NCBI GenBank assembly: GCA_031423895.1
Contig: JANPGK010000004.1
Location: 10,561 to 74,560, forward strand
Direction: 5' to 3'
From: Hyphomicrobiales bacterium
GTDB lineage: Bacteria; Pseudomonadota; Alphaproteobacteria; Rhizobiales; JANPGK01
DNA length: 64,000 bases
In this document: positions 1-64,000 of the stretch, piece by piece
Layout of the letters: the number at the start of each line of letters is the position of its first letter
Numbering within the stretch: the stretch's first letter is position 1
Notes under the pieces: generated by a model
Seen by the model: the letters and a program-made list of their open reading frames with translations, nothing else
What the model was told of the DNA's origin: nothing
Databases searched by the model: none
Position numbers and translations under genes: made by a program

Positions 1-1120
1 ACGCCGCATGGTGCTTGAGCGTCGCCTGCGCGAGGATGTGGAATCAATTGTTGCCAATATTGTTGGCAATGGCCGCACCCGTGTGCAAGTTTCGGCCGAT
101 TTTGAAATGAATCGCATCACACAAACCCAAGATACATTTGACCCCGAAACACGGGTTGTCCGTTCTGCTCAAAGCCGTGGCGAAAGCAGCAAAACAGCTG
201 CGCAAGGTGGCGATAATTCTGGTGAGGTTTCCGCCAGCAAGGAATTGCCAAATGCAAGCAGTAAAAGCGATTCGAGCGGGTCCGCTGCCGCGCGTGATGA
301 AACCAGCAAAAATGAAGAAACCATCAATTACGAAATTTCTCGCATTACAAAAACAGAAGTCAGCGAGCCAGGCCGCCTGAAGCGCCTTTCGGTGGCAGTT
401 TTGGTGGACGGCATTTACACAGTCGGTGCGGATAATAAAGCCACTTATGCGCCGCGTTCCAAAGAAGAGCTCGACCAAATTGCGGCGCTTGTACGGTCCG
501 CCGTGGGCTATTCGCAAGACCGTGGTGATAAAATTGAAGTGGTAAACTTGAAATTTGCGGATGCGCCGATGGCATTAGAGGCAGCAGGTGCGCCAAAAGG
601 TATGTTCGATTTTACCTTCACCAAAGATGATATTATGGCGGGCATTGAGATTTTTGTGATGTTCATCATCAGCATGTCGATGATTTTATTCATCGCTCGC
701 CCCATGATGAAACGCGCTATGGATAGCGTGGTGGATACTACCGCAAATGTAGCCCGCGCAGCAGGGTTTAACCCTAATTTTGGGAGCGGCTCAGGCACAG
801 CTGCCACAGAAAATGGCGCGCCAGTTTTTAGAGATGAAAACGGCGCTGTAATGAATGCCCCGCCTGGCACCGTGATCAAAACCGTGGGGGAAAATGGCGA
901 AGTTAAATATGTGCCCGCCAATAGCACTATAAAAGCAGAGCCCCAAGTTGTGACAGAAACCAACTCGACCCTTGCGGCAATTGAATTGGCGCAAATTTCT
1001 GGGCAAATGCAGGCCGTTTCATTGCAAAAAGTAGGGGAATTGGTTGAGGGCAACCCTGAAGAAGCCGTTATCATCATCCGCCAGTGGATGAGTGAAGATG
1101 ATAAGGCAGCCGCAGCATGA
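1..1120 (+). CDS. fliF: Flagellar M-ring protein FliF, C-terminal part (5' end lies upstream of the window)
   Basis: The frame is open to the window edge. The translation (RTRVQVSADFEMNRITQTQDTFDPETRVVRS..., late TM segment, ...IIIRQWMSED) looks like FliF. The stop overlaps the fliG start as ATGA. Confidence 0.85.
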   Translation, partial: RRMVLERRLREDVESIVANIVGNGRTRVQVSADFEMNRITQTQDTFDPETRVVRSAQSRGESSKTAAQGGDNSGEVSASKELPNASSKSDSSGSAAARDETSKNEETINYEISRITKTEVSEPGRLKRLSVAVLVDGIYTVGADNKATYAPRSKEELDQIAALVRSAVGYSQDRGDKIEVVNLKFADAPMALEAAGAPKGMFDFTFTKDDIMAGIEIFVMFIISMSMILFIARPMMKRAMDSVVDTTANVARAAGFNPNFGSGSGTAATENGAPVFRDENGAVMNAPPGTVIKTVGENGEVKYVPANSTIKAEPQVVTETNSTLAAIELAQISGQMQAVSLQKVGELVEGNPEEAVIIIRQWMSEDDKAAAA

Positions 1121-2196
1121 AAGATATAATGGAGTCCCTGGGCAAAAGTAAAAAAGTGGCAATCGCCGCGCCAGATACCTCTGGTGCGCCCAAAAAAACT
1201 GCACGCATTGGCGGTGTACAGCGTGCCGCTGTGCTGATGCTCGCTTTGGGCTCTCAATATGGTGAAAAAGTTTGGGCACTGCTCGATGAAGACGAAATTC
1301 GGGATTTGTCCCTCACCATCGCAAAATTAGGTCCAGTTGCCCCTGATATGGTGGAAGAGCTGGTGGTCGATTTTGTATCGAGAATGTCGTCTGCTGGTGC
1401 GCTGATGGGCGGCTTTGATTCGACCGAACGCCTGCTTAAAAAATTCATTCCTGGTGATCGCGTCAACACCATTATGGAAGAAATTCGTGGCCCTGCAGGC
1501 CGCAATATGTGGGAAAAACTTTCAAATATTCAAGAGTCTGTACTGGCCAACTATCTCAAAAACGAATACCCGCAAACTGTTGCCCTCATTCTCTCTAAAA
1601 TTCGCCCTGAACATGCCGCGCGGGTACTGTCGAATTTCACCGATGATTTTGCCATGGAGGTGATCGACCGCATGTTGAAAATGGAAGCGGTGCAAAAGGA
1701 AATTTTGGAGCGTGTGGAACAAACCCTGCGCACTGAATTTATGGCGAATTTGTCGCAAACCCAGCGCCGCGATTCCCATGAAATGATGGCGGAAATCTTC
1801 AATAATTTTGATCGTCAAACCGAAACTAAATTCATTGGCGCGTTGGAAGATGTGAACCGCGATTCGGCTGAAAAAATTAAAGCGCTGATGTTCACATTTG
1901 AAGACCTGCTCAAAATTGACAATGCGGGCATTCAAGTGCTGCTGCGCAATGTGGAAAAAGATAAATTATCCATCGCACTTAAGGGTGCCTCAGAAGCTGT
2001 GCGGGAATTCTTTTTCTCCAATATGTCTGGCCGTGCAGCGAATAATTTGAAAGACGACATGCAAGCGTTAGGCCCTGTGCGCCTGCGCGATGTTGATGAT
2101 GCCCAAACCAGCATGGTGAATATTGCCAAAGATCTGGCGGCAAAAGGTGAGTTGGTGATCGCGAAAAGCGGTGGCGATGACGACGTGATTGTATAG
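1117..2196 (+). CDS. fliG: Flagellar motor switch protein FliG
   Basis: 359-aa ORF with FliG-like sequence throughout (GVQRAAVLMLALG..., EDLLKIDNAGIQVLLRNV..., MSGRAANNLKDDM). It is translationally coupled to fliF. Confidence 0.9.
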   Translation: MKDIMESLGKSKKVAIAAPDTSGAPKKTARIGGVQRAAVLMLALGSQYGEKVWALLDEDEIRDLSLTIAKLGPVAPDMVEELVVDFVSRMSSAGALMGGFDSTERLLKKFIPGDRVNTIMEEIRGPAGRNMWEKLSNIQESVLANYLKNEYPQTVALILSKIRPEHAARVLSNFTDDFAMEVIDRMLKMEAVQKEILERVEQTLRTEFMANLSQTQRRDSHEMMAEIFNNFDRQTETKFIGALEDVNRDSAEKIKALMFTFEDLLKIDNAGIQVLLRNVEKDKLSIALKGASEAVREFFFSNMSGRAANNLKDDMQALGPVRLRDVDDAQTSMVNIAKDLAAKGELVIAKSGGDDDVIV

Positions 2197-2204
2197 GGAA
2201 TGAA

Positions 2205-2834
2205 ATGAGCAAAATCGCGACGAAATTCGACTTTACGCAAGACTTCAACAGCAATAAATTTGCTGAGGAGGAGCAAAAATTCAGTGCGGAAATGATCGAA
2301 GATTCGCGCCTGCAAGGCTATGCGCAAGGCTATGCAGCGGCGCAAAGCAGTGCGGTTCAGGCTACCGATATGAAGGCGCAGGCGCTGTTTTTGCAAGCCG
2401 CAGAAACGCTTACGCAACTCGATGCCACCGCGCACAGTCTCACACGCGAAGGCATCAATATTGCACTGACCATTGCGCGCACATTGGCGCGTGGATTGAT
2501 GGATAAATTCCCGCAAGACACAATCGAGGAATTGGCCAATGAATGCTTTCGTCATATGCGTAACACCCCACATATTAGCTTTCGCGTGGCGCCCGATTTG
2601 GCAGAGGCGCTGCAAGAGCGATTGCAAGCGCAGGCGGATAGTTTTGGTTTTGCGGGGCGTATTCTCATCACGCCAGACCCAGAGTTTGCAACGGGCGATG
2701 TACGGATTGAATGGGCGGATGGTGGCTATGAACATCAATTAAAATTAATTGAAGCTGAAGTGGAGGCCTGTCTGCAGCGTTGGCTGGCCGCAACCCTCAC
2801 TGCATCAGTGGATGGAGACGATGATGGAAAATGA
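2205..2834 (+). CDS. fliH: FliH/FlbE-like flagellar assembly protein
   Basis: 209-aa ORF sitting between fliG and fliN, as in the Caulobacter fliF operon. It has a coiled-coil-like middle and a C-terminal ...GDVRIEWADGGYE motif typical of FliH-like proteins. Sequence similarity is weak, so the call rests mainly on gene position. Confidence 0.55.
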   Translation: MSKIATKFDFTQDFNSNKFAEEEQKFSAEMIEDSRLQGYAQGYAAAQSSAVQATDMKAQALFLQAAETLTQLDATAHSLTREGINIALTIARTLARGLMDKFPQDTIEELANECFRHMRNTPHISFRVAPDLAEALQERLQAQADSFGFAGRILITPDPEFATGDVRIEWADGGYEHQLKLIEAEVEACLQRWLAATLTASVDGDDDGK

Positions 2835-3186
2835 TACAGACCTAAACCTGCCCGATCTCAATTCGGCCGACACGGCTTTGATTGTGCAAACTGAAGATTC
2901 GCAAGAAAACCAGTTGTCCATGGCGCGCAAAGCTGAAGATTTGGTGGCCGTGTTCGATGTGCCCATGAAAGTTTCGGCAGTGCTGGGCCGCGCCAAAATG
3001 GACATTTCTGAACTGCTCAAAGTGGGCGTTGGCACCGTGATAGAGCTTGACCGCAAGGTGGGAGAAGCCATTGATGTATATGTAAATAACCGCCTTGTTG
3101 CACGTGGTGAGGTGGTGCTGGTGGAAGACAAGCTGGGCATCACCATGACAGAGGTTATTAAATCCGACACAGACCAGGGAGTTTAA
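2821..3186 (+). CDS. fliN: Flagellar motor switch protein FliN
   Basis: C-terminal SpoA/FliN domain ([67 protein letters not shown]). I chose the start at ATG 2821 (alternative 2824) because GGAG lies just upstream. The ORF-track start at 2749 would overlap fliH by 86 nt. Confidence 0.85.
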
Positions 3187-3187
3187 C

Positions 3188-4567
3188 ATGCGTTTGCTCA
3201 TTATCGGCCAATTAAAAGGTCAACTTTCAACCGCAACCCGCATGGCGCATGATAAAGGCGCCAAGGTCACTCATGCCGATTCTATAGCCATGGGGCTTGA
3301 TGTGCTGCGCTCCGGCAAAGGCGCTGACTTGGTGATGATCGAAACCACTATGGATATTCGTGGGTTTATTGCCGCAATTGAGGCCGAGCGGATTGCCGTG
3401 CCTGTTGTGGCGTGCGGCGTGGAAAACAACGCACGCGCTGCCGTGGCCGCCATTCATGCAGGGGCCAAGGAATATATCCCACTGCCGCCCGATGCCGAGA
3501 TGATTGCCGCTATTTTAGCCGCTGTGGTGCAGGATACAAAAGCATTAATTGTGGCCGATACTGCCATGGAAGCGGTAGTGAAATTGGCCGATCAGATCGC
3601 CCGATCCGACGCGTCTGTGCTCATCACAGGGGAATCGGGCACAGGTAAAGAGGTGGTGGCACGCCATATTCACAGCAAATCGGCGCGCAAGGATGGTGCA
3701 TTTATTGCAGTGAACTGCGCCGCTATTCCTGAGCACTTGTTGGAATCGGAGCTGTTTGGCCACGAAAAAGGTGCGTTCACAGGGGCTGTGGCGCGGCGTT
3801 TGGGCAAGTTCGAAGAAGCCAATGGTGGCACGCTGCTGCTCGATGAGGTTTCGGAAATGGACATTCGCCTGCAGGCCAAATTGCTGCGTGCTATTCAAGA
3901 GCGGGTGATCGACCGCGTGGGTGGCGGCAAGCCCGTGCCCGTGAATATTCGTATTGTTGCCACATCCAACCGTAATATGATGGATTCGGTGAAAGCGGGC
4001 ACCTTCCGCGAGGATTTATTTTATCGCCTCAATGTGGTGAATTTGCGCTTGCCCGCACTGCGTGAGCGCCCGAAAGATATTCCCGCGCTTGCCCAGCATT
4101 TCTCCAAAAAATATGCAGAACTCAATGGCTTAGCGCTGCGCCCCATTTCGCGTGAGGCGCTCAACCAATTGCACACCCTCTCATGGCCAGGCAATGTGCG
4201 CGAGCTGGAAAATATGATCCACCGTGCGGTGTTGCTCAGCACAGGGGATGAAATCGGCGCCGATGCTATTCGTACGCCAGAAGGCCAGCGCGTGGACCAA
4301 CAATGGATTGGCCATACCATTCCTAGCACCGCAACCGATGCGGCCATGCGCGCCGAAGCCATCACCCGCAATTTGGTGGGGCAAACCGTGGCCGATGTGG
4401 AACGCCAGCTGATTTTGGATACGCTTGGCCATTGCTTTGGCAATCGCACCCATGCGGCCAATATTTTGGGCATTTCCATTCGCACCTTGCGCAATAAATT
4501 GCATGAATATACCGCTGCAGGCTTTCAAATTGTCCCTACTAATGAACAAAGGGCGCAATATGCGTGA
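3188..4567 (+). CDS. flbD: Sigma-54-dependent flagellar transcriptional activator FlbD (degenerate receiver, AAA+ domain, Fis-type HTH)
   Basis: Walker A GESGTGKE, the GAFTGA sigma-54 contact motif, and a C-terminal HTH ([20 protein letters not shown]). It is the last gene of the fliF-fliG-fliH-fliN cluster, as in Caulobacter. Confidence 0.85.
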
Positions 4568-4577
4568 TGCACTTAAG

Positions 4578-4760
4578 GCTCCCCACTTGTGGGGGAGCTG
4601 GCGAGCGTAGCGAGACTAAGGGGGGTAAGAAACGTTTTGCGAAGCAAATGAAACGATCCAGTGAATCGTTTCAAGTTTCGAACGCCCGTAGCGATGCGAA
4701 GGGCAGGGAAAGCAAAACAAGAAAACCCCTCCCCCTAACCCCCTCCCACAAGGGGAGAAG
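4578..4760. repeat. Composite family-B repeat (B1 hairpin module, spacer, B2 module), copy 1, intergenic between flbD and flhA
   Basis: The B1 module is GCTCCCCACTTGTGGGGGAGCTG..CTAAGGGGGGTAAG. The B2 module is AAAACCCCTCCCCCTAACCCCCTCCCACAAGGGGAG. The same modules recur at 38326, 47214 and 49339. The spacer holds further hairpins (GAAACGAT-N7-ATCGTTTC). Confidence 0.8.
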
Positions 4761-4778
4761 GAAAAAAGAAAGCACTAA

Positions 4779-6911
4779 ATGAGCAACACCACAAAAACAT
4801 TCCCCAAACTCGCCGTACCAGGGTTTTCCTTTGGCGATTTATTGGGCATGTTCAAGCGCTCCGACGTTGGCTTCGCCATCGGCATTTTGTTCATTATTAT
4901 GGTGCTCATCGCGCCGATCCCCGCGTGGATGCTCGATTTGCTGCTCGCTACCTCTATCATCATGTCGATTTTGATTTTGATGACCTCGCTGTTCATCCAA
5001 AATCCGCTGGAATTTTCATCATTCCCCACAGTTTTGCTGGTCGCCACCATGTTCAGGCTTTCGCTCAACTTAGCGTCCACGCGGCTCATCCTCTCACATG
5101 GACATGAGGGTACTGCGGCTGCGGGTGCGGTGATCGAGGCCTTTGGCCATTTTGTGATGGGCGGCAATTTTGTGATCGGTGTGGTGGTGTTCACCATCTT
5201 GATTGTGGTGAACTTTGTGGTGATCACCAAAGGTTCGGGCCGCATTGCCGAGGTAGCTGCACGCTTCAGCTTAGATGCCATGCCGGGCAAGCAAATGGCG
5301 ATTGATGCCGATTTATCCGCAGGGTTGATTGAGCAAGATGAAGCCCGCAAACGCCGCAAAGAGCTGGAAGACGAAAGTGCCTTTTTTGGTGCGATGGATG
5401 GTGCCAGCAAATTTGTGCGCGGCGATGCGATTGCAGGGTTGATCATTACGGGAATTAACGTGGTGGGCGGAATTATCATTGGTGTTTTGCAGCAAGATAT
5501 GGAATTGGCCACCGCCGCCAGCACATTCACTATTCTCACCGTGGGTGATGGCTTGGTGTCGCAAATTCCTGGGCTGATTGTGTCCATCGCAGCTGGTTTG
5601 TTGGTGTCCAAAGGCGGCGTTTCAGGCGCGGCTGATAAAGCGCTAATGAAGCAATTCTCGCATTATCCAAAAGCCCTTGGTTTGTCTTCTGGCGTCATGT
5701 TGTTGATCGCCCTTTTGCCTGGGATGCCTATGTTGCCATTTTTATTCCTAGGTGGCGGGGCAGGGGCCATTGCTTATTGGCTCGATAAAGAAAACAAGCG
5801 CGCCGTGATCAATACAGCGGCGACAAAAGCCAAAGCGGAAGTGGTGGAGAAAGCCGCCCCTGCAGATGAGCCTATTGGCCAAAGCCTGAAAATGGATGAG
5901 ATCAAGGTGGAAGTGGGCCAAGCCCTCATTCAAATGATCAATAGCAAAGTGGGCGGTGGTGTGGGCGAACGCCTGACCGATCAAATCAAGGCCCTGCGCC
6001 GCCAATTGGCCATTGATATGGGCATTATCATGCCATCGGTGCGGGTGCTGGATAATATGATGCTGGATTCCAACGCCTATGTGATCAAAGTGAAAGAAGT
6101 CGACGCGGGCAGCGGCCGCATTTATCCCAATCAATATATGGTGATGAACCCAAACGGCGGCCCTGTCGATATTCCGGGCATCAACACGCTCGAGCCAACC
6201 TTTGGCCTGCCCGCCACATGGATTGAGAGCGAGCACCACCAAGACGCGCAAATTAAAGGCTACACCGTGGTGGATTGCGCCACTGTACTGTCTACCCATC
6301 TCACTGAAGTGATCAAAAATAACGTCGCCGAGCTAATTTCCTATGCCGATGTGCAGGCGCTGCTCAAAGAATTGCCCAAAGACCAACAAAAATTGGTGGA
6401 AGATATTGTGCCCGCGCAAATCACTGTATCAGGCATTCAAAAAATTCTGCAAATGCTGCTCAGCGAGCGGATTTCCATTCGCGACCTCTCGAGCATTTTG
6501 GAAAGCATTGCCGACGCCGTGAGCATGACCCGCAACCCAACACTCATCACCGAACATGTGCGGATGCGGTTGGCACGGCAAATTTGTGCCGCCAATCAAA
6601 ACCATACAGGCGTGCTGCCCATCATTACGCTATCTCCGCATTGGGAACATGAAATTGCGGAAAGCTTGATTGGTAGCGGCGAGGAAAAACAGCTCGCTAT
6701 AGCCCCCAGCAAATTGCACGAGCTGATGAACGGTATTCGCGAGCGCTTTGAAGACGCAGCCCGCATTGGGGAGTTGCCCGTGTTGCTCACCTCACCCTCC
6801 GCGCGCCCCCACATGCGTGCACTTGTTGACCGCTTCCGCCCACAAACCACGGTGATGAGCCAAAACGAAGTGCACCCGCGCGCGAAGCTCAAAACCGTTG
6901 GTGCGGTGTAG
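4779..6911 (+). CDS. flhA: Flagellar type III export protein FlhA
   Basis: 710-aa ORF with an N-terminal multi-TM region, the conserved FHIPEP block (RIAEVAARFSLDAMPGKQMAIDADL) and a C-terminal cytoplasmic domain. Confidence 0.95.
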   Translation: MSNTTKTFPKLAVPGFSFGDLLGMFKRSDVGFAIGILFIIMVLIAPIPAWMLDLLLATSIIMSILILMTSLFIQNPLEFSSFPTVLLVATMFRLSLNLASTRLILSHGHEGTAAAGAVIEAFGHFVMGGNFVIGVVVFTILIVVNFVVITKGSGRIAEVAARFSLDAMPGKQMAIDADLSAGLIEQDEARKRRKELEDESAFFGAMDGASKFVRGDAIAGLIITGINVVGGIIIGVLQQDMELATAASTFTILTVGDGLVSQIPGLIVSIAAGLLVSKGGVSGAADKALMKQFSHYPKALGLSSGVMLLIALLPGMPMLPFLFLGGGAGAIAYWLDKENKRAVINTAATKAKAEVVEKAAPADEPIGQSLKMDEIKVEVGQALIQMINSKVGGGVGERLTDQIKALRRQLAIDMGIIMPSVRVLDNMMLDSNAYVIKVKEVDAGSGRIYPNQYMVMNPNGGPVDIPGINTLEPTFGLPATWIESEHHQDAQIKGYTVVDCATVLSTHLTEVIKNNVAELISYADVQALLKELPKDQQKLVEDIVPAQITVSGIQKILQMLLSERISIRDLSSILESIADAVSMTRNPTLITEHVRMRLARQICAANQNHTGVLPIITLSPHWEHEIAESLIGSGEEKQLAIAPSKLHELMNGIRERFEDAARIGELPVLLTSPSARPHMRALVDRFRPQTTVMSQNEVHPRAKLKTVGAV

Positions 6912-6945
6912 AGTTTAGGTGTGAAGCGGGGGCTAAGTTTCTGCT

Positions 6946-7024
6946 GTCATCCTGAACGTGAGTAAAGGATCTCCAGCCGATTGAGTTCAATCTCAAGGAG
7001 ATTCTTCGCTGTGCTCAGAATGAC
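6946..7024. repeat. Family-A palindromic repeat, copy 1 (intergenic, after flhA)
   Basis: Termini GTCATCCTGA....CAGAATGAC with internal AAGGATCTC / GGAGATTCTTC. Related copies are at 31184 and 44462. Confidence 0.75.
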
Positions 7025-7104
7025 AAGCGCCACGAATGTCAAAGCGTGATGAGTGAAATGACAACTTTCTTTCCATCCCATCAAAACCCTGTTAACCTCC
7101 CCCT

Positions 7105-8805
7105 ATGCCCCCAGAATTTGGATTCTCACGATTTTTCCGCTCCATTTTGTTCTCGTCGCTCGCGAGGCGGATTATTCTCATTAATTTTATCGGTTTGGCG
7201 GTGTTATTATTCGGTATTTTATATCTCAACCAATTTCGGGAAGGACTCATTGATGCGCGGATGAAAAGCCTGATGACACAGGCCGAAATTATCGCGGCGG
7301 CGGTGGCGTCTTCTAATACCATCGAGCCGAATGCGCTGAATATCGATCCTGAAAAATTGCTCGACCTCATCATTAATAATGATGGCGTGTTGCCCAGCGA
7401 TTACGACACCCAAATTCAAGATTACCCGATTAACCCCGAACGTGTGGGTACGGTGCTGAGCCGCCTTGTAAATCCCACGGGCACGCGCGCGCGCATATTC
7501 GATAGAGATGGTGTCTTATTGATGGATTCTGCGCATATTAATGCACGAAAACCGCCTGTAATTGAGCCGAAACGCAGCGCATTCGCCATTTTAGAGCGCA
7601 TTATCAACACTTGGTTCACGCCAGGGCGCGTGGCCACCTATCATGAGGCCAGCACCATTGCCACCCAGCATTTCCCCGAGGTGGAAAAAGCCTTGCGCGG
7701 ACAGGTGGCATCTGTGGTGCGCATGCAGGCTGAAACGGGCTCACTGGTGATATTTGTGGCGGTGCCCGTGCAGCGCCCCAAGGGCATGGTGGGTGCGTTG
7801 TTGCTCTCCACCCAAGGCAAGGATATCGACGATGTAGTGACCAGTGAACGGCTAGAAATTCTGCGCGTATTTGCGGTGGCGGGCGCGGTGATGCTGTTTT
7901 TGTCGCTTGTGTTGGCCAGCACCATTGCCACGCCCTTGCAGCGCCTTTCATTGGCGGCGCGGCGCATTCGTGCCCGCAAAAAACTCACGGGGGAATTTCC
8001 GGATTACTCCACCCGCACGGATGAAATTGGTGAACTGTCGATTGCATTGCATGATATGGCCGAAAGCCTTGAGGCGCGCATTGAAGCCATTGAGCGCTTT
8101 GCGGCAGATGTGTCGCATGAGCTGAAAAACCCGCTTACCAGCTTGCGCAGCGCCATTGAAGTGCTGCCGATTGTGAAAAAAGATGAAGACCGCACCCGCT
8201 TGCTGGAGGTGATCCACCATGATGTGCAGCGGCTCGACCGCCTGATCAGCGATATTTCGCTGGCTTCGCGCCTCGATGCCGAGCTGCAACGTGCCGACAA
8301 TAGCCCCACCGATGTGCAAAAAGTGCTGGAAACCGTGGTGAATATGGCTAATGACATGAAAACCAAACATAATGTGCAGGTGCATTTGCAGGTGCGCACC
8401 GATGGCATCCCCGATGGCGCGTTGGAGGCCGCATTTTATGTGCATGGCAATGATAGCCGCTTGGCGCAAGTGGCCAGTAACCTCATCGACAATGCAAAAT
8501 CGTTCTCCCCGCCCGATGGTGTGGTGGATGTGATTGTGCAGCGCTTGCCACAGCATGTGCGGTTTATGGTGCTCGATAGCGGGCGCGGCATTCCGCCAGA
8601 TAATGTGCAGCGGATTTTTGAGCGCTTTTATACCGACCGCCCCGCCAAGCATTTTGGCAATAATTCTGGCCTTGGGCTATCGATTTCCAAGCAGATTGTA
8701 GACGCCCACGGCGGCGAAATTTATGCCGAAAACCGCAAAGATAACCACGGCAATATCCTCGGCGCGTGTTTCACGGTCGATTTGCCCGCTGCGGGCTGGC
8801 GGTGA
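7105..8805 (+). CDS. chvG: ChvG/ExoS-like sensor histidine kinase
   Basis: The N-terminus (RRIILINFIGLAVLLFGILYLNQFREGLIDARMKSLMTQAEIIAAAVA) and the H-box (FAADVSHELKNPLTSLRSAIEVL) match my recollection of ChvG/ExoS. It has two TM segments, a HAMP domain and an HATPase domain with G-box GLGLSISKQIV. Confidence 0.7.
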   Translation: MPPEFGFSRFFRSILFSSLARRIILINFIGLAVLLFGILYLNQFREGLIDARMKSLMTQAEIIAAAVASSNTIEPNALNIDPEKLLDLIINNDGVLPSDYDTQIQDYPINPERVGTVLSRLVNPTGTRARIFDRDGVLLMDSAHINARKPPVIEPKRSAFAILERIINTWFTPGRVATYHEASTIATQHFPEVEKALRGQVASVVRMQAETGSLVIFVAVPVQRPKGMVGALLLSTQGKDIDDVVTSERLEILRVFAVAGAVMLFLSLVLASTIATPLQRLSLAARRIRARKKLTGEFPDYSTRTDEIGELSIALHDMAESLEARIEAIERFAADVSHELKNPLTSLRSAIEVLPIVKKDEDRTRLLEVIHHDVQRLDRLISDISLASRLDAELQRADNSPTDVQKVLETVVNMANDMKTKHNVQVHLQVRTDGIPDGALEAAFYVHGNDSRLAQVASNLIDNAKSFSPPDGVVDVIVQRLPQHVRFMVLDSGRGIPPDNVQRIFERFYTDRPAKHFGNNSGLGLSISKQIVDAHGGEIYAENRKDNHGNILGACFTVDLPAAGWR

Positions 8806-9906
8806 TTACATCAAATCCGCAAACATGCCCTGTATCCCCGCCTCGCTGGCTGCGCAAATGCCGCGTTCGGTGATGAGGCCAGAGATCAGCCGTGCGGGGG
8901 TGACATCAAACCCAGGGTTAGACACCAGCGTATTTGCAGGGTAGGGCTGAACAGTGGCCATTTCGCCTGCAGCTGTGCGGCCTGAAATGGCCAACACTTC
9001 AGCCGCTGCGCGCTCCTCAATGGGGATGGCACGCACGCCTGAAGCCAGCGCAAAGTCAAACGTGGTAGCAGGCAGCGCCACATAAAACGGAATATTATTA
9101 TCGAACGCTGCCAGCGCCTTTAAATAAGTGCCAATTTTATTGGCGGCATCGCCATTGCGCGCCACGCGGTCTGCCCCCACAATTGCCACATCCACCAACC
9201 CTTCCTGCATCAAATGCCCGCCGGCGTTGTCGGTAATCACTTGGTGCGAAATGCCAGCGCGACCCAGCTCCCATGCGGTGAGCGCGCCTTGAAAGCGCGG
9301 GCGGGTTTCATCCACATACACATGAATGGGCAGGCCAAAATGCTGCGCGCCATACATCACCGCCAGCGCCGTGCCCCACGCCATAGTGCCGAGCCACCCC
9401 GCATTGCAATGGGTGAGAATGCGCAATGGCGCGGTGCCGCCCTTTTGCGCGTGCAGCGTTTTCACCAGCTCATAGCCATGTTTTGCAATCGCGGCGCCCG
9501 TTTGAATATCTTCCGCCGCAATAGCGCGGGCTTCCGTCCATGCGGCCGCCGCACGTTCAGAAACAGGCAATGGTGCCAAAATACTATTCATGCGATTTAA
9601 CGCCCAGCGCAAATTCACCGCTGTGGGGCGGGTCTCTGCGAGTTCCGCAATGCTGGCCGTAAGGCTGGCGTCGGATGCGTCCACATCCATTTGCAATGCG
9701 AGGCCAAATGCTGCGGTGATGCCAATGAGCGGTGCGCCGCGCACCTGCATGGCGCGGATGGCCTGCGCCGCAGTGGCCATGTCACGCAATGGCAGCCACA
9801 CCTCTTCAAACGGCAGGCGTGTTTGGTCAAGAAACACCAAGCCACCAGCCTTCTCCATCACGGGGGACCACGGTGGGTTGAAAAAATGCTGCCAGTTCTG
9901 TGTCAT
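8806..9906 (-). CDS. mtnA: S-methyl-5-thioribose-1-phosphate isomerase (eIF-2B alpha/beta/delta family)
   Basis: Shows LVFLDQTRLPFEEVWL..., AIRAMQVRGAPLIGITAAFGL and GADRVARNGDAANKIGTY motifs. Its stop codon abuts the chvG stop (TGATTA). Confidence 0.85.
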   Translation of the reverse strand: MTQNWQHFFNPPWSPVMEKAGGLVFLDQTRLPFEEVWLPLRDMATAAQAIRAMQVRGAPLIGITAAFGLALQMDVDASDASLTASIAELAETRPTAVNLRWALNRMNSILAPLPVSERAAAAWTEARAIAAEDIQTGAAIAKHGYELVKTLHAQKGGTAPLRILTHCNAGWLGTMAWGTALAVMYGAQHFGLPIHVYVDETRPRFQGALTAWELGRAGISHQVITDNAGGHLMQEGLVDVAIVGADRVARNGDAANKIGTYLKALAAFDNNIPFYVALPATTFDFALASGVRAIPIEERAAAEVLAISGRTAAGEMATVQPYPANTLVSNPGFDVTPARLISGLITERGICAASEAGIQGMFADLM

Positions 9907-10039
9907 GGTGTGCTCGTAGAATTTAACGCAAATCTGCGTAATTTTGCAAAAAAAAGCTATTGCATGCCATATATTTTTGTGAAAGTATTTTTTAAGAATT
10001 TATCTTAATCACAGATTGATAATAGAAGGAGACATTACT

Positions 10040-10579
10040 ATGACAGCATATACCTCAGCCGTGCATCATAAACTCGAAAATATTTACAATTCAATTTTAC
10101 GACATCAAGCCTATTCATTATTTCCCCAAGAAGAACAAGCGGCCTTGTTTAAATGCAATGGTCAAAAAAATCATGTAAACATGTCTTTGGAATTGTTAAA
10201 AAATGATGTAGATAAATTACAATATCCCGTTGCATGGGGCCCCAAAACATATATGAGTGCTCAACAGCTCATGCCCGATATACTGAAGCTTTCCCCTACA
10301 GTTGTTGGATTGAAAGATCAAGCTTTGCAGAAGCTAGTGCTAGATAAAATGTCGGATGATGAGCGACGCATGGATTTTTGTAAAAAGATGTTAGACAATT
10401 TGAATGAAAAGATTGCCGCGCTGCAAATCAGCAAAAATGAAATTATCAGTAAGGCATTCAAGGGTTTGAAACCCTTCACACATTATGCGGCAGCCGCGGC
10501 GTTGCTTGTTGCTGCTGTTACAGGCTTCTTTGCCGTGCGTGGTTCTGGTGCGCCATTTGAAGGCAATCGAACAGCCTAA
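10040..10579 (+). CDS. Hypothetical protein, low-GC orphan with a C-terminal hydrophobic anchor
   Basis: Start ATG 10040 has GGAG 10 nt upstream. I recognise no family. The C-terminus is ..FKGLKPFTHYAAAAALLVAAVTGFFAV followed by a short tail. The gene is visibly more AT-rich than its neighbours. Confidence 0.5.
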   Translation: MTAYTSAVHHKLENIYNSILRHQAYSLFPQEEQAALFKCNGQKNHVNMSLELLKNDVDKLQYPVAWGPKTYMSAQQLMPDILKLSPTVVGLKDQALQKLVLDKMSDDERRMDFCKKMLDNLNEKIAALQISKNEIISKAFKGLKPFTHYAAAAALLVAAVTGFFAVRGSGAPFEGNRTA

Positions 10580-10676
10580 CTGAAAAAATTAGCATACAAG
10601 GCAATCTCATTATTCATGATGGGATTGCCACCACGCCCGCGCTGCGCTATGGCTTGTCTCAAGAATAGGGCATCCC

Positions 10677-11885
10677 ATGACACTCAAAAATTCTTTTCGA
10701 GCAGACCCCAATGAACATGGCTTTTTCGGCAAATTTGGTGGGCAATTTGTAGCCGAAACGCTCATGCCGCTCATTCAAGAGCTCACTGCTGCTTACACCC
10801 ACGCGCGGCAAGACCCTGCCTTCAAAGCGCAATTGACAGAATTAAACAGCACTTATGCAGGGCGCCCAAGTGTTCTGACCTATGCGGAACGGCTCACTCA
10901 GCATTTGGGGGGCGCAAAAATTTATCTCAAGCGCGATGAGCTGAACCATACGGGCTCGCATAAAATCAATAACTGCTTGGGGCAAATTTTGCTGGCAATG
11001 CGCATGGGGAAAACCCGTATTATTGCCGAAACAGGCGCGGGGCAGCACGGCGTGGCGGTGGCCACTGTGTGTGCGCGCTTTGGCCTGCCCTGCGTGGTGT
11101 ATATGGGCGCGAAGGACGTGGAACGCCAGAAGCCGAACGTGTTTCGTATGCGGCTATTAGGCGCGCAAATTGTGCCTGTCACCGCTGGCAATGGCACACT
11201 CAAAGATGCAATGAACGAAGCCTTGCGCGATTGGGTCACCAATGTTGAAGACACCTATTATTTGATTGGCACCGCCGCTGGCCCGCACCCCTACCCCATG
11301 ATGGTGCGCGATTTTCAATCGGTCATCGGCATTGAAGCAAAGGCACAATTGCAAGCGGTGGAAGGCAAGTTGCCCGATGCGTTGGTGGCGTGTATTGGCG
11401 GCGGCTCCAATGCCATCGGTTTGTTCCACGCATTTTTAGATGACCCATCCGTGAAAATTTATGGCGTGGAAGCGGGCGGGCATGGGGTGGATACGCCCGA
11501 ACATGCAGCCTCGCTTTCAGGCGGCTCCCCTGGTGTTTTGCACGGCAATCGCACCTATTTATTGCAAGATGCTGATGGCCAAATTGAAGAAGGCCATTCC
11601 ATCTCTGCAGGGCTCGATTACCCTGGTGTTGGCCCAGAACACTCCTTTTTGAAGGACGCAGGCCGCGTGAATTATGTGTCGATCACCGACATCGAGGCGC
11701 TAGAGGCGTTTCAACTGTGCGCACGTTTGGAGGGCATTTTGCCCGCGCTCGAGCCAGCACATGCATTGGCCTATGTCACCAAACTGGCCCCCACCATGGA
11801 TGCCGATGAAATTTTGCTGATGAACCTATGCGGCAGAGGTGATAAAGATATTTTCACAATTGCCGAACATTTGGATGGAATTTGA
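10677..11885 (+). CDS. trpB: Tryptophan synthase beta chain
   Basis: Contains the PLP-site motif [11 protein letters not shown] and family-wide similarity ([19 protein letters not shown]). Confidence 0.95.
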
Positions 11886-11886
11886 T

Positions 11887-12699
11887 ATGACCCGTCTCGA
11901 ATCCAAATTTGCCACCCTTAAAGCCGCTGGTAAAACAGCGCTGGTGACCTTCATTTCAGCGGGGGACCCCGATTTGGCCACAAGCCAAGCGATTTTGAAT
12001 GGTTTGCCTGCTGCGGGGGCCGATATTATCGAGCTTGGTATGCCATTTTCCGACCCGATGGCGGAAGGCCCACCGATCCAAAAATCATCGCAGCGCGCCT
12101 TGCTTTCGGGTCAAAACATGCACAAAACGCTGGATATGGTGAAGGCGTTTCGCGCCACCAACAGCGACACCCCCATTATTTTGATGGGCTATTACAACCC
12201 GATTTATGTGTATGGTGTGGATGCGTTCATTCAGGATGCCAAAGCTGCGGGTGTTGATGGGCTGATTGTGGTGGATTTGCCGCCTGAAATGGATGATGAG
12301 CTGTGCATTCCCGCCACGCGGCAAGGGCTGCATTTCATTCGATTGGTAACGCCAACATGTGATGACGCGCGCCTGCAGCTGATTCTTACTCATGCCTCTG
12401 GTTTCCTTTATTATGTGTCGATCACGGGCATCACGGGCACGCAAACGCCTGATTTTGCGAAAGTGGCCAAGGCGCTTGAGCCTATTCGTGCCGCTACACA
12501 ATTGCCAATTGCGGTGGGTTTTGGCGTGAAAACCGCAGCCGATGCGGCGCAAATCTCTAAATTTGCTGATGCGGTGGTGGTGGGCAGTGCGCTGGTCACC
12601 GCCATTGAAAAATCACTTGATGCACAGGGACGTGCCACCCCAGCCACAATAAATGCTGTTCTTGCGCATGTTTCTGAGTTAAAGAAGGGCATGGAGTAA
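11887..12699 (+). CDS. trpA: Tryptophan synthase alpha chain
   Basis: The start ATG is 1 nt after the trpB stop. Motifs: [41 protein letters not shown]. Confidence 0.9.
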
Positions 12700-12735
12700 T
12701 GTTCCACGAATTAACGAGACAGCGCTCTTTATTTC

Positions 12736-12803
12736 GTCATCCTCGGGCTTGACCCGAGGATCTACTTAAAGTGGATGGTCGGATCAAGCCCGACTATGAC
12801 GGC
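12736..12803. repeat. Family-C repeat, copy 1 (intergenic between trpA and accD)
   Basis: Sequence GTCATCCTCGGGCTTGACCCGAGGATCTACTTAAA..GATGGTCGGATCAAGCCCGAC. A longer inverted copy is at 44698..44786. It shares the GTCATCCT terminus with family A. Confidence 0.7.
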
Positions 12804-12829
12804 TGTAGTGGCGCATAAAGGAGACACAT

Positions 12830-13735
12830 ATGAGCTGGATCGACGATGTCGTACGCCCCAAGATCAAATCGATCTTTAACAAGAAAGATACGCCCGAAAA
12901 CCTGTGGGTGAAATGCCCCGAAACAGGCGAAATGGTGTTCATCAAAGATTTGGAAGCCAACCAATATGTTGTGCCCAGTTCTGGCGCGCATATGCGGATT
13001 TCGTCCACCGCGCGGTTGCGGCATTTTTTCGACCATAGCCATTATACCGCGCTGCCGCTGCCAAGCGTGGTGGCTGACCCGCTGAAATTCCGCGATGAAA
13101 AAAAATATGTGGATCGCATTAAGGATGCCCGCACCAAAACAGGCCTGCAAGACGCTGTGCAAGTGGCCACTGGTAATTTAGAAGGCAACCCCGTGACAGT
13201 GGCCGTGCAAGACTTCGCCTTTATGGGCGGCTCGCTGGGCATGGCGGCAGGTGAAGCCATTATTATGGGTGCAGAAACTGCGCTGCGCACCAAAACACCC
13301 TATATTTTATTCGCAGGTTCTGGCGGCGCGCGCATGCAGGAGGGCATTTTGTCGCTCATGCAACTGCCGCGCACCACGGTGGCGTTGCAAGCGCTTAAGG
13401 ACGCAAAATTGCCCTATATTGTGGTGCTCACCCACCCCACTACGGGCGGTGTGACGGCCTCCTACGCCATGCTGGGCGATGTGCATTTGGCAGAGCCAAA
13501 AGCGCTGATTTGCTTTGCAGGCCCGCGCGTGATTGAGCAAACCATCCGCGAGAAATTGCCAGAAGGCTTCCAAAAAGCGGAATATCTTCGTGATCATGGC
13601 ATGGTGGATGCGGTGGTGCATCGCCTTGAGCTGCGCCCCACCATTGCGCGCCTGTGCCGCATGATGATGAACCAACCTGCCACCGCGCATAATGCTAATC
13701 AAGCCTTGCTGCCCATGGCCAAAGCGGCTGAGTGA
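12830..13735 (+). CDS. accD: Acetyl-CoA carboxylase carboxyltransferase beta subunit
   Basis: AAGGAG RBS upstream of the start. Shows the N-terminal Zn-ribbon-like region and the FAFMGGSMG-type motif ([14 protein letters not shown]). Confidence 0.9.
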
Positions 13736-13741
13736 TGCCGC

Positions 13742-15040
13742 ATGGTTCAATCCATAAACACCAAAATCGAAGCCTTAACGGCCAACCATCCGCGTGTGAT
13801 TGATCTGTCACTGGCGCGTATGGAGGGGGCGCTTGCGGCTGTGGGCAGCCCACATCTGCAGTTGCCGCCTACCATTCATATTGCGGGCACCAATGGCAAA
13901 GGCTCGACCGCAGCCTATGCGCGGGCGATGCTTGAGGCGGCCGGCCAGCGCGTGCATGTGTATACCTCGCCGCATCTTGTGCGCTATAATGAGCGGATTC
14001 GCTTGGCGGGCACGCTGGTGGATGATGAAACGCTGCTGGCCACGCTGCAGGAAGCCATGGAAACATGCACCGCCATTCCGCTCACCATTTTTGAGCTGCT
14101 CACGCTGGTGGGCTTCATGCTGTTTGCGCGCACGCCAGCTGATGTGTTGCTGTTAGAGGTGGGGCTTGGCGGGCGGCTGGATGCCACTAATGTGATCACC
14201 CCAAAAGTGAGCGTGATCACAGCGGTTTCCATTGATCATGTTCAATTTTTAGGCGAAACCCTCGGCGAAATTGCGCAAGAAAAAGCAGGCATTATCAAGC
14301 CCAAAATTCCTGTGGTTGTGGGGCGGCAAGAAGAGGATGTGATGGCGGTGATCGAGCGGATTGCGGCGCGTAACAAAGCCCCGCTGTTGCGCTTGGGTGA
14401 TGAATTTGGCGCGGGTATTGAGGAGAATCGCTTTGTGTATCAAACCGACACCATGCTGCTGGATTGCGCCTCGCCCAAACTGCTGGGGCTGCATCAGGTC
14501 GACAATGCGGGCTGCGCCATTGCTGCGGTGAACGTGTTAATGGAAGATGCGCTCACCAATGCACAGATTGAGCACGGCCTCACCCATGTGCAATGGCCAG
14601 CGCGGATGCAGCGCCTGAAAACCGGCCATTTAGTTGATAAATTCCCCAAAGGCGCCGAAATTTGGCTTGATGGTGGGCATAATCCCGCTGCTGGTGAGGT
14701 GTTGGCGGCTGTGCTGGCCGATCTGGACGAGCGCAATTCCAAGCCCATCATTCTCATTGTGGGGATGCTCACCACCAAAGACCCAAGCGGCTTTTTCGAG
14801 GCCTTTGAGGGGCTGGTGCAGCAGGTCTATACTGTGGCGATTCCCAATGCGCCTGCCGCATTTGAGGCGCTGGAACTGGCAGAATGTGCGCAATATGCGG
14901 GCGTGCGCGCTGCGGCCATGCCAAGCTTTGCTCAAGCGGTGCTGGCAGCCGCCCAAACCCAAAATGCGCGGGTGGTGATCTGCGGTTCGCTCTATTTGGC
15001 GGGCTATGTGCTGGCGGAAAACGGCACGAGTATTCTATAA
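13742..15040 (+). CDS. folC: Bifunctional folylpolyglutamate synthase / dihydrofolate synthase
   Basis: P-loop IHIAGTNGKGST and Mur-ligase-like organisation. It completes the conserved trpBA-accD-folC synteny. Confidence 0.9.
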   Translation: MVQSINTKIEALTANHPRVIDLSLARMEGALAAVGSPHLQLPPTIHIAGTNGKGSTAAYARAMLEAAGQRVHVYTSPHLVRYNERIRLAGTLVDDETLLATLQEAMETCTAIPLTIFELLTLVGFMLFARTPADVLLLEVGLGGRLDATNVITPKVSVITAVSIDHVQFLGETLGEIAQEKAGIIKPKIPVVVGRQEEDVMAVIERIAARNKAPLLRLGDEFGAGIEENRFVYQTDTMLLDCASPKLLGLHQVDNAGCAIAAVNVLMEDALTNAQIEHGLTHVQWPARMQRLKTGHLVDKFPKGAEIWLDGGHNPAAGEVLAAVLADLDERNSKPIILIVGMLTTKDPSGFFEAFEGLVQQVYTVAIPNAPAAFEALELAECAQYAGVRAAAMPSFAQAVLAAAQTQNARVVICGSLYLAGYVLAENGTSIL

Positions 15041-15244
15041 ATGGCTTATTTTAATACATTTATACGCCTAAAGTTGAATTGATTTTAAGCAGTTTCAAAT
15101 AATATTTAATAAATCTGTGCTATAGTGCACAGGCTGAACTTGCGGCATCTGTGAAATTGCGGCACAATCATGCTGCTGCGGCGAAACAGCTCACATAGCA
15201 TTAACTCGTAACTGGTTATGCAATAAGGAAAATTAGGGTATTGT

Positions 15245-15925
15245 ATGAGCGAATCACACCACATTGTTATTGTTGACGATCATCCACTGTTTCGTGGGGC
15301 CATGCGCGCGGCGCTGGATGGGTTAGAGGCAACGCCTTCGCGGATTGATGAAGCAGGCTCATTGGAAGATGTTCTGCGGTTATTAAATTCCCTCACCGAT
15401 TGCGACCTCATTTTGCTCGATTTGAACATGCCGGGTGTGCGTGGATTTTCAGGCCTCATGGTGCTGCGCGCACAATTCCCCACCATTCCTGTGGTGATTG
15501 TGTCGGCCACTGAAGATGCTTCGGTTGTGCGTCGCGCGCTGAGCTTTGGTGCTTCGGGCTTTATTCCTAAATCGCTTAAGGGTGAAGAAATTCGCGCTGC
15601 TGTGCGTGCGGTGCTAGAAGGTGAAACCTGGGCGCCTGTGCATTTGCTGACCACCACGAATGACGACCCCGAAATTCTCGACATCACCAAAAAATTGGCC
15701 AATCTCACACCGCAACAATTGCGGGTGCTCACAATGATGCGTGAAGGCATGCTGAATAAGCAAATTGCCTATGAGCTAAATGTGTCTGAAGCAACAGTAA
15801 AAGCCCACGTCTCGGCCATTTTGCAAAAGCTTGGTGTGGATAGCCGCACCCAAGCCGTGATTATTGTTGCCAAACTCGATGCCTTGCCGGGTGTGAATGA
15901 CCAGGGTAAAGACAGTTTTTATTGA
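15245..15925 (+). CDS. NarL/FixJ-type response regulator (receiver plus LuxR HTH)
   Basis: Canonical receiver residues (VDDHPLF, LILLDLNMPG, ...KS) and a C-terminal LuxR HTH (LTPQQLRVLTMMREGMLNKQIAYELNVSEATVKAHVSAILQKLGV). Confidence 0.85.
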   Translation: MSESHHIVIVDDHPLFRGAMRAALDGLEATPSRIDEAGSLEDVLRLLNSLTDCDLILLDLNMPGVRGFSGLMVLRAQFPTIPVVIVSATEDASVVRRALSFGASGFIPKSLKGEEIRAAVRAVLEGETWAPVHLLTTTNDDPEILDITKKLANLTPQQLRVLTMMREGMLNKQIAYELNVSEATVKAHVSAILQKLGVDSRTQAVIIVAKLDALPGVNDQGKDSFY

Positions 15926-15946
15926 TGTGTACCAAGGGTTGAATTG

Positions 15947-15975
15947 TAAAAAAGCCTCCGCAAGGGGGCTTTTTT
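15947..15975. terminator. Bidirectional rho-independent terminator between convergent genes
   Basis: Sequence AAAAAA-GCCTCC-GCAA-GGGGGC-TTTTTT: a GC-rich stem with a GNRA loop, flanked by an A-run and a T-run. Confidence 0.7.
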
Positions 15976-15984
15976 CGTGCAGTG

Positions 15985-16476
15985 TTACGCAGTTGGTAAT
16001 TTATAATATTCTGGCGCAGGGTCTTCATACCCAAATGGGGGCAAGCGACCAACTAATCCATTGCGAATAGACTCTGGTCGATTGGCTGTCATCACAATAC
16101 CCGCTTCAGCGGCATGGTAATGCTGGGCAAATGTGAGAATATCATCTGCATCTCTGGTGGGGTTCAAGCTCGAAACAAGATATTGAAATTTATCGGGCGA
16201 TTGAAACGCAACGCTTGCAGGGTGTTTGCATTGCGATAAGCAATTGATTGAACGCACCTCGATATTATCGAGCGGTGTTGCCGTTAATTTTGCCTCAAGC
16301 GTGCGCATGAGTTGCGCACCTTGCGTGGTGTGATCTACAGGCAGGTCTTTGTGCGCGCGGCAGCTGCGACACACATAAATAATGGTATTTTGAGGCGTTT
16401 TATTTTCATTGCTCATCGCGTTGTTGTGCGGCGCACACAGCATGAATGCAAGCACAAATATGCGCACAGCTTGCAA
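15985..16476 (-). CDS. DUF1636-like putative metal-binding (thioredoxin-like ferredoxin fold) protein
   Basis: The Cys pattern CRSC...CLSQC and the overall layout recall DUF1636. The true start may be the internal Met at 16416 (MSNENK...). Confidence 0.5.
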   Translation of the reverse strand: MQAVRIFVLAFMLCAPHNNAMSNENKTPQNTIIYVCRSCRAHKDLPVDHTTQGAQLMRTLEAKLTATPLDNIEVRSINCLSQCKHPASVAFQSPDKFQYLVSSLNPTRDADDILTFAQHYHAAEAGIVMTANRPESIRNGLVGRLPPFGYEDPAPEYYKLPTA

Positions 16477-16537
16477 TATAGGTGCAATCGTCTAAATAGA
16501 TGTATGGGCACCCCTTTTCTGTGGGCATTGAGCGTGT

Positions 16538-17758
16538 ATGGAAATGGCGAAGACAATCTTGTTCCTGTGTAACGACCTTAGCTATTTCGCGGCACATCGC
16601 AACCATGTGAAGCGCTATGTGGGCACGCTTGGTTGGCATGTGAATATTGCGGCCGATGCAGGCGCAATGCCACCCAAATTATGGCCACAGAATTTCTATC
16701 CCATTTCTATCGTGCGGCGGTCGTTGTCGTCCCTCAAGGATGCGCGCGCCATGTTCAAAATTTGGCAGCTGCTGCGCGATTTAAAGCCTGATATTGTGCA
16801 TGCCATCACCATAAAGCCTGTGTTGATGGTCGGGTTTTTGATGCTGTTGCGAGTTATTTTATGCCGGCCTTCCATCCCCGCTGTCCTCACATTCCCTGGC
16901 TTGGGAGAGGTGTTTCGGCCTGTCCATTGCGAGCCTTCATTCATGGTAATGCTCAAACGCCGCGTGAGAAAATCATTGGTGAAAATGGCTTATCGGATGT
17001 TGGCACGGCTACCCAACTGCATCATGACCTTTGAAAATAAGGAGGATTGCGCCTATGCCATCCGCGAATTTGGCGTGCCGGCGCATCGTGCTGTGGCCAT
17101 TCATGGGGCCGGGGTAGATGTTGAAGAATTTCATGCAGAGCGATCTTTCGCTCCAGCGCTTCCACTGCGCATTGTGTTTGCAGCGCGCTTGTTGCGTTCA
17201 AAAGGGATTTTTGATTTTCTTGATGCGGTGAAGCTGGCGCGCGGGCAGGGAGCGCAATTTACTGCGCAGGTTGCGGGCATTCCCGACCATGGTAACCCCG
17301 ACAGTATCAGCCAATTGGAAATTGAAGCCATTAGTCGCACTGGTATGCTAGAATATTTGGGGTTTATCGACGACATGGCGCAATTATTGCGTGAAACCGA
17401 TATTGTGGTGCTGCCCACTTCATACCGCGAGGGGCTGCCCCGTGTGTTGATTGAGGCCGCAGCGGCTGGGTGCGCATTGTTGGCGTATAATACATCGGGC
17501 ATTGCCGATATTGTGAAACATGGCAGCAATGGCTATGTGGTGCAAACGGGCAATATTGCCGAGCTTGCCAAGCGCATGGTGCAATTGGTTGAGGCGCCCG
17601 CGCGCGTTCATAAAATGCAAAAAGCATCGCTCAAACTCATCCAAAATGGGCATTTTTCTGAACGTGCTGTGCAGAAACAATTTTTGAATGTGTATGAAAC
17701 GGCGTTTACGTTGAATCAGGCTGCCAGCCCCAAATCCAGTCCATTCGGCGGCGAATAA
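16538..17758 (+). CDS. Glycosyltransferase, GT4 (GT-B fold) family
   Basis: C-terminal EX7E-type region (PTSYREGLPRVLIEAAAAGCALLAYNTSGIADIVKHGSNGYVV). Confidence 0.8.
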   Translation: MEMAKTILFLCNDLSYFAAHRNHVKRYVGTLGWHVNIAADAGAMPPKLWPQNFYPISIVRRSLSSLKDARAMFKIWQLLRDLKPDIVHAITIKPVLMVGFLMLLRVILCRPSIPAVLTFPGLGEVFRPVHCEPSFMVMLKRRVRKSLVKMAYRMLARLPNCIMTFENKEDCAYAIREFGVPAHRAVAIHGAGVDVEEFHAERSFAPALPLRIVFAARLLRSKGIFDFLDAVKLARGQGAQFTAQVAGIPDHGNPDSISQLEIEAISRTGMLEYLGFIDDMAQLLRETDIVVLPTSYREGLPRVLIEAAAAGCALLAYNTSGIADIVKHGSNGYVVQTGNIAELAKRMVQLVEAPARVHKMQKASLKLIQNGHFSERAVQKQFLNVYETAFTLNQAASPKSSPFGGE

Positions 17759-18836
17759 TACCAGAACCTGAATATTTAATGATCAGATTGCGGATATGCG
17801 CAATCACCCCAGTTTGGTGATACACAACGCCATTATGGGCGGAGAGATCTTGCACGGCTTCTGTGCGCGGTTTTCGTGCCTGCTCAAACGCTTTAAAGGC
17901 GTCGATGAATGCATCCACTGAATTGGCGTTTTTGCATAATGACACCAAAGCGGCGGCATCTTCCAGTGCCATGCCCGCGCCTTGTGCAGCAAATGGCACC
18001 ATGGCATGGGCGGCGTCGCCCATAATCACAATTGGGCCTTCGCACCACGTTTTAAGCGGGGGCACGGTGGTGAGTGGCCAATAGGTCCATTTGGTGTTAT
18101 GCGCGAGAAACGCATTCAATTGTGCATGCGTAGCTGAGTGCGTGGGGGCATGCGCAGGCAGTGCAGGGGCGTGTTCAACCCATACAATATTGCGCATATT
18201 GTGCGCAATGAGCGGGTAGCTCACTACATGAGACTCTGGTGTTAAGTGTACATCCACCGTGTGATGCTGTGCGGGCAATAATGGCGCAAGACCACGCCAG
18301 GCAACTAGGCCCGTAGGTTGTGCCTCAACGCCAAATACAGTGCGTCGCATGGCAGAATTCACACCATCGGCACCAATAGCGGCGATGGCATGAATGGCTT
18401 CACCATTTTCAAACTGTGCCTCTACGCCAAATTCATTATGGGCAATTTTGGTCAGTTTATGCCCAAGTTTAAGCTCGATTAAGTCGTATTTTAATGCTTT
18501 TTCCAGCAAGGCAATTTGTAAATCTGCACGATGCAGCGCCCAAAATGGGGCATTATAATGGGCAGCCAGCGTGCGAATGTCTAAATATTGCAGCAGGCCG
18601 TGCCCATTGAACATCTGCACATAATCAATGCGGCTGGCGCGTGGCGCAACGATGTGTTCTAACCCCAAAGCCCGCAATGCATGCACCGCATTTGGGGAGA
18701 GCTGCAAGCCTGCGCCCACTTCAGAAAGCGCCTGAGCCTGCTCAGCAATTGTCACCTTATAACCCGCCTTTGCCAAGCCTATGGCTGTGGCCAAACCGCC
18801 GATACCCGCGCCAATAATTAAAATTCCATGTGGCAT
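17706..18836 (-). CDS. FAD-dependent aromatic-ring monooxygenase (salicylate hydroxylase/UbiH-like)
   Basis: N-terminal Rossmann motif ILIIGAGIGGLATAIGLAKAG and a late GDAAH motif (IMGDAAHAMVPFAAQGAGMALEDA). The 3' end overlaps the convergent GT gene by 53 nt. Confidence 0.8.
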   Translation of the reverse strand: MPHGILIIGAGIGGLATAIGLAKAGYKVTIAEQAQALSEVGAGLQLSPNAVHALRALGLEHIVAPRASRIDYVQMFNGHGLLQYLDIRTLAAHYNAPFWALHRADLQIALLEKALKYDLIELKLGHKLTKIAHNEFGVEAQFENGEAIHAIAAIGADGVNSAMRRTVFGVEAQPTGLVAWRGLAPLLPAQHHTVDVHLTPESHVVSYPLIAHNMRNIVWVEHAPALPAHAPTHSATHAQLNAFLAHNTKWTYWPLTTVPPLKTWCEGPIVIMGDAAHAMVPFAAQGAGMALEDAAALVSLCKNANSVDAFIDAFKAFEQARKPRTEAVQDLSAHNGVVYHQTGVIAHIRNLIIKYSGSGIIRRRMDWIWGWQPDST

Positions 18837-18857
18837 TGTGTGTCCTCAAGATGATTT

Positions 18858-18938
18858 AAGAGTTGAAATGCTCACGCTCCAACTCTTATTACGCTTCGCG
18901 GTTCGCTATTGCTCCTGCCAATTCATCAGATGAATTGG
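18858..18938. repeat. Family-D structured repeat, copy D1 (intergenic)
   Basis: Hairpin 1 is AAGAGTTG-N14-CAACTCTT. The core is ACGCTTCGCGGTTCGCTATTGCTCC. Hairpin 2 is CCAATTCAT-CAG-ATGAATTGG. Related units are at 42792, 57170 and 63969. Confidence 0.7.
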
Positions 18939-19016
18939 GCGCATTATCAATCAATATAATCGCTTGAAAACGCCTGCGCATTGATCCATATCATGCACAT
19001 ATGGAAATGAAGTGCA

Positions 19017-20042
19017 ATGAACTGGTATAAACGGTTATTTAGCGGCAGTAAAACTGAAGATGCCCCGATAGAGGCCGCTCAGCCACACGAACGTGCGCCG
19101 CTTTCATTTTTAGCGCGTATTGCCCGTGGCCTCACACGCTCATCCGGCCAAATCACTAATAAACTCACTAAGGTGTTCACCCATAAAAAGCTTGATGATG
19201 ATACGCTGCAGGAATTGGAAGACATTCTGATTGAGGCCGATTTGGGCGTGAATATGGCCGCGCAATTGGTGGCCGCACTCAAGGCAGATCGGTTCACCAA
19301 GGAAACCTCGGTTGAGCAGGTGAAAGTATTTTTGGCGGAACACATCACGCAGCAATTGGCGCCCTTTGCCCAGCCGATGAGGATTGCCGATGAACAGGCT
19401 GTACGGCATAAACCCCATGTGATTGTGATGGTGGGGGTGAATGGTACCGGCAAAACCACCACCACCGGCAAGTTGGCCTATATATTTGGCAAAGCGGGGC
19501 TGAAAACCGTGCTGGCAGCGGGGGATACCTTTCGCGCGGCGGCTGTGGCGCAGCTAGAGCGTTGGGGCGAGCGCGCCTTGGTAGAGGTTGTGGCGCTGGA
19601 GGAAGGCAAGGGCGATGCCGCCAGCGTGGCGTTTGCCGCGCATGAACAAGCCGTGGCGCAAGGTGCGGATGTATTGATTGTGGACACAGCAGGGCGCCTG
19701 CAGAATAAAGCCGATTTGATGGAAGAGCTGGCCAAGCTGGTGCGCGTGCTGAAAAAGCGCGATGCCAGCGCCCCGCATGAAGTGATTTTGGTGCTGGATG
19801 CCACAACTGGCCAAAATGCCATGGCACAGGCCGAAGTGTTTGCCAAAATTGTGGGGGTCACAGGGCTGATCATTACGAAATTAGACGGCACAGCGCGCGG
19901 TGGCATTGTGGTGCCCGTGGCCACCACACATAAGCTGCCCGTGCATTTTATTGGTGTGGGCGAAAGCATTGAAGACCTGCTGCCGTTTGAGGCACAAGCC
20001 TATGCGCGGAGCTTGGTAGGGCTAGGTGATATTCAGGGCTAA
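19017..20042 (+). CDS. ftsY: Signal recognition particle receptor FtsY
   Basis: SRP GTPase motifs GVNGTGKTTT, DTAGR and TKLDGTARGG. Confidence 0.9.
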   Translation: MNWYKRLFSGSKTEDAPIEAAQPHERAPLSFLARIARGLTRSSGQITNKLTKVFTHKKLDDDTLQELEDILIEADLGVNMAAQLVAALKADRFTKETSVEQVKVFLAEHITQQLAPFAQPMRIADEQAVRHKPHVIVMVGVNGTGKTTTTGKLAYIFGKAGLKTVLAAGDTFRAAAVAQLERWGERALVEVVALEEGKGDAASVAFAAHEQAVAQGADVLIVDTAGRLQNKADLMEELAKLVRVLKKRDASAPHEVILVLDATTGQNAMAQAEVFAKIVGVTGLIITKLDGTARGGIVVPVATTHKLPVHFIGVGESIEDLLPFEAQAYARSLVGLGDIQG

Positions 20043-20132
20043 ATCCCCTTGCATCCCTTTGCATTAACTGTATATATTCATATAATCTTTACTTGAGATG
20101 GCTATTCTCATGTGATGGGCGCGGGGAGACGC

Positions 20133-21395
20133 ATGCGGTTTAGGTCGGTAAAATATAGCATTTCAGCTGTTGCACTTGCGGCGGCACTGTCTGGATGTGC
20201 TGAAAATAATGCGGATCGTAAGGCCAATGCACCCATTTCTGCCGCCACTGTTAAATTAATGGAAGATCATGGTACCAGCCCCGCCGCCCCTGTGTTGATG
20301 CGGGTGGTGAAGGCGGATTCTAAGCTAGAAGTGTGGAAGAAATCCGCTGCCACCGGCAAATATGCCCTTTTGAAATCCTATGAAATTTGCAAATGGTCGG
20401 GTGATTTGGGTCCCAAAAAAACTGAGGGTGACCGCCAAGCGCCAGAGGGGTTTTATAATATCACCCCTGCGCAGATGAACCCAAATTCAAGCTTTTACCT
20501 GTCATTCAACACGGGCTTCCCCAATGCCTATGACAAATCGCGCGGTTATTCGGGTTCGCATTTGATGGTGCATGGGGATTGCTCTTCGCGCGGCTGCTAT
20601 GCGATGAGTGATGAAAACATCGCCGAAATTTATGCGATTGCGCGGGAATCGTTCCGTGGCGGGCAAAAATCCTTCCAATTGCAGGCGCTGCCGTTCAAAA
20701 TGAACGCCAAAAACATGTTTAAATTCCGCAATAGCACCAATTATGCCTTCTGGCAGAATATCAAAGAGGGTGTGGATCAGTTCGAAGTGAGCGGGCTGGA
20801 GCCAAAAGTGGACGTGTGCAGCAAAAAATATGTGTTCAACGCACAGGGCGTGAGCGGGCTGGATCCGTCAGGCCCATGCCCATCCTATAGCATTCCGCAG
20901 GACATTGCCGCCGCTGTAAGTGTGCGCAAATCGCAAGAACATGCCGAATTGCAAGACTTAATGGCGCAGGAATTGCATAAAAAATCGTCTCCAAAATTAG
21001 CCAGCCTATTGGGTGTACATACGCCTTCCAAGCATGGCGATGTTGACCACGCCGTATTGGCAAAATTGGCCACCAAGGAAAGCGCGCGCGCCTATTTGCC
21101 CAATTCATCGCCTGAAGCGGTTTCATTGCTGGCGCTGCGCCATGAGGAATTGCCCGATGATGTGGTGACAACCGCCTCAATTTCAACGCCAATCAATACG
21201 CCTGCTTTGAAATCAACAAGTTCTAAAGTATCGGCGGTGAAAGCCGTGGCGCCCGCTTCACAAAAGCCTGTTACCAAATCGCAAGACATTCGCGCGTCTC
21301 GCACCGATGATGCGGCAACACGCGCCCAAACGGCCTCGTTGCTGGGCGGCATTTCGTTTTCGGGTGTAAGTGTGCCAATGGGCAACGGGCAATAA
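20133..21395 (+). CDS. YafK-like L,D-transpeptidase-family lipoprotein with a long low-complexity C-terminus
   Basis: Start ATG 20133 has GGAG upstream, followed by a lipobox (AAALSGC). The catalytic-like region is GDRQAPEGFY...HLMVHGDCSSRGCYAMSD. The last ~150 aa are Ser/Ala/Pro-rich. Confidence 0.7.
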   Translation: MRFRSVKYSISAVALAAALSGCAENNADRKANAPISAATVKLMEDHGTSPAAPVLMRVVKADSKLEVWKKSAATGKYALLKSYEICKWSGDLGPKKTEGDRQAPEGFYNITPAQMNPNSSFYLSFNTGFPNAYDKSRGYSGSHLMVHGDCSSRGCYAMSDENIAEIYAIARESFRGGQKSFQLQALPFKMNAKNMFKFRNSTNYAFWQNIKEGVDQFEVSGLEPKVDVCSKKYVFNAQGVSGLDPSGPCPSYSIPQDIAAAVSVRKSQEHAELQDLMAQELHKKSSPKLASLLGVHTPSKHGDVDHAVLAKLATKESARAYLPNSSPEAVSLLALRHEELPDDVVTTASISTPINTPALKSTSSKVSAVKAVAPASQKPVTKSQDIRASRTDDAATRAQTASLLGGISFSGVSVPMGNGQ

Positions 21396-21654
21396 GCGGG
21401 TTATGCATCACGTAATCTATTGAAATCCCTCAAAAACACCCCAATTTCTCCACCCCCACGCACACCATGATAAGATGAGCGTTGAATGTATTGCTGTGAA
21501 GTGATGCGCTCATGCTCTTTGACAGGTGAATAGAGAACGATATGTGCGGGCGTATGCTGCGCATGTGAAATTGGCAGGCAACGCGGCGGGGGAGTGCATC
21601 TTCAGCGGCGTGGCGTGATGCACCCAATTTCATATGCGGGGCAGGGCGCGCCGC

Positions 21655-22059
21655 TCATAATACGCGATCGGTAACCTTATGCTGCTTTAAGTTTGCAGAT
21701 GCGTTTTCCGATTTTTTCTCATAGGCGCGGCGAGCCAGCTCTGTTTGTGATGGGTTTTGCAATACGGTTTTGCCGTCTTCATCAAGCTCGCGATACACGA
21801 TCACTGCAGTTTCAGGCGCGAACACAAAGCCTTGCATGCGCTTGGTTTCAACATCCTTGGCAATTTGCTGTTGTGCCCGCTGATTGGTGTCTTTCGCATT
21901 TTGGTGTGCATTATTTTGAGCATCATTGCCAGTGCGTGCTTGTAGGGCCGCTTCCACGCGTGTGGTGTTATGCCCCTGTGCGCTGGCAATTGCTGTTCCA
22001 TTGGCCTGTGCACTCGCAATTGGCGAAATGGGTGTGTGTGTGACTGCGCCTATATCCAT
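21655..22059 (-). CDS. FlaG-like flagellar protein (putative)
   Basis: 134-aa ORF downstream of flgL. The C-terminal segment (FVFAPETAVIVYRELDEDGKTVLQNPSQTELARRAY) resembles the FlaG signature. Similarity is weak. Confidence 0.45.
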   Translation of the reverse strand: MDIGAVTHTPISPIASAQANGTAIASAQGHNTTRVEAALQARTGNDAQNNAHQNAKDTNQRAQQQIAKDVETKRMQGFVFAPETAVIVYRELDEDGKTVLQNPSQTELARRAYEKKSENASANLKQHKVTDRVL

Positions 22060-22301
22060 GGCCTTACCTCAATACTAACTGACTTCTGTCGTAGCATAGT
22101 CAGTATACACACAAATATTTTAATATGCTGTTAGGGAATATGGTGAATCTCCCGTTACCAAATGGTCGGGAGTGTGTCGTATAGAAAATTGTAAGGGATA
22201 CAATTCATTGCTGTTTCCGCAGCATATATAATGAAATTAAAACATTAAAATTGTATTGAATCTGAGTGTATTATTTTCATAAATTCAGCATTTTGAACAT
22301 A

Positions 22302-23780
22302 TTATCGCAGATAATCCATCAAGCTGATGCGTGAGATGGTGGCGGTGAGTTGGTAGCTGGCTTCTAACGTGCCTTTCACACTTAATAACCTTGTGGCCAC
22401 CTCTTCGGTTTCAATATTTTCAACATTCGAGATTTGGTCCTCAAGTAGGGCGTTGCGCAATGTGTGGCGGCTATTGGCTGCGTTCATAATGCTGTGCGTG
22501 GTACCCAATTGTGCGCGCATAGAGCTGAGGCCGCCATCACCAGTTGAGGATTCATTCAACAAATTGGCGGAACGATCGAGCAATTGGTCATAGCGCTGCT
22601 TGTTGGCGGCATCCACTGTGGGGAAGCTGTCGGCGGCCAGCACCAGCATGGATTGCAGGGCTTTTTTAATGCCATTTTCGGTGGCGCGGGCGCCATAGCC
22701 AAGGCGTTGGCCGTTGTCGATCTCGACCTTTGAGGTTTGCCGAGGGGAATCGCCGCTGTCTTCGCCCTTATACCAAAATACGGTGTTGGCAATTGTGCCA
22801 TCCACCAATGCTGTGGACGTGGCTGGCGTGCCCACAACACGTTTGGGTGGGTTGGCGAGAAAATCATTGCTGGCTTGTATGGCGGATGCCGCACCTAAAT
22901 CGGTGGTGGCTTTGCCTTGAATGGCGGTGTTCAGTGCTGCTAATAGGTTGGATGCGGTTGCAGATGTTGAAGCGCCAATTTGGAATTGGCCCTCGCCCGC
23001 AGTGCCCGTGGTTGCTGTTAGCTTTAAATTGAGCGTTGAACCATCGGGCATATTGAGTTTGAATGTGACATTTTCGCCTGCCTGTGGTTGTGATGTGACG
23101 GCAACCGTGCCCGACTTTGGGCTGCCTGTGGGCTGCACAATGGCAATGCCTGTGGAGGTTGTCGTGACATCGCTGAGCTTAAAGCCGAAGGGATGCGCGC
23201 CGTCTTCGGCAAGTGTGAGGGTGGAGGTTGCCACGGATGTGGTGAGGCGCCCCATATTGCCCGTACCTAAGTCCGCCGCTTTGCGCTCACTCATAATGGT
23301 TTTGAGGCCCGCTTTGAGTCCATCACCATCGAGCATGACATCCACCGATTCTGTGGCGGCATTGGTCACGGCGCGGCCAGAAAATAATTTGCGACCGCCA
23401 AAATCTTGATTGAGCAAGCTTGTCATCTCTTCTGCGTATAATTTGGCGTTCAACTGCACTTGGGTTTGATTATTGCTCGCAATATCGAGATTGGCATTTG
23501 TTGTGGCCGATTTTACATCCCGCGTGATGGCTTGAATGCGGTCGAGGGTTTGGTCCATCGCTTTTAAGCGATCGCCAGAGTCACGAATGGTATTTTTAAA
23601 GCCTTCCACGTCGGCAATCATGCGGCGCGCATCAATAGCGATTGAGCGTGAGATCCCTAATTTAGAATAGGTTTGGGCTTTTTTACCCGTGCTCAGCTGT
23701 TCTTGCGAGTTCCACAATTCATTGCGCAACCCTCCAAGTGATGCAAATAATCGACGTTGTGCGGCTGGTGTGATTGTCAT
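22302..23780 (-). CDS. flgL: Flagellar hook-associated protein 3 (FlgL), long form
   Basis: Flagellin-like N-terminal and C-terminal helices (..LSTGKKAQTYSKLG.., ..TEEVATRLLSVKGTLEASYQLTATISRISLMDYL). It starts 2 nt after the flgK stop. Confidence 0.8.
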   Translation of the reverse strand: MTITPAAQRRLFASLGGLRNELWNSQEQLSTGKKAQTYSKLGISRSIAIDARRMIADVEGFKNTIRDSGDRLKAMDQTLDRIQAITRDVKSATTNANLDIASNNQTQVQLNAKLYAEEMTSLLNQDFGGRKLFSGRAVTNAATESVDVMLDGDGLKAGLKTIMSERKAADLGTGNMGRLTTSVATSTLTLAEDGAHPFGFKLSDVTTTSTGIAIVQPTGSPKSGTVAVTSQPQAGENVTFKLNMPDGSTLNLKLTATTGTAGEGQFQIGASTSATASNLLAALNTAIQGKATTDLGAASAIQASNDFLANPPKRVVGTPATSTALVDGTIANTVFWYKGEDSGDSPRQTSKVEIDNGQRLGYGARATENGIKKALQSMLVLAADSFPTVDAANKQRYDQLLDRSANLLNESSTGDGGLSSMRAQLGTTHSIMNAANSRHTLRNALLEDQISNVENIETEEVATRLLSVKGTLEASYQLTATISRISLMDYLR

Positions 23781-23781
23781 C

Positions 23782-25659
23782 TTAGTTCGCCATTCTTAGT
23801 AATACATCAAACATGTCGCTAATTGCAGACACCACACGCGCATTGGCACTGTACATTTGCTGCAATACGGTTAGAGAGGCCATTTCTTGGTCAACATCCA
23901 CACCTGTGCTGTCTTCAAAGCGTGCCTGAAGATTATTCAATACAACACTTTGAGAGTCTTGCAGCGAATTGGCACTTTCAGCTTTACCAGATTGCAGCGA
24001 GATAATTCGTTGTAAATAGCCGCCTAATGTGCCTTGATAGGGTGTGCTGGTTGACCCAATATTGGCTTTGGGGTTGAATGTATGGCTGCTATTTTTGATC
24101 GCGTCTAAAATTGCTTGCGGACGGGTTGGGTCGCCTTGCCCCGCAGCGGAGGTAGACGAGAATACAACCAATGCGCTTGGGTCATTCAGCACTGTTGTAT
24201 TCAGGCTGATACGCTGTGCAAACCCTACAGTTTGGCCGCCATTTTCAGGTGCGCCCGTAAAATAACCACTCACCGAGCCGGGGTCGAGAAATAAAGGCAA
24301 TGCCGCTTTACCCGATTGCAGCGAGGTGATTGTGGAGGACGTAGATGCTGCCAACACATTGGTTGTGGCGGCAGCGCCATCATCTAATATGCGCAAATTG
24401 CTGCCAGATGGATTAGAAACGGTGTAGCCGCTGCCAAGTGCAGCTTGCACTTGCGACACCACTGAACTGAGTCCGCCAGAAAAGTCGATCCCCACTGTTC
24501 TGTCGCCAGCTGTTGTGGGGCCAAATGAAATGGCTGCCGCTGATGTAGCATCGGTGGTTTTTATGAATGTATAAATGCTGCGCGCCGCGCCATTTTGTAC
24601 TTCCACCGAGAATGTATTGCCCGACTGTAATGGGCTCAGGTTCAGGTCAAACCCTGTGGCAGCGCCTGAAGTTGCGGCTGTGCCTTGCGTCGTGGTGTTG
24701 GAAAGCGAAAGTGCCAATTGCGCAGCCAATTCATCAAATTGTGCTTGTGCATCTACAAATGCAGTATCGCGCAGTTCGAGCAAGCCCGCAATTTTACCCC
24801 CACGGATGGATTTGCCGGCGATCAAATCATAGCTTGTACCATTATTGTTGAGAATGGAAATTGTGCCCACGTCGCGTTTGGTGGAATCGGCAGACCAACG
24901 CGATTGCGCGGTGAGTGAGTCTCGACCATCAAAATTGAGCTTCAATGCAGTGCCGTCAAATAATACAGTGCCGTTTGAGGTTGAGATTGAAATGGCGCCT
25001 TGTTCGCCATTATTGACGCGCAAATCGACAAGTTCGGAGAGATCTGCAATGGCTTTATCGCGGGCATCGAGCGCATTTTGATAGGACATGCCGCCTAAAG
25101 CAAATTGTGAGATCACCTGTTTGTTGATGGATTCAATTTGTCCTAGCAAGTTATTGGCTTGCCCCACGGCCTCGGTCAGTGAGCGTTCGGTTTGGGAACG
25201 CAAGCCGTTCAAATCGGTAGACATAGAGTTTAACCGCTGTGCCAGCAATTGCGCTTCGGAGACAACTTTTGTGCGGGCCACGTCTGATTCTGGACTGGTC
25301 ACCAAACCTTGCAACGAGGTGTTCAGGGTGTTGAATAATGTATCAATTGCGTCTGTCGAGCCAGGTTTGCCAAAAATGGCATCCATACGATTTAAATATT
25401 CGGCTTTGGAATTGATAAAACCAGAGTTTGTTGTTTCAGCCCTTACAGAGCGCTGCAGCACATCGTCGAGCGCGCGCGTGACTTGTCCCGTGCTCACACC
25501 CCGCGTTTGCCCGTTAGAGGCGTTCATCACGTTGTTTTGAATTTTGCGCGAATAGCCAGCGGTTTGCGCATTGGCAATATTCTGCGAGGTCACGTCTAAT
25601 GAAGATTGCGTGACATTCAAACCCGATAACGCGTTGCTTAACGCTGTGGTAAGACCCAT
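23782..25659 (-). CDS. flgK: Flagellar hook-associated protein 1 (FlgK)
   Basis: The N-terminus MGLTTALSNALSGLNVTQSSLDVTSQNIANAQTAGYSRK and the C-terminal VDQEMASLTVLQQMYSANARV are typical of FlgK. Confidence 0.9.
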   Translation of the reverse strand: MGLTTALSNALSGLNVTQSSLDVTSQNIANAQTAGYSRKIQNNVMNASNGQTRGVSTGQVTRALDDVLQRSVRAETTNSGFINSKAEYLNRMDAIFGKPGSTDAIDTLFNTLNTSLQGLVTSPESDVARTKVVSEAQLLAQRLNSMSTDLNGLRSQTERSLTEAVGQANNLLGQIESINKQVISQFALGGMSYQNALDARDKAIADLSELVDLRVNNGEQGAISISTSNGTVLFDGTALKLNFDGRDSLTAQSRWSADSTKRDVGTISILNNNGTSYDLIAGKSIRGGKIAGLLELRDTAFVDAQAQFDELAAQLALSLSNTTTQGTAATSGAATGFDLNLSPLQSGNTFSVEVQNGAARSIYTFIKTTDATSAAAISFGPTTAGDRTVGIDFSGGLSSVVSQVQAALGSGYTVSNPSGSNLRILDDGAAATTNVLAASTSSTITSLQSGKAALPLFLDPGSVSGYFTGAPENGGQTVGFAQRISLNTTVLNDPSALVVFSSTSAAGQGDPTRPQAILDAIKNSSHTFNPKANIGSTSTPYQGTLGGYLQRIISLQSGKAESANSLQDSQSVVLNNLQARFEDSTGVDVDQEMASLTVLQQMYSANARVVSAISDMFDVLLRMAN

Positions 25660-25763
25660 TGTGCCGCTCCTTGGCTATACCCAGCGCTTTCTGCGTGGTG
25701 GTCATCCCCCCAATGTGCCACAAGGGCTTTAATCCATTGCTAAAATAGGCGGTTAATAATCCA

Positions 25764-27131
25764 TTACCGGATCATATTCACCACTTCTTGAAGCATTTGG
25801 TTGGAGGTGGTCACCACGCGTGTATTTGCTGTGTAGGCTTGTTGTGTCACGATGAGTTTGGTGAACTCATCTGCGATGTCTGTGTTGGAGGATTCGAGAG
25901 ATCCACCGATGATTGTACCCGCTTTGCCAATGATGGGCTCTCCGGAATCTTGCGTGGCCTGGAAGGCACCACCGTCTAATTTTTTGAGCGAGTTGTCGGC
26001 ATTAAATGTTGCCAATGCAATATTGGCCAATTTTTTGGTGCGGCCGTTTGAATAGCTGCCTGTGAGAATGCCGCCGTCGGCGATGCTGATCGAGCTGAGT
26101 TCGCCCGAGGAATAACCGTTTTGATCCAGCTGTGTCACCTGTGTCGAGCCGTTGGCATCGGCATATTGTGTCACGCCTGTGCCGCCAAAATTCATAGCCA
26201 CGGTGCCAATTGCCGTGCCGTTTAAGGTCAAGGTACCTAGCGATACGGTTGAAATTGCTGGGCTAAGCTTTCCTGTGGCGTCGAACACAAAATTTCTACC
26301 CACATTAGTCCATGCTGTTGCTGTGCCTGTGGCGGCGCTATTGCTTTGATAAAATAAATTCCATGTTTCAGAGCCAGCAGTGTTACTAATTTTGGCCCAC
26401 CGCATTTGAAAATTGTTGGCGTTTCCTGTTGGGTCGTAGACTGTGGCGGCACCGCCCGCGATGGATTGACTTAAAAACGTGTTCACATCATTAGCTTGAA
26501 CAACGCCAGTGCCTGCAACCGTTGGGTTCACCGTATAGGATGAAGGTGTGAGCAGTTCACTATTGGCAACGGTTTTATCGGCCGATGCTGTGAGTGGGTA
26601 TTTTGCGATATTGCCGCGATAGGTGACAGTTGATGTGGCTTTTGCGGCGAGCAAATCATTGCTAATTCTCAGGGCTGAAGGCGTGCTGCCATCGGGGTTG
26701 CCAGTGGTTTCATCGAGTGTGAGGCCTTTGAGATAATAGCCAGCGCCATTCACCAAAAATCCGCTGCGATCCAGCTGGAAGTCACCACGGCGTGAGTATA
26801 GATCCACCCCTGTGAACACAGGCAAGTTGTCGACGAAGCCAGAGCGCTCTTGTACAATGAAGTAGCCTTCACCATTAATGCCCATGAAAGTAGGAACGGA
26901 TGAGGATTGAATATCGCCCTGCACGGTGTTTGTGGCGCGTGAAAACGCAAGCACAGACCCAGAAATTTGGCGCTCAGCGGGCGCTTCTGGCACAAGATCC
27001 ACAAAACTACTGTCGGTTCGCTTAAACCCTGTGGTTTGCGAGTTGGCAATATTGCCAGAAATATTCTCGAACGCATAAGACTGTGCCCGAATTCCACTCA
27101 CCGATGTCGACAACGCACCAAAAATACCCAT
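25764..27131 (-). CDS. flgE: Flagellar hook protein FlgE
   Basis: Start ATG 27131 has GGAG 8 nt upstream; the ORF-track start at 27155 is a GTG. N-terminus MGIFGALSTSVSGIRAQSYAFENISGNIANSQTTGFK; C-terminus DIADEFTKLIVTQQAYTANTRVVTT. Confidence 0.9.
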   Translation of the reverse strand: MGIFGALSTSVSGIRAQSYAFENISGNIANSQTTGFKRTDSSFVDLVPEAPAERQISGSVLAFSRATNTVQGDIQSSSVPTFMGINGEGYFIVQERSGFVDNLPVFTGVDLYSRRGDFQLDRSGFLVNGAGYYLKGLTLDETTGNPDGSTPSALRISNDLLAAKATSTVTYRGNIAKYPLTASADKTVANSELLTPSSYTVNPTVAGTGVVQANDVNTFLSQSIAGGAATVYDPTGNANNFQMRWAKISNTAGSETWNLFYQSNSAATGTATAWTNVGRNFVFDATGKLSPAISTVSLGTLTLNGTAIGTVAMNFGGTGVTQYADANGSTQVTQLDQNGYSSGELSSISIADGGILTGSYSNGRTKKLANIALATFNADNSLKKLDGGAFQATQDSGEPIIGKAGTIIGGSLESSNTDIADEFTKLIVTQQAYTANTRVVTTSNQMLQEVVNMIR

Positions 27132-27185
27132 ACTCAACGCTCCACTACTAAACACTCAGGCGCAACTGGCCTGCATTGATGTGTA

Positions 27186-27200
27186 GCAAATGGCGTGCCA
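27186..27200 (-). promoter_or_regulatory. Sigma-54 (-24/-12) promoter of the flgE-flgK-flgL operon
   Basis: The minus strand reads TGGCAC-GCCAT-TTGC, the consensus with exact GG-N10-GC spacing. It lies about 55 nt upstream of the flgE ATG, and the cognate activator FlbD is encoded in the same window. Confidence 0.75.
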
Positions 27201-27283
27201 ATATTATTATATAATTATTTCAATATGTTATATGTTTTACAAATTAAGCTGTGTGGCAAAAAAGTGGCGAATATTGTGCCGAG

Positions 27284-27298
27284 CGGCAATTTTTGCCG
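27284..27298. promoter_or_regulatory. Candidate enhancer dyad (possible FlbD site) upstream of the flgE sigma-54 promoter
   Basis: Perfect dyad CGGCAA-TTT-TTGCCG about 90 nt upstream of the -24 element. An AT-rich stretch with an IHF-like TTTCAATATGTTA (27218..27230) lies in between. Confidence 0.4.
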
Positions 27299-27300
27299 TG

Positions 27301-28287
27301 TCACCCCCACAGCCCCCCATCCGCAGGCATAATCTGTGCCCCATTAAATTGCAGCGGGTGGGGGCGGTCTTGCGCCAATAATAGGGGCCCGTCGAGGTCG
27401 ACATAATCGGCAGTGGCGGCCAGCAAAAGCGCGGGTGCCATGGCCAGCGATGTGGCCAGCATACAGCCGATCATAATTTTGAAGTTCAGGGCGCGGGCTT
27501 CGTGCAACAATTTTACAGCCTCGGTGAGGCCGCCAGCTTTATCGAGTTTAATGTTTACCGCGTCATATTTGCCCACGAGCTGTGGCAAATCGGCGCGAGT
27601 GTGCAGGCTTTCATCGGCGCAAATGGGCACAAGTCGGGTGATATGCCGCAAAAGCTCATCATTGCTGGCGGGCAGGGGTTGCTCGATCAACGCCACGCGT
27701 GCGGTGTGGGCAGCGGCCAAAAGCGGCAACATCAACTGAGCTGTCCACGCTTCATTGGCATCGGCAATTAATATGGCGTGTGGGGCTGCGGCGCGCACGG
27801 CGTGCATGCGGGCTTCGTCCCCCGCTCCGCCCAATTTTAATTTGAGCAATGGGTATGTACTGGCCACTTGCGCAGCTTTTGCCGCCATGGCTTCAGGGGT
27901 ATCGAGGCTTAATGTATAAGCGGTGGTGAGCGGTTTTGGCTGCGGCAGGCTAAGCACGTGCCACACGGGTTGCCCCAATGTTTTAGCGTGTGCGTGCCAC
28001 CATGCGCAATCGAGCCCATTGCGCGCTGCCCCTGCGGGCATGGCGTCGATGAGTGGCTTGAGTGCGGCCAAATCGGGTGCGCTGTGCGCGGCCACTTCAG
28101 CAATTTGTGCCAACACGCTTTCTGCCGTTTCGCCATAGTGTTTATAAGGCACGCATTCGGCGTGGGCGTGTATGCCTGTGTGGTCCAACTCCACATACAC
28201 CACCGTTTGCACGGTACGGCGTTCGCGCGCGATGACAAACGCCCCCGTAATAGGGAAATGCTCGATGCGGGCGGAAATTGTGATCAT
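27301..28287 (-). CDS. Dipeptide epimerase (enolase superfamily, L-Ala-D/L-Glu epimerase-like)
   Basis: Enolase-superfamily layout with KLKLG, DANEAW and ADES-type metal/catalytic motifs (LLKLKLGG, LIADANEAW, ICADESL, NIKLDKAGG). Confidence 0.75.
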   Translation of the reverse strand: MITISARIEHFPITGAFVIARERRTVQTVVYVELDHTGIHAHAECVPYKHYGETAESVLAQIAEVAAHSAPDLAALKPLIDAMPAGAARNGLDCAWWHAHAKTLGQPVWHVLSLPQPKPLTTAYTLSLDTPEAMAAKAAQVASTYPLLKLKLGGAGDEARMHAVRAAAPHAILIADANEAWTAQLMLPLLAAAHTARVALIEQPLPASNDELLRHITRLVPICADESLHTRADLPQLVGKYDAVNIKLDKAGGLTEAVKLLHEARALNFKIMIGCMLATSLAMAPALLLAATADYVDLDGPLLLAQDRPHPLQFNGAQIMPADGGLWG

Positions 28288-28326
28288 TCAGTTGCTCTTG
28301 CTGTGAATTGGTTTTAGCGTGATGGC

Positions 28327-29493
28327 ATGGAGAATCATGCACAAAAAACCAGTGATTTGGCAAGTTTGCGGGTGGAATCCGCCTCTGGCAAATCCGCAAT
28401 TGTGCATGTGGGCGGGGCGTGGCGGATTGGCGCGCATGCACAATTGCTTGAATTGGTGGCTCTTGGGCGGGTGGCTCTGCCGCTCACATTAAATTCTGTT
28501 CGTTTTGAGTGCACACAATTGCAGCAAATAGATACGGCCGGCGCCATGGTGTTGAAGGCGTTATATGACGAGCTGGCGGCGCGCAAATTGGCGGTGGAAT
28601 GGCAGAATGTCCCTACGCACAGCGCTGGGTTGCTCGAGCGGGTGATGCTGGCCAATATTGTGCCTGATGTGCAGAATGTTGCGCCATCCTCGTTGATCAG
28701 CGCGGTATGCGCCCCCATCGGCAAGGCGTTGGTGGAAAGCTGGCGTGATCTTCTCCAAATTATTGGGTTTTTAGGCGCGGTGCTGCAAAGCTTCGGTGCT
28801 ATGTGTATGGGGAAAATCCCCTTTCGGCGCACGTCTATGGTGTTTCACATGCAACAAGCGGGGCTGAATGCGGTGCCGATTGTGGCGCTGATCTCGTTCC
28901 TCATTGGCGCAATTGTGGCACAACAAGGGGCGTATCAGCTGCGGCGTTTTGGCGCCGATGTGTTCACGGTGAATTTGGTGGGTGTGCTGGTGCTGCGGGA
29001 AATTGGGGTGCTACTCACCGCCATTATGTTTGCGGGGCGCTCGGGCAGTGCGTTTACGGCTGAGATTGGCGCGATGAAAATGCGCGAGGAAATTGACGCC
29101 CTGCGCGTGATGGGGCGCGACCCTGTGCATGTGTTGGTGGTGCCACGTTTATGCGCGCTGGTGCTTTCATTGCCGCTGCTTACCATTATCAGCGATTTTG
29201 CCGCGCTATTTGGCGCGATGATTGTGTCATGGGTGTATATTGGGCTAGAGCCGACGGCGTTTTTGGTACAGCTGCGCGAGGCGATCGCGCTGAAAACAGT
29301 GCTTACGGGGCTTTCCAAAGCGCCATTTATGGCGTTGTTTATCGGCATTATTGCCTGCCTTGAGGGCATGAAGGTGCAAGGCAGTGCCGATTCCTTGGGT
29401 CAACAAACCACCTCATCAGTGGTGAAATCAATTTTTGTTGTGCTGGTGCTTGATGGTATTTTTGCCATGATATTTGCTGCGTTGGAGTGGTAA
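28327..29493 (+). CDS. MlaE-family ABC permease with an N-terminal STAS-like domain
   Basis: The C-terminal ~260 aa is a multi-TM MlaE-like region (..GRSGSAFTAEIGAMKMREEIDALRVMG..). The N-terminal ~110 aa resembles a STAS/MlaB-like module. Confidence 0.8.
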   Translation: MENHAQKTSDLASLRVESASGKSAIVHVGGAWRIGAHAQLLELVALGRVALPLTLNSVRFECTQLQQIDTAGAMVLKALYDELAARKLAVEWQNVPTHSAGLLERVMLANIVPDVQNVAPSSLISAVCAPIGKALVESWRDLLQIIGFLGAVLQSFGAMCMGKIPFRRTSMVFHMQQAGLNAVPIVALISFLIGAIVAQQGAYQLRRFGADVFTVNLVGVLVLREIGVLLTAIMFAGRSGSAFTAEIGAMKMREEIDALRVMGRDPVHVLVVPRLCALVLSLPLLTIISDFAALFGAMIVSWVYIGLEPTAFLVQLREAIALKTVLTGLSKAPFMALFIGIIACLEGMKVQGSADSLGQQTTSSVVKSIFVVLVLDGIFAMIFAALEW

Positions 29494-29495
29494 AC

Positions 29496-30296
29496 ATGGC
29501 CCCTAAAATTATCATACCCGACACATTGGCCATCCGCGTGCAGGGGCTGTTTGTCACGCTGGGCGGCCACGAGATTTTGAATAATCTGGATTTAGACGTG
29601 CAAAAAGGCGAAATATTGGGCGTTGTGGGGGCGTCTGGCACGGGCAAGTCGGTGCTGCTGCGCGCCATATTGGGCATGGTGCCGCGCACTGCACGCACGT
29701 TGGGTGTGCTGGGCGTGGATATGCTGCGCGCCGATGATGCGCAAAAAGTGGCGATCGGCCAGCGCGTGGGATTGTTATTTCAGCAAGGCGCATTGTTTTC
29801 GGCGCTCACTGTGCAGCAAAATGTAGAGTTTGTGCTGAAGGAAACCTATGCGCTCAGCGCTGCCGATGTGGCCGATTTGGCGCGGATGAAAATTGCGCTG
29901 GCGGGCCTGCCCATGAGTGCCTGCGATAAGTTTCCATCGCAGCTTTCGGGCGGGATGATCAAGCGGGCGGCGCTGGCGCGTGCCATTGCGCTCGACCCTG
30001 AAATTTTATTCCTCGATGAGCCCACCGCAGGGCTCGACCCGATTGGCGCGCAGGAATTTGATATTTTGGTGCGCGATTTGCAGAAAACACTTGGCCTCAC
30101 CGTGTTTATGGTGACACATGATTTGCACTCGTTGTTTTTGGCGTGTGACAGAATTGCAGCATTGGGCGATAAGCGCGTGCTGGTGTGCGATACGATGGAG
30201 AATGTGCGTGCATTTGACCATCCGTGGATTCACAGCTACTTTAACGGACCGCGTGCGGCATCGATTCATACAGACGGATTTTTGGAGTCGCATTAA
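29496..30296 (+). CDS. MlaF-like ABC transporter ATP-binding protein
   Basis: Walker A GASGTGKS, signature LSGGMIKR and Walker B ILFLDEP. I preferred ATG 29496 (GGAG upstream) over the GTG at 29487. Confidence 0.85.
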   Translation: MAPKIIIPDTLAIRVQGLFVTLGGHEILNNLDLDVQKGEILGVVGASGTGKSVLLRAILGMVPRTARTLGVLGVDMLRADDAQKVAIGQRVGLLFQQGALFSALTVQQNVEFVLKETYALSAADVADLARMKIALAGLPMSACDKFPSQLSGGMIKRAALARAIALDPEILFLDEPTAGLDPIGAQEFDILVRDLQKTLGLTVFMVTHDLHSLFLACDRIAALGDKRVLVCDTMENVRAFDHPWIHSYFNGPRAASIHTDGFLESH

Positions 30297-31157
30297 ATGG
30301 AAACTACGGCTCGCCACACATTGATAGGGGCTTTTGCCATCGCTGTTTTGGCGATTGGCTTGCTGTTTCTCTATTGGGTTGCGGGTGTGAAAACCAACCG
30401 TGATGTAAAAGAATTTTATGTGATTTTTCAAGGTTCGGTCAGCGGCCTTTCGGAAGGCGGGGGCGTGCTGTTCAACGGCTTGAAGGTGGGTGATGTGCGC
30501 AAAATTGCGCTCAACCCTGGTAATCCTACTGAAGTGCGCGCGTTGATTAAAGTGGATCGGCTCACGCCCGTGCATACTGATACACGCGTGTTGCTGAGTT
30601 ATCAGGGCCTCACGGGGGTGGCATCGATTGAGCTAACAGGCGGCAGCCCTACCGCCCCATTGCTGAAATATGGCAGCGATGGCGACGCCGCAACCATGTA
30701 TGCCGAGCGCACATTGCTGCAGAATATTACCGACAGGGCGCAAGAAACCATCACCCGCGTGAATGAGCTGTTAATTAAGTTTGACGCGGTTGTGGCCGCG
30801 ATCGACCCCACCAGCATTGGCAAATTCACCACCGCATTGGGGGATAGCGCGCCTGCGATCCAAAATTTGATGCAGGATTCCGCCGCTACCGCTAAAAAAT
30901 TAAATGCCTTGGCAGATAAGCTCGACACGATCACCACGCAACTTTCGGGCGATAAGGGCAAAAAAGGCCTAATCCCAGAAGCCACCGAAACCATTGTGAG
31001 CATTCGCAAAACCGCCAATAGCCTGAATAAAATGTCGGATACCGACCTCAAAAGCCTGATGATTGACACCCGCAAAACGGTGAATTCGGTGGATCGGTTT
31101 GTGAATAGCTTAGAGCGCCACCCCAACCAGCTGATTTTTGGCAAGCCGGCGGAGTGA
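30297..31157 (+). CDS. MlaD/MCE-family substrate-binding protein
   Basis: N-terminal TM anchor, then an MCE domain (FYVIFQGSVSGLSEGGGVLFNGLKVGDV), then a helical C-terminus. Confidence 0.8.
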   Translation: METTARHTLIGAFAIAVLAIGLLFLYWVAGVKTNRDVKEFYVIFQGSVSGLSEGGGVLFNGLKVGDVRKIALNPGNPTEVRALIKVDRLTPVHTDTRVLLSYQGLTGVASIELTGGSPTAPLLKYGSDGDAATMYAERTLLQNITDRAQETITRVNELLIKFDAVVAAIDPTSIGKFTTALGDSAPAIQNLMQDSAATAKKLNALADKLDTITTQLSGDKGKKGLIPEATETIVSIRKTANSLNKMSDTDLKSLMIDTRKTVNSVDRFVNSLERHPNQLIFGKPAE

Positions 31158-31183
31158 GTGAGTCTTCATTCTCAATAATCGTT

Positions 31184-31265
31184 GTTATCCTGAGGCATCG
31201 CCGAAGGATCTCTTGCCGCCTCAGGCTCCGTTCAGGGAGATCCTTCACCTGCGGTTCAGAATGAC
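31184..31265. repeat. Family-A palindromic repeat, copy 2 (intergenic between mlaD and the RND gene)
   Basis: Sequence GTTATCCTGAGGCATCGCCGAAGGATCTC...GGGAGATCCTTCAC...TTCAGAATGAC. Degenerate extra terminus-like motifs flank it (TCATTCTCA at 31167, CTCAGGATAGC at 31275). Confidence 0.75.
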
Positions 31266-31290
31266 ATGAAAGTTCTCAGGATAGCTGCGA

Positions 31291-34200
31291 TCACACCCGT
31301 TTCTTCCGCCGCTCCGTGAGCATTAACATCGCTGGGGTGATCACCAACGTGAGCACCGTGGCGAAGCCGAGGCCATACACGATAGCGGTGGAGAGCTGAA
31401 TCCACCACTGGGTGGCAGGTGCGCCAACTGTCACCTCACGCAGGGTGAAGTCGATATTCACCGCAAATGCGATGGGCAATACGCCCAAAATGGCGGTGAT
31501 GGCGGTGAGCAGCACGGGCCGCGTGCGTTCCGCACAGGTGAGGCGAATGGCCTCAGTAAGCTCCACGCCGGCTTTGCGGTAGTGCTCGAAGGTGTCGATC
31601 AACACAATGTTGTTGTTCACCACCACGCCCGCAAGCGCAATAATGCCAATGCCTGTCATTACAATTGAGAAGGATTGTTGCATGGCCAAAAGGCCGATAA
31701 ACACGCCGATTGTGGACATAAACACGGCCGATAGCACCAGACCCACCGAGCGAAAACGATTGAATTGCGCTAGCAAAATGGCGAAAATCATGAAGACCGC
31801 CACACCAAAGGCCTTGATCAAAAACGCGCCCGCTTGCTTTTGCTCTTCATCTTGCCCGCGCATGCCATACATCACGCCCAGCGGAAATTTTTCCTTGGCG
31901 AGCGTTTGTGTGATTTCATCGCGCACGGCTGTGGCGTTATATTCGTTTTTAATATTGGCCTCAATGGTGATTTGGCGCTGGCCATTAATGCGTTTGAGCT
32001 GCCCCACGCGCGGTGCAGGTTCGCGCTTCATAAATTGGCTGATGGGCACAAAGCCTTTGGTGGTGGCCACGCGCACATCGTCTAAATCATTCAGCGTGCG
32101 GCGGTCTTCGGGGAAGCGGATGATGGCATCCACTGACTGTGTCACATCATCTGGCCGATAATTCGAGATGATCACGCCATTTGTCACCATTTTAATGGCA
32201 TTGCCCACGCTGGCTGCGGTCACGCCATATTTGGCGGCTTCGGCTTTATCGATCGAGATTTTCCAATCAATGCCTGGCAATTGCGCGCCATCATCCACAT
32301 CGCGCGCGGCGGGGTGTGCCCGCACCACATTGGCGATGACTTTTGCCGCGGCGTTGAGATTTTCGGGGTTGAGGCTCACCACCTGAATTTTAATGGGTTT
32401 GCCCGTGGGAGGCCCCGCTTCTGGCGATTTTGGTTCCACAAAAATACCCGGAATATCCGCCGTGTCAATACGAATATCCTCGAGTACATCGAGCGCAGGC
32501 TTGCGGCTTTGCCAATCTGCAAATTCAAATTGGATGACACCCACAACATCTTCGGGCACGTCTTGGCCACCCACCACCTTACCCACACGGGTATAGATAG
32601 ACTTCAGCTCCTTCTTGCCCACAAGGCGTGCTTCAACTTGCTTTACCAGCTCATCTTTTTCGGTGATAGAGAGGTTGCCGCGTGCGTGTACATAAATCAG
32701 GCCATAGTCTGGCTCGACCTTCGGGAAAAATTCCACGCCTTTGCCCAACATGCTATGCACAACGGGGATGAAAATCAGTAGCGCCAAAGTGCCCAATACC
32801 ATGCGCCATGGGCGAGTGATTGATTGCTCAATCGCCCACCAATATAGCCCCTCGCGCTTTTTGCTGGGCGCATGGTCGTGGTTGAATTTGGCGAATTTTG
32901 CACCCAGCACGGGCGCGAATATAAGCGCATATAGCAGCGAGGCCGAAAGCGTGGCGATCAGCGTAATCGGCATATATTTCATGAATTGGCCAACAATTCC
33001 CGGCCAAAACAGCAGCGGCGAGAAGGCGGCCACACGGGTGGCGGTGGCGGCCAGCACAGGCCCTACCATGCGGGTGGAGGCTTCCACATAGGCGGTTTTG
33101 GGGTCGGCACCTTCTGCCATGCGTCTATCAGCATATTCTGCCACAATAATGGTGTCATCCACCAACATGCCCACGGCCAAAATCAGCGAAAACAGCACCA
33201 CAATATTCACCGTGAGGCCAGACAGCGAAAGCCACAACATGCCCATGAGGAACGAGGCGGGAATTGAAAGGCCAATGAGCAGCGATGAGCTGCCGCCCAA
33301 ACTCCACAACACAATGATGAACACCAAAATCACAGCGGTGATCACGCTATTTTGCAGATCGGCCAACATATTGCGGATGTTTTTCGATTTATCCTGTGTG
33401 AAGGTGACCGTGATGCCATCTGGCCATGTTTTTGAGATGGTGCCCACGGTTTTTTTCACCAAATCAACGGTATCGATTAGGTTAGCGCCTAACCTCTTAG
33501 AGACTTCCAGCGCGATGGCCTTTTTGCCATCCAGCCGTGTGAGCGTTTCGGGGTCTTTAAATGTGGCGCGAATTTCAGCCAAATCTCGCGCGGTGATCAC
33601 ACCATCTGGCCCTGCCACCACAGGCAAATCCGCAACATCGCGCACAGTTTCCAGCAATGCGGGCACTTTTACGGCATAGCGGCCTTGGCCACTTTCCAGC
33701 GTGCCAGCGGCAATGAGTTGGTTGTTGGCCTTGGCGAAGGTCGAGAATTGATCGACCGAAATGCCATAGGCGCTTAGCACGCGCGGGTCGACAATAATCT
33801 CTGTTACCTCGTCGCGCGCGCCCGCCAGTTCGGCCTTCAGCACGCCTTTGGTTTCTTGAATTCTGTCCTTCAAATCCTTGGCAATGCGCACCAATGTGCG
33901 TTCAGGCACATTGCCCGAAAGGTTCACCACCAATACGGGGAACAGGCTCAGATTCACCTCTTCCACGGTGGGTTGGTCCATATTGGTGGGGAGGTCGCGC
34001 TTGGAATCGTCGAGCTTGGCGCGCACATCGGCGATGGCTTTTTTAATATCTTGCCCTGCTTCAAATTCCAGCAGCACATAGCCGCCGCCTTCAAACGCGG
34101 TGGAGCGCATTTCCTTCACATTGGCGATGGATTTAAATTGGGTTTCCACTGGCCGCAGCAGCAGGCGCTCAGCATCTTCTGGTGCAATGCCTTGCAGCGA

Positions 34201-34350
34201 AAGCCGTGCATACACAATTGGCACCTGCACATCGGGCTCGGCCTCTTTGGGAATCTCTGAATAGGCCACAAACCCCGCAATCAGCAAGAACACCAGCGTG
34301 GCGAGGGTGAGTTTGGAGCGGTGGATTGCACCTTCAACGATTTTTTGCAT
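31291..34350 (-). CDS. RND efflux transporter permease (AcrB/AcrD/AcrF family)
   Basis: 1019-aa ORF with the 12-TM, two-large-loop RND layout and typical N-terminal (SKLTLATLVFLLIAG..) and TM4 regions. Confidence 0.9.
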   Translation of the reverse strand: MQKIVEGAIHRSKLTLATLVFLLIAGFVAYSEIPKEAEPDVQVPIVYARLSLQGIAPEDAERLLLRPVETQFKSIANVKEMRSTAFEGGGYVLLEFEAGQDIKKAIADVRAKLDDSKRDLPTNMDQPTVEEVNLSLFPVLVVNLSGNVPERTLVRIAKDLKDRIQETKGVLKAELAGARDEVTEIIVDPRVLSAYGISVDQFSTFAKANNQLIAAGTLESGQGRYAVKVPALLETVRDVADLPVVAGPDGVITARDLAEIRATFKDPETLTRLDGKKAIALEVSKRLGANLIDTVDLVKKTVGTISKTWPDGITVTFTQDKSKNIRNMLADLQNSVITAVILVFIIVLWSLGGSSSLLIGLSIPASFLMGMLWLSLSGLTVNIVVLFSLILAVGMLVDDTIIVAEYADRRMAEGADPKTAYVEASTRMVGPVLAATATRVAAFSPLLFWPGIVGQFMKYMPITLIATLSASLLYALIFAPVLGAKFAKFNHDHAPSKKREGLYWWAIEQSITRPWRMVLGTLALLIFIPVVHSMLGKGVEFFPKVEPDYGLIYVHARGNLSITEKDELVKQVEARLVGKKELKSIYTRVGKVVGGQDVPEDVVGVIQFEFADWQSRKPALDVLEDIRIDTADIPGIFVEPKSPEAGPPTGKPIKIQVVSLNPENLNAAAKVIANVVRAHPAARDVDDGAQLPGIDWKISIDKAEAAKYGVTAASVGNAIKMVTNGVIISNYRPDDVTQSVDAIIRFPEDRRTLNDLDDVRVATTKGFVPISQFMKREPAPRVGQLKRINGQRQITIEANIKNEYNATAVRDEITQTLAKEKFPLGVMYGMRGQDEEQKQAGAFLIKAFGVAVFMIFAILLAQFNRFRSVGLVLSAVFMSTIGVFIGLLAMQQSFSIVMTGIGIIALAGVVVNNNIVLIDTFEHYRKAGVELTEAIRLTCAERTRPVLLTAITAILGVLPIAFAVNIDFTLREVTVGAPATQWWIQLSTAIVYGLGFATVLTLVITPAMLMLTERRKKRV

Positions 34351-34365
34351 GGGTGCTTCTCTCTT

Positions 34366-34662
34366 TTAGGCGGAAACTGGCAGGGCTTCTACTTTTAATC
34401 GAAACCCAATAGCTGCCATTACTTTGGCCACGGTTTCAAGCTTAGGGTGGCCAGTGCGAGAAAAGGCTTTATAAAGCCCCGCACGGGTGAGGTCTGTTTT
34501 TTGCGCAATTTCACTCACACCACGGGCACGCATAATATCGCCAACGGCATCGCAAAAAGTTTCAATATCGCCGTCCTCGATGAGGAAATTGAGGAAAAAC
34601 GCCATTTCTTCATCATTTTTGTAAGAATTCATGATACTCCAAGGGCGGGTTTCTAGTGGCAT
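34366..34662 (-). CDS. Antitoxin, addiction-module antidote protein (HTH, HigA-like)
   Basis: The sequence ..FLNFLIEDGDIETFCDAVGDIMRARGVSEIAQKTDLTRAGLYKAFSRTGHPKLETVAKVMAAIGFRLKV matches the antidote family that pairs with RelE/ParE-type killer proteins. The start could instead be the internal ATG at 34632. Confidence 0.8.
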   Translation of the reverse strand: MPLETRPWSIMNSYKNDEEMAFFLNFLIEDGDIETFCDAVGDIMRARGVSEIAQKTDLTRAGLYKAFSRTGHPKLETVAKVMAAIGFRLKVEALPVSA

Positions 34663-34967
34663 TGTGGTCTCCTATATTCGTGTGCCATAGCAATGGCTTT
34701 TTGAATGTCGCGTGTCTGTGTGCTTTTATCGCCACCGGCCAGTACGATGATAAGTTCATGGCCTTGTTGTATGAAATAGATACGATACCCTGCACCAAAC
34801 GTAAATCTAAGCTCAAACACGCCTTCGCCTACACTTTTATAGTCTCCAAAATTGCCTTTTTGAAGACGTATTAGCCTTTGACGAATACGCGCACGTACAA
34901 CCAAATCACGCAAGTTGTGCATCCAATCATGAAAAGCTTGCGTTTCTTCAATCGTATAGTGGTTCAT
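34653..34967 (-). CDS. Type II toxin, RelE/ParE superfamily (addiction-module killer protein)
   Basis: 104-aa ORF (..FHDWMHNLRDLVVRARIRQRLIRLQKGNFGDYKSVGEGVFELRFTFGAGYRIYF...VLAGGDKSTQTRDIQKA). The toxin-first gene order matches HigBA-like modules. Confidence 0.8.
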   Translation of the reverse strand: MNHYTIEETQAFHDWMHNLRDLVVRARIRQRLIRLQKGNFGDYKSVGEGVFELRFTFGAGYRIYFIQQGHELIIVLAGGDKSTQTRDIQKAIAMAHEYRRPQCH

Positions 34968-35004
34968 ATTGTATACTACAGTTTGCAGTTGTCAACTATA
35001 ATTG

Positions 35005-36138
35005 TCACTTTGAATTAGATTCAACCGCTGTAACCACCTCACCATCGATCACAAAATCTTGCCCCACTACGATCATGCGGGCGTCATTGGGCAGGCCTGT
35101 CACCCAAAGCTCATCTTGGGTGTCGTCCACAATGGTGACAGGGTAAAACTGGGTTTTGTTGGCAGCATCCACCACGCGCACGCCCATCACGCCTTTGTCG
35201 TTGAGGGTGAGAGATGAGCGACGAATTTTGCTTGCAGGTGCAGATTCCATCGCAATGGCGAGGGTGACACTGGCGCCTTCAGGCACGCGCATATCGGCAT
35301 TTTTAATGCTGGCTTCCACGCGGAATGTGCGAGTGCCGGCCTGCGCAGAACGACTGACATAGGTGAGCGTGCCCTCTAAATTTGTGCCATCGGGCGTGCG
35401 CACTTGCACGGTTTGCCCAGCGGTTAAACGGGCTACGGCGCGCTCCGACACTTCGCCGATTACCTTCAATGGGTCGAGCACCACCACTTGGGCGAGCTTG
35501 TCGCCTTGTTTTACGGCCTGTGATACATCCAGCGGCACATCGTTGAGCAATCCCGAAAATGGTGCGCGAATGGCGGCGCGGTCACGTTCGGCCAAAGCGC
35601 GCTCATAGGTGGCTTTGGCAGTGTTATATTGCGTGCGTTTTTCATCGAGCGCTTTGCGGGCACCAAACCCTTGGTCGAATAAACTTTGCTGTGCGGCAAG
35701 CTCGGCGCTGCGTTGTTTCATGAGGGTTTCACCCTCTTTGAGCATGGTGTCGCGGCCATCAAACGCAAGGCGCACTATCACGTCGCCCTCTTTCACTGGG
35801 CTGCCTTTTTTAATCGGCAATTGCGCAATTTGACCAGCGGTTTGCGCCAGAATATCTACGCGTCTGAGGGCTTCGGTGCGGCCAGTCACTTGCAGTTTGG
35901 GGCTGTGTGCCACCATGGGAACAGTTTCCACGCGCACCGATTTTTTGGTTACGGCAGCAGCGGTGGTATCGGCTTTATGGTGCGATGAAAATACGCCAGA
36001 GGCGATCCACAATGTGGCAATGGCGAGGATCACCAACGCCAACTTTTGTGCAAATGTGCGGCGGCGCCAGAAATTGAGCGTTTTTTGGCGGTATATGGTT
36101 GTGTCGAATTGCGGGTGTTTGTTGAGCATAAAAGGCAT
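35005..36138 (-). CDS. RND efflux periplasmic adaptor (membrane fusion protein)
   Basis: N-terminal TM anchor followed by the lipoyl/hairpin/beta-barrel pattern typical of the HlyD/AcrA family. Confidence 0.85.
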   Translation of the reverse strand: MPFMLNKHPQFDTTIYRQKTLNFWRRRTFAQKLALVILAIATLWIASGVFSSHHKADTTAAAVTKKSVRVETVPMVAHSPKLQVTGRTEALRRVDILAQTAGQIAQLPIKKGSPVKEGDVIVRLAFDGRDTMLKEGETLMKQRSAELAAQQSLFDQGFGARKALDEKRTQYNTAKATYERALAERDRAAIRAPFSGLLNDVPLDVSQAVKQGDKLAQVVVLDPLKVIGEVSERAVARLTAGQTVQVRTPDGTNLEGTLTYVSRSAQAGTRTFRVEASIKNADMRVPEGASVTLAIAMESAPASKIRRSSLTLNDKGVMGVRVVDAANKTQFYPVTIVDDTQDELWVTGLPNDARMIVVGQDFVIDGEVVTAVESNSK

Positions 36139-36231
36139 CCATATACGATATGATTTTGGTTTTTATATATTTTTTATGGTGTGCTGACAATGTATAATAT
36201 GTTCTATAGTAAATGAACGGGAATCGGTGCT

Positions 36232-37152
36232 ATGGCCAAAATAAATGTGAGTTCATCAACACTTTTGGCCCTCATTCCGTGGGTATTTGTGCCGATTTGG
36301 GCCACTGGTTTTATTGCGGCACGTTTAGGCACGCAAGACGCCGAACCCCTCACATTCCTAATGGTGCGTTATGTGTTAAGCGTTTTGAGCTTTGGTGCGT
36401 TGTGTTTCTTATTACCTGTAACATGGCCAAAATCTCCACGTGTTTGGGTGCACGCCTGCATTTCTGGCCTATTTTTACCTGGGCTATACTTAGCGGGCAC
36501 ATGGTGGAGCGTGGCGCATGGCTTGCCTGCTGGGCTTTCGGCGCTCATTTCAGGGTTGCAACCCGTTCTGATTGCCGTGCTGGCCGCGCGCTTTTTGGGG
36601 GAGGCGTTTTCAAAAATTCAAATTGCGGGCGTGGTGCTGGGATTTGTAGGGGTGATGTTGGTGTTGTGGCCAAAGCTTGCGGGGGTGTCTTTGGGGGATA
36701 AGCCGTTTTTGCTGGTATTTGTGGGGGGCATCGCACTATTGGGCGTGACTATGGCCTCGTTTTGGCAAAAAGCGTTCATTCCAAAAATCGACCTCACTGT
36801 GCTGGCATTTTTGCAATTTTGCGCGGGGATGGTGCTCACATTGCCATTTGCCGCCGCGTTGGAGCATTGGCATTTTGCCCATACGTGGCAAAATTGGCTT
36901 ACTATGGCGTGGTCGGTGGTGGGGCTTTCAGTGGGTTCAATCTATTTGCTGCTCTACATGATCCAGCATGGCGCCATGGCGCGGGTGTCGTCTATGATGT
37001 TTTTGGTGCCGCCCACCACCGCAATTATGGCCTTTGTGCTGTTTGGTGAGCACTTGAGTGCATTGCAAATTGCGGGCATGGCAGTGACAGCCCTAGGTGT
37101 GGCCTTGGTTTCCCGCACAATTGTGCTAGAAAAAAATGTGAATCTGCGTTAG
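36232..37152 (+). CDS. EamA/DMT-family transporter
   Basis: 306-aa ORF with ten predicted TM helices and a duplicated EamA-like organisation. Confidence 0.8.
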   Translation: MAKINVSSSTLLALIPWVFVPIWATGFIAARLGTQDAEPLTFLMVRYVLSVLSFGALCFLLPVTWPKSPRVWVHACISGLFLPGLYLAGTWWSVAHGLPAGLSALISGLQPVLIAVLAARFLGEAFSKIQIAGVVLGFVGVMLVLWPKLAGVSLGDKPFLLVFVGGIALLGVTMASFWQKAFIPKIDLTVLAFLQFCAGMVLTLPFAAALEHWHFAHTWQNWLTMAWSVVGLSVGSIYLLLYMIQHGAMARVSSMMFLVPPTTAIMAFVLFGEHLSALQIAGMAVTALGVALVSRTIVLEKNVNLR

Positions 37153-37175
37153 GATTAAAAAAAGAAAGCACGTAC

Positions 37176-37382
37176 ATGCAAATGGGTTTAAATATTTTAG
37201 CGGGTGTGGCCATGGCCACTTTGGCCATCGTGTTGGTGCTGGGTTTGCGCACCATGATGAAGGGCGATAACCCCAATGCCAGCCAGCGCTTTATGCGGAT
37301 GCGAATTATTGCGCAGGCGGTGGCATTGCTAGTACTGTTGGGTGTGATGTTGGCCAGTGGGCGCGGGCCAGGCGGTTTTTAA
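37176..37382 (+). CDS. Twin-TM small protein (HIG1-domain-like)
   Basis: 68-aa ORF with two TM helices separated by ..MKGDNPNASQRFMRMRI.., resembling alphaproteobacterial HIG1/twin-transmembrane-helix proteins. Confidence 0.6.
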   Translation: MQMGLNILAGVAMATLAIVLVLGLRTMMKGDNPNASQRFMRMRIIAQAVALLVLLGVMLASGRGPGGF

Positions 37383-37384
37383 AC

Positions 37385-37413
37385 AAAAACGCCAGCGCAT
37401 TGCTGCACTGGCG
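37385..37413 (-). terminator. Rho-independent terminator after trxA
   Basis: The minus strand reads CGCCAG-N12-CTGGCG followed by TTTTT. Confidence 0.6.
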
Positions 37414-37436
37414 GATGTATTTTAGGCCGAGATTGC

Positions 37437-37751
37437 TTATGCGGCGTCGATCATTTGCACAAGTTTCGATTTTTGCGCAGCGCCCACATGTTGCTGGGTC
37501 ATTTTGCCGGCTTTAAACACCAATAAGGTTGGAATGGCGCGCACACCATATTGCGATGGGGTGTTTGGGTTTTCGTCGATGTTCACTTTTACAATTTTTA
37601 CATCGGCGCGCTCAGCGGCCAATTCATCGAGCAATGGCGCGATTTGGCGGCACGGGCCACACCATGGTGCCCAAAAATCGACCAAAACGGTGGTGGAGGA
37701 TTGCAATACTTCTGCGTCGAAGTTTGCGTCGGTCACTTGCACTAATGCCAT
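37437..37751 (-). CDS. trxA: Thioredoxin
   Basis: WCGPC active site in a 104-aa thioredoxin fold ([18 protein letters not shown]...). Confidence 0.95.
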
Positions 37752-37833
37752 TGGGGATGCTCCTTATTTCAAAACTATAAATGGGATGAAAACATGCAAT
37801 CGTCAAGGGCAATCGCAGTATTTCACTCAATTC

Positions 37834-40800
37834 TCACGTAATTGTGTTGAGGGGGATGGATTCGATGTGCCCTGAATGAGTCCATACAATTCGCGCTTCA
37901 ATGGGGTGTGGCGTGGGCAGTGTGTGCAGCAATAATTGCGCATATAGCGCCAATTGTGCGGCATATTGGGGGGCTATCCCGCCCGTATAGGCTTCAGTTT
38001 TAAAGTCGATGATCACATGGGCTGTGGGCGTGATGGCCAGCAGATCAATACGGCCAGAAATCAATTGTTGAGTGCCATTAACGAGCAATTCTCCTAAAAT
38101 AGGTAGCTCGGCATATCGTTGCGGCGCATTCCACACATCGGCCAATGCGGGCAGGGCAGCGGTACGGCGCACTTCAGTGATGATACCCTGCGGCGCGCCT
38201 GCATGTGCGTGTGGGTCAGTTTTGGTGATATAGGCCACCAATTGCGCATCATCGGGCAGGTTGGGCACCAATTCGAGCAATTTGTGGATGATGGTACCAC
38301 GCAAGGCTGGGTTTTTGATAGACAGGCTCCCCACTTGTGGGGGAGCTGCTGAGTGTAACGAAGCTGAGGGGGGTATTCTTTCTTCATATTTAGATACGTT
38401 ACCCCCCTCAGTCACGCCCAACAAAAAATTGGGCGCGCCAGCTCCCCCACAAGTGGGGAGCATAAGTAAAGTAGCCGCTTCACGTACGCTTATGCTCGAT
38501 GGCAAAATAATGCTGTGCAAGGCCGCGGGGGGGGGCAGTTGCGCATCACACTCAGCGGCAGATATGGGCAATTGCGCGGTGGGCACAGTGAGGGGCGCAG
38601 TTGTGGTGCGCAAGCGTTTGAAGCTGCCGTGAGGCGTTTCGATCACCTCATGCGTGCCACCCCATGCCTGCACTGCGGCGTCTATTGCGGTGTACCAAGC
38701 GGTAGGCATTGCGATGTCGATGGTGTTTTTTTCCAGTGCATTGGCTTGCTTCTGCCCTGCAGCACCAAAAATAAACACTCTGTCGCGCGCGCGGGTGAGT
38801 GCCACATAGAGCAGCCGCATGGTTTCAGCATATTCTGCGGTGTTGTGCGCGTCTTTTGCCGTGGTGAAGGCGGGCGGCGCAGCGTGTTTATGCACGGTTA
38901 AAATTGGGGTGTTGCACTGCGTAAACAAAATTTTAGGCGCTTTTTGCTGGCGATAATCAAAGCAGCTGTCGGCCAATATCACCACGGGCGCTTCCAGCCC
39001 TTTGGCATTGTGCACGGTCAGAATGCGCACGGCGGTGCTGGCTTCGCTCATTTCGCGCTTTAAAATATGCGATGTAGTGCGGATCCACTGGGTGAAGCTG
39101 AACAGATCGGGCACATTTTGTTCCTCAAATTTTAGGATCAAGCCTAAAAATTCATCGAGAATTTCATGCACATCGGTGCCCATGCGTGTAGCAAACGCCA
39201 CACGCCCATTGGTGTTGCTGAGCATATGCATGAAAAATTCATAGGGTCGCGTGGTGAGCGCCAAGGCTTGCAAATGGTGCAATTGTGCTAATGCAGCGCC
39301 CCAATGTGGCTGCTCATGTGCGCGCGCCTCAAGCGCTTGCAACAACGTGCCGCTGCGCTGCGGCGCAATCGCAAGGATGTCGTCTTCATTGAGGCCCAAT
39401 ATTGGCGATTTCAGCGCGCAAGCCAGTTGCAAATCATCCTGCGGCAGCAGCACACAATCGGCCAACGCCAGCAGATCCTGCACGGCAATATTGTCGGTGA
39501 GGGTCAGCCGATCTGCACCGCCAACCGGGATGCCAGCATCGCGCAGTGCTTTCAGCAGCGTCTCAAATATGCCCTTACGCGCGCGCACCAATATTAAAAT
39601 ATCGCCTGCGGTGATGCGACGCGGGGCCCCGTTTTTGCCCTCCACCACATGAGGCGCGGTGAGTAGGTCTTGGATGGTATAAATAATTTGCTGCACCATT
39701 TTATGAATGGCATTGCGGGGCTGCTGCGGCGCCGTGGCGGCCTCCCATGTGAGTGTAATTTCGTGCTTGGTGTCGGGCAGGCACAGCGGCCACACATCCA
39801 CACAGCCAAAACTGCTGCGGCGCTGGGTTTCATGGATCACGGGTGTGGCATCGGTGGTGAGCTGCTGCGCACGCGGGCGCGGGGCAAACACACCATCCAC
39901 AAGCGCCAACACATCGGGAGTGGTGCGGAATGAAATTTGCAGCGGCTCTTCATGCCATTCCAGCTGCGCATCGGTAATTTTATGAGCAAATGTGGCCTTC
40001 ATATGGGCAAATCGCTCTGGCGCTGCGCCTTGAAAACGGTAAATTGATTGTTTCTCATCCCCCACCACAAACACAGTGCGGGTTTTAGCGCGGCCCGCAT
40101 CGCCCACAAAAAACTCACTCGAAAGTTGCCAGATGATGTCCCATTGCGCATGGCTGGTGTCTTGGGCTTCGTCCACAAGAATGTGATCGATCCCCCCATC
40201 GAGTTTGTAATGCACAAAGGCGGCATCGGCACGCAGCAATAAATTGCGGGTTTTGAGCACCAAATCGTCGAAATCGAGCATGCGTTGCGCGGTTTTGGCG
40301 GCTTGATAGTGTTTCATCACCTCAATGGCAACCGTAATGGCACTGAGGCTGGCCTCAAAGGCGCGGAAATTATACACATGGGTGCGCAGTTCCAACAATT
40401 GGGCGATGCAGGTCTCATAAAACAGGGCATGTTCAGGGAATTGTGTCACAATGTCCTTGGTGGGGGATCGTTTTTTCAGCAGCTCGCCTGATTGCGTTTC
40501 CACCAATTTCATCAAACCCGCAAACCGCGTGTTGAACGACGATGCGGCCAGGCTTTCCCGCAGATATGTGGCAATTTTGGTGTCGTGATCCTTGCCCGTT
40601 TCAAAAATTTGGCATAGCCAGTGCACCATTTTTGGATTTGTCAGCGGAATATCGCGCAGCTGTTTTGCCAGCGTTTCAAGGGTTTGCGTGGGCGGCACAT
40701 CTAGCGTGGCCCGTAGCGCCAATTCAAGCGATTGCGTGGTGTGGTTTAACATGAAGCTGAGTAGCGCATCGCGTTTAGAAAGCAGCCCTTGCAGGTGCAT

Positions 40801-41376
40801 TTCTAGCTGCGCACTGCCCAAAATACTGTGCAAACGCTTTAAATCTGCATGAAATGGCGAGCCAATTTGGCCCGCGCTGCGATAGAATTTTTGGAAAGCG
40901 CCCGCCCATAATGTTTGTATTTGGGGTTCATCTAGCAGTGTGAAACTTGTGGGCACAGGGGCTTCAAACGGAAATTGCTGCAGCACACGCTCGCAAAATG
41001 CATGAAGCGTTTGAATTTTCAAACCGCCAGGCGTTTCTAGCGCTGTGGCAAATAATCTGCGGGCATGGCGCAATTGGCGCGAGCTGGCAGGCGCATTGGT
41101 TAGGGTTTCAATGGCAATTTTCAACGCGGCATCATCTAAATTGACCCAAATTTTGAGGGTATCAAACACGCGTGCGGCCATTTCAGCTGCAGCGGCGCGG
41201 GTGAAGGTGAGGCACAGAATTTTTTCAGGAGGTGTGCCTGCCAATAGTAAGCGGATCACCCGCTGCGTGAGCACGTGCGTTTTGCCCGAGCCTGCATTGG
41301 CGGCCACCCACGCGCTGGCGTTTGTATGCGTGATCCGCGCGATTTTTTGGGCGTGGCTGCTCAAGGGGTTATTCAT
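37834..41376 (-). CDS. addA: Double-strand break repair helicase-nuclease AddA
   Basis: UvrD-type helicase motifs (AANAGSGKTHVLTQR, VDEAQDTS, ..) and a C-terminal PD-(D/E)XK nuclease region. I placed the start at ATG 41376, overlapping the addB stop by 8 nt. The longer ORF-track start at 41532 would run 160 nt into addB. Confidence 0.9.
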   Translation of the reverse strand: MNNPLSSHAQKIARITHTNASAWVAANAGSGKTHVLTQRVIRLLLAGTPPEKILCLTFTRAAAAEMAARVFDTLKIWVNLDDAALKIAIETLTNAPASSRQLRHARRLFATALETPGGLKIQTLHAFCERVLQQFPFEAPVPTSFTLLDEPQIQTLWAGAFQKFYRSAGQIGSPFHADLKRLHSILGSAQLEMHLQGLLSKRDALLSFMLNHTTQSLELALRATLDVPPTQTLETLAKQLRDIPLTNPKMVHWLCQIFETGKDHDTKIATYLRESLAASSFNTRFAGLMKLVETQSGELLKKRSPTKDIVTQFPEHALFYETCIAQLLELRTHVYNFRAFEASLSAITVAIEVMKHYQAAKTAQRMLDFDDLVLKTRNLLLRADAAFVHYKLDGGIDHILVDEAQDTSHAQWDIIWQLSSEFFVGDAGRAKTRTVFVVGDEKQSIYRFQGAAPERFAHMKATFAHKITDAQLEWHEEPLQISFRTTPDVLALVDGVFAPRPRAQQLTTDATPVIHETQRRSSFGCVDVWPLCLPDTKHEITLTWEAATAPQQPRNAIHKMVQQIIYTIQDLLTAPHVVEGKNGAPRRITAGDILILVRARKGIFETLLKALRDAGIPVGGADRLTLTDNIAVQDLLALADCVLLPQDDLQLACALKSPILGLNEDDILAIAPQRSGTLLQALEARAHEQPHWGAALAQLHHLQALALTTRPYEFFMHMLSNTNGRVAFATRMGTDVHEILDEFLGLILKFEEQNVPDLFSFTQWIRTTSHILKREMSEASTAVRILTVHNAKGLEAPVVILADSCFDYRQQKAPKILFTQCNTPILTVHKHAAPPAFTTAKDAHNTAEYAETMRLLYVALTRARDRVFIFGAAGQKQANALEKNTIDIAMPTAWYTAIDAAVQAWGGTHEVIETPHGSFKRLRTTTAPLTVPTAQLPISAAECDAQLPPPAALHSIILPSSISVREAATLLMLPTCGGAGAPNFLLGVTEGGNVSKYEERIPPSASLHSAAPPQVGSLSIKNPALRGTIIHKLLELVPNLPDDAQLVAYITKTDPHAHAGAPQGIITEVRRTAALPALADVWNAPQRYAELPILGELLVNGTQQLISGRIDLLAITPTAHVIIDFKTEAYTGGIAPQYAAQLALYAQLLLHTLPTPHPIEARIVWTHSGHIESIPLNTIT
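38326..38461. repeat. Inverted pair of family-B1 modules, located inside the addA coding sequence
   Basis: GCTCCCCACTTGTGGGGGAGCTG..CTGAGGGGGGTATTC, a 19-nt spacer, then the reverse-complement module GTTACCCCCCTCAG..GCTCCCCCACAAGTGGGGAGC. The AddA frame stays open across it. Confidence 0.8.
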
Positions 41377-44300
41377 CTTCGCCGCCTTCATCTTCCTCGG
41401 CCAGCACACCCCATTCGGCAATGCGCGCCAAATGGTCGTAATCGGTGTAGCTCGCGATTTTCCCGCCATATGGTTTGACATAAAACGGGTGGGTTGGGGT
41501 GCACATGGCCTGCAGCGCCACATGCACGCCATCGAGAATATTGGTGCGCATTTGCGCTAAGGCCTCGCCTTTGCCCATGGGCTGCGATGCTTTTAGTTGC
41601 GTGAAATTATCGGTGAATTTGATGTATTCCAGTGCATGTATGGAAGTGAGTGTGCCGTTTTTCTCAAAATTTTGGGCATGTGCCATTTCCCCCAGTAGCA
41701 CCAATTGTGGATAAAGCCCCGCATTCACTAGTTTTGTGGCGGGCACAACCCCTGTTTTAAAATCGCTTATCACAATGCCATCGCTGCGCTGTTCCACGCG
41801 GTCGGCCCGGCCATGAATGGTGAATTTCTCCCCCATAATATCCCACTGCATGCGATACGACACTTCGCAGCGTACTTTATGCGTATGCTGGCGGCGAGCC
41901 TGTTCAAACGCAATGATGCCATCGACCACGCCATGTAATTGCAGCCGCCATAAAATCCGTTCTTTATCTGGCAAAACGCTGGTGTGGGTTTCAATCTCAG
42001 TCAATACGCTGTTGTGCAGCGCCTGTGTGTCGTCGCTCCACTGTGTGGCCGCCAGCTCAACAATTGTGTGGATGAGGGCCCCGCGAATGCGCGCATCGGG
42101 CAATTGGCCAATGGGTTCAAGAGGCTTCAAGCCCAACACATATTCGGCATAAATGGCATAAGGGTTGTGTAGCAGGGTTTCAATTTTGGTGACAGAAAGC
42201 GTTTTAGGCCGCAATGCCACAGCAGGGCAAGGGGTTGGTGCGGCAATGGGCGCAAAATTATGCGTGGCGTTGTGCGCGCGCACCTGTGCCAGCACTGCAT
42301 TGCCACGGCTGCGCCACGGTTCAAAGCTATGTGTGCCCATCACCGCCGAAATGCGCTGCAAAAACCGCGATGGCAGTGTTGGTGCGCCGCCCTCGCGTAC
42401 CGATCGCGTGAGAATAATGTGGTTTTGCCCCATAAATTGTGCAAAATCATGCGCTGAAAGCGCAATGCGCCGCTCTGGCATGGGCAAACCAATGGCACTG
42501 CGGAGTGCTCGCCCCAGCCACACATCGGGCATATTGGCTGGCGGCCACATACCTTCATTGAGCCCACCCAAAATCACCGTGTCGAATGTGTGCAAACGCG
42601 CTTCCAACGCGCCCATCACCACAATGCGGCTGTTGTGCAGGGGGGGCGGTAATGTGGGCGCCATGTTCAAAATTTGGGTGAGAATGGCGGGGTATGCCGC
42701 GAATGGGATTAAAAATTGCGTGGCTTGGCCAGTATGCGCATCGTGAATGGCTTGCAACACTGTGGTGTGAGCGGTGTCGGCATCATAGTTTAAAACTTGG
42801 CATGCTGTCGCGCCAAGTTGAAGACACGCTTCGCGGTTCGCTATCGCTCCTTCCAAATTTTGAGAAAATTTGGGGATATCTTCATCCTGTACAACGGGCA
42901 CGAGCGCGGCAAAAATTTGGGCAAATTGCTCATTGTAGGTGGCAAAAGGTTGGTGCGGATTATCGGCAGTTTGCAAGGCCAAAAATGGTGCAATTGCCGC
43001 CAAATAGCCTTCTAAAACCGCCTGCGCGTTGTGCCAATCCTCTAAGGTGAGTGATTTTTGCGCGTGGGTCAGCTGATGCGGCTTTGCACCTTCGCAGTGA
43101 GCATTTTGCCATGTTTCAAAATTATGAGCAAGCGCCGCATTCCAATCGCCAGCAGGGGCAATGCCGCGAAATAGCGCGCATTCCAGCGCGGTAACAGCTG
43201 TTTTTAGATCCAAAACGCCTTCAACCTGCACCATAGGGTGACGCAAAAATGCCAGTGCGGCTGCGGGAGATTGTGGCGCGGCTAGCGCATCAAGCAACAG
43301 GCGGGCGGCACGCCCTGGCATGGTGTGCAACAATGGCAACCCGCCAGAATCGGGCACATCAACTCCAAATGCCTGCAAATGCGCACACACGCGCCGCGCT
43401 AGGGTGCGGTTTGGCGTGATCAGTGCCGCAGTTTCATGAGGTGTGGCGGCTGTTAGGCGTAATTGCAGCGCAATGCTCAGCGCTTCCTCTTCCTCATGTG
43501 CAGCCTCTAAAAGCGTGACATGCGCGGTGGCGTTCATCAATTCTGCATCGCATTGCTGCACGCGCCATGAATGCCATTCATCGGTGGTGCTGGCGGGCTG
43601 CAAGGCATAAGACACAATGGTTTCGAGCAGCGGTGGCGGGGTTATACGCCCTAAAATCGGCACATCGGCAGGGTGGGCAATATGCAGAGTAGTGAGCAGC
43701 CGCTTGAGGTGAATTTGCGGGTGAGTTTCGGCCTGCCCAGCAGCGCCAATGGCCGCCCAAGCGGTTACGCTCAGCTGCGTGTCAAGCCCCGGAATGATGA
43801 GCGTGCCATATGGGCTGCGGGCAATCGCGGCCAATAGCTCCGCAGTGGCAGGCGTTGAGCCAGTGGAGCCCGCCGCGATGACGCGGCCAAATTGTCCCGC
43901 CTCAATGCGCTGCGCCATGGCATGGATGGCTTCATCCCAGGCCACAATTGGGTCTTGCAGGCTATGGTCCTGCAAAAATTGCGGCCATTGCTGTAGTACT
44001 ATGTTCAAAAAACCGAGGTTGAGCTCGTGGCTGCCCAAAAATTCGGTGGGAATCATGTCTGCAATTGCGTGCGCACTCACATGCTCAAGCGTAAGCTGGT
44101 CAAGCGTATTGGCCAAATCTTGCGCCAGCGCAACACATTCAGCATGGGAAATCTGTATAAAAATTGGGTCGTTTGGGTTGTGCCATTTTGGTGTGTGGCC
44201 TGCATTCACCGCCGCATATACCGCCTGTTTCCATTGCAAAATTAAGCGTGCCAGCACCCATACGCGCTGGGTGGGTGTAACCGTCGTTTCTGATATATCT

Positions 44301-44668
44301 TCATGTTCCAGCCCAATTTCACCCACATCCCGCACGGGAATGATGCGTGGCAAAATTAGGGCTTGCGTACCAGCTTGCCGCAATAATTCCAGCTCAAAAT
44401 TTTTGCATGCACGCCGAGTGGGGAAAAATATGGTGGTATTGGCGAGTGCGAATGGGCTTATGTCATCCTGAGGCTGCGCCGAAGGATCTCCCAGAATGTG
44501 AGCACAATCGGAAGGAGATCCTTCACTCCCGTCTTCGCTACGCTTCGCCGAGGCAAGTCGTTCAGGATGACAGCTGCTGTTGGTTTGCCCACCCAACACA
44601 AACTGTGCCAATGTTTCAAAAAACGGCCGCGACGCGGGGATGGTGTAGATGTTGGGTGCGTGAGGCAT
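41369..44668 (-). CDS. addB: Double-strand break repair protein AddB (alphaproteobacterial type)
   Basis: About 1100-aa ORF upstream of and overlapping addA. The N-terminus is MPHAPNIYTIPASRPFFETLAQ...FFPTRRA and there is a C-terminal PD-(D/E)XK-like region. Start ATG 44668 (ORF-track start 44719 lies inside repeat C2). Confidence 0.9.
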   Translation of the reverse strand: MPHAPNIYTIPASRPFFETLAQFVLGGQTNSSCHPERLASAKRSEDGSEGSPSDCAHILGDPSAQPQDDISPFALANTTIFFPTRRACKNFELELLRQAGTQALILPRIIPVRDVGEIGLEHEDISETTVTPTQRVWVLARLILQWKQAVYAAVNAGHTPKWHNPNDPIFIQISHAECVALAQDLANTLDQLTLEHVSAHAIADMIPTEFLGSHELNLGFLNIVLQQWPQFLQDHSLQDPIVAWDEAIHAMAQRIEAGQFGRVIAAGSTGSTPATAELLAAIARSPYGTLIIPGLDTQLSVTAWAAIGAAGQAETHPQIHLKRLLTTLHIAHPADVPILGRITPPPLLETIVSYALQPASTTDEWHSWRVQQCDAELMNATAHVTLLEAAHEEEEALSIALQLRLTAATPHETAALITPNRTLARRVCAHLQAFGVDVPDSGGLPLLHTMPGRAARLLLDALAAPQSPAAALAFLRHPMVQVEGVLDLKTAVTALECALFRGIAPAGDWNAALAHNFETWQNAHCEGAKPHQLTHAQKSLTLEDWHNAQAVLEGYLAAIAPFLALQTADNPHQPFATYNEQFAQIFAALVPVVQDEDIPKFSQNLEGAIANREACLQLGATACQVLNYDADTAHTTVLQAIHDAHTGQATQFLIPFAAYPAILTQILNMAPTLPPPLHNSRIVVMGALEARLHTFDTVILGGLNEGMWPPANMPDVWLGRALRSAIGLPMPERRIALSAHDFAQFMGQNHIILTRSVREGGAPTLPSRFLQRISAVMGTHSFEPWRSRGNAVLAQVRAHNATHNFAPIAAPTPCPAVALRPKTLSVTKIETLLHNPYAIYAEYVLGLKPLEPIGQLPDARIRGALIHTIVELAATQWSDDTQALHNSVLTEIETHTSVLPDKERILWRLQLHGVVDGIIAFEQARRQHTHKVRCEVSYRMQWDIMGEKFTIHGRADRVEQRSDGIVISDFKTGVVPATKLVNAGLYPQLVLLGEMAHAQNFEKNGTLTSIHALEYIKFTDNFTQLKASQPMGKGEALAQMRTNILDGVHVALQAMCTPTHPFYVKPYGGKIASYTDYDHLARIAEWGVLAEEDEGGEDE
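42792..42873. repeat. Family-D structured repeat, copy D2, inside the addB coding sequence
   Basis: Hairpin 1 is AAAACTTGG-N12-CCAAGTT. The core is ACGCTTCGCGGTTCGCTATCGCTCC. Hairpin 2 is CCAAATTTT-GAG-AAAATTTGG. Confidence 0.7.
44462..44571. repeat. Family-A palindromic repeat, copy 3, inside the addB coding sequence (N-terminal region)
   Basis: GTCATCCTGAGGCTGCGCCGAAGGATCTC...GGAGATCCTTCAC...TTCAGGATGAC, with perfect 10-bp terminal inverted repeats. Confidence 0.75.
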
Positions 44669-44697
44669 GTGGTTTTCACGTCCATAATACGTCATGG

Positions 44698-44786
44698 TCG
44701 GGCTAGTAGACCCGACCATCTTCTTTTAAAGTAGATCCTCGGCCATCCGCTTTCGCCCGAAAGCGGGCTACAGCGAGACAAGCGCC
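44698..44786. repeat. Family-C repeat, copy 2 (inverted relative to copy 1), immediately upstream of addB
   Basis: The reverse complement reads GTCATCCTCAGG...GAGGATCTACTTTAAA..GATGGTCGGGTCTACTAGCCCGAC, matching 12736..12803 apart from a larger internal hairpin segment. Confidence 0.7.
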
Positions 44787-44811
44787 TGAGGATGACACTA
44801 TAAAACGCGAA

Positions 44812-45402
44812 TTATACAATCTGTGCCACTTGCTCAAAGCTGAGGCGTGGGCCACGTGGGTGCATGTTTTCAGCATCACCATAGCCAATATTGCAAATAT
44901 AGTTCGATTTCAGCCCAGTGCCTTTGAAGAATAATTTATCCACGGCGGCGTTATCAAAGCCCGACATTGGGCCGCAATCGAGCCCCAAAGCGCGCGCAGC
45001 AAGGATGAAATACCCACCCTGCATCGAGCCATTGCGGAAGGCCGTTTCATGTGCGGCGGCGGTATCGTTCACATACCAGCTTTTGGCGTCTACATATGGG
45101 AACAATGTGGGTAAATGCTCAAAAAAGTTCATGTCGAATGAGATGATGGCGGTGATCGGTGCATCAATAGTTTGTTGGCGATTGCCTTCCATCAGCGCGG
45201 GCAATAATTTATTTTTACTGCGTTTGGTTTTGAGAAATGTAATGCGGATGGGCGAGCAGTTCACACTGGTGGGCGCCAAGTTCACATATTCCACCAAGCG
45301 GCGCAATGTGGCTTCTTTGACCGATTTTTTCTTCCAATGTTTGAAACTGCGCGCTTCTGTAAATAGGGTTTCAAATGCTTTTGCGCTAAGTGGTTTTGCC
45401 AT
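44812..45402 (-). CDS. Nitroreductase-family protein (RutE/malonic semialdehyde reductase-like)
   Basis: 196-aa ORF. The N-terminus ..FTEARSFKHWKKKSV..LAPTSVNCSPIRITF.. is typical of the RutE-like nitroreductase subfamily. Confidence 0.75.
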   Translation of the reverse strand: MAKPLSAKAFETLFTEARSFKHWKKKSVKEATLRRLVEYVNLAPTSVNCSPIRITFLKTKRSKNKLLPALMEGNRQQTIDAPITAIISFDMNFFEHLPTLFPYVDAKSWYVNDTAAAHETAFRNGSMQGGYFILAARALGLDCGPMSGFDNAAVDKLFFKGTGLKSNYICNIGYGDAENMHPRGPRLSFEQVAQIV

Positions 45403-45426
45403 TTTAGGCTCCTTTTGGGGGTTGAA

Positions 45427-45996
45427 TTATATTGCTTCTACTTCCAGCACGTCGGGCAAGAAGTGACGCAGCAAGTTTTGAATGCCGCTTTTCAGCGTGA
45501 GTGTGGAGGATGGACACCCCGCACAGCTGCCACGCATGTGTAAATACACGATTCCATTGCGAAAGCCACGGAAAGAAATATCGCCACCATCTTGCGCCAC
45601 AGCAGGGCGAATGCGGGTTTCGAGCAGGTCTTTAATCGCGGCAACAGTATCTGCATCCTTGGGTTCAAAAAATTCTTCGCTTTCATCGAGCGTGCCCGTG
45701 GTGGGGGCTTCTCCCGCAAATAATGGTGCTTTGGAGAGGAAATGCTCCATCATTAACCCTAAAATTGCGGGTTTCAGGTGCGGCCATTCCATATCATCGG
45801 TTTTGGTGACCGAGATAAAATCTCCGCCATACATCACGCCTTTCACGCCCGTGATGCTGAACAACGCCACCGCCAGCGGCGAAGCTTGTGCGGCTTCAGC
45901 CGAGTTGAAATCGCGCACGCCCGCGCCCAACACATCCACACCAGGAACGAATTTAAGCGTGGCAGGGTTTGGGGTGGTTTCGGTTTGAATGAACAT
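45427..45996 (-). CDS. NifU/Nfu-type Fe-S cluster assembly protein
   Basis: N-terminal Nfu_N domain (MFIQTETTPNPATLKFVPG) and a C-terminal CXXC motif (MRGSCAGCPSS). Confidence 0.85.
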   Translation of the reverse strand: MFIQTETTPNPATLKFVPGVDVLGAGVRDFNSAEAAQASPLAVALFSITGVKGVMYGGDFISVTKTDDMEWPHLKPAILGLMMEHFLSKAPLFAGEAPTTGTLDESEEFFEPKDADTVAAIKDLLETRIRPAVAQDGGDISFRGFRNGIVYLHMRGSCAGCPSSTLTLKSGIQNLLRHFLPDVLEVEAI

Positions 45997-46064
45997 GGGG
46001 GTCTCGCATCAATACCATGCTATATAGGCACAGCTGATGTGAGACGCAAGTGCAGAGTATGGAG

Positions 46065-46478
46065 TTACGATATGGTTTTGTCCTGAGGCGGGCGATTGGA
46101 ATGCCAGTAGGCTGTGAGCGCCGCAATAAGCGGAATGAATACTTTTGCGGCTTTGAGAGTGGTAATTTTAGCAGCGAGTTTCTCTAAAACTTCCTGAGCG
46201 CGGGTAATTTTGAGAGGAATATCATCAAGTTTTTTAATAGCGTTACCTCCAGCGACCTTAACGCCATTAAGCGAGTTCCCTTTTATGTCTCCAGTGATTT
46301 GTTTATCAAATGTTTTTTCTAGAGTCTGTTCATATATTTTCTGAAGAGCAGGAATTTTTTCAGCGTATTGTTTTACTACAGTTGTTGCATCAGATAGTGC
46401 TTTTTGTGAATATCCATAAAAACTTGGGAAAACGCCACCGTTTTTGATATATTTAATTAAAGTATCTTCGATCTTCAT
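46065..46478 (-). CDS. Hypothetical protein, low-GC orphan with a C-terminal hydrophobic anchor
   Basis: Start ATG 46478 has GGAG 7 nt upstream; the ORF-track start at 46490 is a TTG inside that RBS. I recognise no family. The C-terminus is ..LKAAKVFIPLIAALTAYW followed by a polar tail. Confidence 0.45.
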   Translation of the reverse strand: MKIEDTLIKYIKNGGVFPSFYGYSQKALSDATTVVKQYAEKIPALQKIYEQTLEKTFDKQITGDIKGNSLNGVKVAGGNAIKKLDDIPLKITRAQEVLEKLAAKITTLKAAKVFIPLIAALTAYWHSNRPPQDKTIS

Positions 46479-46521
46479 TATAATCTCCAATATTACAAAT
46501 ATTGGATCTTACATAGACTAT

Positions 46522-47298
46522 TCATGTAATTTTGTCAAATCTCAAATAACAACTCCTTCGCCCCTCGCGCCGTGCTTTGGCTTCATAGCGGGTTTGCACC
46601 CAGCCCTCATAAGGTGTGAGGAAATCAGCGGCGGTGTGCGCTGGCCATGTGAACGCGGGGTGTTCGCGGATGTGCTGCAAGGTCCACGCCGCATAGCTAT
46701 CAATATCGGTGGCACAGCGAAATTGGCCGCCCAGCACCAAAATACGGGCGAATTCATTCAGCGCATCGATGGAGACAAAGCGCCGCTTCCAATGGCGTTT
46801 TTTGTGCCATGGGTCGGGGTAAAACAGGTGCACATGCGAGAATTGCGCATCTGGCAGGGTACGCAGCAAAAAATGTGCATCGTCATTATAAAAGCGGATG
46901 TTGGGCAGGTGTTCATCCAAGCAATCGCGCACAGCGGCGGCATATCCATTCAAAAACGGCTCCACGCCGATGAAGCCCACAGTGGGGTTATTGCGGGCGC
47001 GGTTAAGCAAGTGCTCGCCCGAACCAAAGCCAATTTCCAGCTCATAGCGTTCGAATGGTTGGCCAAATAGCTGTGATAGATCGAGCATTTGCCCATGCGT
47101 AAACGTAATATCTACAGCGCCTTGCTGGGCGATGGCGTCTTTTTTGCCAAGCGATAGCGCCTTGCCTTTGCAGCGGCCATAAAACTTGCGGATGGTTTCG
47201 GGTGGGGGTGAAGATTCTCCCCTCCCCTTGCGGGAGGGGGTAGGGGGAGGGGTTTTCTCATCAGCATTCGCTGAGTATATGTTTGGAATATTATCCAT
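46522..47298 (-). CDS. trmB: tRNA (guanine-N7)-methyltransferase TrmB with a repeat-encoded N-terminal extension
   Basis: Core motifs: EIGFGSGEHL, FYPDPWHKKRHWKRRF. The first ~38 aa (..EKTPPPTPSRKGRGESSPPP..) are encoded by the family-B2 repeat module. Confidence 0.85.
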   Translation of the reverse strand: MDNIPNIYSANADEKTPPPTPSRKGRGESSPPPETIRKFYGRCKGKALSLGKKDAIAQQGAVDITFTHGQMLDLSQLFGQPFERYELEIGFGSGEHLLNRARNNPTVGFIGVEPFLNGYAAAVRDCLDEHLPNIRFYNDDAHFLLRTLPDAQFSHVHLFYPDPWHKKRHWKRRFVSIDALNEFARILVLGGQFRCATDIDSYAAWTLQHIREHPAFTWPAHTAADFLTPYEGWVQTRYEAKARREGRRSCYLRFDKIT

Positions 47299-47354
47299 TA
47301 AGAATACCCCCCTCAGTCACGCTATGCGTGACAGCTCCCCCGCAGGTGGGGAGC
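47214..47354. repeat. Composite family-B repeat (B2, spacer, B1 in reverse orientation), copy 3, straddling the trmB start codon
   Basis: B2 spans 47214..47257 (TCTCCCCTCCCCTTGCGGGAGGGGGTAGGGGGAGGGGTTTT). B1 spans 47300..47354 (AAGAATACCCCCCTCAG..GCTCCCCCGCAGGTGGGGAGC). The trmB ATG (47298) lies in the spacer between them. Confidence 0.8.
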
Positions 47355-47361
47355 CGTTTTC

Positions 47362-48237
47362 TTACCCCAACATCGCCTTCAACGCAGTGCGCAAATCATC
47401 CGCCAGCTCTGGCCTGTCCAGCCCATAGGCCACATTGCCAGTGAGGAAGCCGATTTTGGAGCCGCAGTCGTAGGTTTTTCCGTCGAATTCCAACCCATAG
47501 AAGGATTGCTGCGCCAATAAGCTGATCATCGCATCTGTCAGCTGAATTTCGCCACCTGCGCCGCGCTGCCCTTTGGCCAATAGGTCAAAAATTTGTGGCT
47601 GTAAAATATAGCGCCCCGTGATGGTGTAATTCGATGGCGCAGTGCCTTTGGCGGGCTTTTCCACCATGGCATTGATCTCAAATCCGTTGGCTTTTTTGGC
47701 GCCCGCCCCCACCACACCATATTGGTGGAGTTGATCTGTTGGGGTGGTTTCCACCGCCAGCACATTGCCGCCCGTGGCGTTATAGACATCCATCATTTGT
47801 GCAAGGCAGGATTTTTTGGCTTTCACCAACACATCAGGCAGCAGCACGGCGAAGGGCTCGTTGCCCACAATGTCGCGCGCGCACCACACCGCATGCCCCA
47901 AACCAAGCGGCGCTTGCTGGCGGGTGAAGCTGGCTTGACCTGCGGGGATCATGTCGGCCAGAAGCTGCTCTAATTCACGCGTTTTGCCACGAGTTTTGAG
48001 GGTGTCTTCCAGCTCATATTGATGGTCGAAATGGTCTTCAATCACATGCTTAGAGCGGCCAGTCACAAAAATAAAATGCTCGATGCCAGCTTCACGCGCT
48101 TCATCCACCACCCATTGCACCAGGGGACGATCGACCACCGTGAGCATTTCTTTGGGCATAGATTTGGTGGCGGGCAAAAAGCGAGTGCCAAGACCTGCAA
48201 CGGGAAAAATAGCTTTACGTACTTTAGGAGATGACAT
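47362..48237 (-). CDS. galU: UTP--glucose-1-phosphate uridylyltransferase
   Basis: N-terminus KAIFPVAGLGTRFLPATKSMPKEML and family-wide similarity. Confidence 0.9.
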   Translation of the reverse strand: MSSPKVRKAIFPVAGLGTRFLPATKSMPKEMLTVVDRPLVQWVVDEAREAGIEHFIFVTGRSKHVIEDHFDHQYELEDTLKTRGKTRELEQLLADMIPAGQASFTRQQAPLGLGHAVWCARDIVGNEPFAVLLPDVLVKAKKSCLAQMMDVYNATGGNVLAVETTPTDQLHQYGVVGAGAKKANGFEINAMVEKPAKGTAPSNYTITGRYILQPQIFDLLAKGQRGAGGEIQLTDAMISLLAQQSFYGLEFDGKTYDCGSKIGFLTGNVAYGLDRPELADDLRTALKAMLG

Positions 48238-48317
48238 TTGGCGCCTTTCTTAACGATTCATTTGAGCCTTGTATGGCAAAGCTGATATCAACACAATATG
48301 GCGAATTTGAGGGCAAT

Positions 48318-49310
48318 ATGACAATTTTGGTAACAGGCGGGGCTGGTTATATTGGCAGCCACATGGCGCACGCCTTGGTGGATGCCGGCGAAGATGTTGT
48401 AGTGTTGGATAATCTCACCACGGGGTTTCGCAACTGCATTCCGCGCACGGCCAAATTCATTAAGGGCAATGTGGGCGATGCCAAGCTGCTGGAGAAATTA
48501 TTCGCCGCGCATAATATTGAGGCGATTGTGCACTTTGCGGCCAGCATTGTGGTGCCAGAATCGGTGGCCGATCCGCTGAAATATTATGGCAATAACACCG
48601 CAAACACCCGCACGTTGATTGAAGCCGCCGTGAACGCAGGTGTGAAACACATCATTTTCTCATCCACCGCCGCTGTATATGGCAATGCTGAAGTTCAGCC
48701 TGTCACCGAGCATAGCCCCACGCTACCAGAATCGCCCTATGGGCGCTCTAAGTTAATGTCGGAATGGATGCTGGCCGATGCGGCCGCCGCGCATGGGTTT
48801 ACCTACACCGTGCTGCGCTATTTCAATGTGGCGGGGGCTGACCCTCGCGGCCGAGTGGGGCAATCGACACCCGAAGCCACGCATTTGATTAAAGTGGCGT
48901 GTCAAGCCGCGCTGGGGCAACGCCCAAATTTAAGCGTATTTGGCAGTGATTATCCCACATCAGATGGCACATGTGTGCGCGATTATATTCATGTGAGTGA
49001 TTTGATTGCGGCGCATGTGGCGGCGCTCAAACGCCTGCGCACTGGCGCGCCATCGGTAACAGTGAATTGCGGTTATGGGCGCGGCTTTAGCGTGATGGAG
49101 GTGATTAAAACCGTGAAAAAGGTGACAAAGATAGACTTCCCAGTGGTGATGAGCCCACGCCGCGCCGGCGACCCCGCCAGTATTGTGGCCTCAGCTACCA
49201 CCGCGCGTGAAGTTTTGGGATGGGTGCCGCAGTTTGATGATTTGAAAACCATCGTGAAGCATGCCTATAAATGGGAAGCTAAACTGGCTAAGCGGAGGGC
49301 GCAGGGATGA
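48318..49310 (+). CDS. galE: UDP-glucose 4-epimerase
   Basis: Start ATG 48318 (GAGG upstream) gives MTILVTGGAGYIGSH. The YxxxK motif (YGRSK) is present. The stop overlaps the next ORF as ATGA. Confidence 0.9.
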   Translation: MTILVTGGAGYIGSHMAHALVDAGEDVVVLDNLTTGFRNCIPRTAKFIKGNVGDAKLLEKLFAAHNIEAIVHFAASIVVPESVADPLKYYGNNTANTRTLIEAAVNAGVKHIIFSSTAAVYGNAEVQPVTEHSPTLPESPYGRSKLMSEWMLADAAAAHGFTYTVLRYFNVAGADPRGRVGQSTPEATHLIKVACQAALGQRPNLSVFGSDYPTSDGTCVRDYIHVSDLIAAHVAALKRLRTGAPSVTVNCGYGRGFSVMEVIKTVKKVTKIDFPVVMSPRRAGDPASIVASATTAREVLGWVPQFDDLKTIVKHAYKWEAKLAKRRAQG

Positions 49311-50698
49311 TTTTAAGAAATATGTGCCTTTACTTTACCTCTCCCCTTGTGGGAGAGGGTGGCGCGAAGCGCCGGGTGAGGGGTTTTCTTTCTAGCGCCG
49401 TGAAGAATACCCCCCTCAGTCTCGCAAGCGCTCGACAGCTCCCCCACAAGTGGGGAGCATTAAGTATATGCTTATTTATTCTATGTATTTTTATTTTCCC
49501 CGCCCACGCGCAACAAAGTGGCGACCCGCAATTTCAGGCTTTTGTTCAGCAAAAAATCTGGCCAAAAGCCCAAGCCGCAGGCATTGATCAAGCCACTTTC
49601 GCGGCGGCGTTTGAGGATGTGACCTCGCCCGACCGCTCTATTTTGGGCACGGCCAAAAAGCAGCCCGAATTTGCCAGCACAGTGGGCAATTATGTGGGCA
49701 AACGCGTTTCGCCTGCGCGCATTCAAAATGGGGCAAAAAAGCTGGAAGATGGCCGCATTCACAACGCGTTGAGCCAAATCGGCAAAAAATATAATGTGGA
49801 TCCATTTGTTGTGCTCTCCATTTGGGGTATTGAATCCTCCTATGGCGCGGCGCTCAACCCCGAAACGCTGAAAAACGTGTTTCGCTCGATGGCCACTTTG
49901 GCGTATGCAGACAGTGCGCGACGCGAGTTTGGCTTTGAACAAACCATTGCAGCGCTGAAAATTGTGAAGCGTGGCTATGCTGAAGTGCATGAAATGCGCG
50001 GCTCGTGGGCGGGCGCAATGGGGCACACGCAATTCATACCCACAAGTTATTTGGTGTATGCGCAAGATTTTGACGGCGATGGACACCGCGATATTTGGAA
50101 CAATATTGGCGATGCATTGGCCTCAACCGCCGCACATTTGGCCACATCCGAAGGCAATGCCCCTACATGGATTGACGAAGAGCCATGGGGCGTGGAAGTG
50201 GTGGTGCCGCAGGGCTTTAATTATGCCAATGCGTATGAAAATGGTGGATTTGAGGAAAAATCGATCACAGCATGGCAACAGCTTGGCATTCGTGCGGCTA
50301 GCGGCGGCCTGCCAAACTCACGCGGCGAGGCTACGCTCTATGTGCCATCGGGCGTAAATGGCCCTGCATTTTTGCTATACCCGAATTTTAAGGTGATTAA
50401 GCGCTATAATTTCTCAAATGCCTATGCGTTGGCAGTGGGGTTGCTCGCCGACAGGTTGCGCGGTGAAAATGTGCCAGTACGATCATGGCCAAGCGATGAC
50501 GACCAACTCACGCGCATTGCCGATGTGAAACTGCTGCAAAGCCGCCTCACACAATTGGGCCATTATAATGGCAAAATTGATGGGTTCGTGGGGCCCAAGG
50601 TCTATGCCGCCACCCATGCGTTTCAAGCGCGTGCGGGCATTTCCCCTGCTGATGGGCTGCCTACGCAAGAAGTCTTGGAAGCGTTGCGCGATAAATAG
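49307..50698 (+). CDS. Lytic murein transglycosylase (MltB/SLT_2-like) with a C-terminal peptidoglycan-binding domain; start codon uncertain
   Basis: Catalytic region ..LSIWGIESSYG..., WAGAMGHTQFIPTSY. The C-terminal PG_binding_1-like repeat is LQSRLTQLGHYNGKIDGFVGPKVYAATHAFQ. The signal peptide (..LSICLFILCIFIFPAHA/QQ) follows the repeat-encoded residues. An in-frame GTG at 49400 is an alternative start. Confidence 0.8.
   Translation: MILRNMCLYFTSPLVGEGGAKRRVRGFLSSAVKNTPLSLASARQLPHKWGALSICLFILCIFIFPAHAQQSGDPQFQAFVQQKIWPKAQAAGIDQATFAAAFEDVTSPDRSILGTAKKQPEFASTVGNYVGKRVSPARIQNGAKKLEDGRIHNALSQIGKKYNVDPFVVLSIWGIESSYGAALNPETLKNVFRSMATLAYADSARREFGFEQTIAALKIVKRGYAEVHEMRGSWAGAMGHTQFIPTSYLVYAQDFDGDGHRDIWNNIGDALASTAAHLATSEGNAPTWIDEEPWGVEVVVPQGFNYANAYENGGFEEKSITAWQQLGIRAASGGLPNSRGEATLYVPSGVNGPAFLLYPNFKVIKRYNFSNAYALAVGLLADRLRGENVPVRSWPSDDDQLTRIADVKLLQSRLTQLGHYNGKIDGFVGPKVYAATHAFQARAGISPADGLPTQEVLEALRDK
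49339..49458. repeat. Composite family-B repeat (B2 plus B1, reverse orientation), copy 4, inside the 5' end of the transglycosylase ORF
   Basis: CTCTCCCCTTGTGGGAGAGGGTGGCGCGAAGCGCCGGGTGAGGGGTTTTC, a 13-nt spacer, then GAAGAATACCCCCCTCAG..GCTCCCCCACAAGTGGGGAGC. Confidence 0.8.
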
Positions 50699-50813
50699 AG
50701 TAATTGTGCCGCTCTTAACAAACGTATTTAACAAAGCATTAGTGCTTAGCTGCTAGGGTGTGTGTGGTGCATTCCGTATGTGGAGTGCTGCGTTTGCGTA
50801 TGGGTAGATTATT

Positions 50814-51584
50814 ATGGATATAGCAACCTTTATTGGCTTTGCATCGGGTGTTGGCACTGTATTTTTGCTCATGATTATGGGCGGCAGTGTGAGCCTGTTT
50901 TATGATATTCACGCTGTGATCGTGATTGGGGGTGGGTGCTTTTCCGCAACACTCATTCGATTTCCTCTCAAGACAATTGGCACGGGCTTGGCCTCTGGCG
51001 CAAAAGTTGTGTTTTTCCACAAGCGACTTGGTGCACATGCGCTGATTGAGCAGATTTCAGAATTGGCCGATATTGTACGCAAACAAGGCCCGCTTGGCTT
51101 AGAGAATGTTGAAATTAAAGATCCGTTCCTGAAAAAAGGCGTGCGAATGCTCACCGATGGCTATGATGCCGAAGTGATCCGCGATGCGATGGAAAAAGAA
51201 GCGGAATTGCACCTGCAACGCATGAAAGAGGGCGTGAAGGTGTATAAAGCGATTGGGGATATGGCGCCGGCATGGGGAATGATCGGTACGATTTTGGGCA
51301 TGGTGCAAATGTTCGCCAACATGTCTGACCCTTCAAAATTGGGGCCGTTTATGGCGGTTGCGCTGCTGGCCACGTTGTATGGCGCTGTGCTGGCGAATTT
51401 GGTGACATTGCCAATTGGCGATAAGCTGGAGCTGCGCCTGCATCAGGATGAAATTATTGAACAGCTTATCATTGATGGCGTGCTGCAAATGCGCGAAAAT
51501 AAAAGCCCCGCATTCATCAAAGAAATGCTGATTTCGTATTTGCCTCACAATAAGCGTCATCATTTTGAAGAAGAATCGGCGTGA
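50814..51584 (+). CDS. motA: Flagellar stator protein MotA (MotA/TolQ/ExbB family)
   Basis: 256-aa, four-TM layout with the conserved C-terminal channel region (APAWGMIGTILGMVQMF...AVALLATLYGAVLANL). It sits next to motB. Confidence 0.85.
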   Translation: MDIATFIGFASGVGTVFLLMIMGGSVSLFYDIHAVIVIGGGCFSATLIRFPLKTIGTGLASGAKVVFFHKRLGAHALIEQISELADIVRKQGPLGLENVEIKDPFLKKGVRMLTDGYDAEVIRDAMEKEAELHLQRMKEGVKVYKAIGDMAPAWGMIGTILGMVQMFANMSDPSKLGPFMAVALLATLYGAVLANLVTLPIGDKLELRLHQDEIIEQLIIDGVLQMRENKSPAFIKEMLISYLPHNKRHHFEEESA

Positions 51585-51592
51585 GGTAATCA

Positions 51593-52450
51593 ATGGCAAA
51601 AAAGAAAAAGCATGACGACCATGGCGGTGGCCACGGGTGGTTTGTGACCTTCGCCGATTTGATGGCATTGCTGATGAGCTTTTTCGTGATGCTTGCGGCC
51701 AGTTCTAGCCAAGATAAAAAGAAAATGCAGGTGGTTGCGGGCTCGATGCGTGAGGCTTTTGGTGTCGATAAGGAATCGCGCCGCGACGGCATGGTGGAAA
51801 TTCCCGGCATTCCCGTGAAGGATTATTTGAAGCAGGTGGGGGCAATCGCCTCGAAAGAACAATCAGGCTTTGCGCAAGAGCGGCACGACCAGAAGGAAAA
51901 GCAAGGCCCTGAAGCCAACACCCATGATATTGCGGCCACAACGGTGGAAAAGCCGCGCCAATTTGCGTTGGCGGCGGCAAGCTTGCGGCAATCATGGCAG
52001 GAAATGCCCGAAATTGCCGAAGCGTCTGATAATATCATGATTGAAGAAACTGTGGATGGCCTCGCCATTCAGCTGGTGGACCAAGAAGGCCGCGCTATGT
52101 TCCCCGAGGGTTCAAAATTCCCATATGAGCGCACACGGTTCTTGATCAGTCGCTTGGGCCCTGTGTTGCGCAAAATGCCGAATAAAGTGCAAATTTCGGG
52201 CCACACCACCGCCAACCGCCTCACAGGCCGTGCGGGCTATTCCAATTGGGAACTTTCAGCGGATCGCGCCAATGCCATCCGCCAAATTCTTACAGAATCT
52301 GGCCTGCCTTATGAGCGGATTCATTCGGTGATGGGCAAAGCGGATACCGACCCATTATTCCCGAACGACGCCTATTTGGCCGCCAATGCCCGCGTGACCA
52401 TTTTGCTGATGCCCGACGCCCCGCCATTGCCCACGGAATTGAAGAAGTGA
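51593..52450 (+). CDS. motB: Flagellar stator protein MotB (OmpA-like C-terminus)
   Basis: N-terminal plug/TM with the essential Asp (WFVTFADLMALLMSFFVML) and a C-terminal OmpA-type PG-binding domain (..NWELSADRANAIRQIL..). Confidence 0.85.
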   Translation: MAKKKKHDDHGGGHGWFVTFADLMALLMSFFVMLAASSSQDKKKMQVVAGSMREAFGVDKESRRDGMVEIPGIPVKDYLKQVGAIASKEQSGFAQERHDQKEKQGPEANTHDIAATTVEKPRQFALAAASLRQSWQEMPEIAEASDNIMIEETVDGLAIQLVDQEGRAMFPEGSKFPYERTRFLISRLGPVLRKMPNKVQISGHTTANRLTGRAGYSNWELSADRANAIRQILTESGLPYERIHSVMGKADTDPLFPNDAYLAANARVTILLMPDAPPLPTELKK

Positions 52451-52470
52451 GACTCGGGCTTATAGCGAGC

Positions 52471-53106
52471 CTAGAATGTGCTATTTTTATCAGGATTTGC
52501 ACTAATTTTGGCAATTAATGCACCCAACACACCAATTGCAGCAAGCCCCGCGCCAAATGCAAAGAGCTTTGCCCCCTTTTTCAAAAATTGATAGGCTTGG
52601 TTGTTCTTAAGCAATTCATTGATGGTGTTTAAAGATGTCGTCGCTAGCGATTTGGCGGTTTGTAATGTTGCAAGCAATGGTGACTCCGGCGAAACGTGAA
52701 GCTGGTTGAAATTTAATGATCGTGAGTTTGGCAAATATTCAGGCGCATAAACACAATTCACTTTAATTGTTTTGCTGCGCACTAAATCATTTTGTGCATC
52801 CATAATACTATCTGTTGGGTCAAACCAAGGAAGCTTATGCTGAACACCTTCGTGATCAGAAAAATGTGCCTTGTGAATATATGGGAGCGCGTCTCGTTTG
52901 AGGCCTTCATATAGTGTGAGCTCAGAAAACGCAGCAGGAAATTTTGTCGCGGCTACCGCGCGGCTCATCTTGGCGCCATCATAGGCAATTCTTGCACCAA
53001 TCGCTGAGATAATAACGCTAGAGCCAGCCAGTGTTGTTGTGTTATCCATAAGCAGTCCAATCGTAATATTTTCAAAATATAATTTATACATGAAAATAAC
53101 ACACAA
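52471..53106 (-). CDS. Hypothetical protein, low-GC orphan with a C-terminal hydrophobic anchor (start uncertain)
   Basis: I recognise no family. The C-terminus is ..LKKGAKLFAFGAGLAAIGVLGALIAKI followed by a polar tail. Possible starts are 53106, 53091 or 53049, and none has a convincing RBS. Confidence 0.4.
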   Translation of the reverse strand: MCVIFMYKLYFENITIGLLMDNTTTLAGSSVIISAIGARIAYDGAKMSRAVAATKFPAAFSELTLYEGLKRDALPYIHKAHFSDHEGVQHKLPWFDPTDSIMDAQNDLVRSKTIKVNCVYAPEYLPNSRSLNFNQLHVSPESPLLATLQTAKSLATTSLNTINELLKNNQAYQFLKKGAKLFAFGAGLAAIGVLGALIAKISANPDKNSTF

Positions 53107-53251
53107 ATTTTCTTTTTTGCATACGGTTTTCGTATAGCTGTTCAGTAGTTTCGCGCATTGTCAATAAAACGGCAATTGCACCCACTTCACCCTTGAAATT
53201 GCGTGCAATTGGGCGTAATAAGCGCATAAATTACACGTTAAGGACACTCGC

Positions 53252-54475
53252 ATGCAAGACTCTGTGAAAAAAGTGGTGTTGGCCTATTCTGGCGGGCTCG
53301 ATACGTCTGTCATTTTGAAATGGCTGCAAACCACCTATAATTGCGAAGTGGTAACGTTCACTGCCGATTTAGGCCAAGGTGAAGAGCTGGAACCCGCCCG
53401 CAAAAAAGCGGAACTGTTCGGCATTAAAGAGATTTTCATTGAGGATGTGCGCGAGGAATTTGTGCGGGACTATGTGTTCCCCATGTTCCGCGCCAATGCG
53501 TTGTATGAAGGCGTGTATTTGCTGGGCACGTCGATCGCGCGGCCGCTGATTGCCAAAAAGCAAATTGAAATTGCCCGCAAAGTGGGTGCCGATGCGGTTT
53601 GCCATGGCGCAACGGGCAAAGGCAACGACCAAGTGCGGTTTGAGCTGGGTTATTATGCGCTGGAGCCCAACATCCGTGTGATTGCGCCATGGCGCGAGTG
53701 GGATTTAACCTCCCGCACCAAATTGCTGGAATTTGCTGAGCAGCACCAAATTCCCATTGCGAAGGATAAGCGCGGCGAAGCGCCATTTTCGGTGGATGCG
53801 AATTTGTTGCATTCCTCCTCTGAAGGCAAAGTGCTGGAAGACCCCAGCGTCGAGGCGCCAGAATATGTGTATCAACGCACGATTTCAGCCGAGGCAGCGC
53901 CCGATAAAGCGGAATATATCACCATCGACTTTGAACGCGGCGACGCGGTGGCCATCAATGGCGAGGGGATGTCGCCCGCCACGCTGCTGACCAAATTGAA
54001 CGAATATGGCAAAAACAATGGCATTGGCCGCCTCGATTTGGTGGAAAATCGCTATGTGGGCATGAAATCGCGCGGCGTGTATGAAACCCCAGGCGGTACC
54101 ATTTTGCTAGCGGCGCACCGCGGTATTGAGTCGATCACGCTCGACCGTGGCGCCATGCATTTGAAGGATGAGCTGATGCCACGCTATGCCGCGCTGATTT
54201 ACAACGGCTTTTGGTTCTCGCCAGAGCGCGAAATGTTGCAAGCCATGATCGACCATTCGCAGCAGCATGTGAGCGGCCAAGTGCGCCTGAAGCTCTATAA
54301 AGGCAATGTGGATGTGGTAGGGCGCAGCAGCACTCAATCACTTTACGACCAAGAACTGGTGACATTTGAAGATGGCGCCGTGGCCTATGACCAACGTGAC
54401 GCCGCAGGGTTTATCAAGCTGAATGCACTGCGCTTGCGGACATTGGCCATGCGCAATAGAAGGAATGAGAAATGA
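53252..54475 (+). CDS. argG: Argininosuccinate synthase
   Basis: N-terminus [13 protein letters not shown] and the motifs ..[15 protein letters not shown].. and ..[19 protein letters not shown]. Confidence 0.95.
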
Positions 54476-55881
54476 CAAACACCCCCCAAACCCTATACGA
54501 CAAAATCTTCGCAGCCCATGTGGTAGAACAATCGGATGACGGCACCGCAGTGCTGTATATCGACCGCCACCTTGTGCATGAAGTGACAAGCCCGCAAGCC
54601 TTTGAAGGCTTGCGCATGGCGGGGCGCAAAGTGCGCGCACCACAGCGCACGCTGGCGGTGGTCGATCATAACGTGCCAACGACCGACCGCTCGCAGGGGA
54701 TTAAAGAGCCTGAAAGCAAGCTGCAAGTGGATACGCTGGCCGCCAATTGCGCCGAATTTGGCGTGGAATATTTCAATGAGCGCGACCGCCGCCAAGGCGT
54801 TGTGCACATTGTGGGGCCTGAGCAGGGCTTCACCTTGCCCGGCACCACCATTGTGTGTGGCGATAGCCATACATCGACGCACGGGGCATTTGGCGCGCTG
54901 GCGCATGGCATCGGCACCTCAGAAGTGGAGCATGTGCTGGCCACGCAAACGCTGATCCAGAAAAAAGCCAAAAACATGCTGGTGCAAGTGAACGGCAAAG
55001 CGCCTGCTGGCATCACAGCGAAGGACATTGTGCTGGCCATCATCGGCGAAATTGGCACCGCAGGCGGCACGGGATATGTGATTGAATATGCGGGTGAAGC
55101 CATCCGCGATTTATCAATTGAAGGCCGCATGACCGTGTGTAACATGTCGATTGAAGGCGGCGCACGTGCTGGCTTGATCGCGCCAGATGACAAAACCTAT
55201 GCGTATTTTGAAGGCCGCAATCGCGCGCCCAAAGGTGCCGAATGGGACAAAGCCGTGGCCTATTGGAAAACGTTGCCCAGTGATGAAGGCGCGCATTTTG
55301 ACAAAATTGTCACGCTCGACGCCTCCACATTGCCGCCCATCGTCACATGGGGCACCAGCCCTGAGGATGTGGTTTCGATCCAAGGCAGCGTGCCAAACCC
55401 TGATGACATCAAAGACTCTGCCAAGCGCGAGGCCGTAATCCGCTCATTGGACTATATGGGCCTGAAGGCCGGCACGAAAATGACCGACATCCCCGTGGAT
55501 GTGGTGTTCATCGGCTCGTGCACTAATGGCCGCATTGAAGATTTGCGCGCTGCCGCCAAGGTGGTGGACGGCAAAACAGTGGCATCAACCGTGCAGGCCA
55601 TGATTGTGCCTGGCTCTGGCCTTGTGAAGGAGCAAGCCGAGATGGAAGGGCTGGATGTGATTTTCAAAGCCGCTGGTTTTGAATGGCGCGAACCGGGCTG
55701 TTCCATGTGCTTGGCGATGAACCCGGATAAATTACAGCCGGGGCAGCGCTGCGCATCTACCTCCAACCGCAATTTTGAAGGGCGTCAAGGCCGCGGTGGG
55801 CGCACGCATCTTGTTTCGCCCGCAATGGCGGCAGCGGCCGCAATCGCTGGCAAATTTGTGGATGTGCGGGTGTGGGGGTGA
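54472..55881 (+). CDS. leuC: 3-isopropylmalate dehydratase large subunit
   Basis: Aconitase-family Fe-S ligand regions ([35 protein letters not shown]). The start overlaps the argG stop (ATGA). Confidence 0.95.
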
Positions 55882-56580
55882 TCACTCACAAAACTTATAG
55901 CCCACGCCATAGAGGGTTTCGATCATCTCGAAGCTGTCGTCCACTGCTTTGAACTTGCGGCGCACGCGTTTGATGTGGCTATCAATTGTGCGGTCGTCCA
56001 CATACACATCGTCTTGATAGGCGGCGTCCATCAAGCTGTCGCGGCTTTTCACCACACCAGGGCGGTTGGCCAGCGCTTGCAGAATGAGAAATTCTGTCAC
56101 AGTGAGAGACACGGCCTTGCCATCCCACCACACGCCGTGGCGCTCGGTATCCATTTTCAGCTTGCCGCGTTCGATCACCTTATTGCCATCGGCGGCTTTC
56201 ACATCGGGGGCGTCCTTGGTGCCTGAACGACGCAGAATGGTTTTTACGCGTTCCACCAATAGGCGCTGCGAGAATGGCTTGGTGATAAAATCATCGGCAC
56301 CCATTTTCAGGCCGAACAGCTCGTCAATCTCTTCATCCTTGGAGGTGAGAAAAATCACGGGCAAATCCGATTTTTGGCGCAAGCGGCGCAGCAGTTCCAT
56401 GCCGTCCATGCGCGGCATTTTAATGTCGAAAATCGCCAAATCGGGCATCGCAAGTTTGAAGCCATCAAGCGCGGCCACGCCGTCGGTGTAGGTCACCACG
56501 CGGAAGCCTTCGGCCTCTAGCGCGATCGATACGGAGGTGAGAATATTGCGGTCGTCATCAACAAGGGCGATTGTAGGCAT
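55882..56580 (-). CDS. chvI: OmpR-family response regulator ChvI
   Basis: [26 protein letters not shown]...[62 protein letters not shown] is near-identical to the ChvI sequences I recall. Start ATG 56580. Confidence 0.85.
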
Positions 56581-56640
56581 GTGTGCTCCAAATATATGCA
56601 CAATAGCTATGCGATGGTGCTGGTGCGGTCAAGGCTTTGT

Positions 56641-57474
56641 TCACACCCGATAATACGCCTGCCATGCCGTTTCAGCTTCTGTAATCGATTCTGGCATGCC
56701 CACATGCATCCACAGCCCCTCAAGCCGCACGCCGTGCAGGCGCTCTTGCGCAATCAGCGTGTTGAAAATGCGGTTGAGCGAAAATGCTGACCCCACGTCA
56801 TATTCATGAAACAGACTGGCCTTTAATATCGCCACGCCTGTATACACAAACGGCGCCACATCCACGCCCGCACGGCGGGTAATTGTGCCATCTTGCGCCA
56901 GATGAAAGTCGCCGCGCCCTTCATAGCCTGTGGTGTGGGGCGTTGCGGCCAATAGCAGTACCGCATCCATGCGGGCGGGGTCGAAATAGTGCCGCAAGCG
57001 CTGTAGGCCGCTACTGGCGCCATCAATCCACACTGTGTCGGAATTGCATAGATAAAACACATCGCGGTTGATGAGTGGCAGGGCCTTGGCTATGCCGCCG
57101 CCTGAATCGAGAATGTGGGTACGCTCGTCGGAGATAACAATTTCTATCTGGGGGATTTCCTCCCCCTTAGCGCCGCTATTATGTGCGGCGCCCCCCTCCA
57201 CGCTGCGCGCTGCGCTAGCGCTTGTGCCAAAATCACTGAGTGATTTTGGGTCTTGCTGACCTTGTAGCAAATGCGCTTCAAGCATGTCGGCCAAATAATG
57301 CACATTCACCACGGCGCGGTGCACACCTGCAGCGGCCAGCCTGTCGAGTGTGTGGTCAATCATCGCTCTGCCCATGACAGGCACCATGGGTTTGGGCATA
57401 TGCAAGGTGATGGGGCGCATGCGGGTGCCAAGCCCTGCGGCCAAAATCATTGCGGTGTCGATTTCAGCCACCAT
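56641..57474 (-). CDS. murU: Sugar-phosphate nucleotidyltransferase, MurU-like (N-acetylmuramate alpha-1-phosphate uridylyltransferase family)
   Basis: N-terminus AMILAAGLGTRMRPITLHMPKPMVPV. It sits beside the TsaE/AmgK-like fusion, as in other alphaproteobacteria. It carries a ~30-35 aa low-complexity insert encoded by repeat D3. Confidence 0.75.
   Translation of the reverse strand: MVAEIDTAMILAAGLGTRMRPITLHMPKPMVPVMGRAMIDHTLDRLAAAGVHRAVVNVHYLADMLEAHLLQGQQDPKSLSDFGTSASAARSVEGGAAHNSGAKGEEIPQIEIVISDERTHILDSGGGIAKALPLINRDVFYLCNSDTVWIDGASSGLQRLRHYFDPARMDAVLLLAATPHTTGYEGRGDFHLAQDGTITRRAGVDVAPFVYTGVAILKASLFHEYDVGSAFSLNRIFNTLIAQERLHGVRLEGLWMHVGMPESITEAETAWQAYYRV
57170..57249. repeat. Family-D structured repeat, copy D3 (diverged), inside the murU-like coding sequence
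   Basis: Hairpin 1 is GCGCCGC-N8-GCGGCGC. The core ACGCTGCGCGCTGCGCTAGCGCTTG matches the D2 core at 19 of 25 positions with no gaps. Hairpin 2 is CCAAAATCACT-G-AGTGATTTTGG. Confidence 0.6.
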
Positions 57475-57476
57475 GG

Positions 57477-59051
57477 TTATGCCTTCAAAAATTTTTCATT
57501 GAGTGCGTCCATCAGCCCTGTGGATTTCAGCCATGCCTCATAAGGTGCTAGCACACCGTGGCGCAAATTGTGGCGCAAATAGCCCCACACACGCGGTTGA
57601 TGTGCCTTATAATGGGGCTTGTGATCGCGGATGCACAGGCGTGAGAATATGCCCAGAATTTTGGTGGCGCGTTGTGCGCCCATCAGGGCATAATCAGCAC
57701 GGAATTGCACCATGTTGAAATGCTCATCGCTATCCACCCGCGTGGTGCAATAGGCCAGCAATAGGGCTTGCTCCAGCTCCAGCGGCACATCCACCCGCGC
57801 ATCTTGCCCCAGCGAGGCCACATCATAGGCAAAGGGGCCGTGCAGGCCGTCTTGAAAGTCGATCATGCCAATTGTTTTTGGCATCGGCCTTTCGTCACAC
57901 CAAATGATGTTGGGAGAGTGGAAATCGCGCAATACCAACGTTTCCTGCCGCTGGCTGATGGGGGCAAGCATGTCTTCCCATATCGCTTTGAAATCGGCAC
58001 ATTGCGCCGCGCTTGGCTGCGTGCCCAGCACATCGGGCACACCCCATTGGAGGAACAAATCCACCTCGGCCATCATGCAGGGCAGGTCGTATGGCGGCAG
58101 CGTGTATTGGCCATTGGGAATGGGCAAAGTGCCCGTGAATTTTTGGCTATGCAGCATCGCGAGCGCTTTGGCGCTGGCGATGTAACGATCAGGGATCGGT
58201 GCGCGAGTGGCATCCAGCACGCCCTCATGCCCCAAATCTTCCAGCACCAAAATGCCCTGCGCAATATCGTGATAAAACACTTTTGGTGCAGCGAACCCAC
58301 GGAAATTGAGCGCTTTGGATATGGCCACAAACGCGGTTTGATCCTCGGCCAAATGGGCGATGTGGCTATAGGCAGGGGCGGTGCTGGATATGCCGGAATC
58401 GGGCTTTGGGGGCGCGTCCATTATCACCAAAACAGTATCATTTTCATGCTTTTTATGCAGGCGGGGCGCGCCGAACTCACCACCAATGTGCAGGCGCTCA
58501 TAGCGACGCGATGAGGCATCCCCCGCCATGGGCGTGCGGCGAAATTGGCCATAACCCCATGCATCCAGTTGCGTTTTGAGGGCTAACACACGCGGCAAGC
58601 GCTGCGCCCAAACCCCATGCCCAACCAGTTGCCAAGTGCGTTCACCGCTGGCGTCCATATCCATGTGAATGGCCAGATGATGATCTGCCCACAATGCAGC
58701 GCCATGATCAGGCCATTCCACAAAGGTGATGTGGTGGGGGAGGAGGTCTTCCACGCCCAACTCCTCCACCTCATGCGCGGATGTGGTGCGGTATAAATCC
58801 ATGTGCAGGGCGGGCGTGGTGAATTCGGCGCTATCGTAGGTTTGGATAATGGTGAACGTGGGGCTGGGCACATCGAGTGCTTCATCGCCGCTCATGGCCA
58901 CCAAGCACGCGCGGGTGAATGTGGTTTTGCCCACGCCAAGGTCGCCATACAGCGCGATTACGTCGCCTTTATGCAGGGTTGGCACAAGCGCACGGGCGAT
59001 TGCATTCACAGCTTCGAGGGATAAGTTTGAGAGTGTGGTTTTATATGTCAT
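57477..59051 (-). CDS. tsaE: Bifunctional TsaE (t6A ATPase) / aminoglycoside-phosphotransferase-family kinase (AmgK-like) fusion
   Basis: The N-terminal ~150 aa is TsaE/YjeE (GDLGVGKTTFTR, ...HMDLYR). The remainder is an APH-type kinase (GDASSRRYERL, RDFHSPNIIW, IDFQD). Confidence 0.8.
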   Translation of the reverse strand: MTYKTTLSNLSLEAVNAIARALVPTLHKGDVIALYGDLGVGKTTFTRACLVAMSGDEALDVPSPTFTIIQTYDSAEFTTPALHMDLYRTTSAHEVEELGVEDLLPHHITFVEWPDHGAALWADHHLAIHMDMDASGERTWQLVGHGVWAQRLPRVLALKTQLDAWGYGQFRRTPMAGDASSRRYERLHIGGEFGAPRLHKKHENDTVLVIMDAPPKPDSGISSTAPAYSHIAHLAEDQTAFVAISKALNFRGFAAPKVFYHDIAQGILVLEDLGHEGVLDATRAPIPDRYIASAKALAMLHSQKFTGTLPIPNGQYTLPPYDLPCMMAEVDLFLQWGVPDVLGTQPSAAQCADFKAIWEDMLAPISQRQETLVLRDFHSPNIIWCDERPMPKTIGMIDFQDGLHGPFAYDVASLGQDARVDVPLELEQALLLAYCTTRVDSDEHFNMVQFRADYALMGAQRATKILGIFSRLCIRDHKPHYKAHQPRVWGYLRHNLRHGVLAPYEAWLKSTGLMDALNEKFLKA

Positions 59052-59075
59052 GCAGTTCTATAGACATAATTTCAT

Positions 59076-61589
59076 TCATGCTGCAGCAGATTTTTTTGCT
59101 TTCACAGGCGCTGAGCCCACTTCTAATGGTTTGATCGGGAAATAGCAGTGCACTTTTGTGCCTTTGCCCAGTTCCGACTCAATTTCAATGTGGCCTTTAT
59201 GCAGCTCTACAAAGGCTTTCACAATGGAGAGCCCTAATCCAACACCACGGTGCTTGGTGCCTTGGCCATGGGTGACAAACCGGTCGAACACGCGGGCAAT
59301 TTCCTCGGGGGCAATGCCTTGGCCTTCATCTTGGACGGTAAAACGAATGGTGTCTGTGTTGCGAATGGCTTCAACTGTTACCATTTGGCCAGAGTGTGAG
59401 AAGCCAACTGCGTTGGTGATGAGGTGCGTAAGAATTTGCTGCAAGCGGTGGGTGTCGGCTTCAAACTGGCCAATTTTTTCATCCACCACCACACGCAGGC
59501 CAATCTGTTCAGCTTCAAACTGCGGTTTGAGTTGATCTGTAACCTGCGCAATTGCGGTAACAGGGTTAATTGCTTCAAGCTCGAGCGACATAATACCAGC
59601 GTCGATGGTAACGAGATCAATAATTTCATTGATAATGGTTAGCAAAGATGAAGAGGATGACGAAATATACTCGAGATAATTGGCTTGTTTTTTGTTGAGT
59701 TTGCCTGTTTTTGGGTCGGACAGCAATTGGGTGAACCCAATCACATTGGTGAGCGGGGAGCGCAGCTCATAGGAAATATGCTGGATAAAGTCGTTTTTCA
59801 GGGTGTGCGCAGCTTCAAGCGCCTCGTTACGCTCGGCCAAAGCGCGGCGCATTTGAGTGGCGGCGGTGGCATCCATAAAGGTGAGTAATGTGCCACCATC
59901 GGGCAGCGGCAGTGCCGCCCATTCTAAAATGCGGCCATCGATGCCTTCGGCTTGACCTTGGGCAGAAACACGCTGAGAATTAATGGTGGTGATGTGCGCT
60001 TTGAGAATGCTCCACAGGTTTTTATCTGGGAATGCTGCGCGGCACAGGTTGAAGACGTCTTCCACGCGCATATCAGGCTGAATTTGTGATGGCTCAAGGT
60101 GGCAATGGCTTAAGAACGCGGGGTTAATGAGGCGCAATCGGCCATTGGAACCGAACACCACCACGCCTTCAGTGAGGGCTTCGAGCGTTTCATGCTGTAG
60201 CCGCATCATATGGTTATATTGGGTTTCGATCGAAATTTGCTGGGTGACATCTTCATAGAAATAAATCACGCCACCAGCGGGGTTTGGGTTGGCGATCATA
60301 CGAATGGTGCGCCCTTGTGGCAAATGCCACCAATCTTCTTGCACTGCATCCGCGCGATAAATATCAAGGTGTTGGGTGCGCCAGCGCTTATAATCCGCTT
60401 GTTCAGGCAATAAGCCATGTTCGCGTAAGTGATCGAGAAAGCGGGATTCCGTGGGCTGTTCGGCAATAAAGCTGGGGTTCAGGCCCCATAATTTTTCAAA
60501 GCTGGCGTTGGCAAACACCATTTTTTGGTCGCGCCCAAACACCGCAACCGCCAATGGAATATGCTCCAATGTGCGCTTATGGGCATTGAGCTGGCGTTCT
60601 AAATCTTGTGTGCCCGCCAAATAAGGGGTTACATTGATCGCCATACCCATAGATCCCGCATCGGTGCGGGTTTCAAACACTTCCAGCACGCAGCGGTTGG
60701 AGGCCATCACGCCATTGAGGCGGCTTTTGCAAATGCCTTTATTGGCAATGTCTTGTGCGATCAACGCGCGCCCTTCGCTATCGAGCAGCTCAGTTTGTGT
60801 GGCCACAACACGTTCAGTAGACGTACTCTCCACAGCCTCGGCATAGGCCAAATTCACCCATATTAACTGGCCTTGCGTGTCACGAATCCATGCAGGATGC
60901 TGGCTGTTGGCAAAAAATTGGTGGTCTTGAATCGCACTCATTTGCGTTGTATTTTGTGCACGCAATGCTTGAGATGGAGCGTTTTGCTGGGTGTCAATCG
61001 CTTGAGCCACACGAAAACACACGATAATATCGGCACCTTGCGCGGTGCCCGACGCAATCAGCTTTTGATGAGAGGTGGTGTTCACTTCAAATGAGAATGT
61101 GTCCCCCGCAATGCGCAGCATTTCAATGCCAACGCTCAATGCGTCTTGGTCTGCACTATTGAGCCATTCCCATTTTGGGATGACGAGATGGTTCTTTGGC
61201 AGGTTATCAATGATCTTCACATCACCTAGCACTTCAGCAACGGGGGAGCGGCCAGTCCATATCACATAGATGAGGCCCGACTGCATCAAAGTGCGTTCAA
61301 GACGCAAAAGCCGTGATTTGAGCACCGAAGTGTTCATTTGTGTACTGTCGTGCCACTGCATGCGCATATTGCGCTGTTTCCAATACAAGCTGGCGATAAA
61401 AAATGTAAAACCACTCACACCAACGAGCAGGCCTGTCATAATCGCAGAATAGTCGGGGGCTTGCGCGATGGGTTCGATCGACTGGGCCCAAGTTGCGCTG
61501 AGAGGGGCGCACACTGCCAAGCATAGACCTGTGCCTATGCGCTGCGCGCGTTTCCCCAGTATGCTTCTCTTTGGAAGCTGAATCTTCAT
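59076..61589 (-). CDS. Membrane-anchored multi-PAS sensor histidine kinase
   Basis: Signal/TM segments at the N-terminus, PAS-like repeats, an H-box (HISYELRSPLTNVIGFTQLL) and an HATPase domain (GLGLSIVKAFVELHKG). Confidence 0.85.
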   Translation of the reverse strand: MKIQLPKRSILGKRAQRIGTGLCLAVCAPLSATWAQSIEPIAQAPDYSAIMTGLLVGVSGFTFFIASLYWKQRNMRMQWHDSTQMNTSVLKSRLLRLERTLMQSGLIYVIWTGRSPVAEVLGDVKIIDNLPKNHLVIPKWEWLNSADQDALSVGIEMLRIAGDTFSFEVNTTSHQKLIASGTAQGADIIVCFRVAQAIDTQQNAPSQALRAQNTTQMSAIQDHQFFANSQHPAWIRDTQGQLIWVNLAYAEAVESTSTERVVATQTELLDSEGRALIAQDIANKGICKSRLNGVMASNRCVLEVFETRTDAGSMGMAINVTPYLAGTQDLERQLNAHKRTLEHIPLAVAVFGRDQKMVFANASFEKLWGLNPSFIAEQPTESRFLDHLREHGLLPEQADYKRWRTQHLDIYRADAVQEDWWHLPQGRTIRMIANPNPAGGVIYFYEDVTQQISIETQYNHMMRLQHETLEALTEGVVVFGSNGRLRLINPAFLSHCHLEPSQIQPDMRVEDVFNLCRAAFPDKNLWSILKAHITTINSQRVSAQGQAEGIDGRILEWAALPLPDGGTLLTFMDATAATQMRRALAERNEALEAAHTLKNDFIQHISYELRSPLTNVIGFTQLLSDPKTGKLNKKQANYLEYISSSSSSLLTIINEIIDLVTIDAGIMSLELEAINPVTAIAQVTDQLKPQFEAEQIGLRVVVDEKIGQFEADTHRLQQILTHLITNAVGFSHSGQMVTVEAIRNTDTIRFTVQDEGQGIAPEEIARVFDRFVTHGQGTKHRGVGLGLSIVKAFVELHKGHIEIESELGKGTKVHCYFPIKPLEVGSAPVKAKKSAAA

Positions 61590-61723
61590 GCGAACGTCCC
61601 CGAATCACATTCAACTTGCCTGATTTGCGCGCGTCCGCAAAGAGTCCTTACTCATTATTTACGGTTTATTCGTAGTTTTTTTTGATTTATTTTTATGGCA
61701 TATTTTTATATGGCTTTTAGCGG

Positions 61724-63034
61724 TTATACCACCTTGCGCATTTCGTGAAGGAAATGGTTCACCTCGTTCTTGAGTGTGGTGGATTCTTCAGATAAATTGC
61801 CTGCAGAGTGCAGTAAATCTGTTGCCGCACAAAGGGTTTGCCCCGCAGCATGAGACACATCATGAATATGTGTTGTGACTTCTTGCGCGCCAATAGACGC
61901 TTGCGTAACGCTATTGGCGATTTCTGAAATGGCATGCATTTGCTCTTGCATCGCATGTGCAATTGAGGCTGTGGTGCTATTGACATCCCTCACGATATTC
62001 TCAACTTCCACAAAATGATCTGCCGCTTGGTGTGTTGCGTTTTGGATCCCGCTAATTTGTGCAGCAATATCGCTGGTGGCGCGGCCTGTTTGTGCGGCGA
62101 GCGCCTTTACTTCTTGCGCAACAACAGCAAATCCTTTGCCTGCCTCGCCAGCGCGCGCCGCTTCAATCGTGGCATTGAGGGCCAATAAGTTGGTTTGGTC
62201 AGAAATATCGGCGATGAGCTTCACTACAGTCCCGATTTTTGTAGCGGCTTCGCTCAGTCCGCGCACAGAGTCTTGCGTTTCGATGATACGAGATACAGCA
62301 TTTTGAGTAATAGAGCTTGTGTGTTGCATTTGCTTCTCAATGCAGGTGACAGAGGCAGATAATTGTTCTGCTGCTGCGGCAACAGTTTGCACATTTGCAG
62401 ATGCCTCTTCAGCGGCGGCGGCTACTATTGTCGCTTTTTGGCTGGTGTCGTTTGCGGTGCTGTCCATTTGTCCAGCGGTGCTTGAAAGCGCGTCGGAAGC
62501 GGCCCCTAATGATGAAACGATATTATGCACTTGGGTTTCAAAATGGTTTGTCACACGACGAAATTCCGCAACCTTATTGCCCATCATGTTGATTGCGCAA
62601 TTCATGGCTTTGGCCCCATGAAGCAATGCGCCAACCATCCCCACCTCAATAATTGGGCGCGTGTAACGATTATGTGAAATGGCGGTCATGGCGGCAGTGG
62701 TTTCCCGCACATACGAGTCCGAGCGGTCGATGAGCTCATTGATAGCGCGCATTAAATTGCCAAAATTACCACGTTCATCAATTCCAATGACACGGGCTTC
62801 ATAATCACCCTGCGCAACAGCTAGGACAATATTTTGCAGGCGCTCTATTTTCTTATCGCTCACATTGATATACCAAAAGCTGGCCGCGCTTAATAGCACA
62901 CCAAGAATAAGGAATACAGACATGGATAATGTGCTCAGCACGCCCATTTCATGACCGATTAAATTGGCGAATATTGTCACTATGCTCAGTGTGACACTCA
63001 AGTGCGCCTTAGAGAGAGAGGATAAATTCATCAT
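61724..63034 (-). CDS. Methyl-accepting chemotaxis protein: TM hairpin, HAMP and signalling domain (Aer/CetA-like output module)
   Basis: Two closely spaced TM helices with no periplasmic domain, a HAMP-like linker, and the conserved MCP hairpin tip (..[35 protein letters not shown]..). I preferred the ATG-ATG at 63034/63031 over the TTG at 63064. Confidence 0.8.
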
Positions 63035-63590
63035 AATTTGTGCCTTTAAGGGTGAGAATTTCAACGAGTTTTTCTAATGCAGCATTCATGCCGGCATCTT
63101 TGTTTGTGTGAGTCTTTTCAATAGCCAGCAAATCGGCATAAAGCGGTGCGATAATCTGATCGATCACATTGCGCGCGGGCTTGCGGCGGTTTGAATGATA
63201 GCCGCACAGCGTGCCGTCTTTGTTATAGCTGGGGGTAACATGCGCCAACACCCAATAATAATCGCCATTGCTTGACATATTTTTGACATAAGCAAAAATT
63301 TCTTTCTCAGCACTCAGCCAATCCCACAGCAGTTTGAACACACAACGCGGCATATCGGGGTGGCGGATCACGCTATGTGGCGCACCAATCATTTCATACT
63401 CTGTAAAGCCCGCAAGTCGTAAAAATACATCATTCACATAGGTCATTCGGCCTTTGAGGTCGGTTTTCGAAACGATAAGCTCATCAAAACCAAAGGTTCG
63501 CTCCGTATTTGTTGGTGCAATACGACCCGCCAGTTTGCGCATTTTGGGCGGCGTTTTTGTTGGATTTAGAAAGGCAAGTTGAGCACCCAT
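63009..63590 (-). CDS. Stand-alone Aer-type PAS-domain protein (CetB-like input module)
   Basis: [50 protein letters not shown]...[13 protein letters not shown] closely resembles the FAD-binding PAS domain of Aer. Start ATG 63590 has GAGGA upstream. The 3' end overlaps the MCP start by 26 nt. Confidence 0.8.
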
Positions 63591-63854
63591 AACATCCTCA
63601 CAGGTCAATATTTATACGCAACGCATATAATTCACAGCCATGAGCATATGTATATTATGTATAGTGATCTTGATATGAATCAAGTATATTTGAAATATAT
63701 GTGTATTAATCACATATAAATTGAATACTCTGCTTAAATAATGAATTTTTGTTAGTTTTTAATGTAATAATGTTGCTTTTTATTAAATAATAACTAATTT
63801 CTCCCCTTTGTTTCTGAGAGTTAGGGGATTTTTGCTCAATTCAAAATTCAATTC

Positions 63855-63883
63855 TTGACATCAGCGGTTTACGCGCATATAAG
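63855..63883 (+). promoter_or_regulatory. Candidate strong sigma-70-type promoter firing out of the window
   Basis: TTGACA, a 17-nt spacer, then TATAAG, preceded by ~240 bp of very AT-rich DNA (UP-element-like). The downstream transcript is unknown because the window ends 117 nt later. Confidence 0.5.
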
Positions 63884-63968
63884 CGCGTATCCTCCATACA
63901 GAATTCTGCTTGGTGGGCCGCCTTGAGAAGGGGTGGCGCATATCGCAGGGTCATATACTTTTGGGATT

Positions 63969-64000
63969 AAAAACTTGGAATCGCTGCGCGCCAAGTTTTA
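63969..64000. repeat. Family-D repeat, copy D4 (hairpin 1 only; truncated by the window end)
   Basis: AAAAACTTGG-AATCGCTGCGCG-CCAAGTTTT is nearly identical to hairpin 1 of D2 (AAAACTTGG-CATGCTGTCGCG-CCAAGTT). Confidence 0.5.

Follow-up and report, generated by a model that had tools for sequence, protein, structure and literature searches.

A repeat dimer in frame within addB

The minus strand of the locus encodes AddB, subunit B of an alpha-type double-strand-break repair nuclease, with addA directly downstream. Both genes are intact: AddB scores 695.7 bits against TIGR02786 (addB_alphas; cut-off 486.5) and has its C-terminal nuclease motifs, and the addA product scores 947.7 bits against TIGR02784 (cut-off 860.75). 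A palindromic element, termed family A, lies within the N-terminal coding region of addB, and a dimer of a related hairpin type, family B, lies directly upstream of its start. All coordinates refer to the window, i.e. the whole 64-kb stretch of DNA that was analysed.

41369–44668, minus strand: addB (TIGR02786), encoding subunit B of an alpha-type double-strand-break repair nuclease; 1099 aa with ATG 44668 as the likely start
44461–44572, unstranded: family-A element, an inverted dimer of two tagged hairpins; codons 33–70 of AddB, +37 residues net
44461–44490, plus strand: arm 1, tag TGTC, hairpin ATCCT-GA-GGC-TGC-GCC-GA-AGGAT, tail CTC (covariance model R1, 31.1 bits, E = 3.8e-5)
44491–44514, unstranded: spacer between the arms, ~24 nt, of a length that varies among copies (read from the sequence)
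44515–44572, minus strand: arm 2, tag TGTC, ATCCT-GA-(37-nt inner segment)-GA-AGGAT, tail CTC (structural pattern)
44688–44797, unstranded: family-B dimer, directly upstream of the addB start (sequence and folds)

An earlier note on this DNA had described a 110-bp unit with perfect terminal inverted repeats. The repeats are indeed perfect (GTCATCCTGA at 44462–44471 and its reverse complement at 44562–44571), and one more base per side extends them to 11 nt (TGTCATCCTGA/TCAGGATGACA) and the unit to 112 bp (44461–44572). The internal inverted repeat that it reported is likewise perfect over 11 nt (GAAGGATCTCC/GGAGATCCTTC, 44481–44491 and 44514–44524). In the window, GTCATCCTGA occurs three times versus 0.06 expected (~50-fold over chance), and a 13-mer with up to two mismatches seven times versus 0.63 expected. 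Arm 1 folds as DNA into the expected stem, internal loop and stem. Arm 2 is of the arm-1 type but has a larger loop, with ends that complement arm 1 perfectly; the structural pattern (match 44517–44571, inner 37 nt), not model R1, detected it. The whole element folds with −53.2 kcal/mol as RNA (z −4.0) and −24.9 kcal/mol as DNA (z −2.8). Single arms are weakly stable in nearest-neighbour DNA folding (z −1 to +0.5), the parameters of which ignore sheared G·A pairs.

Because the distance between the outer ends of the terminal repeats, 112 nt, is not a multiple of three, the net gain must be 111 nt (37 codons); by this arithmetic, either one end base must be native or one target base must have been lost. 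Target-site duplications, for which the earlier note had suggested a check, were seen at none of the three family-A copies in the window (flanks ctta..gctg, ctgc..agcg and tcgt..tgaa). For the element, the description 'inverted dimer of tagged REP-type hairpins' is more apt than that of a MITE bounded by terminal inverted repeats.

The minus-strand ORF 41369–44719 reads ..PFFETLAQFVLGGQTNSSCHPERLASAKRSEDGSEGSPSDCAHILGDPSAQPQDDISPFALANTTIFFPTRRA.. without a stop through the element, which occupies codons 33–70 of addB in phase 0. The stop-free translation and the in-frame position between two conserved N-terminal motifs, both claimed earlier, thus hold in the ORF, the codon map and the alignment. 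In a MAFFT alignment of the N-termini of AddB-query matches, ~20 rows span the insert region. From the end of the 'L..G.L' helix to 'PLALA..T...PTRRA', these orthologues have 0–11 residues, in line with the ~10 given in the earlier note, versus ~43 here, and a homologous long segment is absent from all ~20 of them. The closest database relative has an FlhA 67% identical and an AddB 36–39% identical to those encoded here, so the insertion reading rests on distant orthologues. The TIGR02786 alignment begins only past the insert, at AddB residue 69 (profile position 32). A phmmer search of 1.84 billion representatives with the 41-residue insert peptide, a query too short to inform, gave AddB itself as the sole clear match. 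Exact look-ups returned no record for AddB with either of two starts, nor for one further protein of the window; FlhA was recovered from a Logan/NCBI assembly.

Translation of addB likely starts at ATG 44668 (MPHAPNIYTIP), in agreement with a public protein library, which contains a 1099-aa version with an identical stretch. The longest ORF opens with 17 residues (MVGSTSPTM...) that are encoded by the family-B dimer at 44688–44797 and are probably not translated. A start downstream of the element is unlikely, since no in-frame ATG, GTG or TTG lies between the element and FFPTRRA, as the earlier note had also found, and since the 32 residues N-terminal to the element align with the conserved AddB N-terminus and are confidently modelled. 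In the AlphaFold model (AF2) these residues form β1 and α1 (pLDDT 83–89), and residues 29–68 (pLDDT <50) form a loop between the confident helix α1 and strand β2. The fold of the model matches SF1 helicases and AddB chain B. The model suggests that the ~37 extra residues are probably disordered and exposed. AddB with the insert is most likely still functional, and the insert would be neutral for it.

The hairpin family inside and outside the window

Two further family-A dimers, at the intergenic positions 6946 and 31184 given in the earlier note, and a second family-B dimer lie in the window.

6945–7025, unstranded: family-A dimer, intergenic, 81 bp, 34 nt 3′ of the flhA stop
31183–31267, unstranded: family-A dimer, intergenic, 85 bp, with convergent genes on either side, one of them encoding an RND permease
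12735–12801, unstranded: family-B dimer, intergenic, with a first arm, CGTCATCCTCGGGCTTGACCCGAGGATCTAC, that matches the published pattern of the Ssn-related motif (SRM; regex)

The addB copy shares 75% similarity over 72 nt with the two intergenic family-A copies, and 90% over the 30-nt arm. ORFs end on both sides of the 31183–31267 copy, at 31157 and 31291. In the family-B dimer upstream of addB, arm 1 reads CGTC-ATGGTCGGG..CCCGACCAT-CTTC and arm 2 TGTC-ATCCTCAGGC-(40-nt inner hairpin)-GCCGAGGAT-CTAC, with folds of −10.1 kcal/mol (z −5.1) and −16.8 kcal/mol (z −3.5); the dimer at 12735–12801 has a fold of −10.1 kcal/mol (z −5.6). GTC-tagged hairpins of any kind show no excess in the window (16 versus 20.6 in shuffles), and only the specific hairpin families stand out. 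Three 'arms' returned by the loose structural pattern (30224–30275, 30345–30398 and 61546–61595) were rejected as chance after inspection. Rfam, applied to the whole window at gathering thresholds, gave no family match.

Scanning other genomes with the pattern GTCATCCTGA-N6-12-AAGGATCTC returned at least 120 loci from many phyla. The gap is 8 nt, reading GCGNAGCG, in 93 of 136 scanned arms, and 79 of 133 arms from other genomes have an inverted partner arm, mostly 1–100 nt away. The arm consensus spans ~27 nt: (T/C)GTC-ATCCT-GA-GC-GNA-GC-GA-AGGAT-CTC. Covariation was assessed on 32 partner arms that lie outside the selection by the scan pattern (alignment A1). Compensatory changes occur at all seven intra-arm pairs, and 97.8% of cells are paired, a value matched by none of 500 shuffles; in a second set of 102 arms, 99.4% are paired. 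Several arms preserve their own pairing while losing pairing with the other arm. G1, T2, C3, G9, A10, A19 and C25 are invariant in A1.

A covariance model built from partner arms of other phyla only (R1) and run with cmsearch detects five of the six family-A arms in the window (E 1.9e-8 to 2e-3). Apart from arm 1 of the addB element, these are 6946–6973 (plus strand, E 2.1e-5) and 6998–7024 (minus strand, E 1.9e-8) in one intergenic copy and 31184–31212 (plus strand, E 0.0022) and 31237–31265 (minus strand, E 4.2e-5) in the other. The same family also occurs inside other genes, ileS (locus L115) and murB (locus L040, a Micavibrio MAG). One hairpin type, with a conserved GTC tag, tandem G·A and a GNA loop, recurs nearly unchanged across many bacterial phyla. 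In the full-text literature, the exact sequence of the arm or the peptide that it encodes gave only unrelated primer matches.

Nuclease association and proposed origin of the addB insert

Clustering of the ORFs within 400 nt of the arms at 120 loci gave two recurrent neighbours, uvrB (4 loci) and a gene for a small GIY-YIG protein (3 loci); none of the recurrent neighbours was transposase-like. At locus L066 two arms exactly flank a 96-aa GIY-YIG gene (PF01541, 55.9 bits), and at loci L093 and L041 arms flank or adjoin such a gene. Metagenomic loci with relatives of the 96-aa gene carry an arm within 500 nt in 76 of 80 cases and arms on both sides in 55 of 80. Near the gene there are 4.0 arms per kb, versus 0.12 per kb farther off, a ~34-fold local enrichment. 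In other genomes, the family-A hairpin type is therefore strongly tied to an Ssn-type gene for a small protein with a single GIY-YIG domain. NCBIfam holds no specific family for this hairpin-associated protein, and neither tblastn nor a profile HMM run over six frames found a GIY-YIG gene in the 64-kb window.

SsnA binds and cuts such hairpins solely as ssDNA (Chenal 2025, PMC11893778). In its mutagenesis, the three bases that precede the palindrome proved important for cutting, as did the C that follows it for binding (PMC11893778); these determinants, GTC before and C after, correspond to G1, T2, C3 and C25, all invariant in A1. The published function of Ssn is to restrict transforming ssDNA (PMC11893778).

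We consider it quite likely that the 112-bp segment is a non-autonomous CGTC/TGTC-tagged REP-type dimer that inserted into addB, was kept in frame and is translated. Each unit comprises a 5′ tag (T/C)GTC, an ATCCT/AGGAT stem enclosing tandem G·A, a small inner stem-loop and a CTC tail, and the dimer consists of two inverted ~27-nt units around a short spacer. A copy would have entered the loop between α1 and β2 of the helicase-like N-terminal domain of AddB with a length and phase that left the ORF uninterrupted, so that it would be translated as ~37 extra residues. The hairpins may act as ssDNA, and a cognate GIY-YIG nuclease of the Ssn type, with its gene elsewhere in the genome, may recognise them and cut beside the GTC tag; the nuclease activity, or repair after cutting, could then spread the dimers. 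Such a nuclease may thus mobilise family-A dimers; Ssn nucleases are not known to move DNA.

An unlikely alternative for the last step is that the dimers are moved or made by another enzyme, for which a trans-acting DDE transposase and an HUH tyrosine transposase of the IS200/RAYT type are candidates. On this reading the GIY-YIG gene would do no more than lie where hairpins abound, or would exploit them for self-regulation or homing. REPINs have the same dimer architecture, and RAYTs reportedly move them (PMC3116915, PMC3337134). GIY-YIG enzymes form no covalent DNA intermediate, and transposition by them is undocumented (PMC11893778, Discussion); among 120 randomly hit hairpin loci, only three carry the gene. 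Against this stand the very strong, two-sided association around the gene itself (76/80 and 55/80 loci, ~34-fold) and the lack of a recurrent transposase-like neighbour among ORFs up to 400 nt from the arms at the 120 loci. In addition, the tag is GTC versus GTAG in RAYT substrates, and in Di Nocera 2013 (PMC3733652) no RAYT or IS200 gene was flanked by CGTC units.

It is very unlikely that the element disabled addB or re-shaped its expression, be it as a recent pseudogene, through a downstream start, or by an mRNA hairpin acting as a brake or RNase III site. The strong RNA fold (−53.2 kcal/mol, z −4.0) and the second hairpin dimer directly upstream of the start speak for such an effect, and many N-terminal 'intragenic' REPs may be 5′-UTR elements (Di Nocera 2013, PMC3733652). 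However, all 1099 codons are open with an intact addA behind them, the conserved β1-α1 N-terminus is still encoded in the 32 codons that precede the element, and the stretch from the element to the FFPTRRA strand offers no in-frame start codon. That the segment is instead a native, lineage-specific AddB loop resembling the repeats by chance is hardly credible: orthologue loops do vary in length (0–11 residues) and the comparison includes no empty site, but this reading is effectively refuted by the perfect terminal and inner repeats of 11 nt each, the similarity to the intergenic copies (75% over 72 nt, 90% over the 30-nt arm), the match of arm 1 to a covariance model from other phyla (E 3.8e-5) and the 50-fold excess of the terminal 10-mer.

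With insertion of a REP-type dimer as the preferred reading, addB in the window is read with its likely start at ATG 44668, with a repeat-derived 37-residue loop and without a pseudogene call. A far-reaching extension, which we judge quite unlikely, is that hairpin pair and GIY-YIG gene form a pan-bacterial ssDNA mobile element with undescribed transposition chemistry, from which gene-less dimers spread and whose landing in repair genes is non-accidental. If true, insertions in addB, recBCD, uvrABC and dnaE2 would reflect either the targeting of loci where ssDNA is processed or selection that favours altered repair enzymes.

Comparison with known palindromic repeats

In architecture, family A matches the hairpins tagged with CGTC/TGTC, mostly inverted dimers and mostly alphaproteobacterial (Di Nocera, De Gregorio & Rocco 2013, PMC3733652). 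This superfamily includes Neisseria dRS3 and Rickettsia RPE-4 and RPE-6, and many in-frame copies are reported in uvrABC, recBCD and dnaE2, and also in polA (PMC3733652). The addB case is real, but its type of event is not new, since in-frame repeat insertion is already documented in alphaproteobacteria. Family A shares with the superfamily an unpaired 5′ tag (here TGTC at 44461–44464 and, on the other strand, 44572–44569), a short loop and a short unpaired 3′ tail. The superfamily tag is CGTC, with TGTC or CCTC also admitted; it is TGTC or TGTT in the other window copies, and GTC is invariant in the 32 arms from elsewhere. As in the superfamily, where it measures 8–9 bp, the stem has ~9 positions and opens with A-T and T-A; here, ATCCTGAGC/GCGAAGGAT forms seven Watson-Crick pairs, all covarying, plus two conserved G·A. 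Inverted dimers, with spacers of 20–100 nt in the superfamily, account for three of three window copies; intergenic copies close to gene 3′ ends and in-frame copies in DNA-repair genes are further common traits.

Family A differs from the CGTC superfamily in its 3-nt GNA consensus loop (versus 4–5 nt), its CTC tail (versus CCA) and its conserved tandem G·A mismatches in the stem. In the window, the loop is 3–4 nt in most arms; at the upper end, the second arm of the addB element has an inner segment of 37 nt. CGTC-1 to -4 encode the peptides VIPAKAGI, VIPGLDPGI, VIPWLDHGI and VILDGRNIEF, whereas family A encodes VILSEAKDL or CHPERSEGS; judged by these peptides, it is probably a sequence type outside the four listed CGTC families. 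Alpha-type addB is missing from the published host-gene list, in which the nuclease subunit B of Coxiella carries a REP dimer of the GTAG-3 type (PMC3733652). Alpha-type AddB thus extends the set of recombination and repair proteins that carry tagged palindromic repeats.

Bacterial MITEs are similarly small, bounded by terminal inverted repeats and devoid of coding capacity; unlike them, the family-A dimers have no target-site duplication and no related DDE insertion sequence, and their 'terminal inverted repeats' are themselves structured hairpins. Rickettsia palindromic elements of the RPE-1 type (Ogata et al. 2000) reportedly span ~100–150 bp, lie in frame in housekeeping genes and are translated as surface loops. 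The addB insert resembles them as a translated palindromic repeat in frame in a gene but differs in sequence family and host; we know of no enzyme associated with RPE-1.

REPINs (Bertels & Rainey 2011, PMC3116915) are likewise non-autonomous units of ~100 nt made of two inverted REP hairpins and a spacer; a genome has many of them, and repeats flank the gene of the enzyme, which is present once. Their tag is GTAG and their enzyme an HUH tyrosine transposase, as opposed to the GTC tag of family A, and REPIN sequences are lineage-specific, whereas the family-A arm is nearly unchanged across many phyla.

With the NTS/SRM hairpins of the Ssn system (PMC11893778), family A shares GTC directly 5′ and C directly 3′ of the palindrome, a fixed orientation, hundreds of copies, a free loop length and the arm-gene-arm arrangement around a single-domain GIY-YIG gene of ~95 aa. 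The Ssn paper describes the limiting of transformation and not insertion into genes, and, unlike in that system, no ssn gene lies in the 64 kb. The SRM pattern HGTCWYN(0-2)YYVSBRHN(0-5)WNVSBRGN(0-2)RNCYNB matches neither the family-A consensus nor any family-A arm of the window; there it matches only the family-B arm 12735–12765. A hairpin type that the published Ssn pattern misses is nevertheless linked to GIY-YIG genes, which enlarges the pool of nuclease-hairpin candidates for the ssDNA tools that were proposed in 2025 and provides a large, clean data set for asking whether GIY-YIG nucleases move DNA.

An in-frame family-A element in addB

The minus-strand ORF 41369-44719 encodes an alpha-type AddB (TIGR02786, 695.7 bits; cut-off 486.5), with alpha-type addA directly downstream, and runs uninterrupted across a family-A element, a dimer of two tagged hairpins (arms) inverted around a spacer. 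The element is bounded by a perfect 11-nt terminal inverted repeat (TGTCATCCTGA/TCAGGATGACA) and contains an equally long, perfect inner one (GAAGGATCTCC/GGAGATCCTTC). The earlier note had described just such a repeat-bounded unit, translated without a stop; its length is corrected from 110 to 112 bp. BLASTN of the addB unit against the window recovered the two intergenic copies that the note had placed at 6946 and 31184. Across the whole window, the terminal 10-mer occurs three times (0.06 expected) and a 13-mer of the element, with up to two mismatches, seven times (0.63 expected).

Tagged-hairpin dimers of families A and B in the window
44461-44572: family-A element in addB (minus-strand gene), 112-bp unit
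6945-7025: intergenic family-A copy A, 34 nt past the flhA stop
31183-31267: intergenic family-A copy B, convergent genes on either side, ~25 nt to each stop
44688-44797: family-B dimer, fills the gap from the upstream gene (stop 44812) to the addB start
12735-12801: intergenic family-B dimer, CGTCATCCTCGGGCTTGACCCGAGGATCTAC, 7-nt spacer, inverted CGTCATAGTCGGGCTTGATCCGACCATCCAC

Counted from the ATG at 44668, the element extends from the first base of codon 33 to the first base of codon 70; since 112 is indivisible by three, the net gain in addB is 111 nt. Four of the six frames are open in the addB copy, compared with none and two in the intergenic copies, and each family-A arm lacks stops in two of three frames on both strands. 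The element RNA folds to -53.2 kcal/mol, so an effect on addB expression is possible.

Between the end of helix 1 and the 'PLALA..T...PTRRA' strand, orthologues have 0-11 residues, in keeping with the ~10 given in the earlier note, versus ~43 in the window AddB (N-terminal alignment, ~20 rows covering the element region). The TIGR02786 HMM alignment leaves out the first 68 residues, beginning at residue 69 (profile position 32). The alternative that addB starts beyond the element finds no in-frame start codon from the element to the FFPTRRA strand, and the conserved N-terminus is still encoded upstream, in frame. In an AlphaFold2 model of residues 1-481 (mean pLDDT 78.8), strand 7-10 and helix 16-26 (pLDDT 83-89) and helix 72-76 and strand 78-82 (86-93) enclose residues 29-68, mostly below 50. 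SF1 helicase folds match the model, among them AddB chain B of 4CEI and 3U4Q. From this pLDDT profile and fold match, the extra residues are predicted to form a loop within the first RecA-like domain.

The family-B dimer upstream and the family-A dimer inside thus place two repeat dimers at addB in 340 bp. Codons 1-17 of the longest addB ORF are part of the former (44688-44722) and are probably not translated; a public protein library holds a 1099-aa version starting at M18. The first arm of this dimer encodes the spurious extension MVGSTSPTM, the second has a 40-nt hairpin within its loop, and the gene upstream is of the malonic semialdehyde reductase type. In the other family-B dimer (12735-12801), the first arm fits the published Ssn-related motif (SRM) pattern. 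Its outer stem, ATCCT/AGGAT, is common to family A, which suggests that the two families are related.

The longest addA ORF (37834-41532, minus strand) overlaps the addB 3' end by 164 nt. The addA profile matches from residue 66 onwards only, so the true start is probably not the first ATG but ~55-65 codons beyond it. The source alphaproteobacterium belongs to a poorly sampled lineage (window G+C 52%): the nearest AddB relatives in a 5.8-billion-protein collection are 36-39% identical, and the collections searched hold no FlhA relative above 67-68% or AddB relative above ~39%.

The arm as the conserved unit

A scan for GTCATCCTGA-N6-12-AAGGATCTC in one genome per species (596 Gb) matched at least 120 loci; ~30 chance matches were estimated for the 19 fixed bases. 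The matches are clearly non-random, with a predominant gap length and frequent inverted partners. Among the matches listed, 93 of 136 arms show an 8-nt gap, which reads GCGNAGCG (variants ACGAAGTG and GTGAAACG); an inverted partner accompanies 79 of 133 arms, usually at 1-100 nt on the downstream side. The phyla represented among them are Acidobacteriota, Chloroflexota, Bacteroidota, Omnitrophota, Bacillota, candidate-phyla-radiation lineages, Cyanobacteria, Alpha- and Gammaproteobacteria, Nitrospirota, Planctomycetota and Verrucomicrobiota.

In 32 partner arms, unselected by the scan pattern, all seven Watson-Crick pairs of the intra-arm hairpin show compensatory changes and 97.8% of cells are paired, values reached by 0 of 500 shuffles. 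Positions G1, T2, C3, the G·A positions and C25 are invariant. Frequent variant stems (ATTCT..AGAAT, ATGCT..AGCAT, GTCCT..AGGAC) keep their own pairing and break that with the other arm. Thus, the conserved object is the ~27-nt unit GTC|ATCCT|GA|GC|GNA|GC|GA|AGGAT|CTC and not the long hairpin. A covariance model built from partner arms of other genomes, window sequences left out, detects five of the window's six family-A arms (E 1.9e-8 to 2e-3). The exception is arm 2 of the addB copy; with its 37-nt inner segment it matches a structural pattern only.

Other genes also host the dimer. It is translated in frame within isoleucyl-tRNA synthetase (L115 1-2881, minus strand; TIGR00392, 826.9 bits) and, in a Micavibrio MAG (L040), within MurB, whose HMM match the insert splits in two. 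In four of the 120 loci listed (L005, L029, L068, L071), from different phyla, the element adjoins uvrB, recalling the reported excision-repair gene bias of tagged REPs; in L029 a uvrA-like ORF begins directly downstream. In P0153, an 869-aa protein of the representative library, 11 separate stretches match the first 15 insert-peptide residues (SSCHPERLASAKRSE); it is possibly a gene or a pseudo-ORF crossing an arm array.

Association with GIY-YIG nuclease genes

Clustering of all ORFs up to 400 nt away from arms in the 120 loci listed yielded no transposase and recovered a GIY-YIG ORF in L066, L093 and L041. In L066 two arms exactly enclose a 96-aa GIY-YIG gene. In the reverse direction, we took 80 metagenomic loci (284 kb) encoding relatives of this gene. 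The covariance model finds 250 arms there at E <=0.01; by the structural pattern, an arm lies within 500 nt of the GIY-YIG gene in 76 of 80 loci and arms flank it on both sides in 55. Near the gene, arms occur at 4.0 per kb, versus 0.12 per kb farther off, and the adjoining arms covary too (99.4% paired). Because arms cluster at and flank these genes, family A is probably the cognate hairpin of a subfamily of GIY-YIG genes. Family A does not fit the published SRM search pattern, and the 64-kb window contains no GIY-YIG gene of this kind.

The arm-GIY-YIG-arm unit of L066 (3301-3722, Chloroflexota MAG) is bounded, directly outside the tags, by a further inverted repeat, AAACACCCCCC / GGGGGGTGTTT. 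The CCCCACCC-TGTC junction, also present in Chloroflexota loci L009, L021 and L094, may represent an extension particular to this lineage or a favoured target. In L093 (4570-5520), tandem family-A dimer arrays with a period of ~140 nt lie on both sides of the gene, each dimer combining unlike arms (ATTCT..AGAAT with ATCCT..AGGAT).

We propose that arms would fold in single-stranded DNA during replication, repair or uptake, where a cognate Ssn-type nuclease could bind them and cut next to the GTC tag. Dimers without the gene would multiply in trans, and intragenic survivors would be only those copies that leave the frame open in a tolerant loop.

Relation to published repeat systems

The observation and interpretation of the earlier note are sound, and in-frame insertion is already documented for this repeat superfamily, with cases in alphaproteobacteria and in recombination and repair genes. 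Di Nocera et al. (2013; PMC3733652) defined CGTC-tagged REPs by an unpaired CGTC or TGTC tag, 8-9 bp stems beginning A-T, T-A, and short loops and tails. They occur mostly as inverted dimers and mostly in alphaproteobacteria, and include Neisseria dRS3 and Rickettsia RPE-4 and RPE-6. Many are intragenic and in frame, conspicuously in uvrA/B/C, recBCD, polA and dnaE2; Coxiella nuclease subunit B carries a GTAG-type dimer. That study found no dedicated transposase for CGTC-tagged REPs. The family-A element has the same architecture, and copies A (flhA) and B (convergent genes) show the same genomic habits. However, the four listed CGTC families differ from family A in sequence type (judged by the listed peptides), G·A pairs, GNA loop and CTC tail.

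The small single-domain GIY-YIG proteins (Ssn) of Chenal et al. (2025; PMC11893778) bind and cut hairpins only as ssDNA. Their genes typically have hairpins on their flanks. Cutting depends on the three bases preceding the palindrome, binding on the C that follows it. Measured against these systems, the novelty is modest: alpha-type addB joins the host genes, the hairpin sequence type matches no listed peptide of the four published families, and family A is linked to a GIY-YIG subfamily missed by the published motif.

Follow-up and report, generated by a model that had tools for sequence, protein, structure and literature searches.

A head-to-head pair of REP-like two-hairpin repeats spans the 5' end of trmB in a Hyphomicrobiales genome

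Insertion of selfish repeats into genes is already known for REP elements, RPEs and MITEs, in Rickettsia and in other bacteria. RPEs lie in frame within genes for conserved proteins, including at their N-termini, being tolerated because the insertion sites are permissive, and N-termini that bear an RPE are expressed in vivo (PMC3733652, PMC2229807, PMC10969869). REP, REPIN and BIME elements are short, GC-rich, imperfect palindromes that occur in many copies, mostly as head-to-head dimers with a spacer; they are found just past stop codons between co-directional genes, sometimes within genes (notably repair genes) and often at predicted N-termini, and the two REP superfamilies bear a GTAG or CGTC terminal tag (PMC3733652). 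MITEs with open frames (ERIC/RU-1, the 107-bp Correia element, and Coxiella QMITEs) fuse in frame to ORFs, to which they can contribute terminal residues together with a stop codon; Coxiella enhC takes 33 C-terminal residues from QMITE2 (PMC5896051, PMC2229807). The CIRs of Alphaproteobacteria, repeats of ~110 bp made of two arms and a linker and conserved across genera, carry GANTC in the loop, contain stop codons in each of the six frames, and are not located inside genes (PMC2229807).

Here we analyse a repeat pair at the galU-trmB junction of a 64-kb window (the whole stretch of DNA that was analysed). The pair, consisting of a B2 unit, a linker and a B1 unit (47215-47356), fills the entire space from the galU stop codon to the conserved body of trmB, and the Shine-Dalgarno match, the start codon, and ~28 codons of trmB all lie within it. 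Feature coordinates are summarized in Table 1.

Table 1. Features of the galU-trmB junction and repeat copies located in the window
Feature	Position	Strand	Remarks
galU	47362..48237	minus	upstream of trmB, same strand; TIGR01099 341.6 bits
trmB	46522..47298	minus	258-aa ORF, tRNA (guanine46-N7)-methyltransferase (ORF list)
Extra N-terminal tail of TrmB	residues 1-38		
ATG start of trmB	47296..47298	minus	sole canonical in-frame start upstream of conserved TrmB block (codon-by-codon listing)
Shine-Dalgarno-like GAGGGGGG	47307..47314	minus	B1 head read on minus strand, 8 nt upstream of ATG
Predicted tryptic peptide			MDNIPNIYSANADEK, from TrmB started at ATG 47298
B1 unit (trmB locus)	47300..47356	plus	AAGAATA flank, CCCCCCTCAG head, two hairpins; fills galU-trmB gap; also a BLAST copy
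B1 small hairpin	47316-47332		GTCACGC-TAT-GCGTGAC
B1 second hairpin	47334-47354		GCTCCCC-CGCAGGT-GGGGAGC
Linker	47260..47299		40 nt, 32.5% GC, two mini-hairpins (fold); holds ATG and codons 1-13 (MDNIPNIYSANAD)
B2 unit (trmB locus)	47215..47259	plus	45 nt; minus-strand translation EKTPPPTPSRKGRGE, residues 14-28 (E14-E28); also a BLAST copy
G-rich flank GGGTGGGGGTGAAGA	47200..47214		encodes SSPPP on minus strand
B1 copy	4577-4627	minus	BLAST
B1 copy	38324-38380	minus	BLAST
B1 copy	38397-38463	plus	BLAST
B1 copy	49403-49460	plus	BLAST
B2 copy	4720-4757	minus	BLAST; canonical copy, ~41 nt
B2 copy	49340-49392		BLAST

A first-pass annotation of this DNA had proposed that a composite repeat straddles the trmB start, and BLAST within the window bears this out with five copies of B1 and three of B2. 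The B1 hairpin pattern matched six times in the window (0.03 expected), the B1 head 12-mer seven times (1.9 expected), and the B2 36-mer had no match in shuffles. All four repeat loci of the window (4576-4760, 38324-38463, 47215-47356, and 49340-49460) are head-to-head pairs, with linkers that, by increasing length, measure 10, 16, 40, and 84 nt and are unrelated in sequence. B1 and B2 match each other imperfectly in inverted orientation, B2 being a diverged, inverted B1-type unit without the small hairpin, and the composite is therefore a head-to-head dimer; no target-site duplication could be delimited from the 3-5 copies. The boundaries of B2 were set by comparing its three copies, and the trmB unit has CCCCT duplicated (5 nt) and has lost 1 nt relative to the copy at 4720-4757. 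The dimer inside addA is an in-frame insertion that is read through and is missing from 12 orthologues, indicating that the host genome tolerates such insertions; its linker (19% GC) was inserted along with it. A further dimer is found at the 5' end of mltB in the same window.

At the junction itself, B1 does fill the galU-trmB gap as first described, with refined limits (47300-47356 in place of 47300-47354); its first base is one nucleotide off the trmB start codon, and its last hairpin stops 7 nt short of the galU stop codon (47362-47364). B2, stated earlier to be inside the ORF, lies in the only plausible reading frame, at 47215-47259 (previously 47214-47257), and is without a stop codon in all three minus-strand frames. 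The G-rich flank next to it may, with some uncertainty, be the remnant of another unit head, as judged by its resemblance to CGGGTGAGGGG at the B2 end 49374-49384.

The trmB product passes the curated threshold of its family model (TIGR00091, 112.9 bits, cut-off 112.65), has 5801 homologues in the protein database, among which PF02390 is found, and is matched by PDB TrmB chains at E = 7e-25. FlbD, encoded in the same window, matches the Caulobacter-type equivalog. In an alignment of 18 sequences (window TrmB and 17 orthologues), all 62 of the 62 invariant columns are kept in the window protein, including F39, G41, R42, D63, and E88-H96, and with them the EIGFGxGE SAM-binding motif and the FxGR block. 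The conserved part begins at F39-Y40-G41-R42, in agreement with the earlier placement at FYGR. Ahead of this motif the window protein has 38 residues, compared with a median of 13 in the 119 closest orthologue clusters (range 7-36; 12-14 residues in 95/119 and at least 22 in 4/119); the N-terminal extension is absent from the orthologues. In the structural model, residues 1-43 have pLDDT <50 and are predicted to be disordered, confidence is high beyond them (mostly 85-97 in the catalytic domain), and E. coli TrmB (PDB) can be aligned to the window protein only from residue 64 on. The enzyme had been called essential-type, which is too strong a term, as TrmB is dispensable for laboratory growth of E. 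coli and B. subtilis.

Between the nearest upstream in-frame stop, TGA 47319-47317 within B1, and Met71 (47088), ATG 47298 is the single ATG, GTG or TTG codon in the trmB frame. A codon-by-codon listing thus agrees with the first-pass annotation in placing the sole in-frame ATG in the spacer between the two modules, and in finding no canonical start between the repeat and the conserved block; the near-cognate in-frame codons are ATT 47289, ATA 47280, and ATC 47193. The public NCBI protein P0001 is annotated with the identical start. Given that 47298 is the sole canonical start, that the frame is open, and that F39, G41, and R42 are kept, translation must start upstream of codon 39. The 22 nt upstream of trmB are predicted to form an anti-Shine-Dalgarno duplex of -11.8 kcal/mol, the strongest among the 42 long ORFs of the window (median -3.45). 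The Shine-Dalgarno-like G-run of B1, which the earlier annotation did not mention, pairs at 47307-47312 with the B2 C-run 47247-47252 in the minimum-energy fold (mean pairing probability ~0.7), and we infer roles for it both as the Shine-Dalgarno sequence of trmB and as a target of sequestration. Judged from these sequence features, it is probable that translation begins at ATG 47298 and that B2 is translated.

The sole promoter-like site on the minus strand is located upstream of galU (48324-48295), and no sense-strand terminator-like site was found in the galU-trmB gap. An intrinsic terminator between the two genes was considered and rejected, because B1 and B2 show terminator-like sites solely on the plus strand (antisense) and there is no sense-strand U-run. 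By sequence, galU and trmB are probably co-transcribed.

The anatomy of the pair and its membership in a repeat family are established, orthologues do not have the extension, and there is no alternative canonical start; we cautiously favour the reading that a head-to-head pair of REP-like two-hairpin units rebuilt the 5' end of trmB. Transcription from galU into trmB would run through the pair, the hairpins of which have no trailing U-run on the sense strand. Ribosomes would initiate at the linker ATG, with the B1-head G-run GAGGGGGG serving as Shine-Dalgarno sequence, and would then translate the rest of the linker and the whole of B2 in frame, by which TrmB would gain ~25 residues (38 in place of the usual 13 before FYGR). 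The insertion would be tolerated because the N-terminal tail is disordered. As the heads of the two units are complementary, the Shine-Dalgarno sequence of the mRNA would pair with the B2 C-run, probably reducing trmB translation.

As to how this arrangement arose, the pair and its linker probably landed at, or a few codons from, the old start codon, expected near 47220-47226 and now within B2, after which its role would have passed to an ATG that happened to lie in frame in the linker; the copy-specific +5 and -1 indels of B2 may have helped to set the frame. We lean towards an ATG 47298 that is itself element-borne. The earlier claim that the element donates both N-terminus and start stands for the B2 residues, which are in frame, and extends to the Shine-Dalgarno-like G-run; it does not carry over with the same firmness to the ATG, which lies in a linker unique in the window. 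The main alternative is that the start is native, with ATG 47298 and codons 2-13 original and flanked by two separate insertions, B1 having inserted in the intergenic region immediately before the ATG, where it took the place of the original ribosome-binding site, and B2 having entered in frame after codon 13; the element would then have given 15 residues and a Shine-Dalgarno sequence, not a start codon. BLAST in the 64-kb window detected no second copy of the 40-nt linker, and the four dimer linkers, which differ wholly in length and sequence, also fit independent insertions of single units, both of which count against an element-borne linker. A native start is further consistent with the length of B2 as delimited, 45 nt being a multiple of three, and with the accumulation of REP-type units as head-to-head dimers (PMC3733652). 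However, it would leave 23 residues before the motif, a length reached in only 4/119 orthologue clusters, and the canonical B2 copy at 4720-4757 is ~41 nt long, which is no multiple of three. The linker is also far more AT-rich than the 5' ends of ORFs in the window (a GC content as low as its 32.5% occurs in only 2/41 of these, and in 1.2% of in-gene 40-nt windows), and the linker of the addA dimer is clearly not native coding sequence. It is this AT-richness, together with an expected ancestral start ~13 codons ahead of FY that falls inside B2, which leads us to favour an element origin of the linker, by a modest preference, over a retained native start, which we consider unlikely. No canonical start remains once the pair is removed, and relatives in the protein database (Hyphomicrobiales proteins) are at most 53% identical to the window TrmB.

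A second alternative places the start downstream of the repeat, at ATC 47193 or Met71, such that the composite would be a structured 5' UTR and the 258-aa ORF would have been over-extended by gene callers. REPs at predicted N-termini are indeed often truly extragenic (PMC3733652), the in-frame ATC 47193 sits 3 codons before FY, and since none of the three minus-strand frames is closed in B2, an open frame by itself proves nothing. Yet the region offers no ATG, GTG or TTG, and the match to a Shine-Dalgarno sequence at ATG 47298 is excellent. ATC 47193 was rejected as a non-canonical start, having no usable Shine-Dalgarno sequence in range (the nearest GGAG-type run is >20 nt upstream) and leaving an atypically short N-terminus (3 residues before the motif, compared with an orthologue minimum of 7), and a start at Met71 would lose the invariant and still conserved F39/G41/R42/D63 block. 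A downstream start is accordingly rated as improbable. For annotation, our preferred start at ATG 47298 carries a warning that, in genomes with these repeats, low-complexity N-termini of the PPP/GRG type can be genuine and not start-codon errors.

Copies of the unit extend beyond this genome. The exact B1 22-mer had no match in species-representative genomes, after which a loosened pattern located the B1 unit in at least 119 loci of other genomes. Among the matches listed, 65/118 units from other genomes have a B2-type partner on the upstream side of B1, and none of the matches listed for related copies is from Rickettsia. The B2-linker-B1 layout also occurs in Caulobacterales, other Alphaproteobacteria, Dehalococcoidia, and Clostridia, and covariation in the small hairpin is seen over 64 variants. 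Within subfamilies, Caulobacter linkers are conserved, from which it follows that the pair acts there as one unit, and this too favours an element origin of the trmB linker. Rfam gave nothing at the gathering score for the window (chance-level matches only, at E up to 10) and nothing for the dimers of 13 other loci, and a full-text literature search for the repeat sequence returned eukaryotic primer matches only. A hammerhead ribozyme was also considered, as CUGAUGAG is present in the minus strand of the linker, and was rejected, as there was no Rfam hammerhead match. Beyond the trmB finding, a unit conserved in sequence across distant phyla and matching no Rfam family may merit its own study.

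These copies raise a further reading, to which we give little credence, that the dimer represents an undescribed cross-phylum repeat family co-opted at trmB as a translation-control cassette. Such a family may span Caulobacterales, other Alphaproteobacteria, Dehalococcoidia, Clostridia, and Bifidobacterium, and its members have left and right ends that differ and a hairpin that covaries. If this were true, the Shine-Dalgarno sequence of the B1 head and the anti-sequence of the B2 head would pair into a long hairpin that encloses the start codon, and trmB output would therefore depend on melting of the repeat pair, for instance through temperature or through ribosomes that terminate at galU. 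That B1 is a portable ribosome-binding site in general was rejected, given that ORFs of 80 aa or more whose start falls 3-13 nt past the B1 head in other genomes are not enriched (10 observed, 16.8 expected; for ATG starts only, 7 observed and 6.0 expected). The Shine-Dalgarno role at trmB thus arose by local accident and does not reflect a property of the element itself.

It is also conceivable, but very unlikely, that the insertion disabled trmB, that the gene is decaying or silent, and that the upstream ATG is there by coincidence. Several bacteria can do without TrmB, initiation could be prevented by the pairing predicted for the Shine-Dalgarno sequence, and the TIGR00091 score is barely over its cut-off; against this, the ORF is intact through 258 codons, no invariant column has been lost, and the catalytic domain is modelled with confidence. 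An assembly artefact at the repeat is the least credible explanation of all, since, although short-read contigs break in these repeats and an independently assembled Logan contig (SRR20217181) ends inside B2, that contig is identical base for base over galU, B1, the linker, and half of B2, and the reading frame passes cleanly into a conserved gene.

Compared with described systems, the favoured insertion at trmB shares with CIRs the two arms joined by a linker; identity with CIRs was nevertheless rejected, as the dimers 47215-47356, 49340-49460, and 38324-38463 are without GANTC and are open in most frames. There is also a likeness to REPs and REPINs, with four GC-rich head-to-head dimers with predicted hairpins, one of them in addA. 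REPINs are mobilised by a RAYT (Y1) transposase, usually encoded by a single-copy gene that the repeats flank. The units differ from REPs in having no terminal GTAG or CGTC tag (CGTC/GACG is absent from all four dimers, and GTAG is only incidental, inside dimers 47215-47356 and 4576-4760), in being composed of two hairpins and a conserved CCCCTCAG head, and in having linkers that are not conserved within the window. As with RPEs, with which the comparison is by description, there are in-frame insertions, here in addA and trmB, but the host and the sequence family are different, the units are GC-rich with two hairpins, and at trmB the pair spans the start codon itself. Whereas MITEs with open frames can add terminal residues and a stop codon to a gene, the part inside the element here is the 5' end (Shine-Dalgarno sequence, start codon, and N-terminus). 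On the favoured reading this is a clean case in which a selfish hairpin repeat has remodelled the start of a conserved housekeeping gene and left the enzyme core untouched.

The two modules that the first-pass annotation had proposed at the trmB start are genuine repeats: the B1 hairpin pattern CAGCTCCCC-N5-GTGGGGAGC has six matches in the window (0.03 expected), the B1 head TACCCCCCTCAG has seven (1.9 expected), and BLAST together with direct reading located five B1 and three B2 copies (see table). In B1, the AAGAATA flank precedes the CCCCCCTCAG head, which is followed by a small hairpin, a single A, and GCTCCCC-loop-GGGGAGC. B2 is a diverged, inverted copy of a B1-type unit, since its reverse strand displays a B1-like architecture (CCCCTC..., CTCCC-loop-GGGAG), and the "composite" at trmB is a head-to-head dimer in which a linker separates the opposed C-run and G-run heads. 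Each of the four loci in the window is a head-to-head dimer; the linkers measure 10, 16, 40, and 84 nt and are mutually unrelated. Relative to the copy at 4720-4757, the trmB copy of B2 has 5 nt duplicated and 1 nt deleted; speculatively, these could be frame-setting changes. The dimer at 4576-4760 occupies the gap from the flbD stop (4567) to the flhA ATG (4779), and its 84-nt linker contains an additional palindrome (GAAACGATTCACTGGATCGTTTC) and one GANTC site. A separate repeat family, in which a TTTAAAACTTGG...CCAAGTT palindrome is followed by ACGCTTCGCGGTTCGCTAT..., is present in three to four copies.

Coordinates of repeat units and of the genes flanking the trmB dimer
Feature	Position	Strand	Basis or family
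B1 copy	4577-4627	minus	BLAST/reading
B1 copy	38324-38380	minus	BLAST/reading
B1 copy	38397-38463	plus	BLAST/reading
B1 copy	47300-47356	plus	BLAST/reading
B1 copy	49403-49460	plus	BLAST/reading
B2 copy	47215-47259	plus	BLAST/reading
B2 copy	4720-4757	minus	BLAST/reading
B2 copy with additional GGCGCGAAGCGCC hairpin	49340-49392	plus	BLAST/reading
galU	47362..48237	minus	NCBIfam GalU, 341.6 bits
trmB ORF, 258 codons	46522..47298	minus	NCBIfam TIGR00091, 112.9 bits (cut-off 112.65)
TTTAAAACTTGG...CCAAGTT repeat family	18855-18939, 42789-42874, 57200-57248, 63967-63997, 10638-10662		families D2, D5, D10

The exact B1 22-mer has no match in 185,579 species-representative genomes and was found in three metagenome contigs (L002-L004); in L004 the unit seems to be located within an ORF. 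When the pattern was relaxed to CCCCTCAGTC, 8-30 nt, CAGCTCCCCC, 4-8 nt, GGGGAGC, at least 119 loci (L005-L123) in other genomes matched. The majority of the matches listed belong to Caulobacter, Phenylobacterium, Hyphomonadaceae, Vitreimonas, and unnamed Alphaproteobacteria, and the rest to Dehalococcoidia, Oscillospiraceae and other Clostridia, Bifidobacterium, Bacteroidaceae, and Binatia. Among these listed matches, 65 of 118 units have a GAGGGG or GGGGGG run no more than 80 nt upstream (distances 2-79 nt). The run forms the 3' terminus of a partner of B2 type, CCTCCCCC-loop-GGGGGAGG-TGGC-hairpin-GCC-GGAGGGGG; this partner is visible in most of the 45 upstream sequences shown, and the order of the units matches that of the window. 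Caulobacter linkers group into subfamilies of ~26 nt and ~47 nt, within which they are conserved from copy to copy and across species. The small B1 hairpin covaries, its sequence changing while pairing is kept: at least five uninterrupted pairs occur in 46 of 64 distinct versions among the matches listed, versus 2 of 64 when shuffled. Rfam gave no family match to the dimers of the window and 13 other loci, and no description of the B1-unit family was found in the literature.

On the minus strand, galU is followed by a 63-nt gap and the trmB ORF. When the trmB frame was listed codon by codon for stops and start codons, the nearest upstream stop was TGA 47319-47317, and ATG 47298 was the sole ATG, GTG, or TTG from that stop to Met71 (47088); the near-cognate codons are ATT 47289, ATA 47280, and ATC 47193. 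The public NCBI protein (P0001; 258 aa, 100% identical) starts at ATG 47298 too, and the first-pass annotation was thus correct on the ORF, its ATG, and the absence of any alternative standard start. From 5801 TrmB homologues (E ≤1e-10), the best-scoring besides P0001 (P0002) has 46% identity and the others at most ~54%. In an alignment with 17 homologues, conservation begins at F39-Y40-G41-R42, leaving 38 residues ahead of this motif, more than in any of the 119 best clusters (7-36 residues, median 13; 12-14 in 95 of 119). One of the two long outliers among these, P0076, has a called start that overlaps the upstream gene, and its long N-terminus may be an over-call. The extension is absent from orthologues, in keeping with the earlier proposal, and on this comparison is not ancestral. 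The additional residues belong to a tail that is predicted to be disordered and should tolerate an insertion well, because AlphaFold2 with the TrmB alignment gives pLDDT <50 for residues 1-43 (mostly 85-97 in the catalytic domain) and the E. coli TrmB structure is alignable only from residue 64. TrmB is not known to be essential in either E. coli or B. subtilis; the earlier label "essential-type" was too strong, and a transient loss of the start would be survivable.

Judging from its reading frame, trmB translation must start upstream of codon 39, since the frame is unbroken and still encodes the invariant FxGR block. Openness across B2 alone is weak evidence, because no minus-strand frame of B2 contains a stop. 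The GAGGGGGG located 5' of ATG 47298 is the B1 head read on the minus strand, with 8 nt from its last G to the A of the ATG, and the 22 nt upstream of the ATG form an anti-Shine-Dalgarno duplex of -11.8 kcal/mol, the strongest of 42 long window ORFs (median -3.45). We consider it quite probable that ATG 47298 is the start and that B2 is translated as EKTPPPTPSRKGRGE.

Dimers also lie within other genes. The ORF of the helicase-nuclease AddA (37834..41532, minus; TIGR02784, 947.7 bits) carries an in-frame head-to-head B1/B1 dimer (38324-38463) that adds ~45 residues (LMLPTCGGAGAPNFLLGVTEGGNVSKYEERIPPSASLHSAAPP) to the linker just ahead of the conserved RGxxxHxLL motif. Because this dimer is missing in 12 of 12 aligned orthologues and its 16-nt linker has 19% GC, at least one dimer of this genome was inserted along with a linker of non-native origin. 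In the ORF list, addA has at most 1232 codons versus 1180 residues in database protein P0122, and the listed ORF may therefore be over-extended at its 5' end (41377-41532). The MltB_2 lytic transglycosylase ORF (49307..50698, plus), whose ATG shares bases with the galE stop (ATGA) and is preceded by a well-matching Shine-Dalgarno sequence, reads across the entire B2-linker-B1 dimer at 49340-49460 and then into a signal-peptide-like LSICLFILCIFIFPAHA|QQ. Its other in-frame starts are only GTGs within the dimer (e.g. 49400), and no canonical start was found just ahead of the signal-peptide-like stretch; this is a second gene with its 5' end embedded in a dimer.

The first-pass annotation had suggested that an inserted composite donates the trmB start codon and first ~38 residues. 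The N-terminal extension and ribosome-binding site do derive from the repeat pair; that the start codon came with the element is likely rather than proven, and we place it somewhat above even. It is favoured by the low GC content of the trmB linker (32.5%; as low in the first 40 nt of 2 of 41 long ORFs and in 1.2% of 40-nt windows inside genes), by the non-native linker with which the addA dimer arrived, and by the conservation of Caulobacter linkers within subfamilies. Since orthologues usually have 12-14 residues ahead of the motif, the ancestral start would be expected near 47220-47226, just within the present B2. That ATG 47298 is instead native, lying between two separate insertions, is possible but rather doubtful: the 40-nt linker (47260-47299) has no second copy within the 64-kb window, separate adjacent insertions would also give four differing linkers, and B2 as delimited (45 nt) is a multiple of three, but a MDNIPNIYSANAD start implies 23 residues before the motif, which only 4 of 119 orthologue clusters reach, and the low linker GC is rare among ORF 5' ends and in-gene windows. 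A downstream or non-canonical start is improbable, as ATC 47193 has no Shine-Dalgarno-like run nearer than ~20 nt and would leave 3 residues ahead of the motif (orthologue minimum, 7), which favours ATG 47298 with its strong match. The small remaining probability falls to a silent trmB gene or an assembly artefact; the galU-B1-linker-B2 junction is not an artefact of one assembly, because an independent Logan assembly (SRR20217181) is identical through galU, B1, the linker, and half of B2, inside which it stops.

On the minus strand, a promoter-like site is present only upstream of galU, and no U-run follows the hairpins on the sense strand (on the antisense strand B1 and B2 are both terminator-like); galU and trmB are therefore probably transcribed together. 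Owing to the complementarity of the two heads, the G-run 47307-47312 pairs with the C-run 47247-47252 in the predicted mRNA fold, placing the AUG in a structured loop (186-nt fold, z-score -5.8; Shine-Dalgarno mean pairing probability ~0.7). Pairing of the Shine-Dalgarno sequence with the B2 C-run would reduce translation of trmB compared with that of galU. Any Shine-Dalgarno role of the B1 head is a local accident and no family property, since ORF starts 3-13 nt past the head are not enriched among the matches listed in other genomes (10 observed versus 16.8 expected).

The trmB neighbourhood appears rearranged relative to a Hyphomicrobiales relative (L124), in which the order is metK-trmB-rimP-nusA; in the window (46522-48237) trmB follows galU. 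Directly after the trmB stop lies a low-GC island (46065-46550; 29-36% GC versus 52% for the window) that may be foreign DNA, and its 141-aa ORF (46065..46490, minus) has no NCBIfam match. With galU upstream and this island downstream, both flanks look remodelled, which fits a loss of the original trmB 5' region without proving it.

Neither the window dimers nor the wider B1-unit family has, as a hallmark, the GTAG or CGTC tags of described REP superfamilies (PMC3733652) or the GANTC site of Caulobacter CIR elements (PMC2229807), and by these marks they belong to neither group. Cross-phylum sequence conservation of the B1 unit is the more unusual thread, extending beyond the original trmB finding. 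The element works like a REP, REPIN, or RPE, and its behaviour matches that of three described kinds: Rickettsia palindromic elements, which integrate into conserved genes without breaking the frame and whose N-terminal cases are expressed, and REP dimers, which have been reported within genes (often those for repair) and commonly at predicted N-termini (PMC3733652; PMC2229807; PMC10969869), as well as Coxiella QMITE2, which provides C-terminal residues of enhC, the enhC stop lying immediately downstream of the insertion (PMC5896051). The trmB case thus adds to a kind of in-gene repeat insertion that has already been described.

Follow-up and report, generated by a model that had tools for sequence, protein, structure and literature searches.

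In-frame palindromic repeats in housekeeping genes are known mainly from Rickettsia, where they were put forward as an unusual way of gaining new protein segments. These Rickettsia palindromic elements (RPEs) are designated RPE-1 to RPE-10 (Ogata et al. 2000, 2002; described in PMC1779305, PMC1166351, PMC10969869). RPEs are 100-150 bp long and occur in intergenic and coding DNA, and one insert is common to all Rickettsia (PMC1779305). R. felis carries 728 RPEs, 85 of which lie in ORFs (PMC1166351). Comparable elements include the REP, BIME, and REPIN elements, which are mobilized by RAYT (TnpA-REP) transposases (PMC8266576, PMC3733652), and the gene-fusing bacterial MITEs, namely Correia, ERIC, BOX/RUP, BRE, Nezha, and the Anabaena MITEs (PMC3184786, PMC10969869). 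In Nematomorpha, mitochondrial genes contain coding palindromes (PMC6649704).

The case described here is the same phenomenon as the RPEs of Rickettsia, found in an alphaproteobacterial lineage that is motile, appears to be free-living, and has been seen solely in metagenomes. The window, meaning the whole 64-kb stretch of DNA analyzed, has 52% GC and flagellar and chemotaxis genes, and its proteins find their best matches in Hyphomicrobiales-like bacteria; its TrpB is ~80% identical to Hyphomicrobiales-type proteins. A murU-like gene in the window contains a repeat-encoded insert (Table 1), as the preliminary description had observed. The likely explanation is that a short, non-autonomous, hairpin-rich repeat of a family here called D was inserted in frame into murU and is translated as a flexible loop.

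Table 1. Coordinates of the murU locus, its insert, and the family-D repeats in the window.
Feature	Position	Strand	Remarks
murU-like ORF	56641-57474	-	277 aa; Pfam NTP_transferase
Fused tsaE-amgK gene	57477-59051	-	upstream of murU, same orientation
Inserted segment	57145-57249	-	codons K77-I110 (57145-57246, 34 extra residues) plus the Pro76 codon (57247-57249)
Hairpin-bearing element proper in murU	57150-57249		~100 nt
Hairpin A	57150-57166		GGGGGA-tttcc-TCCCCC; not among other family-D copies; common to the orthologous insert (L001)
Hairpin B	57170-57191		GCGCCGC-tattatgt-GCGGCGC; occupies the family-D hairpin-1 position
Family-D core	57199-57226	+	CACGCTGCGCGCTGCGCTAGCGCTTGTG
Hairpin C (family-D hairpin 2)	57227-57249		CCAAAATCAC-tga-GTGATTTTGG
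D copy in addB-like ORF (41369-44719, -)	42790-42874	+	in-frame reading PKFSQNLEGAIANREACLQLGATACQVL
D copy, intergenic	18856-18939	+	between FAD-binding monooxygenase-like gene (-) and ftsY (+)
D copy, intergenic	10600-10671	+	directly upstream of trpB; hairpin 1 and core, hairpin 2 degenerate
D copy ended by window edge	63967-64000	+	Logan contig L002 gives 8 further bases (core start), then stops

The closest PDB sequence matches of the murU product are the MurU structures 4y7t and 8hhd. Its best NCBIfam matches are NF045697 (MurU), the top match with 245.8 bits against a curated equivalog cutoff of 370, and NF045761, with 160.4 bits and also under its cutoff (250). Each of these models is matched as two pieces, the second of which resumes at profile position 67 or 71. 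The adjoining tsaE-amgK gene ends 2 nt ahead of the murU start codon, a synteny that favors the MurU assignment. The best NCBIfam match of the TsaE-AmgK ORF is AmgK NF045698 (E = 3e-61, 207.8 bits), under the 500-bit curated cutoff. In Caulobacter, amgK and murU are neighbors too (CC_3535/3536; PMC11980594). An AlphaFold2 model of the window MurU (pTM 0.81) is confident outside the inserted loop, and its top PDB match in Foldseek is MurU 4y7u (TM 0.90, E = 1e-22).

In the MurU ORF, the Ala/Ser/Gly-rich peptide QDPKSLSDFGTSASAARSVEGGAAHNSGAKGEE is placed between the conserved blocks ..YLADMLEAHL.. and ..IVISDERTHILDSGGG.., and SLSDFGTSASAAR is an example of a tryptic peptide of the predicted translated insert. 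Of 60 aligned homologues, 59 lack residues K77-I110, as do the solved MurU structures, and the insert-free motif HL-x5-6-P-x-IVISDER is present in 59 of the 61 aligned sequences. The linker of homologues at the insert site is seven residues long; in P. putida MurU (4y7t), chain residues 69-82 correspond to query residues 74-121. The preliminary description had given homologues a short linker, and the alignment proposed there bears it out. Among the 120 best database matches, only an identical protein and one relative have a length of 277-283 residues. Nearly all the others have 232-252 residues and one has 267, and in the two longest of these others that were aligned (252 and 267 residues) the extra length consists of N-terminal extensions.

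In the AlphaFold2 model, residues ~75-110 lie between helix 62-74 and strand 111-116, with pLDDT values of 36-57. The insert is thus modeled as a low-confidence loop leading into the N-terminal end of a beta-strand and is probably disordered. In Rossmann-like alpha/beta folds, the N-terminal edge of the strands is opposite the ligand-binding edge. By this general topology, the loop would face away from the active site, and the insert would in effect extend a pre-existing linker at the surface. The insertion site is compatible with the fold, as in RPE-like elements, with surface exposure read from topology. The preliminary description had proposed an insertion into the enzyme core, riskier for function than one into a linker, and had suggested a structural model as a check; the model argues against that view.

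The enzyme with its insert is most likely still functional. Outside the insert, murU is 69% identical to its orthologue in the relative at the amino-acid level, with identities of 0.74, 0.83, and 0.51 at codon positions 1, 2, and 3, and it is under purifying selection. That the insertion instead abolished murU function and left a decaying pseudogene is extremely improbable. Loss of the pathway could be tolerated, since deletion of amgK, which encodes the partner salvage kinase, is possible in Caulobacter (PMC11980594). Against decay stand an ORF that is intact in both lineages, the marked excess of identity at positions 2 and 1 over position 3, the retention of all 66 invariant columns of the 61-sequence alignment, the confident fold model outside the loop, and a start codon placed directly after the amgK stop.

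The DNA of the insert follows the layout of family D, which consists of a hairpin, a GC-rich core, and a CCAA...TTGG hairpin. The CCAA...TTGG frame of hairpin C is also found in the copies at 18918-18938 and 42853-42873, and the outermost three bases of hairpin C in murU form the invariant Pro76 codon. The sense strand of the insert folds with -53.5 kcal/mol (z = -6.75 against 200 shuffles) and ranks, GC-corrected, as the ninth most structured 100-nt locus of the window. The corresponding z scores are -2.8 for the addB copy, -2.0 to -2.7 for the copy at 18851, and -3.3 for the copy at 10600, so family D is palindromic with stable hairpins, like RPE-like elements. The core at 57200-57224 is identical to 42826-42850 at 19 of 25 positions and to 10638-10662 at 21 of 25. 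The murU and addB elements share the + orientation, and both genes lie on the - strand. The base at 57200 takes the second position of its codon (residue 92), and the one at 42826 takes the first (residue 632 of the addB ORF); both copies are open in the same two of three sense frames. The preliminary description had reported the position of the peptide, a D-type unit with both hairpins, the 19/25 core match, the common orientation, the shift in codon phase, and an element open in at least two frames, all of which are confirmed. It had missed hairpin A.

Family D was modeled by profile HMMs and a core regular expression; a covariance model was dropped, since MAFFT sets the hairpin arms of the copies, which differ in stem length and sequence, out of register. 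A D profile built from the four other copies, with the murU copy left out, matches 57199-57239 with 22.4 bits (E = 4.1e-6), and the murU core is the best non-member match of this profile in the window. In 40 Markov-1 simulated 64-kb sequences, the maximum score was 11.4 bits, ~11 bits below the murU match, so the core similarity is better than chance. A profile from the copies at 18891 and 42826 alone finds the murU core with E = 0.0035, and single-sequence comparisons with other copies are marginal (E = 0.04-0.5).

These marginal similarities, together with the compositionally simple core, would also fit an ordinary lineage-specific extension of the loop by slippage or low-complexity expansion, in which the likeness to family D would be a by-product of GC-rich GCGCT repeats. 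The left half of the murU unit has no family match, and the orthologous insert of the relative is not D-like. This origin is nevertheless highly improbable in view of the leave-out profile and its distance from the simulated windows. The register, the orientation, and the CCAA...TTGG hairpin directly 3' of the core all match other copies, and three or four perfect hairpins would be unexpected from slippage. Nor does the similarity of the murU and addB copies come from similar peptides, since the two are translated in different frames.

Family D has five copies in the window, of which three are intergenic, one lies in addB, and one in murU. The further copies in intergenic DNA and addB identify it as an interspersed repeat and not as a murU-specific feature. 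The copy at 18856-18939 matches the addB copy with E ~1e-8. Homologues of addB (~34% identity) are ~25 residues shorter at the D copy; in both murU and addB, the ORF is kept and homologues lack the segment. All five copies point the same way, along the strand whose GC skew is positive, and the intergenic copies have no common position relative to genes. The flanks of the five copies share no direct repeat, and the only sequence common to the ends is the CCAA/TTGG of the hairpins themselves. The four copies outside murU have no obvious common target. Pfam scans found no transposase among the ~50 ORFs of the window and no RAYT gene in it.

The window contains at least three repeat families and three affected genes (murU, addB, and addA). 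In-frame repeats of other families are also found in addB and addA. A repeat at 12735-12801 resembles a CGTC-tagged REP doublet and does not belong to family D. The most abundant of the other repeats, family X, was used for a scan that led to three short metagenome contigs with 56-62% GC, which hold no family-D copy. An amgK segment at 58095-58205 (z ~ -4) was considered as a further insert and ruled out, since it has the same length in the L001 orthologue.

Searches beyond the window gave no further members of family D. A degenerate D-core pattern, run against one genome per species, had 10 matches in unrelated phyla, with a rough chance expectation of ~9, and a stricter pattern had 0 matches in JGI metagenomes. 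These chance-level and zero counts indicate that the source genome and its relatives are absent from those two collections. Exact-protein look-ups yielded one contig, a 7.6-kb Logan contig that lies within the window except for 8 bases past its end. No two closely related genomes were found that would form an empty/filled pair. The metagenome assembly GCA_021733565.1, in which TrpB is 96% identical (85% at the DNA level), was fetched for comparison with the copy at 10600. It was rejected as an empty site: trpF lies directly upstream of trpB there and synteny differs, the window having an uncharacterized AT-rich ORF in place of trpF.

Like RPEs, the family-D elements are short interspersed hairpin repeats, present alongside other families in the same genome, which lie between housekeeping genes and in frame within them, in both intergenic and coding DNA. 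RPEs are likewise translated as added peptide segments at positions reported to be fold-compatible, and no associated transposase is known for them. Some RPE insertions are ancient and clade-wide, as in the PheT/RPE-7 case, which parallels the murU insert. Family-D units are shorter, with 85-100 nt. By its host, whose features are non-rickettsial, the element falls outside the Rickettsia RPE families proper; it has no Rfam match. RPEs are described as deteriorating with age, whereas the murU hairpins have survived divergence that saturated synonymous sites.

The resemblance to other elements is more partial. REPs are also short, GC-rich, perfect hairpins scattered around the chromosome, with stems that vary between copies while pairing is kept, and the shared orientation of the D copies recalls strand-biased single-strand transposition. 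However, REPs are palindromes of 20-40 nt, typically extragenic, with a GTAG or CGTC tag, and no such tag adjoins the D hairpins. Family D also differs from them in its conserved non-palindromic core between two different hairpins. MITEs, like family D, are small non-autonomous open-frame repeats able to end up within host proteins or at their termini. The definition of a MITE, however, requires terminal inverted repeats and target-site duplications that match a parent IS, and for family D neither could be established. The coding palindromes of Nematomorpha are perfect inverted repeats in translated, functional genes, where secondary structure coexists with coding as in murU. Their arms code for conserved parts of the proteins and do not belong to interspersed repeats, unlike the murU hairpins, which lie in an added, fast-evolving loop.

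The relative mentioned above (P0002, locus L001), the sole close one among the 120 best matches, has an insert of 40 residues at the same position. Both inserts begin at the invariant Pro codon and end three residues before the strand (IVISDER in the window, IQISDER in the relative), in the same frame. Pro codons bracket the insert in both lineages, which may reflect a 2-3 nt duplication or coincidence. The relative's insert has three hairpins as in the window murU, in identical order, but its core is not D-like and holds a 9-nt tandem duplication, and the insert has no match to the family-D profile. The two inserts share only 33% of their amino acids, compared with the 69% outside. The murU insertion is old, to judge from this comparison, and precedes the split from the only known close relative. 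The preliminary description took no account of its age. It had held that a homologue carrying a similar insert without the DNA repeat would speak against a repeat origin; the relative touches on this point without overturning the claim, since its DNA is also a three-hairpin palindromic element, though the D profile misses it.

An alternative history would have independent, more recent insertions at the same preferred murU target in the two lineages, with the shared hairpins reflecting the identity of the element. The unequal lengths (34 and 40 residues), the differing cores, and arms far better kept than flanking synonymous sites are consistent with it, and the bracketing Pro codons could mark a CCN target. 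We regard it as improbable: the two inserts agree in start codon, end, frame, and hairpin order, which a single ancestral event explains more simply. In addition, the left half of the murU unit (hairpins A and B) has no second copy within the 64 kb that could have been a recent donor, and the four other copies share no obvious target.

Insertion of a family-D repeat, before the two lineages split, remains the preferred account. A unit of ~100 nt would have entered murU in frame, within the codons of the seven-residue linker between helix alpha-3 and the next beta-strand. Free of stops in two of three sense frames, it would be translated as 34 Ala/Ser/Gly-rich residues, and these would make up a flexible loop facing away from the active site. 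After the split from the P0002 lineage, the peptide would have drifted fast while the nucleotide sequence of the hairpin arms was retained. We infer the direction, from repeat into gene. Several observations run counter to this account. Only the right half of the unit (core and hairpin 2, ~50 nt) is detectably family D, the relative's insert escapes the D profile, and the family lacks established terminal inverted repeats or target-site duplications. The absence of an empty/filled genome pair, of a transposase among the ORFs of the window, and of further copies in the collections scanned also weighs against it.

The arms themselves have diverged little. Between the two inserts, 32 of 32 bases agree in the arm cores (ATCAC/GTGAT, GCCGC/GCGGC, and GGGGGA/TCCCCC), compared with 42 of 86 bases in the remaining insert. 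Codon phase differs between the two genes for three of the six arms, so protein-level selection cannot explain their identity; the inner arms of hairpin B (GCCGC/GCGGC), for example, are unchanged in L001, with the 3' arm in another codon phase. The outer part of hairpin C is altered on both sides, from CCAAA/TTTGG to CGC/GCG. In a substitution-only simulation at 51% per-site identity, at least five consecutive pairs in at least three helices were retained in 2e-4 of runs. A Fisher test of stem versus non-stem identity gives p = 1.5e-8, but the arms were defined from shared sequence and this value is not relied on.

Such retention could mean that the hairpins are kept for a nucleic-acid role and that the insert is a functional structured element that is also translated. 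As candidate roles, the hairpins might act in the mRNA to control how fast the tsaE-amgK-murU transcript decays or is translated, might offer a DNA site to a structure-specific protein, or might still be recognized by the element's own mobilizing enzyme. This explanation concerns maintenance and is compatible with a repeat origin. It draws on the persistence of three hairpins despite saturated synonymous sites (third-position identity 0.51), on the identical arm cores, on the two-sided change in hairpin C, and on the rarity of comparable helices in the simulation. We consider it unlikely, although it has a real chance of being correct. The comparison involves two orthologues, with arms chosen after both had been viewed, and is not a real covariation test. 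No Rfam family, tRNA, promoter-like site, or terminator-like site was found in or near the insert, and the intergenic copies have no gene-relative position in common. Palindromes may also stay perfect without selection, through hairpin-templated (template-switch) repair or gene conversion from other copies, and such upkeep offers an alternative. Active maintenance of the three murU hairpins as nucleic acid in the broader sense, through either an RNA or DNA function or a palindrome-repairing mechanism, in spite of saturated divergence, is similarly doubtful but conceivable.

Inserts of this kind have practical consequences. In-frame inserts lower the scores of family models, and the window MurU drops under the equivalog cutoff. 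The repeats also appear to break short-read assemblies, with one Logan contig stopping inside a repeat copy. The frame-independent retention of the arms offers a testable case of whether coding palindromes are tolerated or maintained. If they are maintained, several core genes of this lineage (murU, addB, and addA) would harbor 'living' coding palindromes, and the lineage would provide a tractable system outside Rickettsia for understanding why such elements persist in genes.

Quite probably, the gene for a MurU-like enzyme long ago received an in-frame copy of the family-D palindromic repeat (hairpin 1, a GC-rich core, and hairpin 2, CCAA...TTGG), whose translation product would be a disordered loop tolerated at the protein surface. 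The protein matches Pfam NTP_transferase, and its closest solved structures are of Pseudomonas MurU (4y7t, 1.4e-29; 8hhd). The top NCBIfam model is MurU (NF045697), with 245.8 bits against a curated cutoff of 370; the match is split in two, and its second part picks up at profile position 67. The ORF starts 2 nt beyond the stop codon that ends a fused tsaE-amgK gene; Caulobacter CC_3535/3536 exemplifies the usual amgK-murU neighbourhood (PMC11980594). Because the fold, conserved residues, and synteny fit and the score stays below the equivalog threshold, the predicted product is called MurU-like. All 66 invariant columns of a 61-sequence alignment are kept in the protein. Compared with the insert excluded, it is 69% identical to the orthologue of its only close relative (P0002, encoded on Logan contig L001), and nucleotide identity is 0.74, 0.83, and 0.51 at codon positions 1, 2, and 3. 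Such a pattern is what purifying selection leaves once synonymous sites have saturated, and the gene is taken to be alive.

The upstream fusion (57477-59051, minus strand) joins TsaE (tRNA t6A ATPase) and an AmgK-like MurNAc/GlcNAc kinase in one 524-aa protein; AmgK is the best NCBIfam match of the latter part, with a score under the curated cutoff. The fusion is also found on L001 (526 aa, 70% identical), where amgK and murU are separated by a 108-aa gene of opposite strand that lacks a Pfam match (4332-4658); the window has a 2-nt gap there. The amgK coding region 58095-58205 contains three adjacent hairpins with an unusually strong fold (z about -4, plus strand). Considered as a further insert, this segment has the same length as its L001 orthologue and is probably not one.

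A search of 5.8 billion proteins with the MurU-like protein gave, among the 120 best matches, lengths of 232-252 aa in nearly all cases and 267 aa in one; the exceptions are an identical protein (P0001) and P0002 (283 aa). N-terminal extensions explain the extra length of the 252- and 267-aa homologues, the longest others aligned. In 11- and 61-sequence alignments, the other sequences read HL-x5-6-P-x-IVISDER, and the window protein continues past the invariant Pro76 with 34 additional residues (K77-I110, KSLSDFGTSASAARSVEGGAAHNSGAKGEEIPQI). The linker at this site has 7 residues in alphaproteobacterial homologues and the Pseudomonas enzyme alike, and phmmer aligns query residues 74-121 with only residues 69-82 of the 4y7t chain, in agreement with the short linker given in the preliminary description. 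On these alignments, the 34-residue insert is real.

An AlphaFold2 model built from the 61-sequence alignment has a mean pLDDT of 80.6 and a pTM of 0.81, and its top PDB fold matches are MurU 4y7u/4y7v/4y7t (target TM 0.90). The insert lies between helix 62-74 and strand 111-116, with block-mean pLDDT values of 57, 40, 36, and 65 and a continuous stretch below 50 at residues 83-102. Its connection enters the N-terminal end of a strand that runs, at its other end, into the DSGGG substrate loop. In Rossmann-like alpha/beta folds, the sheet's C-terminal edge is where ligands bind; thus, by fold topology, the insert should project from the face opposite the ligand side. The insertion into an enzyme core proposed earlier is therefore not supported; instead, the low-pLDDT insert is predicted to lengthen a linker on the surface of the catalytic domain.

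The sense RNA of the murU unit folds at -53.5 kcal/mol (z = -6.75, 200 dinucleotide shuffles), and when all 100-nt windows are scanned with GC correction, the unit comes 9th among loci for structure; several loci that outrank it (38361, 12721, 47241, and 6911) coincide with other repeat families. Four other units in the window follow the plan of hairpin 1, core, and hairpin 2, and a comparison of two of them (18856 and 42790) gives E about 1e-8. The murU unit is a marginal match in single-sequence searches, with E of 0.04-0.07 (42790), 0.1-0.4 (10600), and 0.4-0.5 (18856) and a constant register. It is the best non-member match to a profile of the 18856 and 42790 copies (E = 0.0035). With all four other copies in the profile, it reaches 22.4 bits (E = 4.1e-6) against a maximum of 11.4 bits on 40 Markov-1 simulated 64-kb sequences, which upholds its assignment to family D. 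The core is identical to 10638-10662 at 21 of 25 positions, and the 19 of 25 previously counted against 42826-42850 is correct. Since recognisable family-D sequence is limited to the core and hairpin 2, the stem of hairpin B (at the hairpin 1 position) differs from those of other copies, and hairpin A has no counterpart in them, "diverged family-D unit" is a fair description.

The five copies all point the same way, and the strand that carries them has positive GC skew over the whole window (cumulative skew rising from 0.10 to 0.85), a sample too small for a strand-bias claim (chance about 1 in 16). A very AT-rich intergenic stretch (63641-63740, GC 0.22) lies just before the truncated copy. 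A Logan contig of the same organism (L002) extends this copy by 8 bases, the core start, and then stops, ending inside the repeat (L002 1-44); family-D-type repeats thus appear to break short-read assemblies.

Coordinates of the murU unit, its family-D relatives, and other repeats in the window
Feature	Position	Strand	Description
murU-like ORF	56641-57474	-	277-aa sugar-nucleotidyltransferase
Hairpin A	57150-57166	plus-strand reading	GGGGGA-tttcc-TCCCCC
Hairpin B	57170-57191	plus-strand reading	GCGCCGC-tattatgt-GCGGCGC
GC-rich core	57199-57226	plus-strand reading	between hairpins B and C
Hairpin C	57227-57249	plus-strand reading	CCAAAATCAC-tga-GTGATTTTGG
Family-D copy	10600-10671	+	intergenic, upstream of trpB; hairpin 2 degenerate
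Family-D copy	18856-18939	+	intergenic
Family-D copy	42790-42874	+	within addB-like ORF
Family-D copy	63967-64000	+	cut by window end
addB-like ORF	41369-44719	-	hosts family-Z unit and family-D unit
Family-Z hairpin unit in addB	44480-44532		in minus-strand ORF, read in frame near N-terminus
Other family-Z copies	6956-7008; 31183-31212 (partial)		
addA-like ORF	37834-41532	-	hosts two inverted family-X units (38324-38468)
Family X	4571-4627; 38324-38380; 38400-38468; 47300-47355; 49403-49466		commonest repeat of the window; GCTCCCCACTTGTGGGGGAGCTG... then ...GGGGGGTA
CGTCAT doublet	12735-12801; 44690-44742		two inverted hairpins, self-complementary, each starting CGTCAT (CGTCATCCTCGGGCTTGACCCGAGGATC...)
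Family Y	4720-4757; 47222-47258		C-rich, inverted copies; AAACCCCTCCCCCTAACCCCCTCCCACAAGGGGAG

The frame relations between the murU and addB copies bear out the preliminary description. Both elements are on the plus strand and both host genes on the minus strand, and the codon phase differs: base 57200 is codon position 2 in murU, and base 42826 is position 1 in addB. The core is read as TSASAARSV in murU and GAIANREAC in addB. The same two sense frames are open in both copies and the third is closed, so the element is open in at least two frames. The unused open frame of the addB copy gives FSKFGRSDSEPRSV, visibly similar to the murU peptide LSDFGTSASAARSV. Because the cores are read in different frames, their DNA similarity is not a by-product of peptide similarity.

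The implied recency of the insertion did not hold up. The gene for P0002 likewise follows a tsaE-amgK gene, and the protein carries an insert of 40 residues that starts right after the invariant Pro, in the same frame as the window insert. The DNA of this insert also forms three hairpins, arranged as in the window and reading, on the sense strand, CGCATCAC-gca-GTGATGCG, then GCCGC-gcaaaga-GCGGC, then GGGGGGA-gaa-TCCCCCC (fold z = -3.4). The family-D profile gives no match to the L001 insert, the murU unit as query matches it weakly (E = 0.075), and the core of the L001 insert contains a 9-nt tandem duplication. The simplest reading is one ancestral insertion behind both inserts.

The two inserts share 33% amino-acid identity. 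Their hairpin arm cores, chosen after viewing both sequences and compared between two orthologues only, are identical at 32 of 32 nt, versus 42 of 86 for the remaining insert. The first sense-strand hairpin is altered in its outer part on both sides (CCAAA/TTTGG vs CGC/GCG). The codon phase of the arms GCGGC, GGGGGA, and TCCCCC differs between the window and L001 because loop lengths differ. When substitutions only were simulated at the third-position identity of 0.51, ignoring indels, at least five consecutive pairs survived in at least three of four helices in 2e-4 of runs (1% at 0.70 identity). We conclude that the hairpins have probably been preserved by something beyond protein-level selection. 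The candidates are structure selection, hairpin-templated repair, or conversion from other copies.

Self-comparison of the window reveals at least four repeat families besides D. In addB, the family-Z unit, unrelated to the family-D copy there, supplies an N-terminal extra of about 31 residues (NSSCHPERLASAKRSEDGSEGSPSDCAHILG) that is absent in 15 homologues; the family-D unit adds about 25 residues that 15 homologues (about 34% identity) do not have. The second CGTCAT doublet lies at the very start of addB, and the 12735-12801 doublet looks like a CGTC-tagged REP pair of REPIN/BIME type. The two family-X units of addA lie in frame immediately ahead of the PD-(D/E)XK nuclease domain and make up the strongest structure of the window (-95 kcal/mol, z = -11.5). 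The linker of addA homologues is shorter but variable at this site, which makes the case less clean than that of murU. The hairpin of family X recurs in three short metagenome contigs (L013-L015, 56-62% GC), so other organisms share the family. Family-Y copies adjoin family-X units, suggesting that X and Y form composite elements.

Other window genes encode flagellar, chemotaxis, and tryptophan, leucine, and arginine biosynthesis functions, GC content is 52%, and TrpB shares about 80% identity with proteins of Bauldia, Hyphomicrobiales, and Rhodobiaceae. These features identify the host as an uncultured, non-rickettsial alphaproteobacterium. In a relative with 96% identical TrpB (GCA_021733565.1, L016 99-765), trpB is preceded by trpF at a distance of 21 nt. 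In place of trpF, window 10016-10671 contains an AT-rich ORF without a family match (10016-10579), then a family-D copy, which looks like a local rearrangement or insertion.

Family D behaves like Rickettsia palindromic elements (RPEs), 100-150-bp repeats that are abundant in intergenic and protein-coding regions and proliferate in a lineage-specific manner (PMC1779305). R. felis has 728 RPE copies, 85 of them inside ORFs (PMC1166351), and at least one RPE insertion, PheT/RPE-7, is common to all Rickettsia (PMC1779305). Membership in the Rickettsia families is not supported, with family D set apart by its different host rather than by homology comparison with RPE models. The terminal inverted repeats and target duplications that define MITEs were not found for family D. 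Unlike REP/RAYT systems, it has no GTAG/CGTC tag and no RAYT gene within the window, where about 50 ORFs contain no transposase or RAYT domain. According to reviews, in-frame fusions also occur with ERIC, BOX, BRE, Correia, and cyanobacterial MITEs (PMC3184786, PMC10969869). Given its RPE-like behaviour and the lack of support for placing it in a named family, family D is filed as a new family of an already known kind of repeat. The one feature that goes beyond the usual description of such repeats is the frame-independent retention of hairpins across deep divergence.
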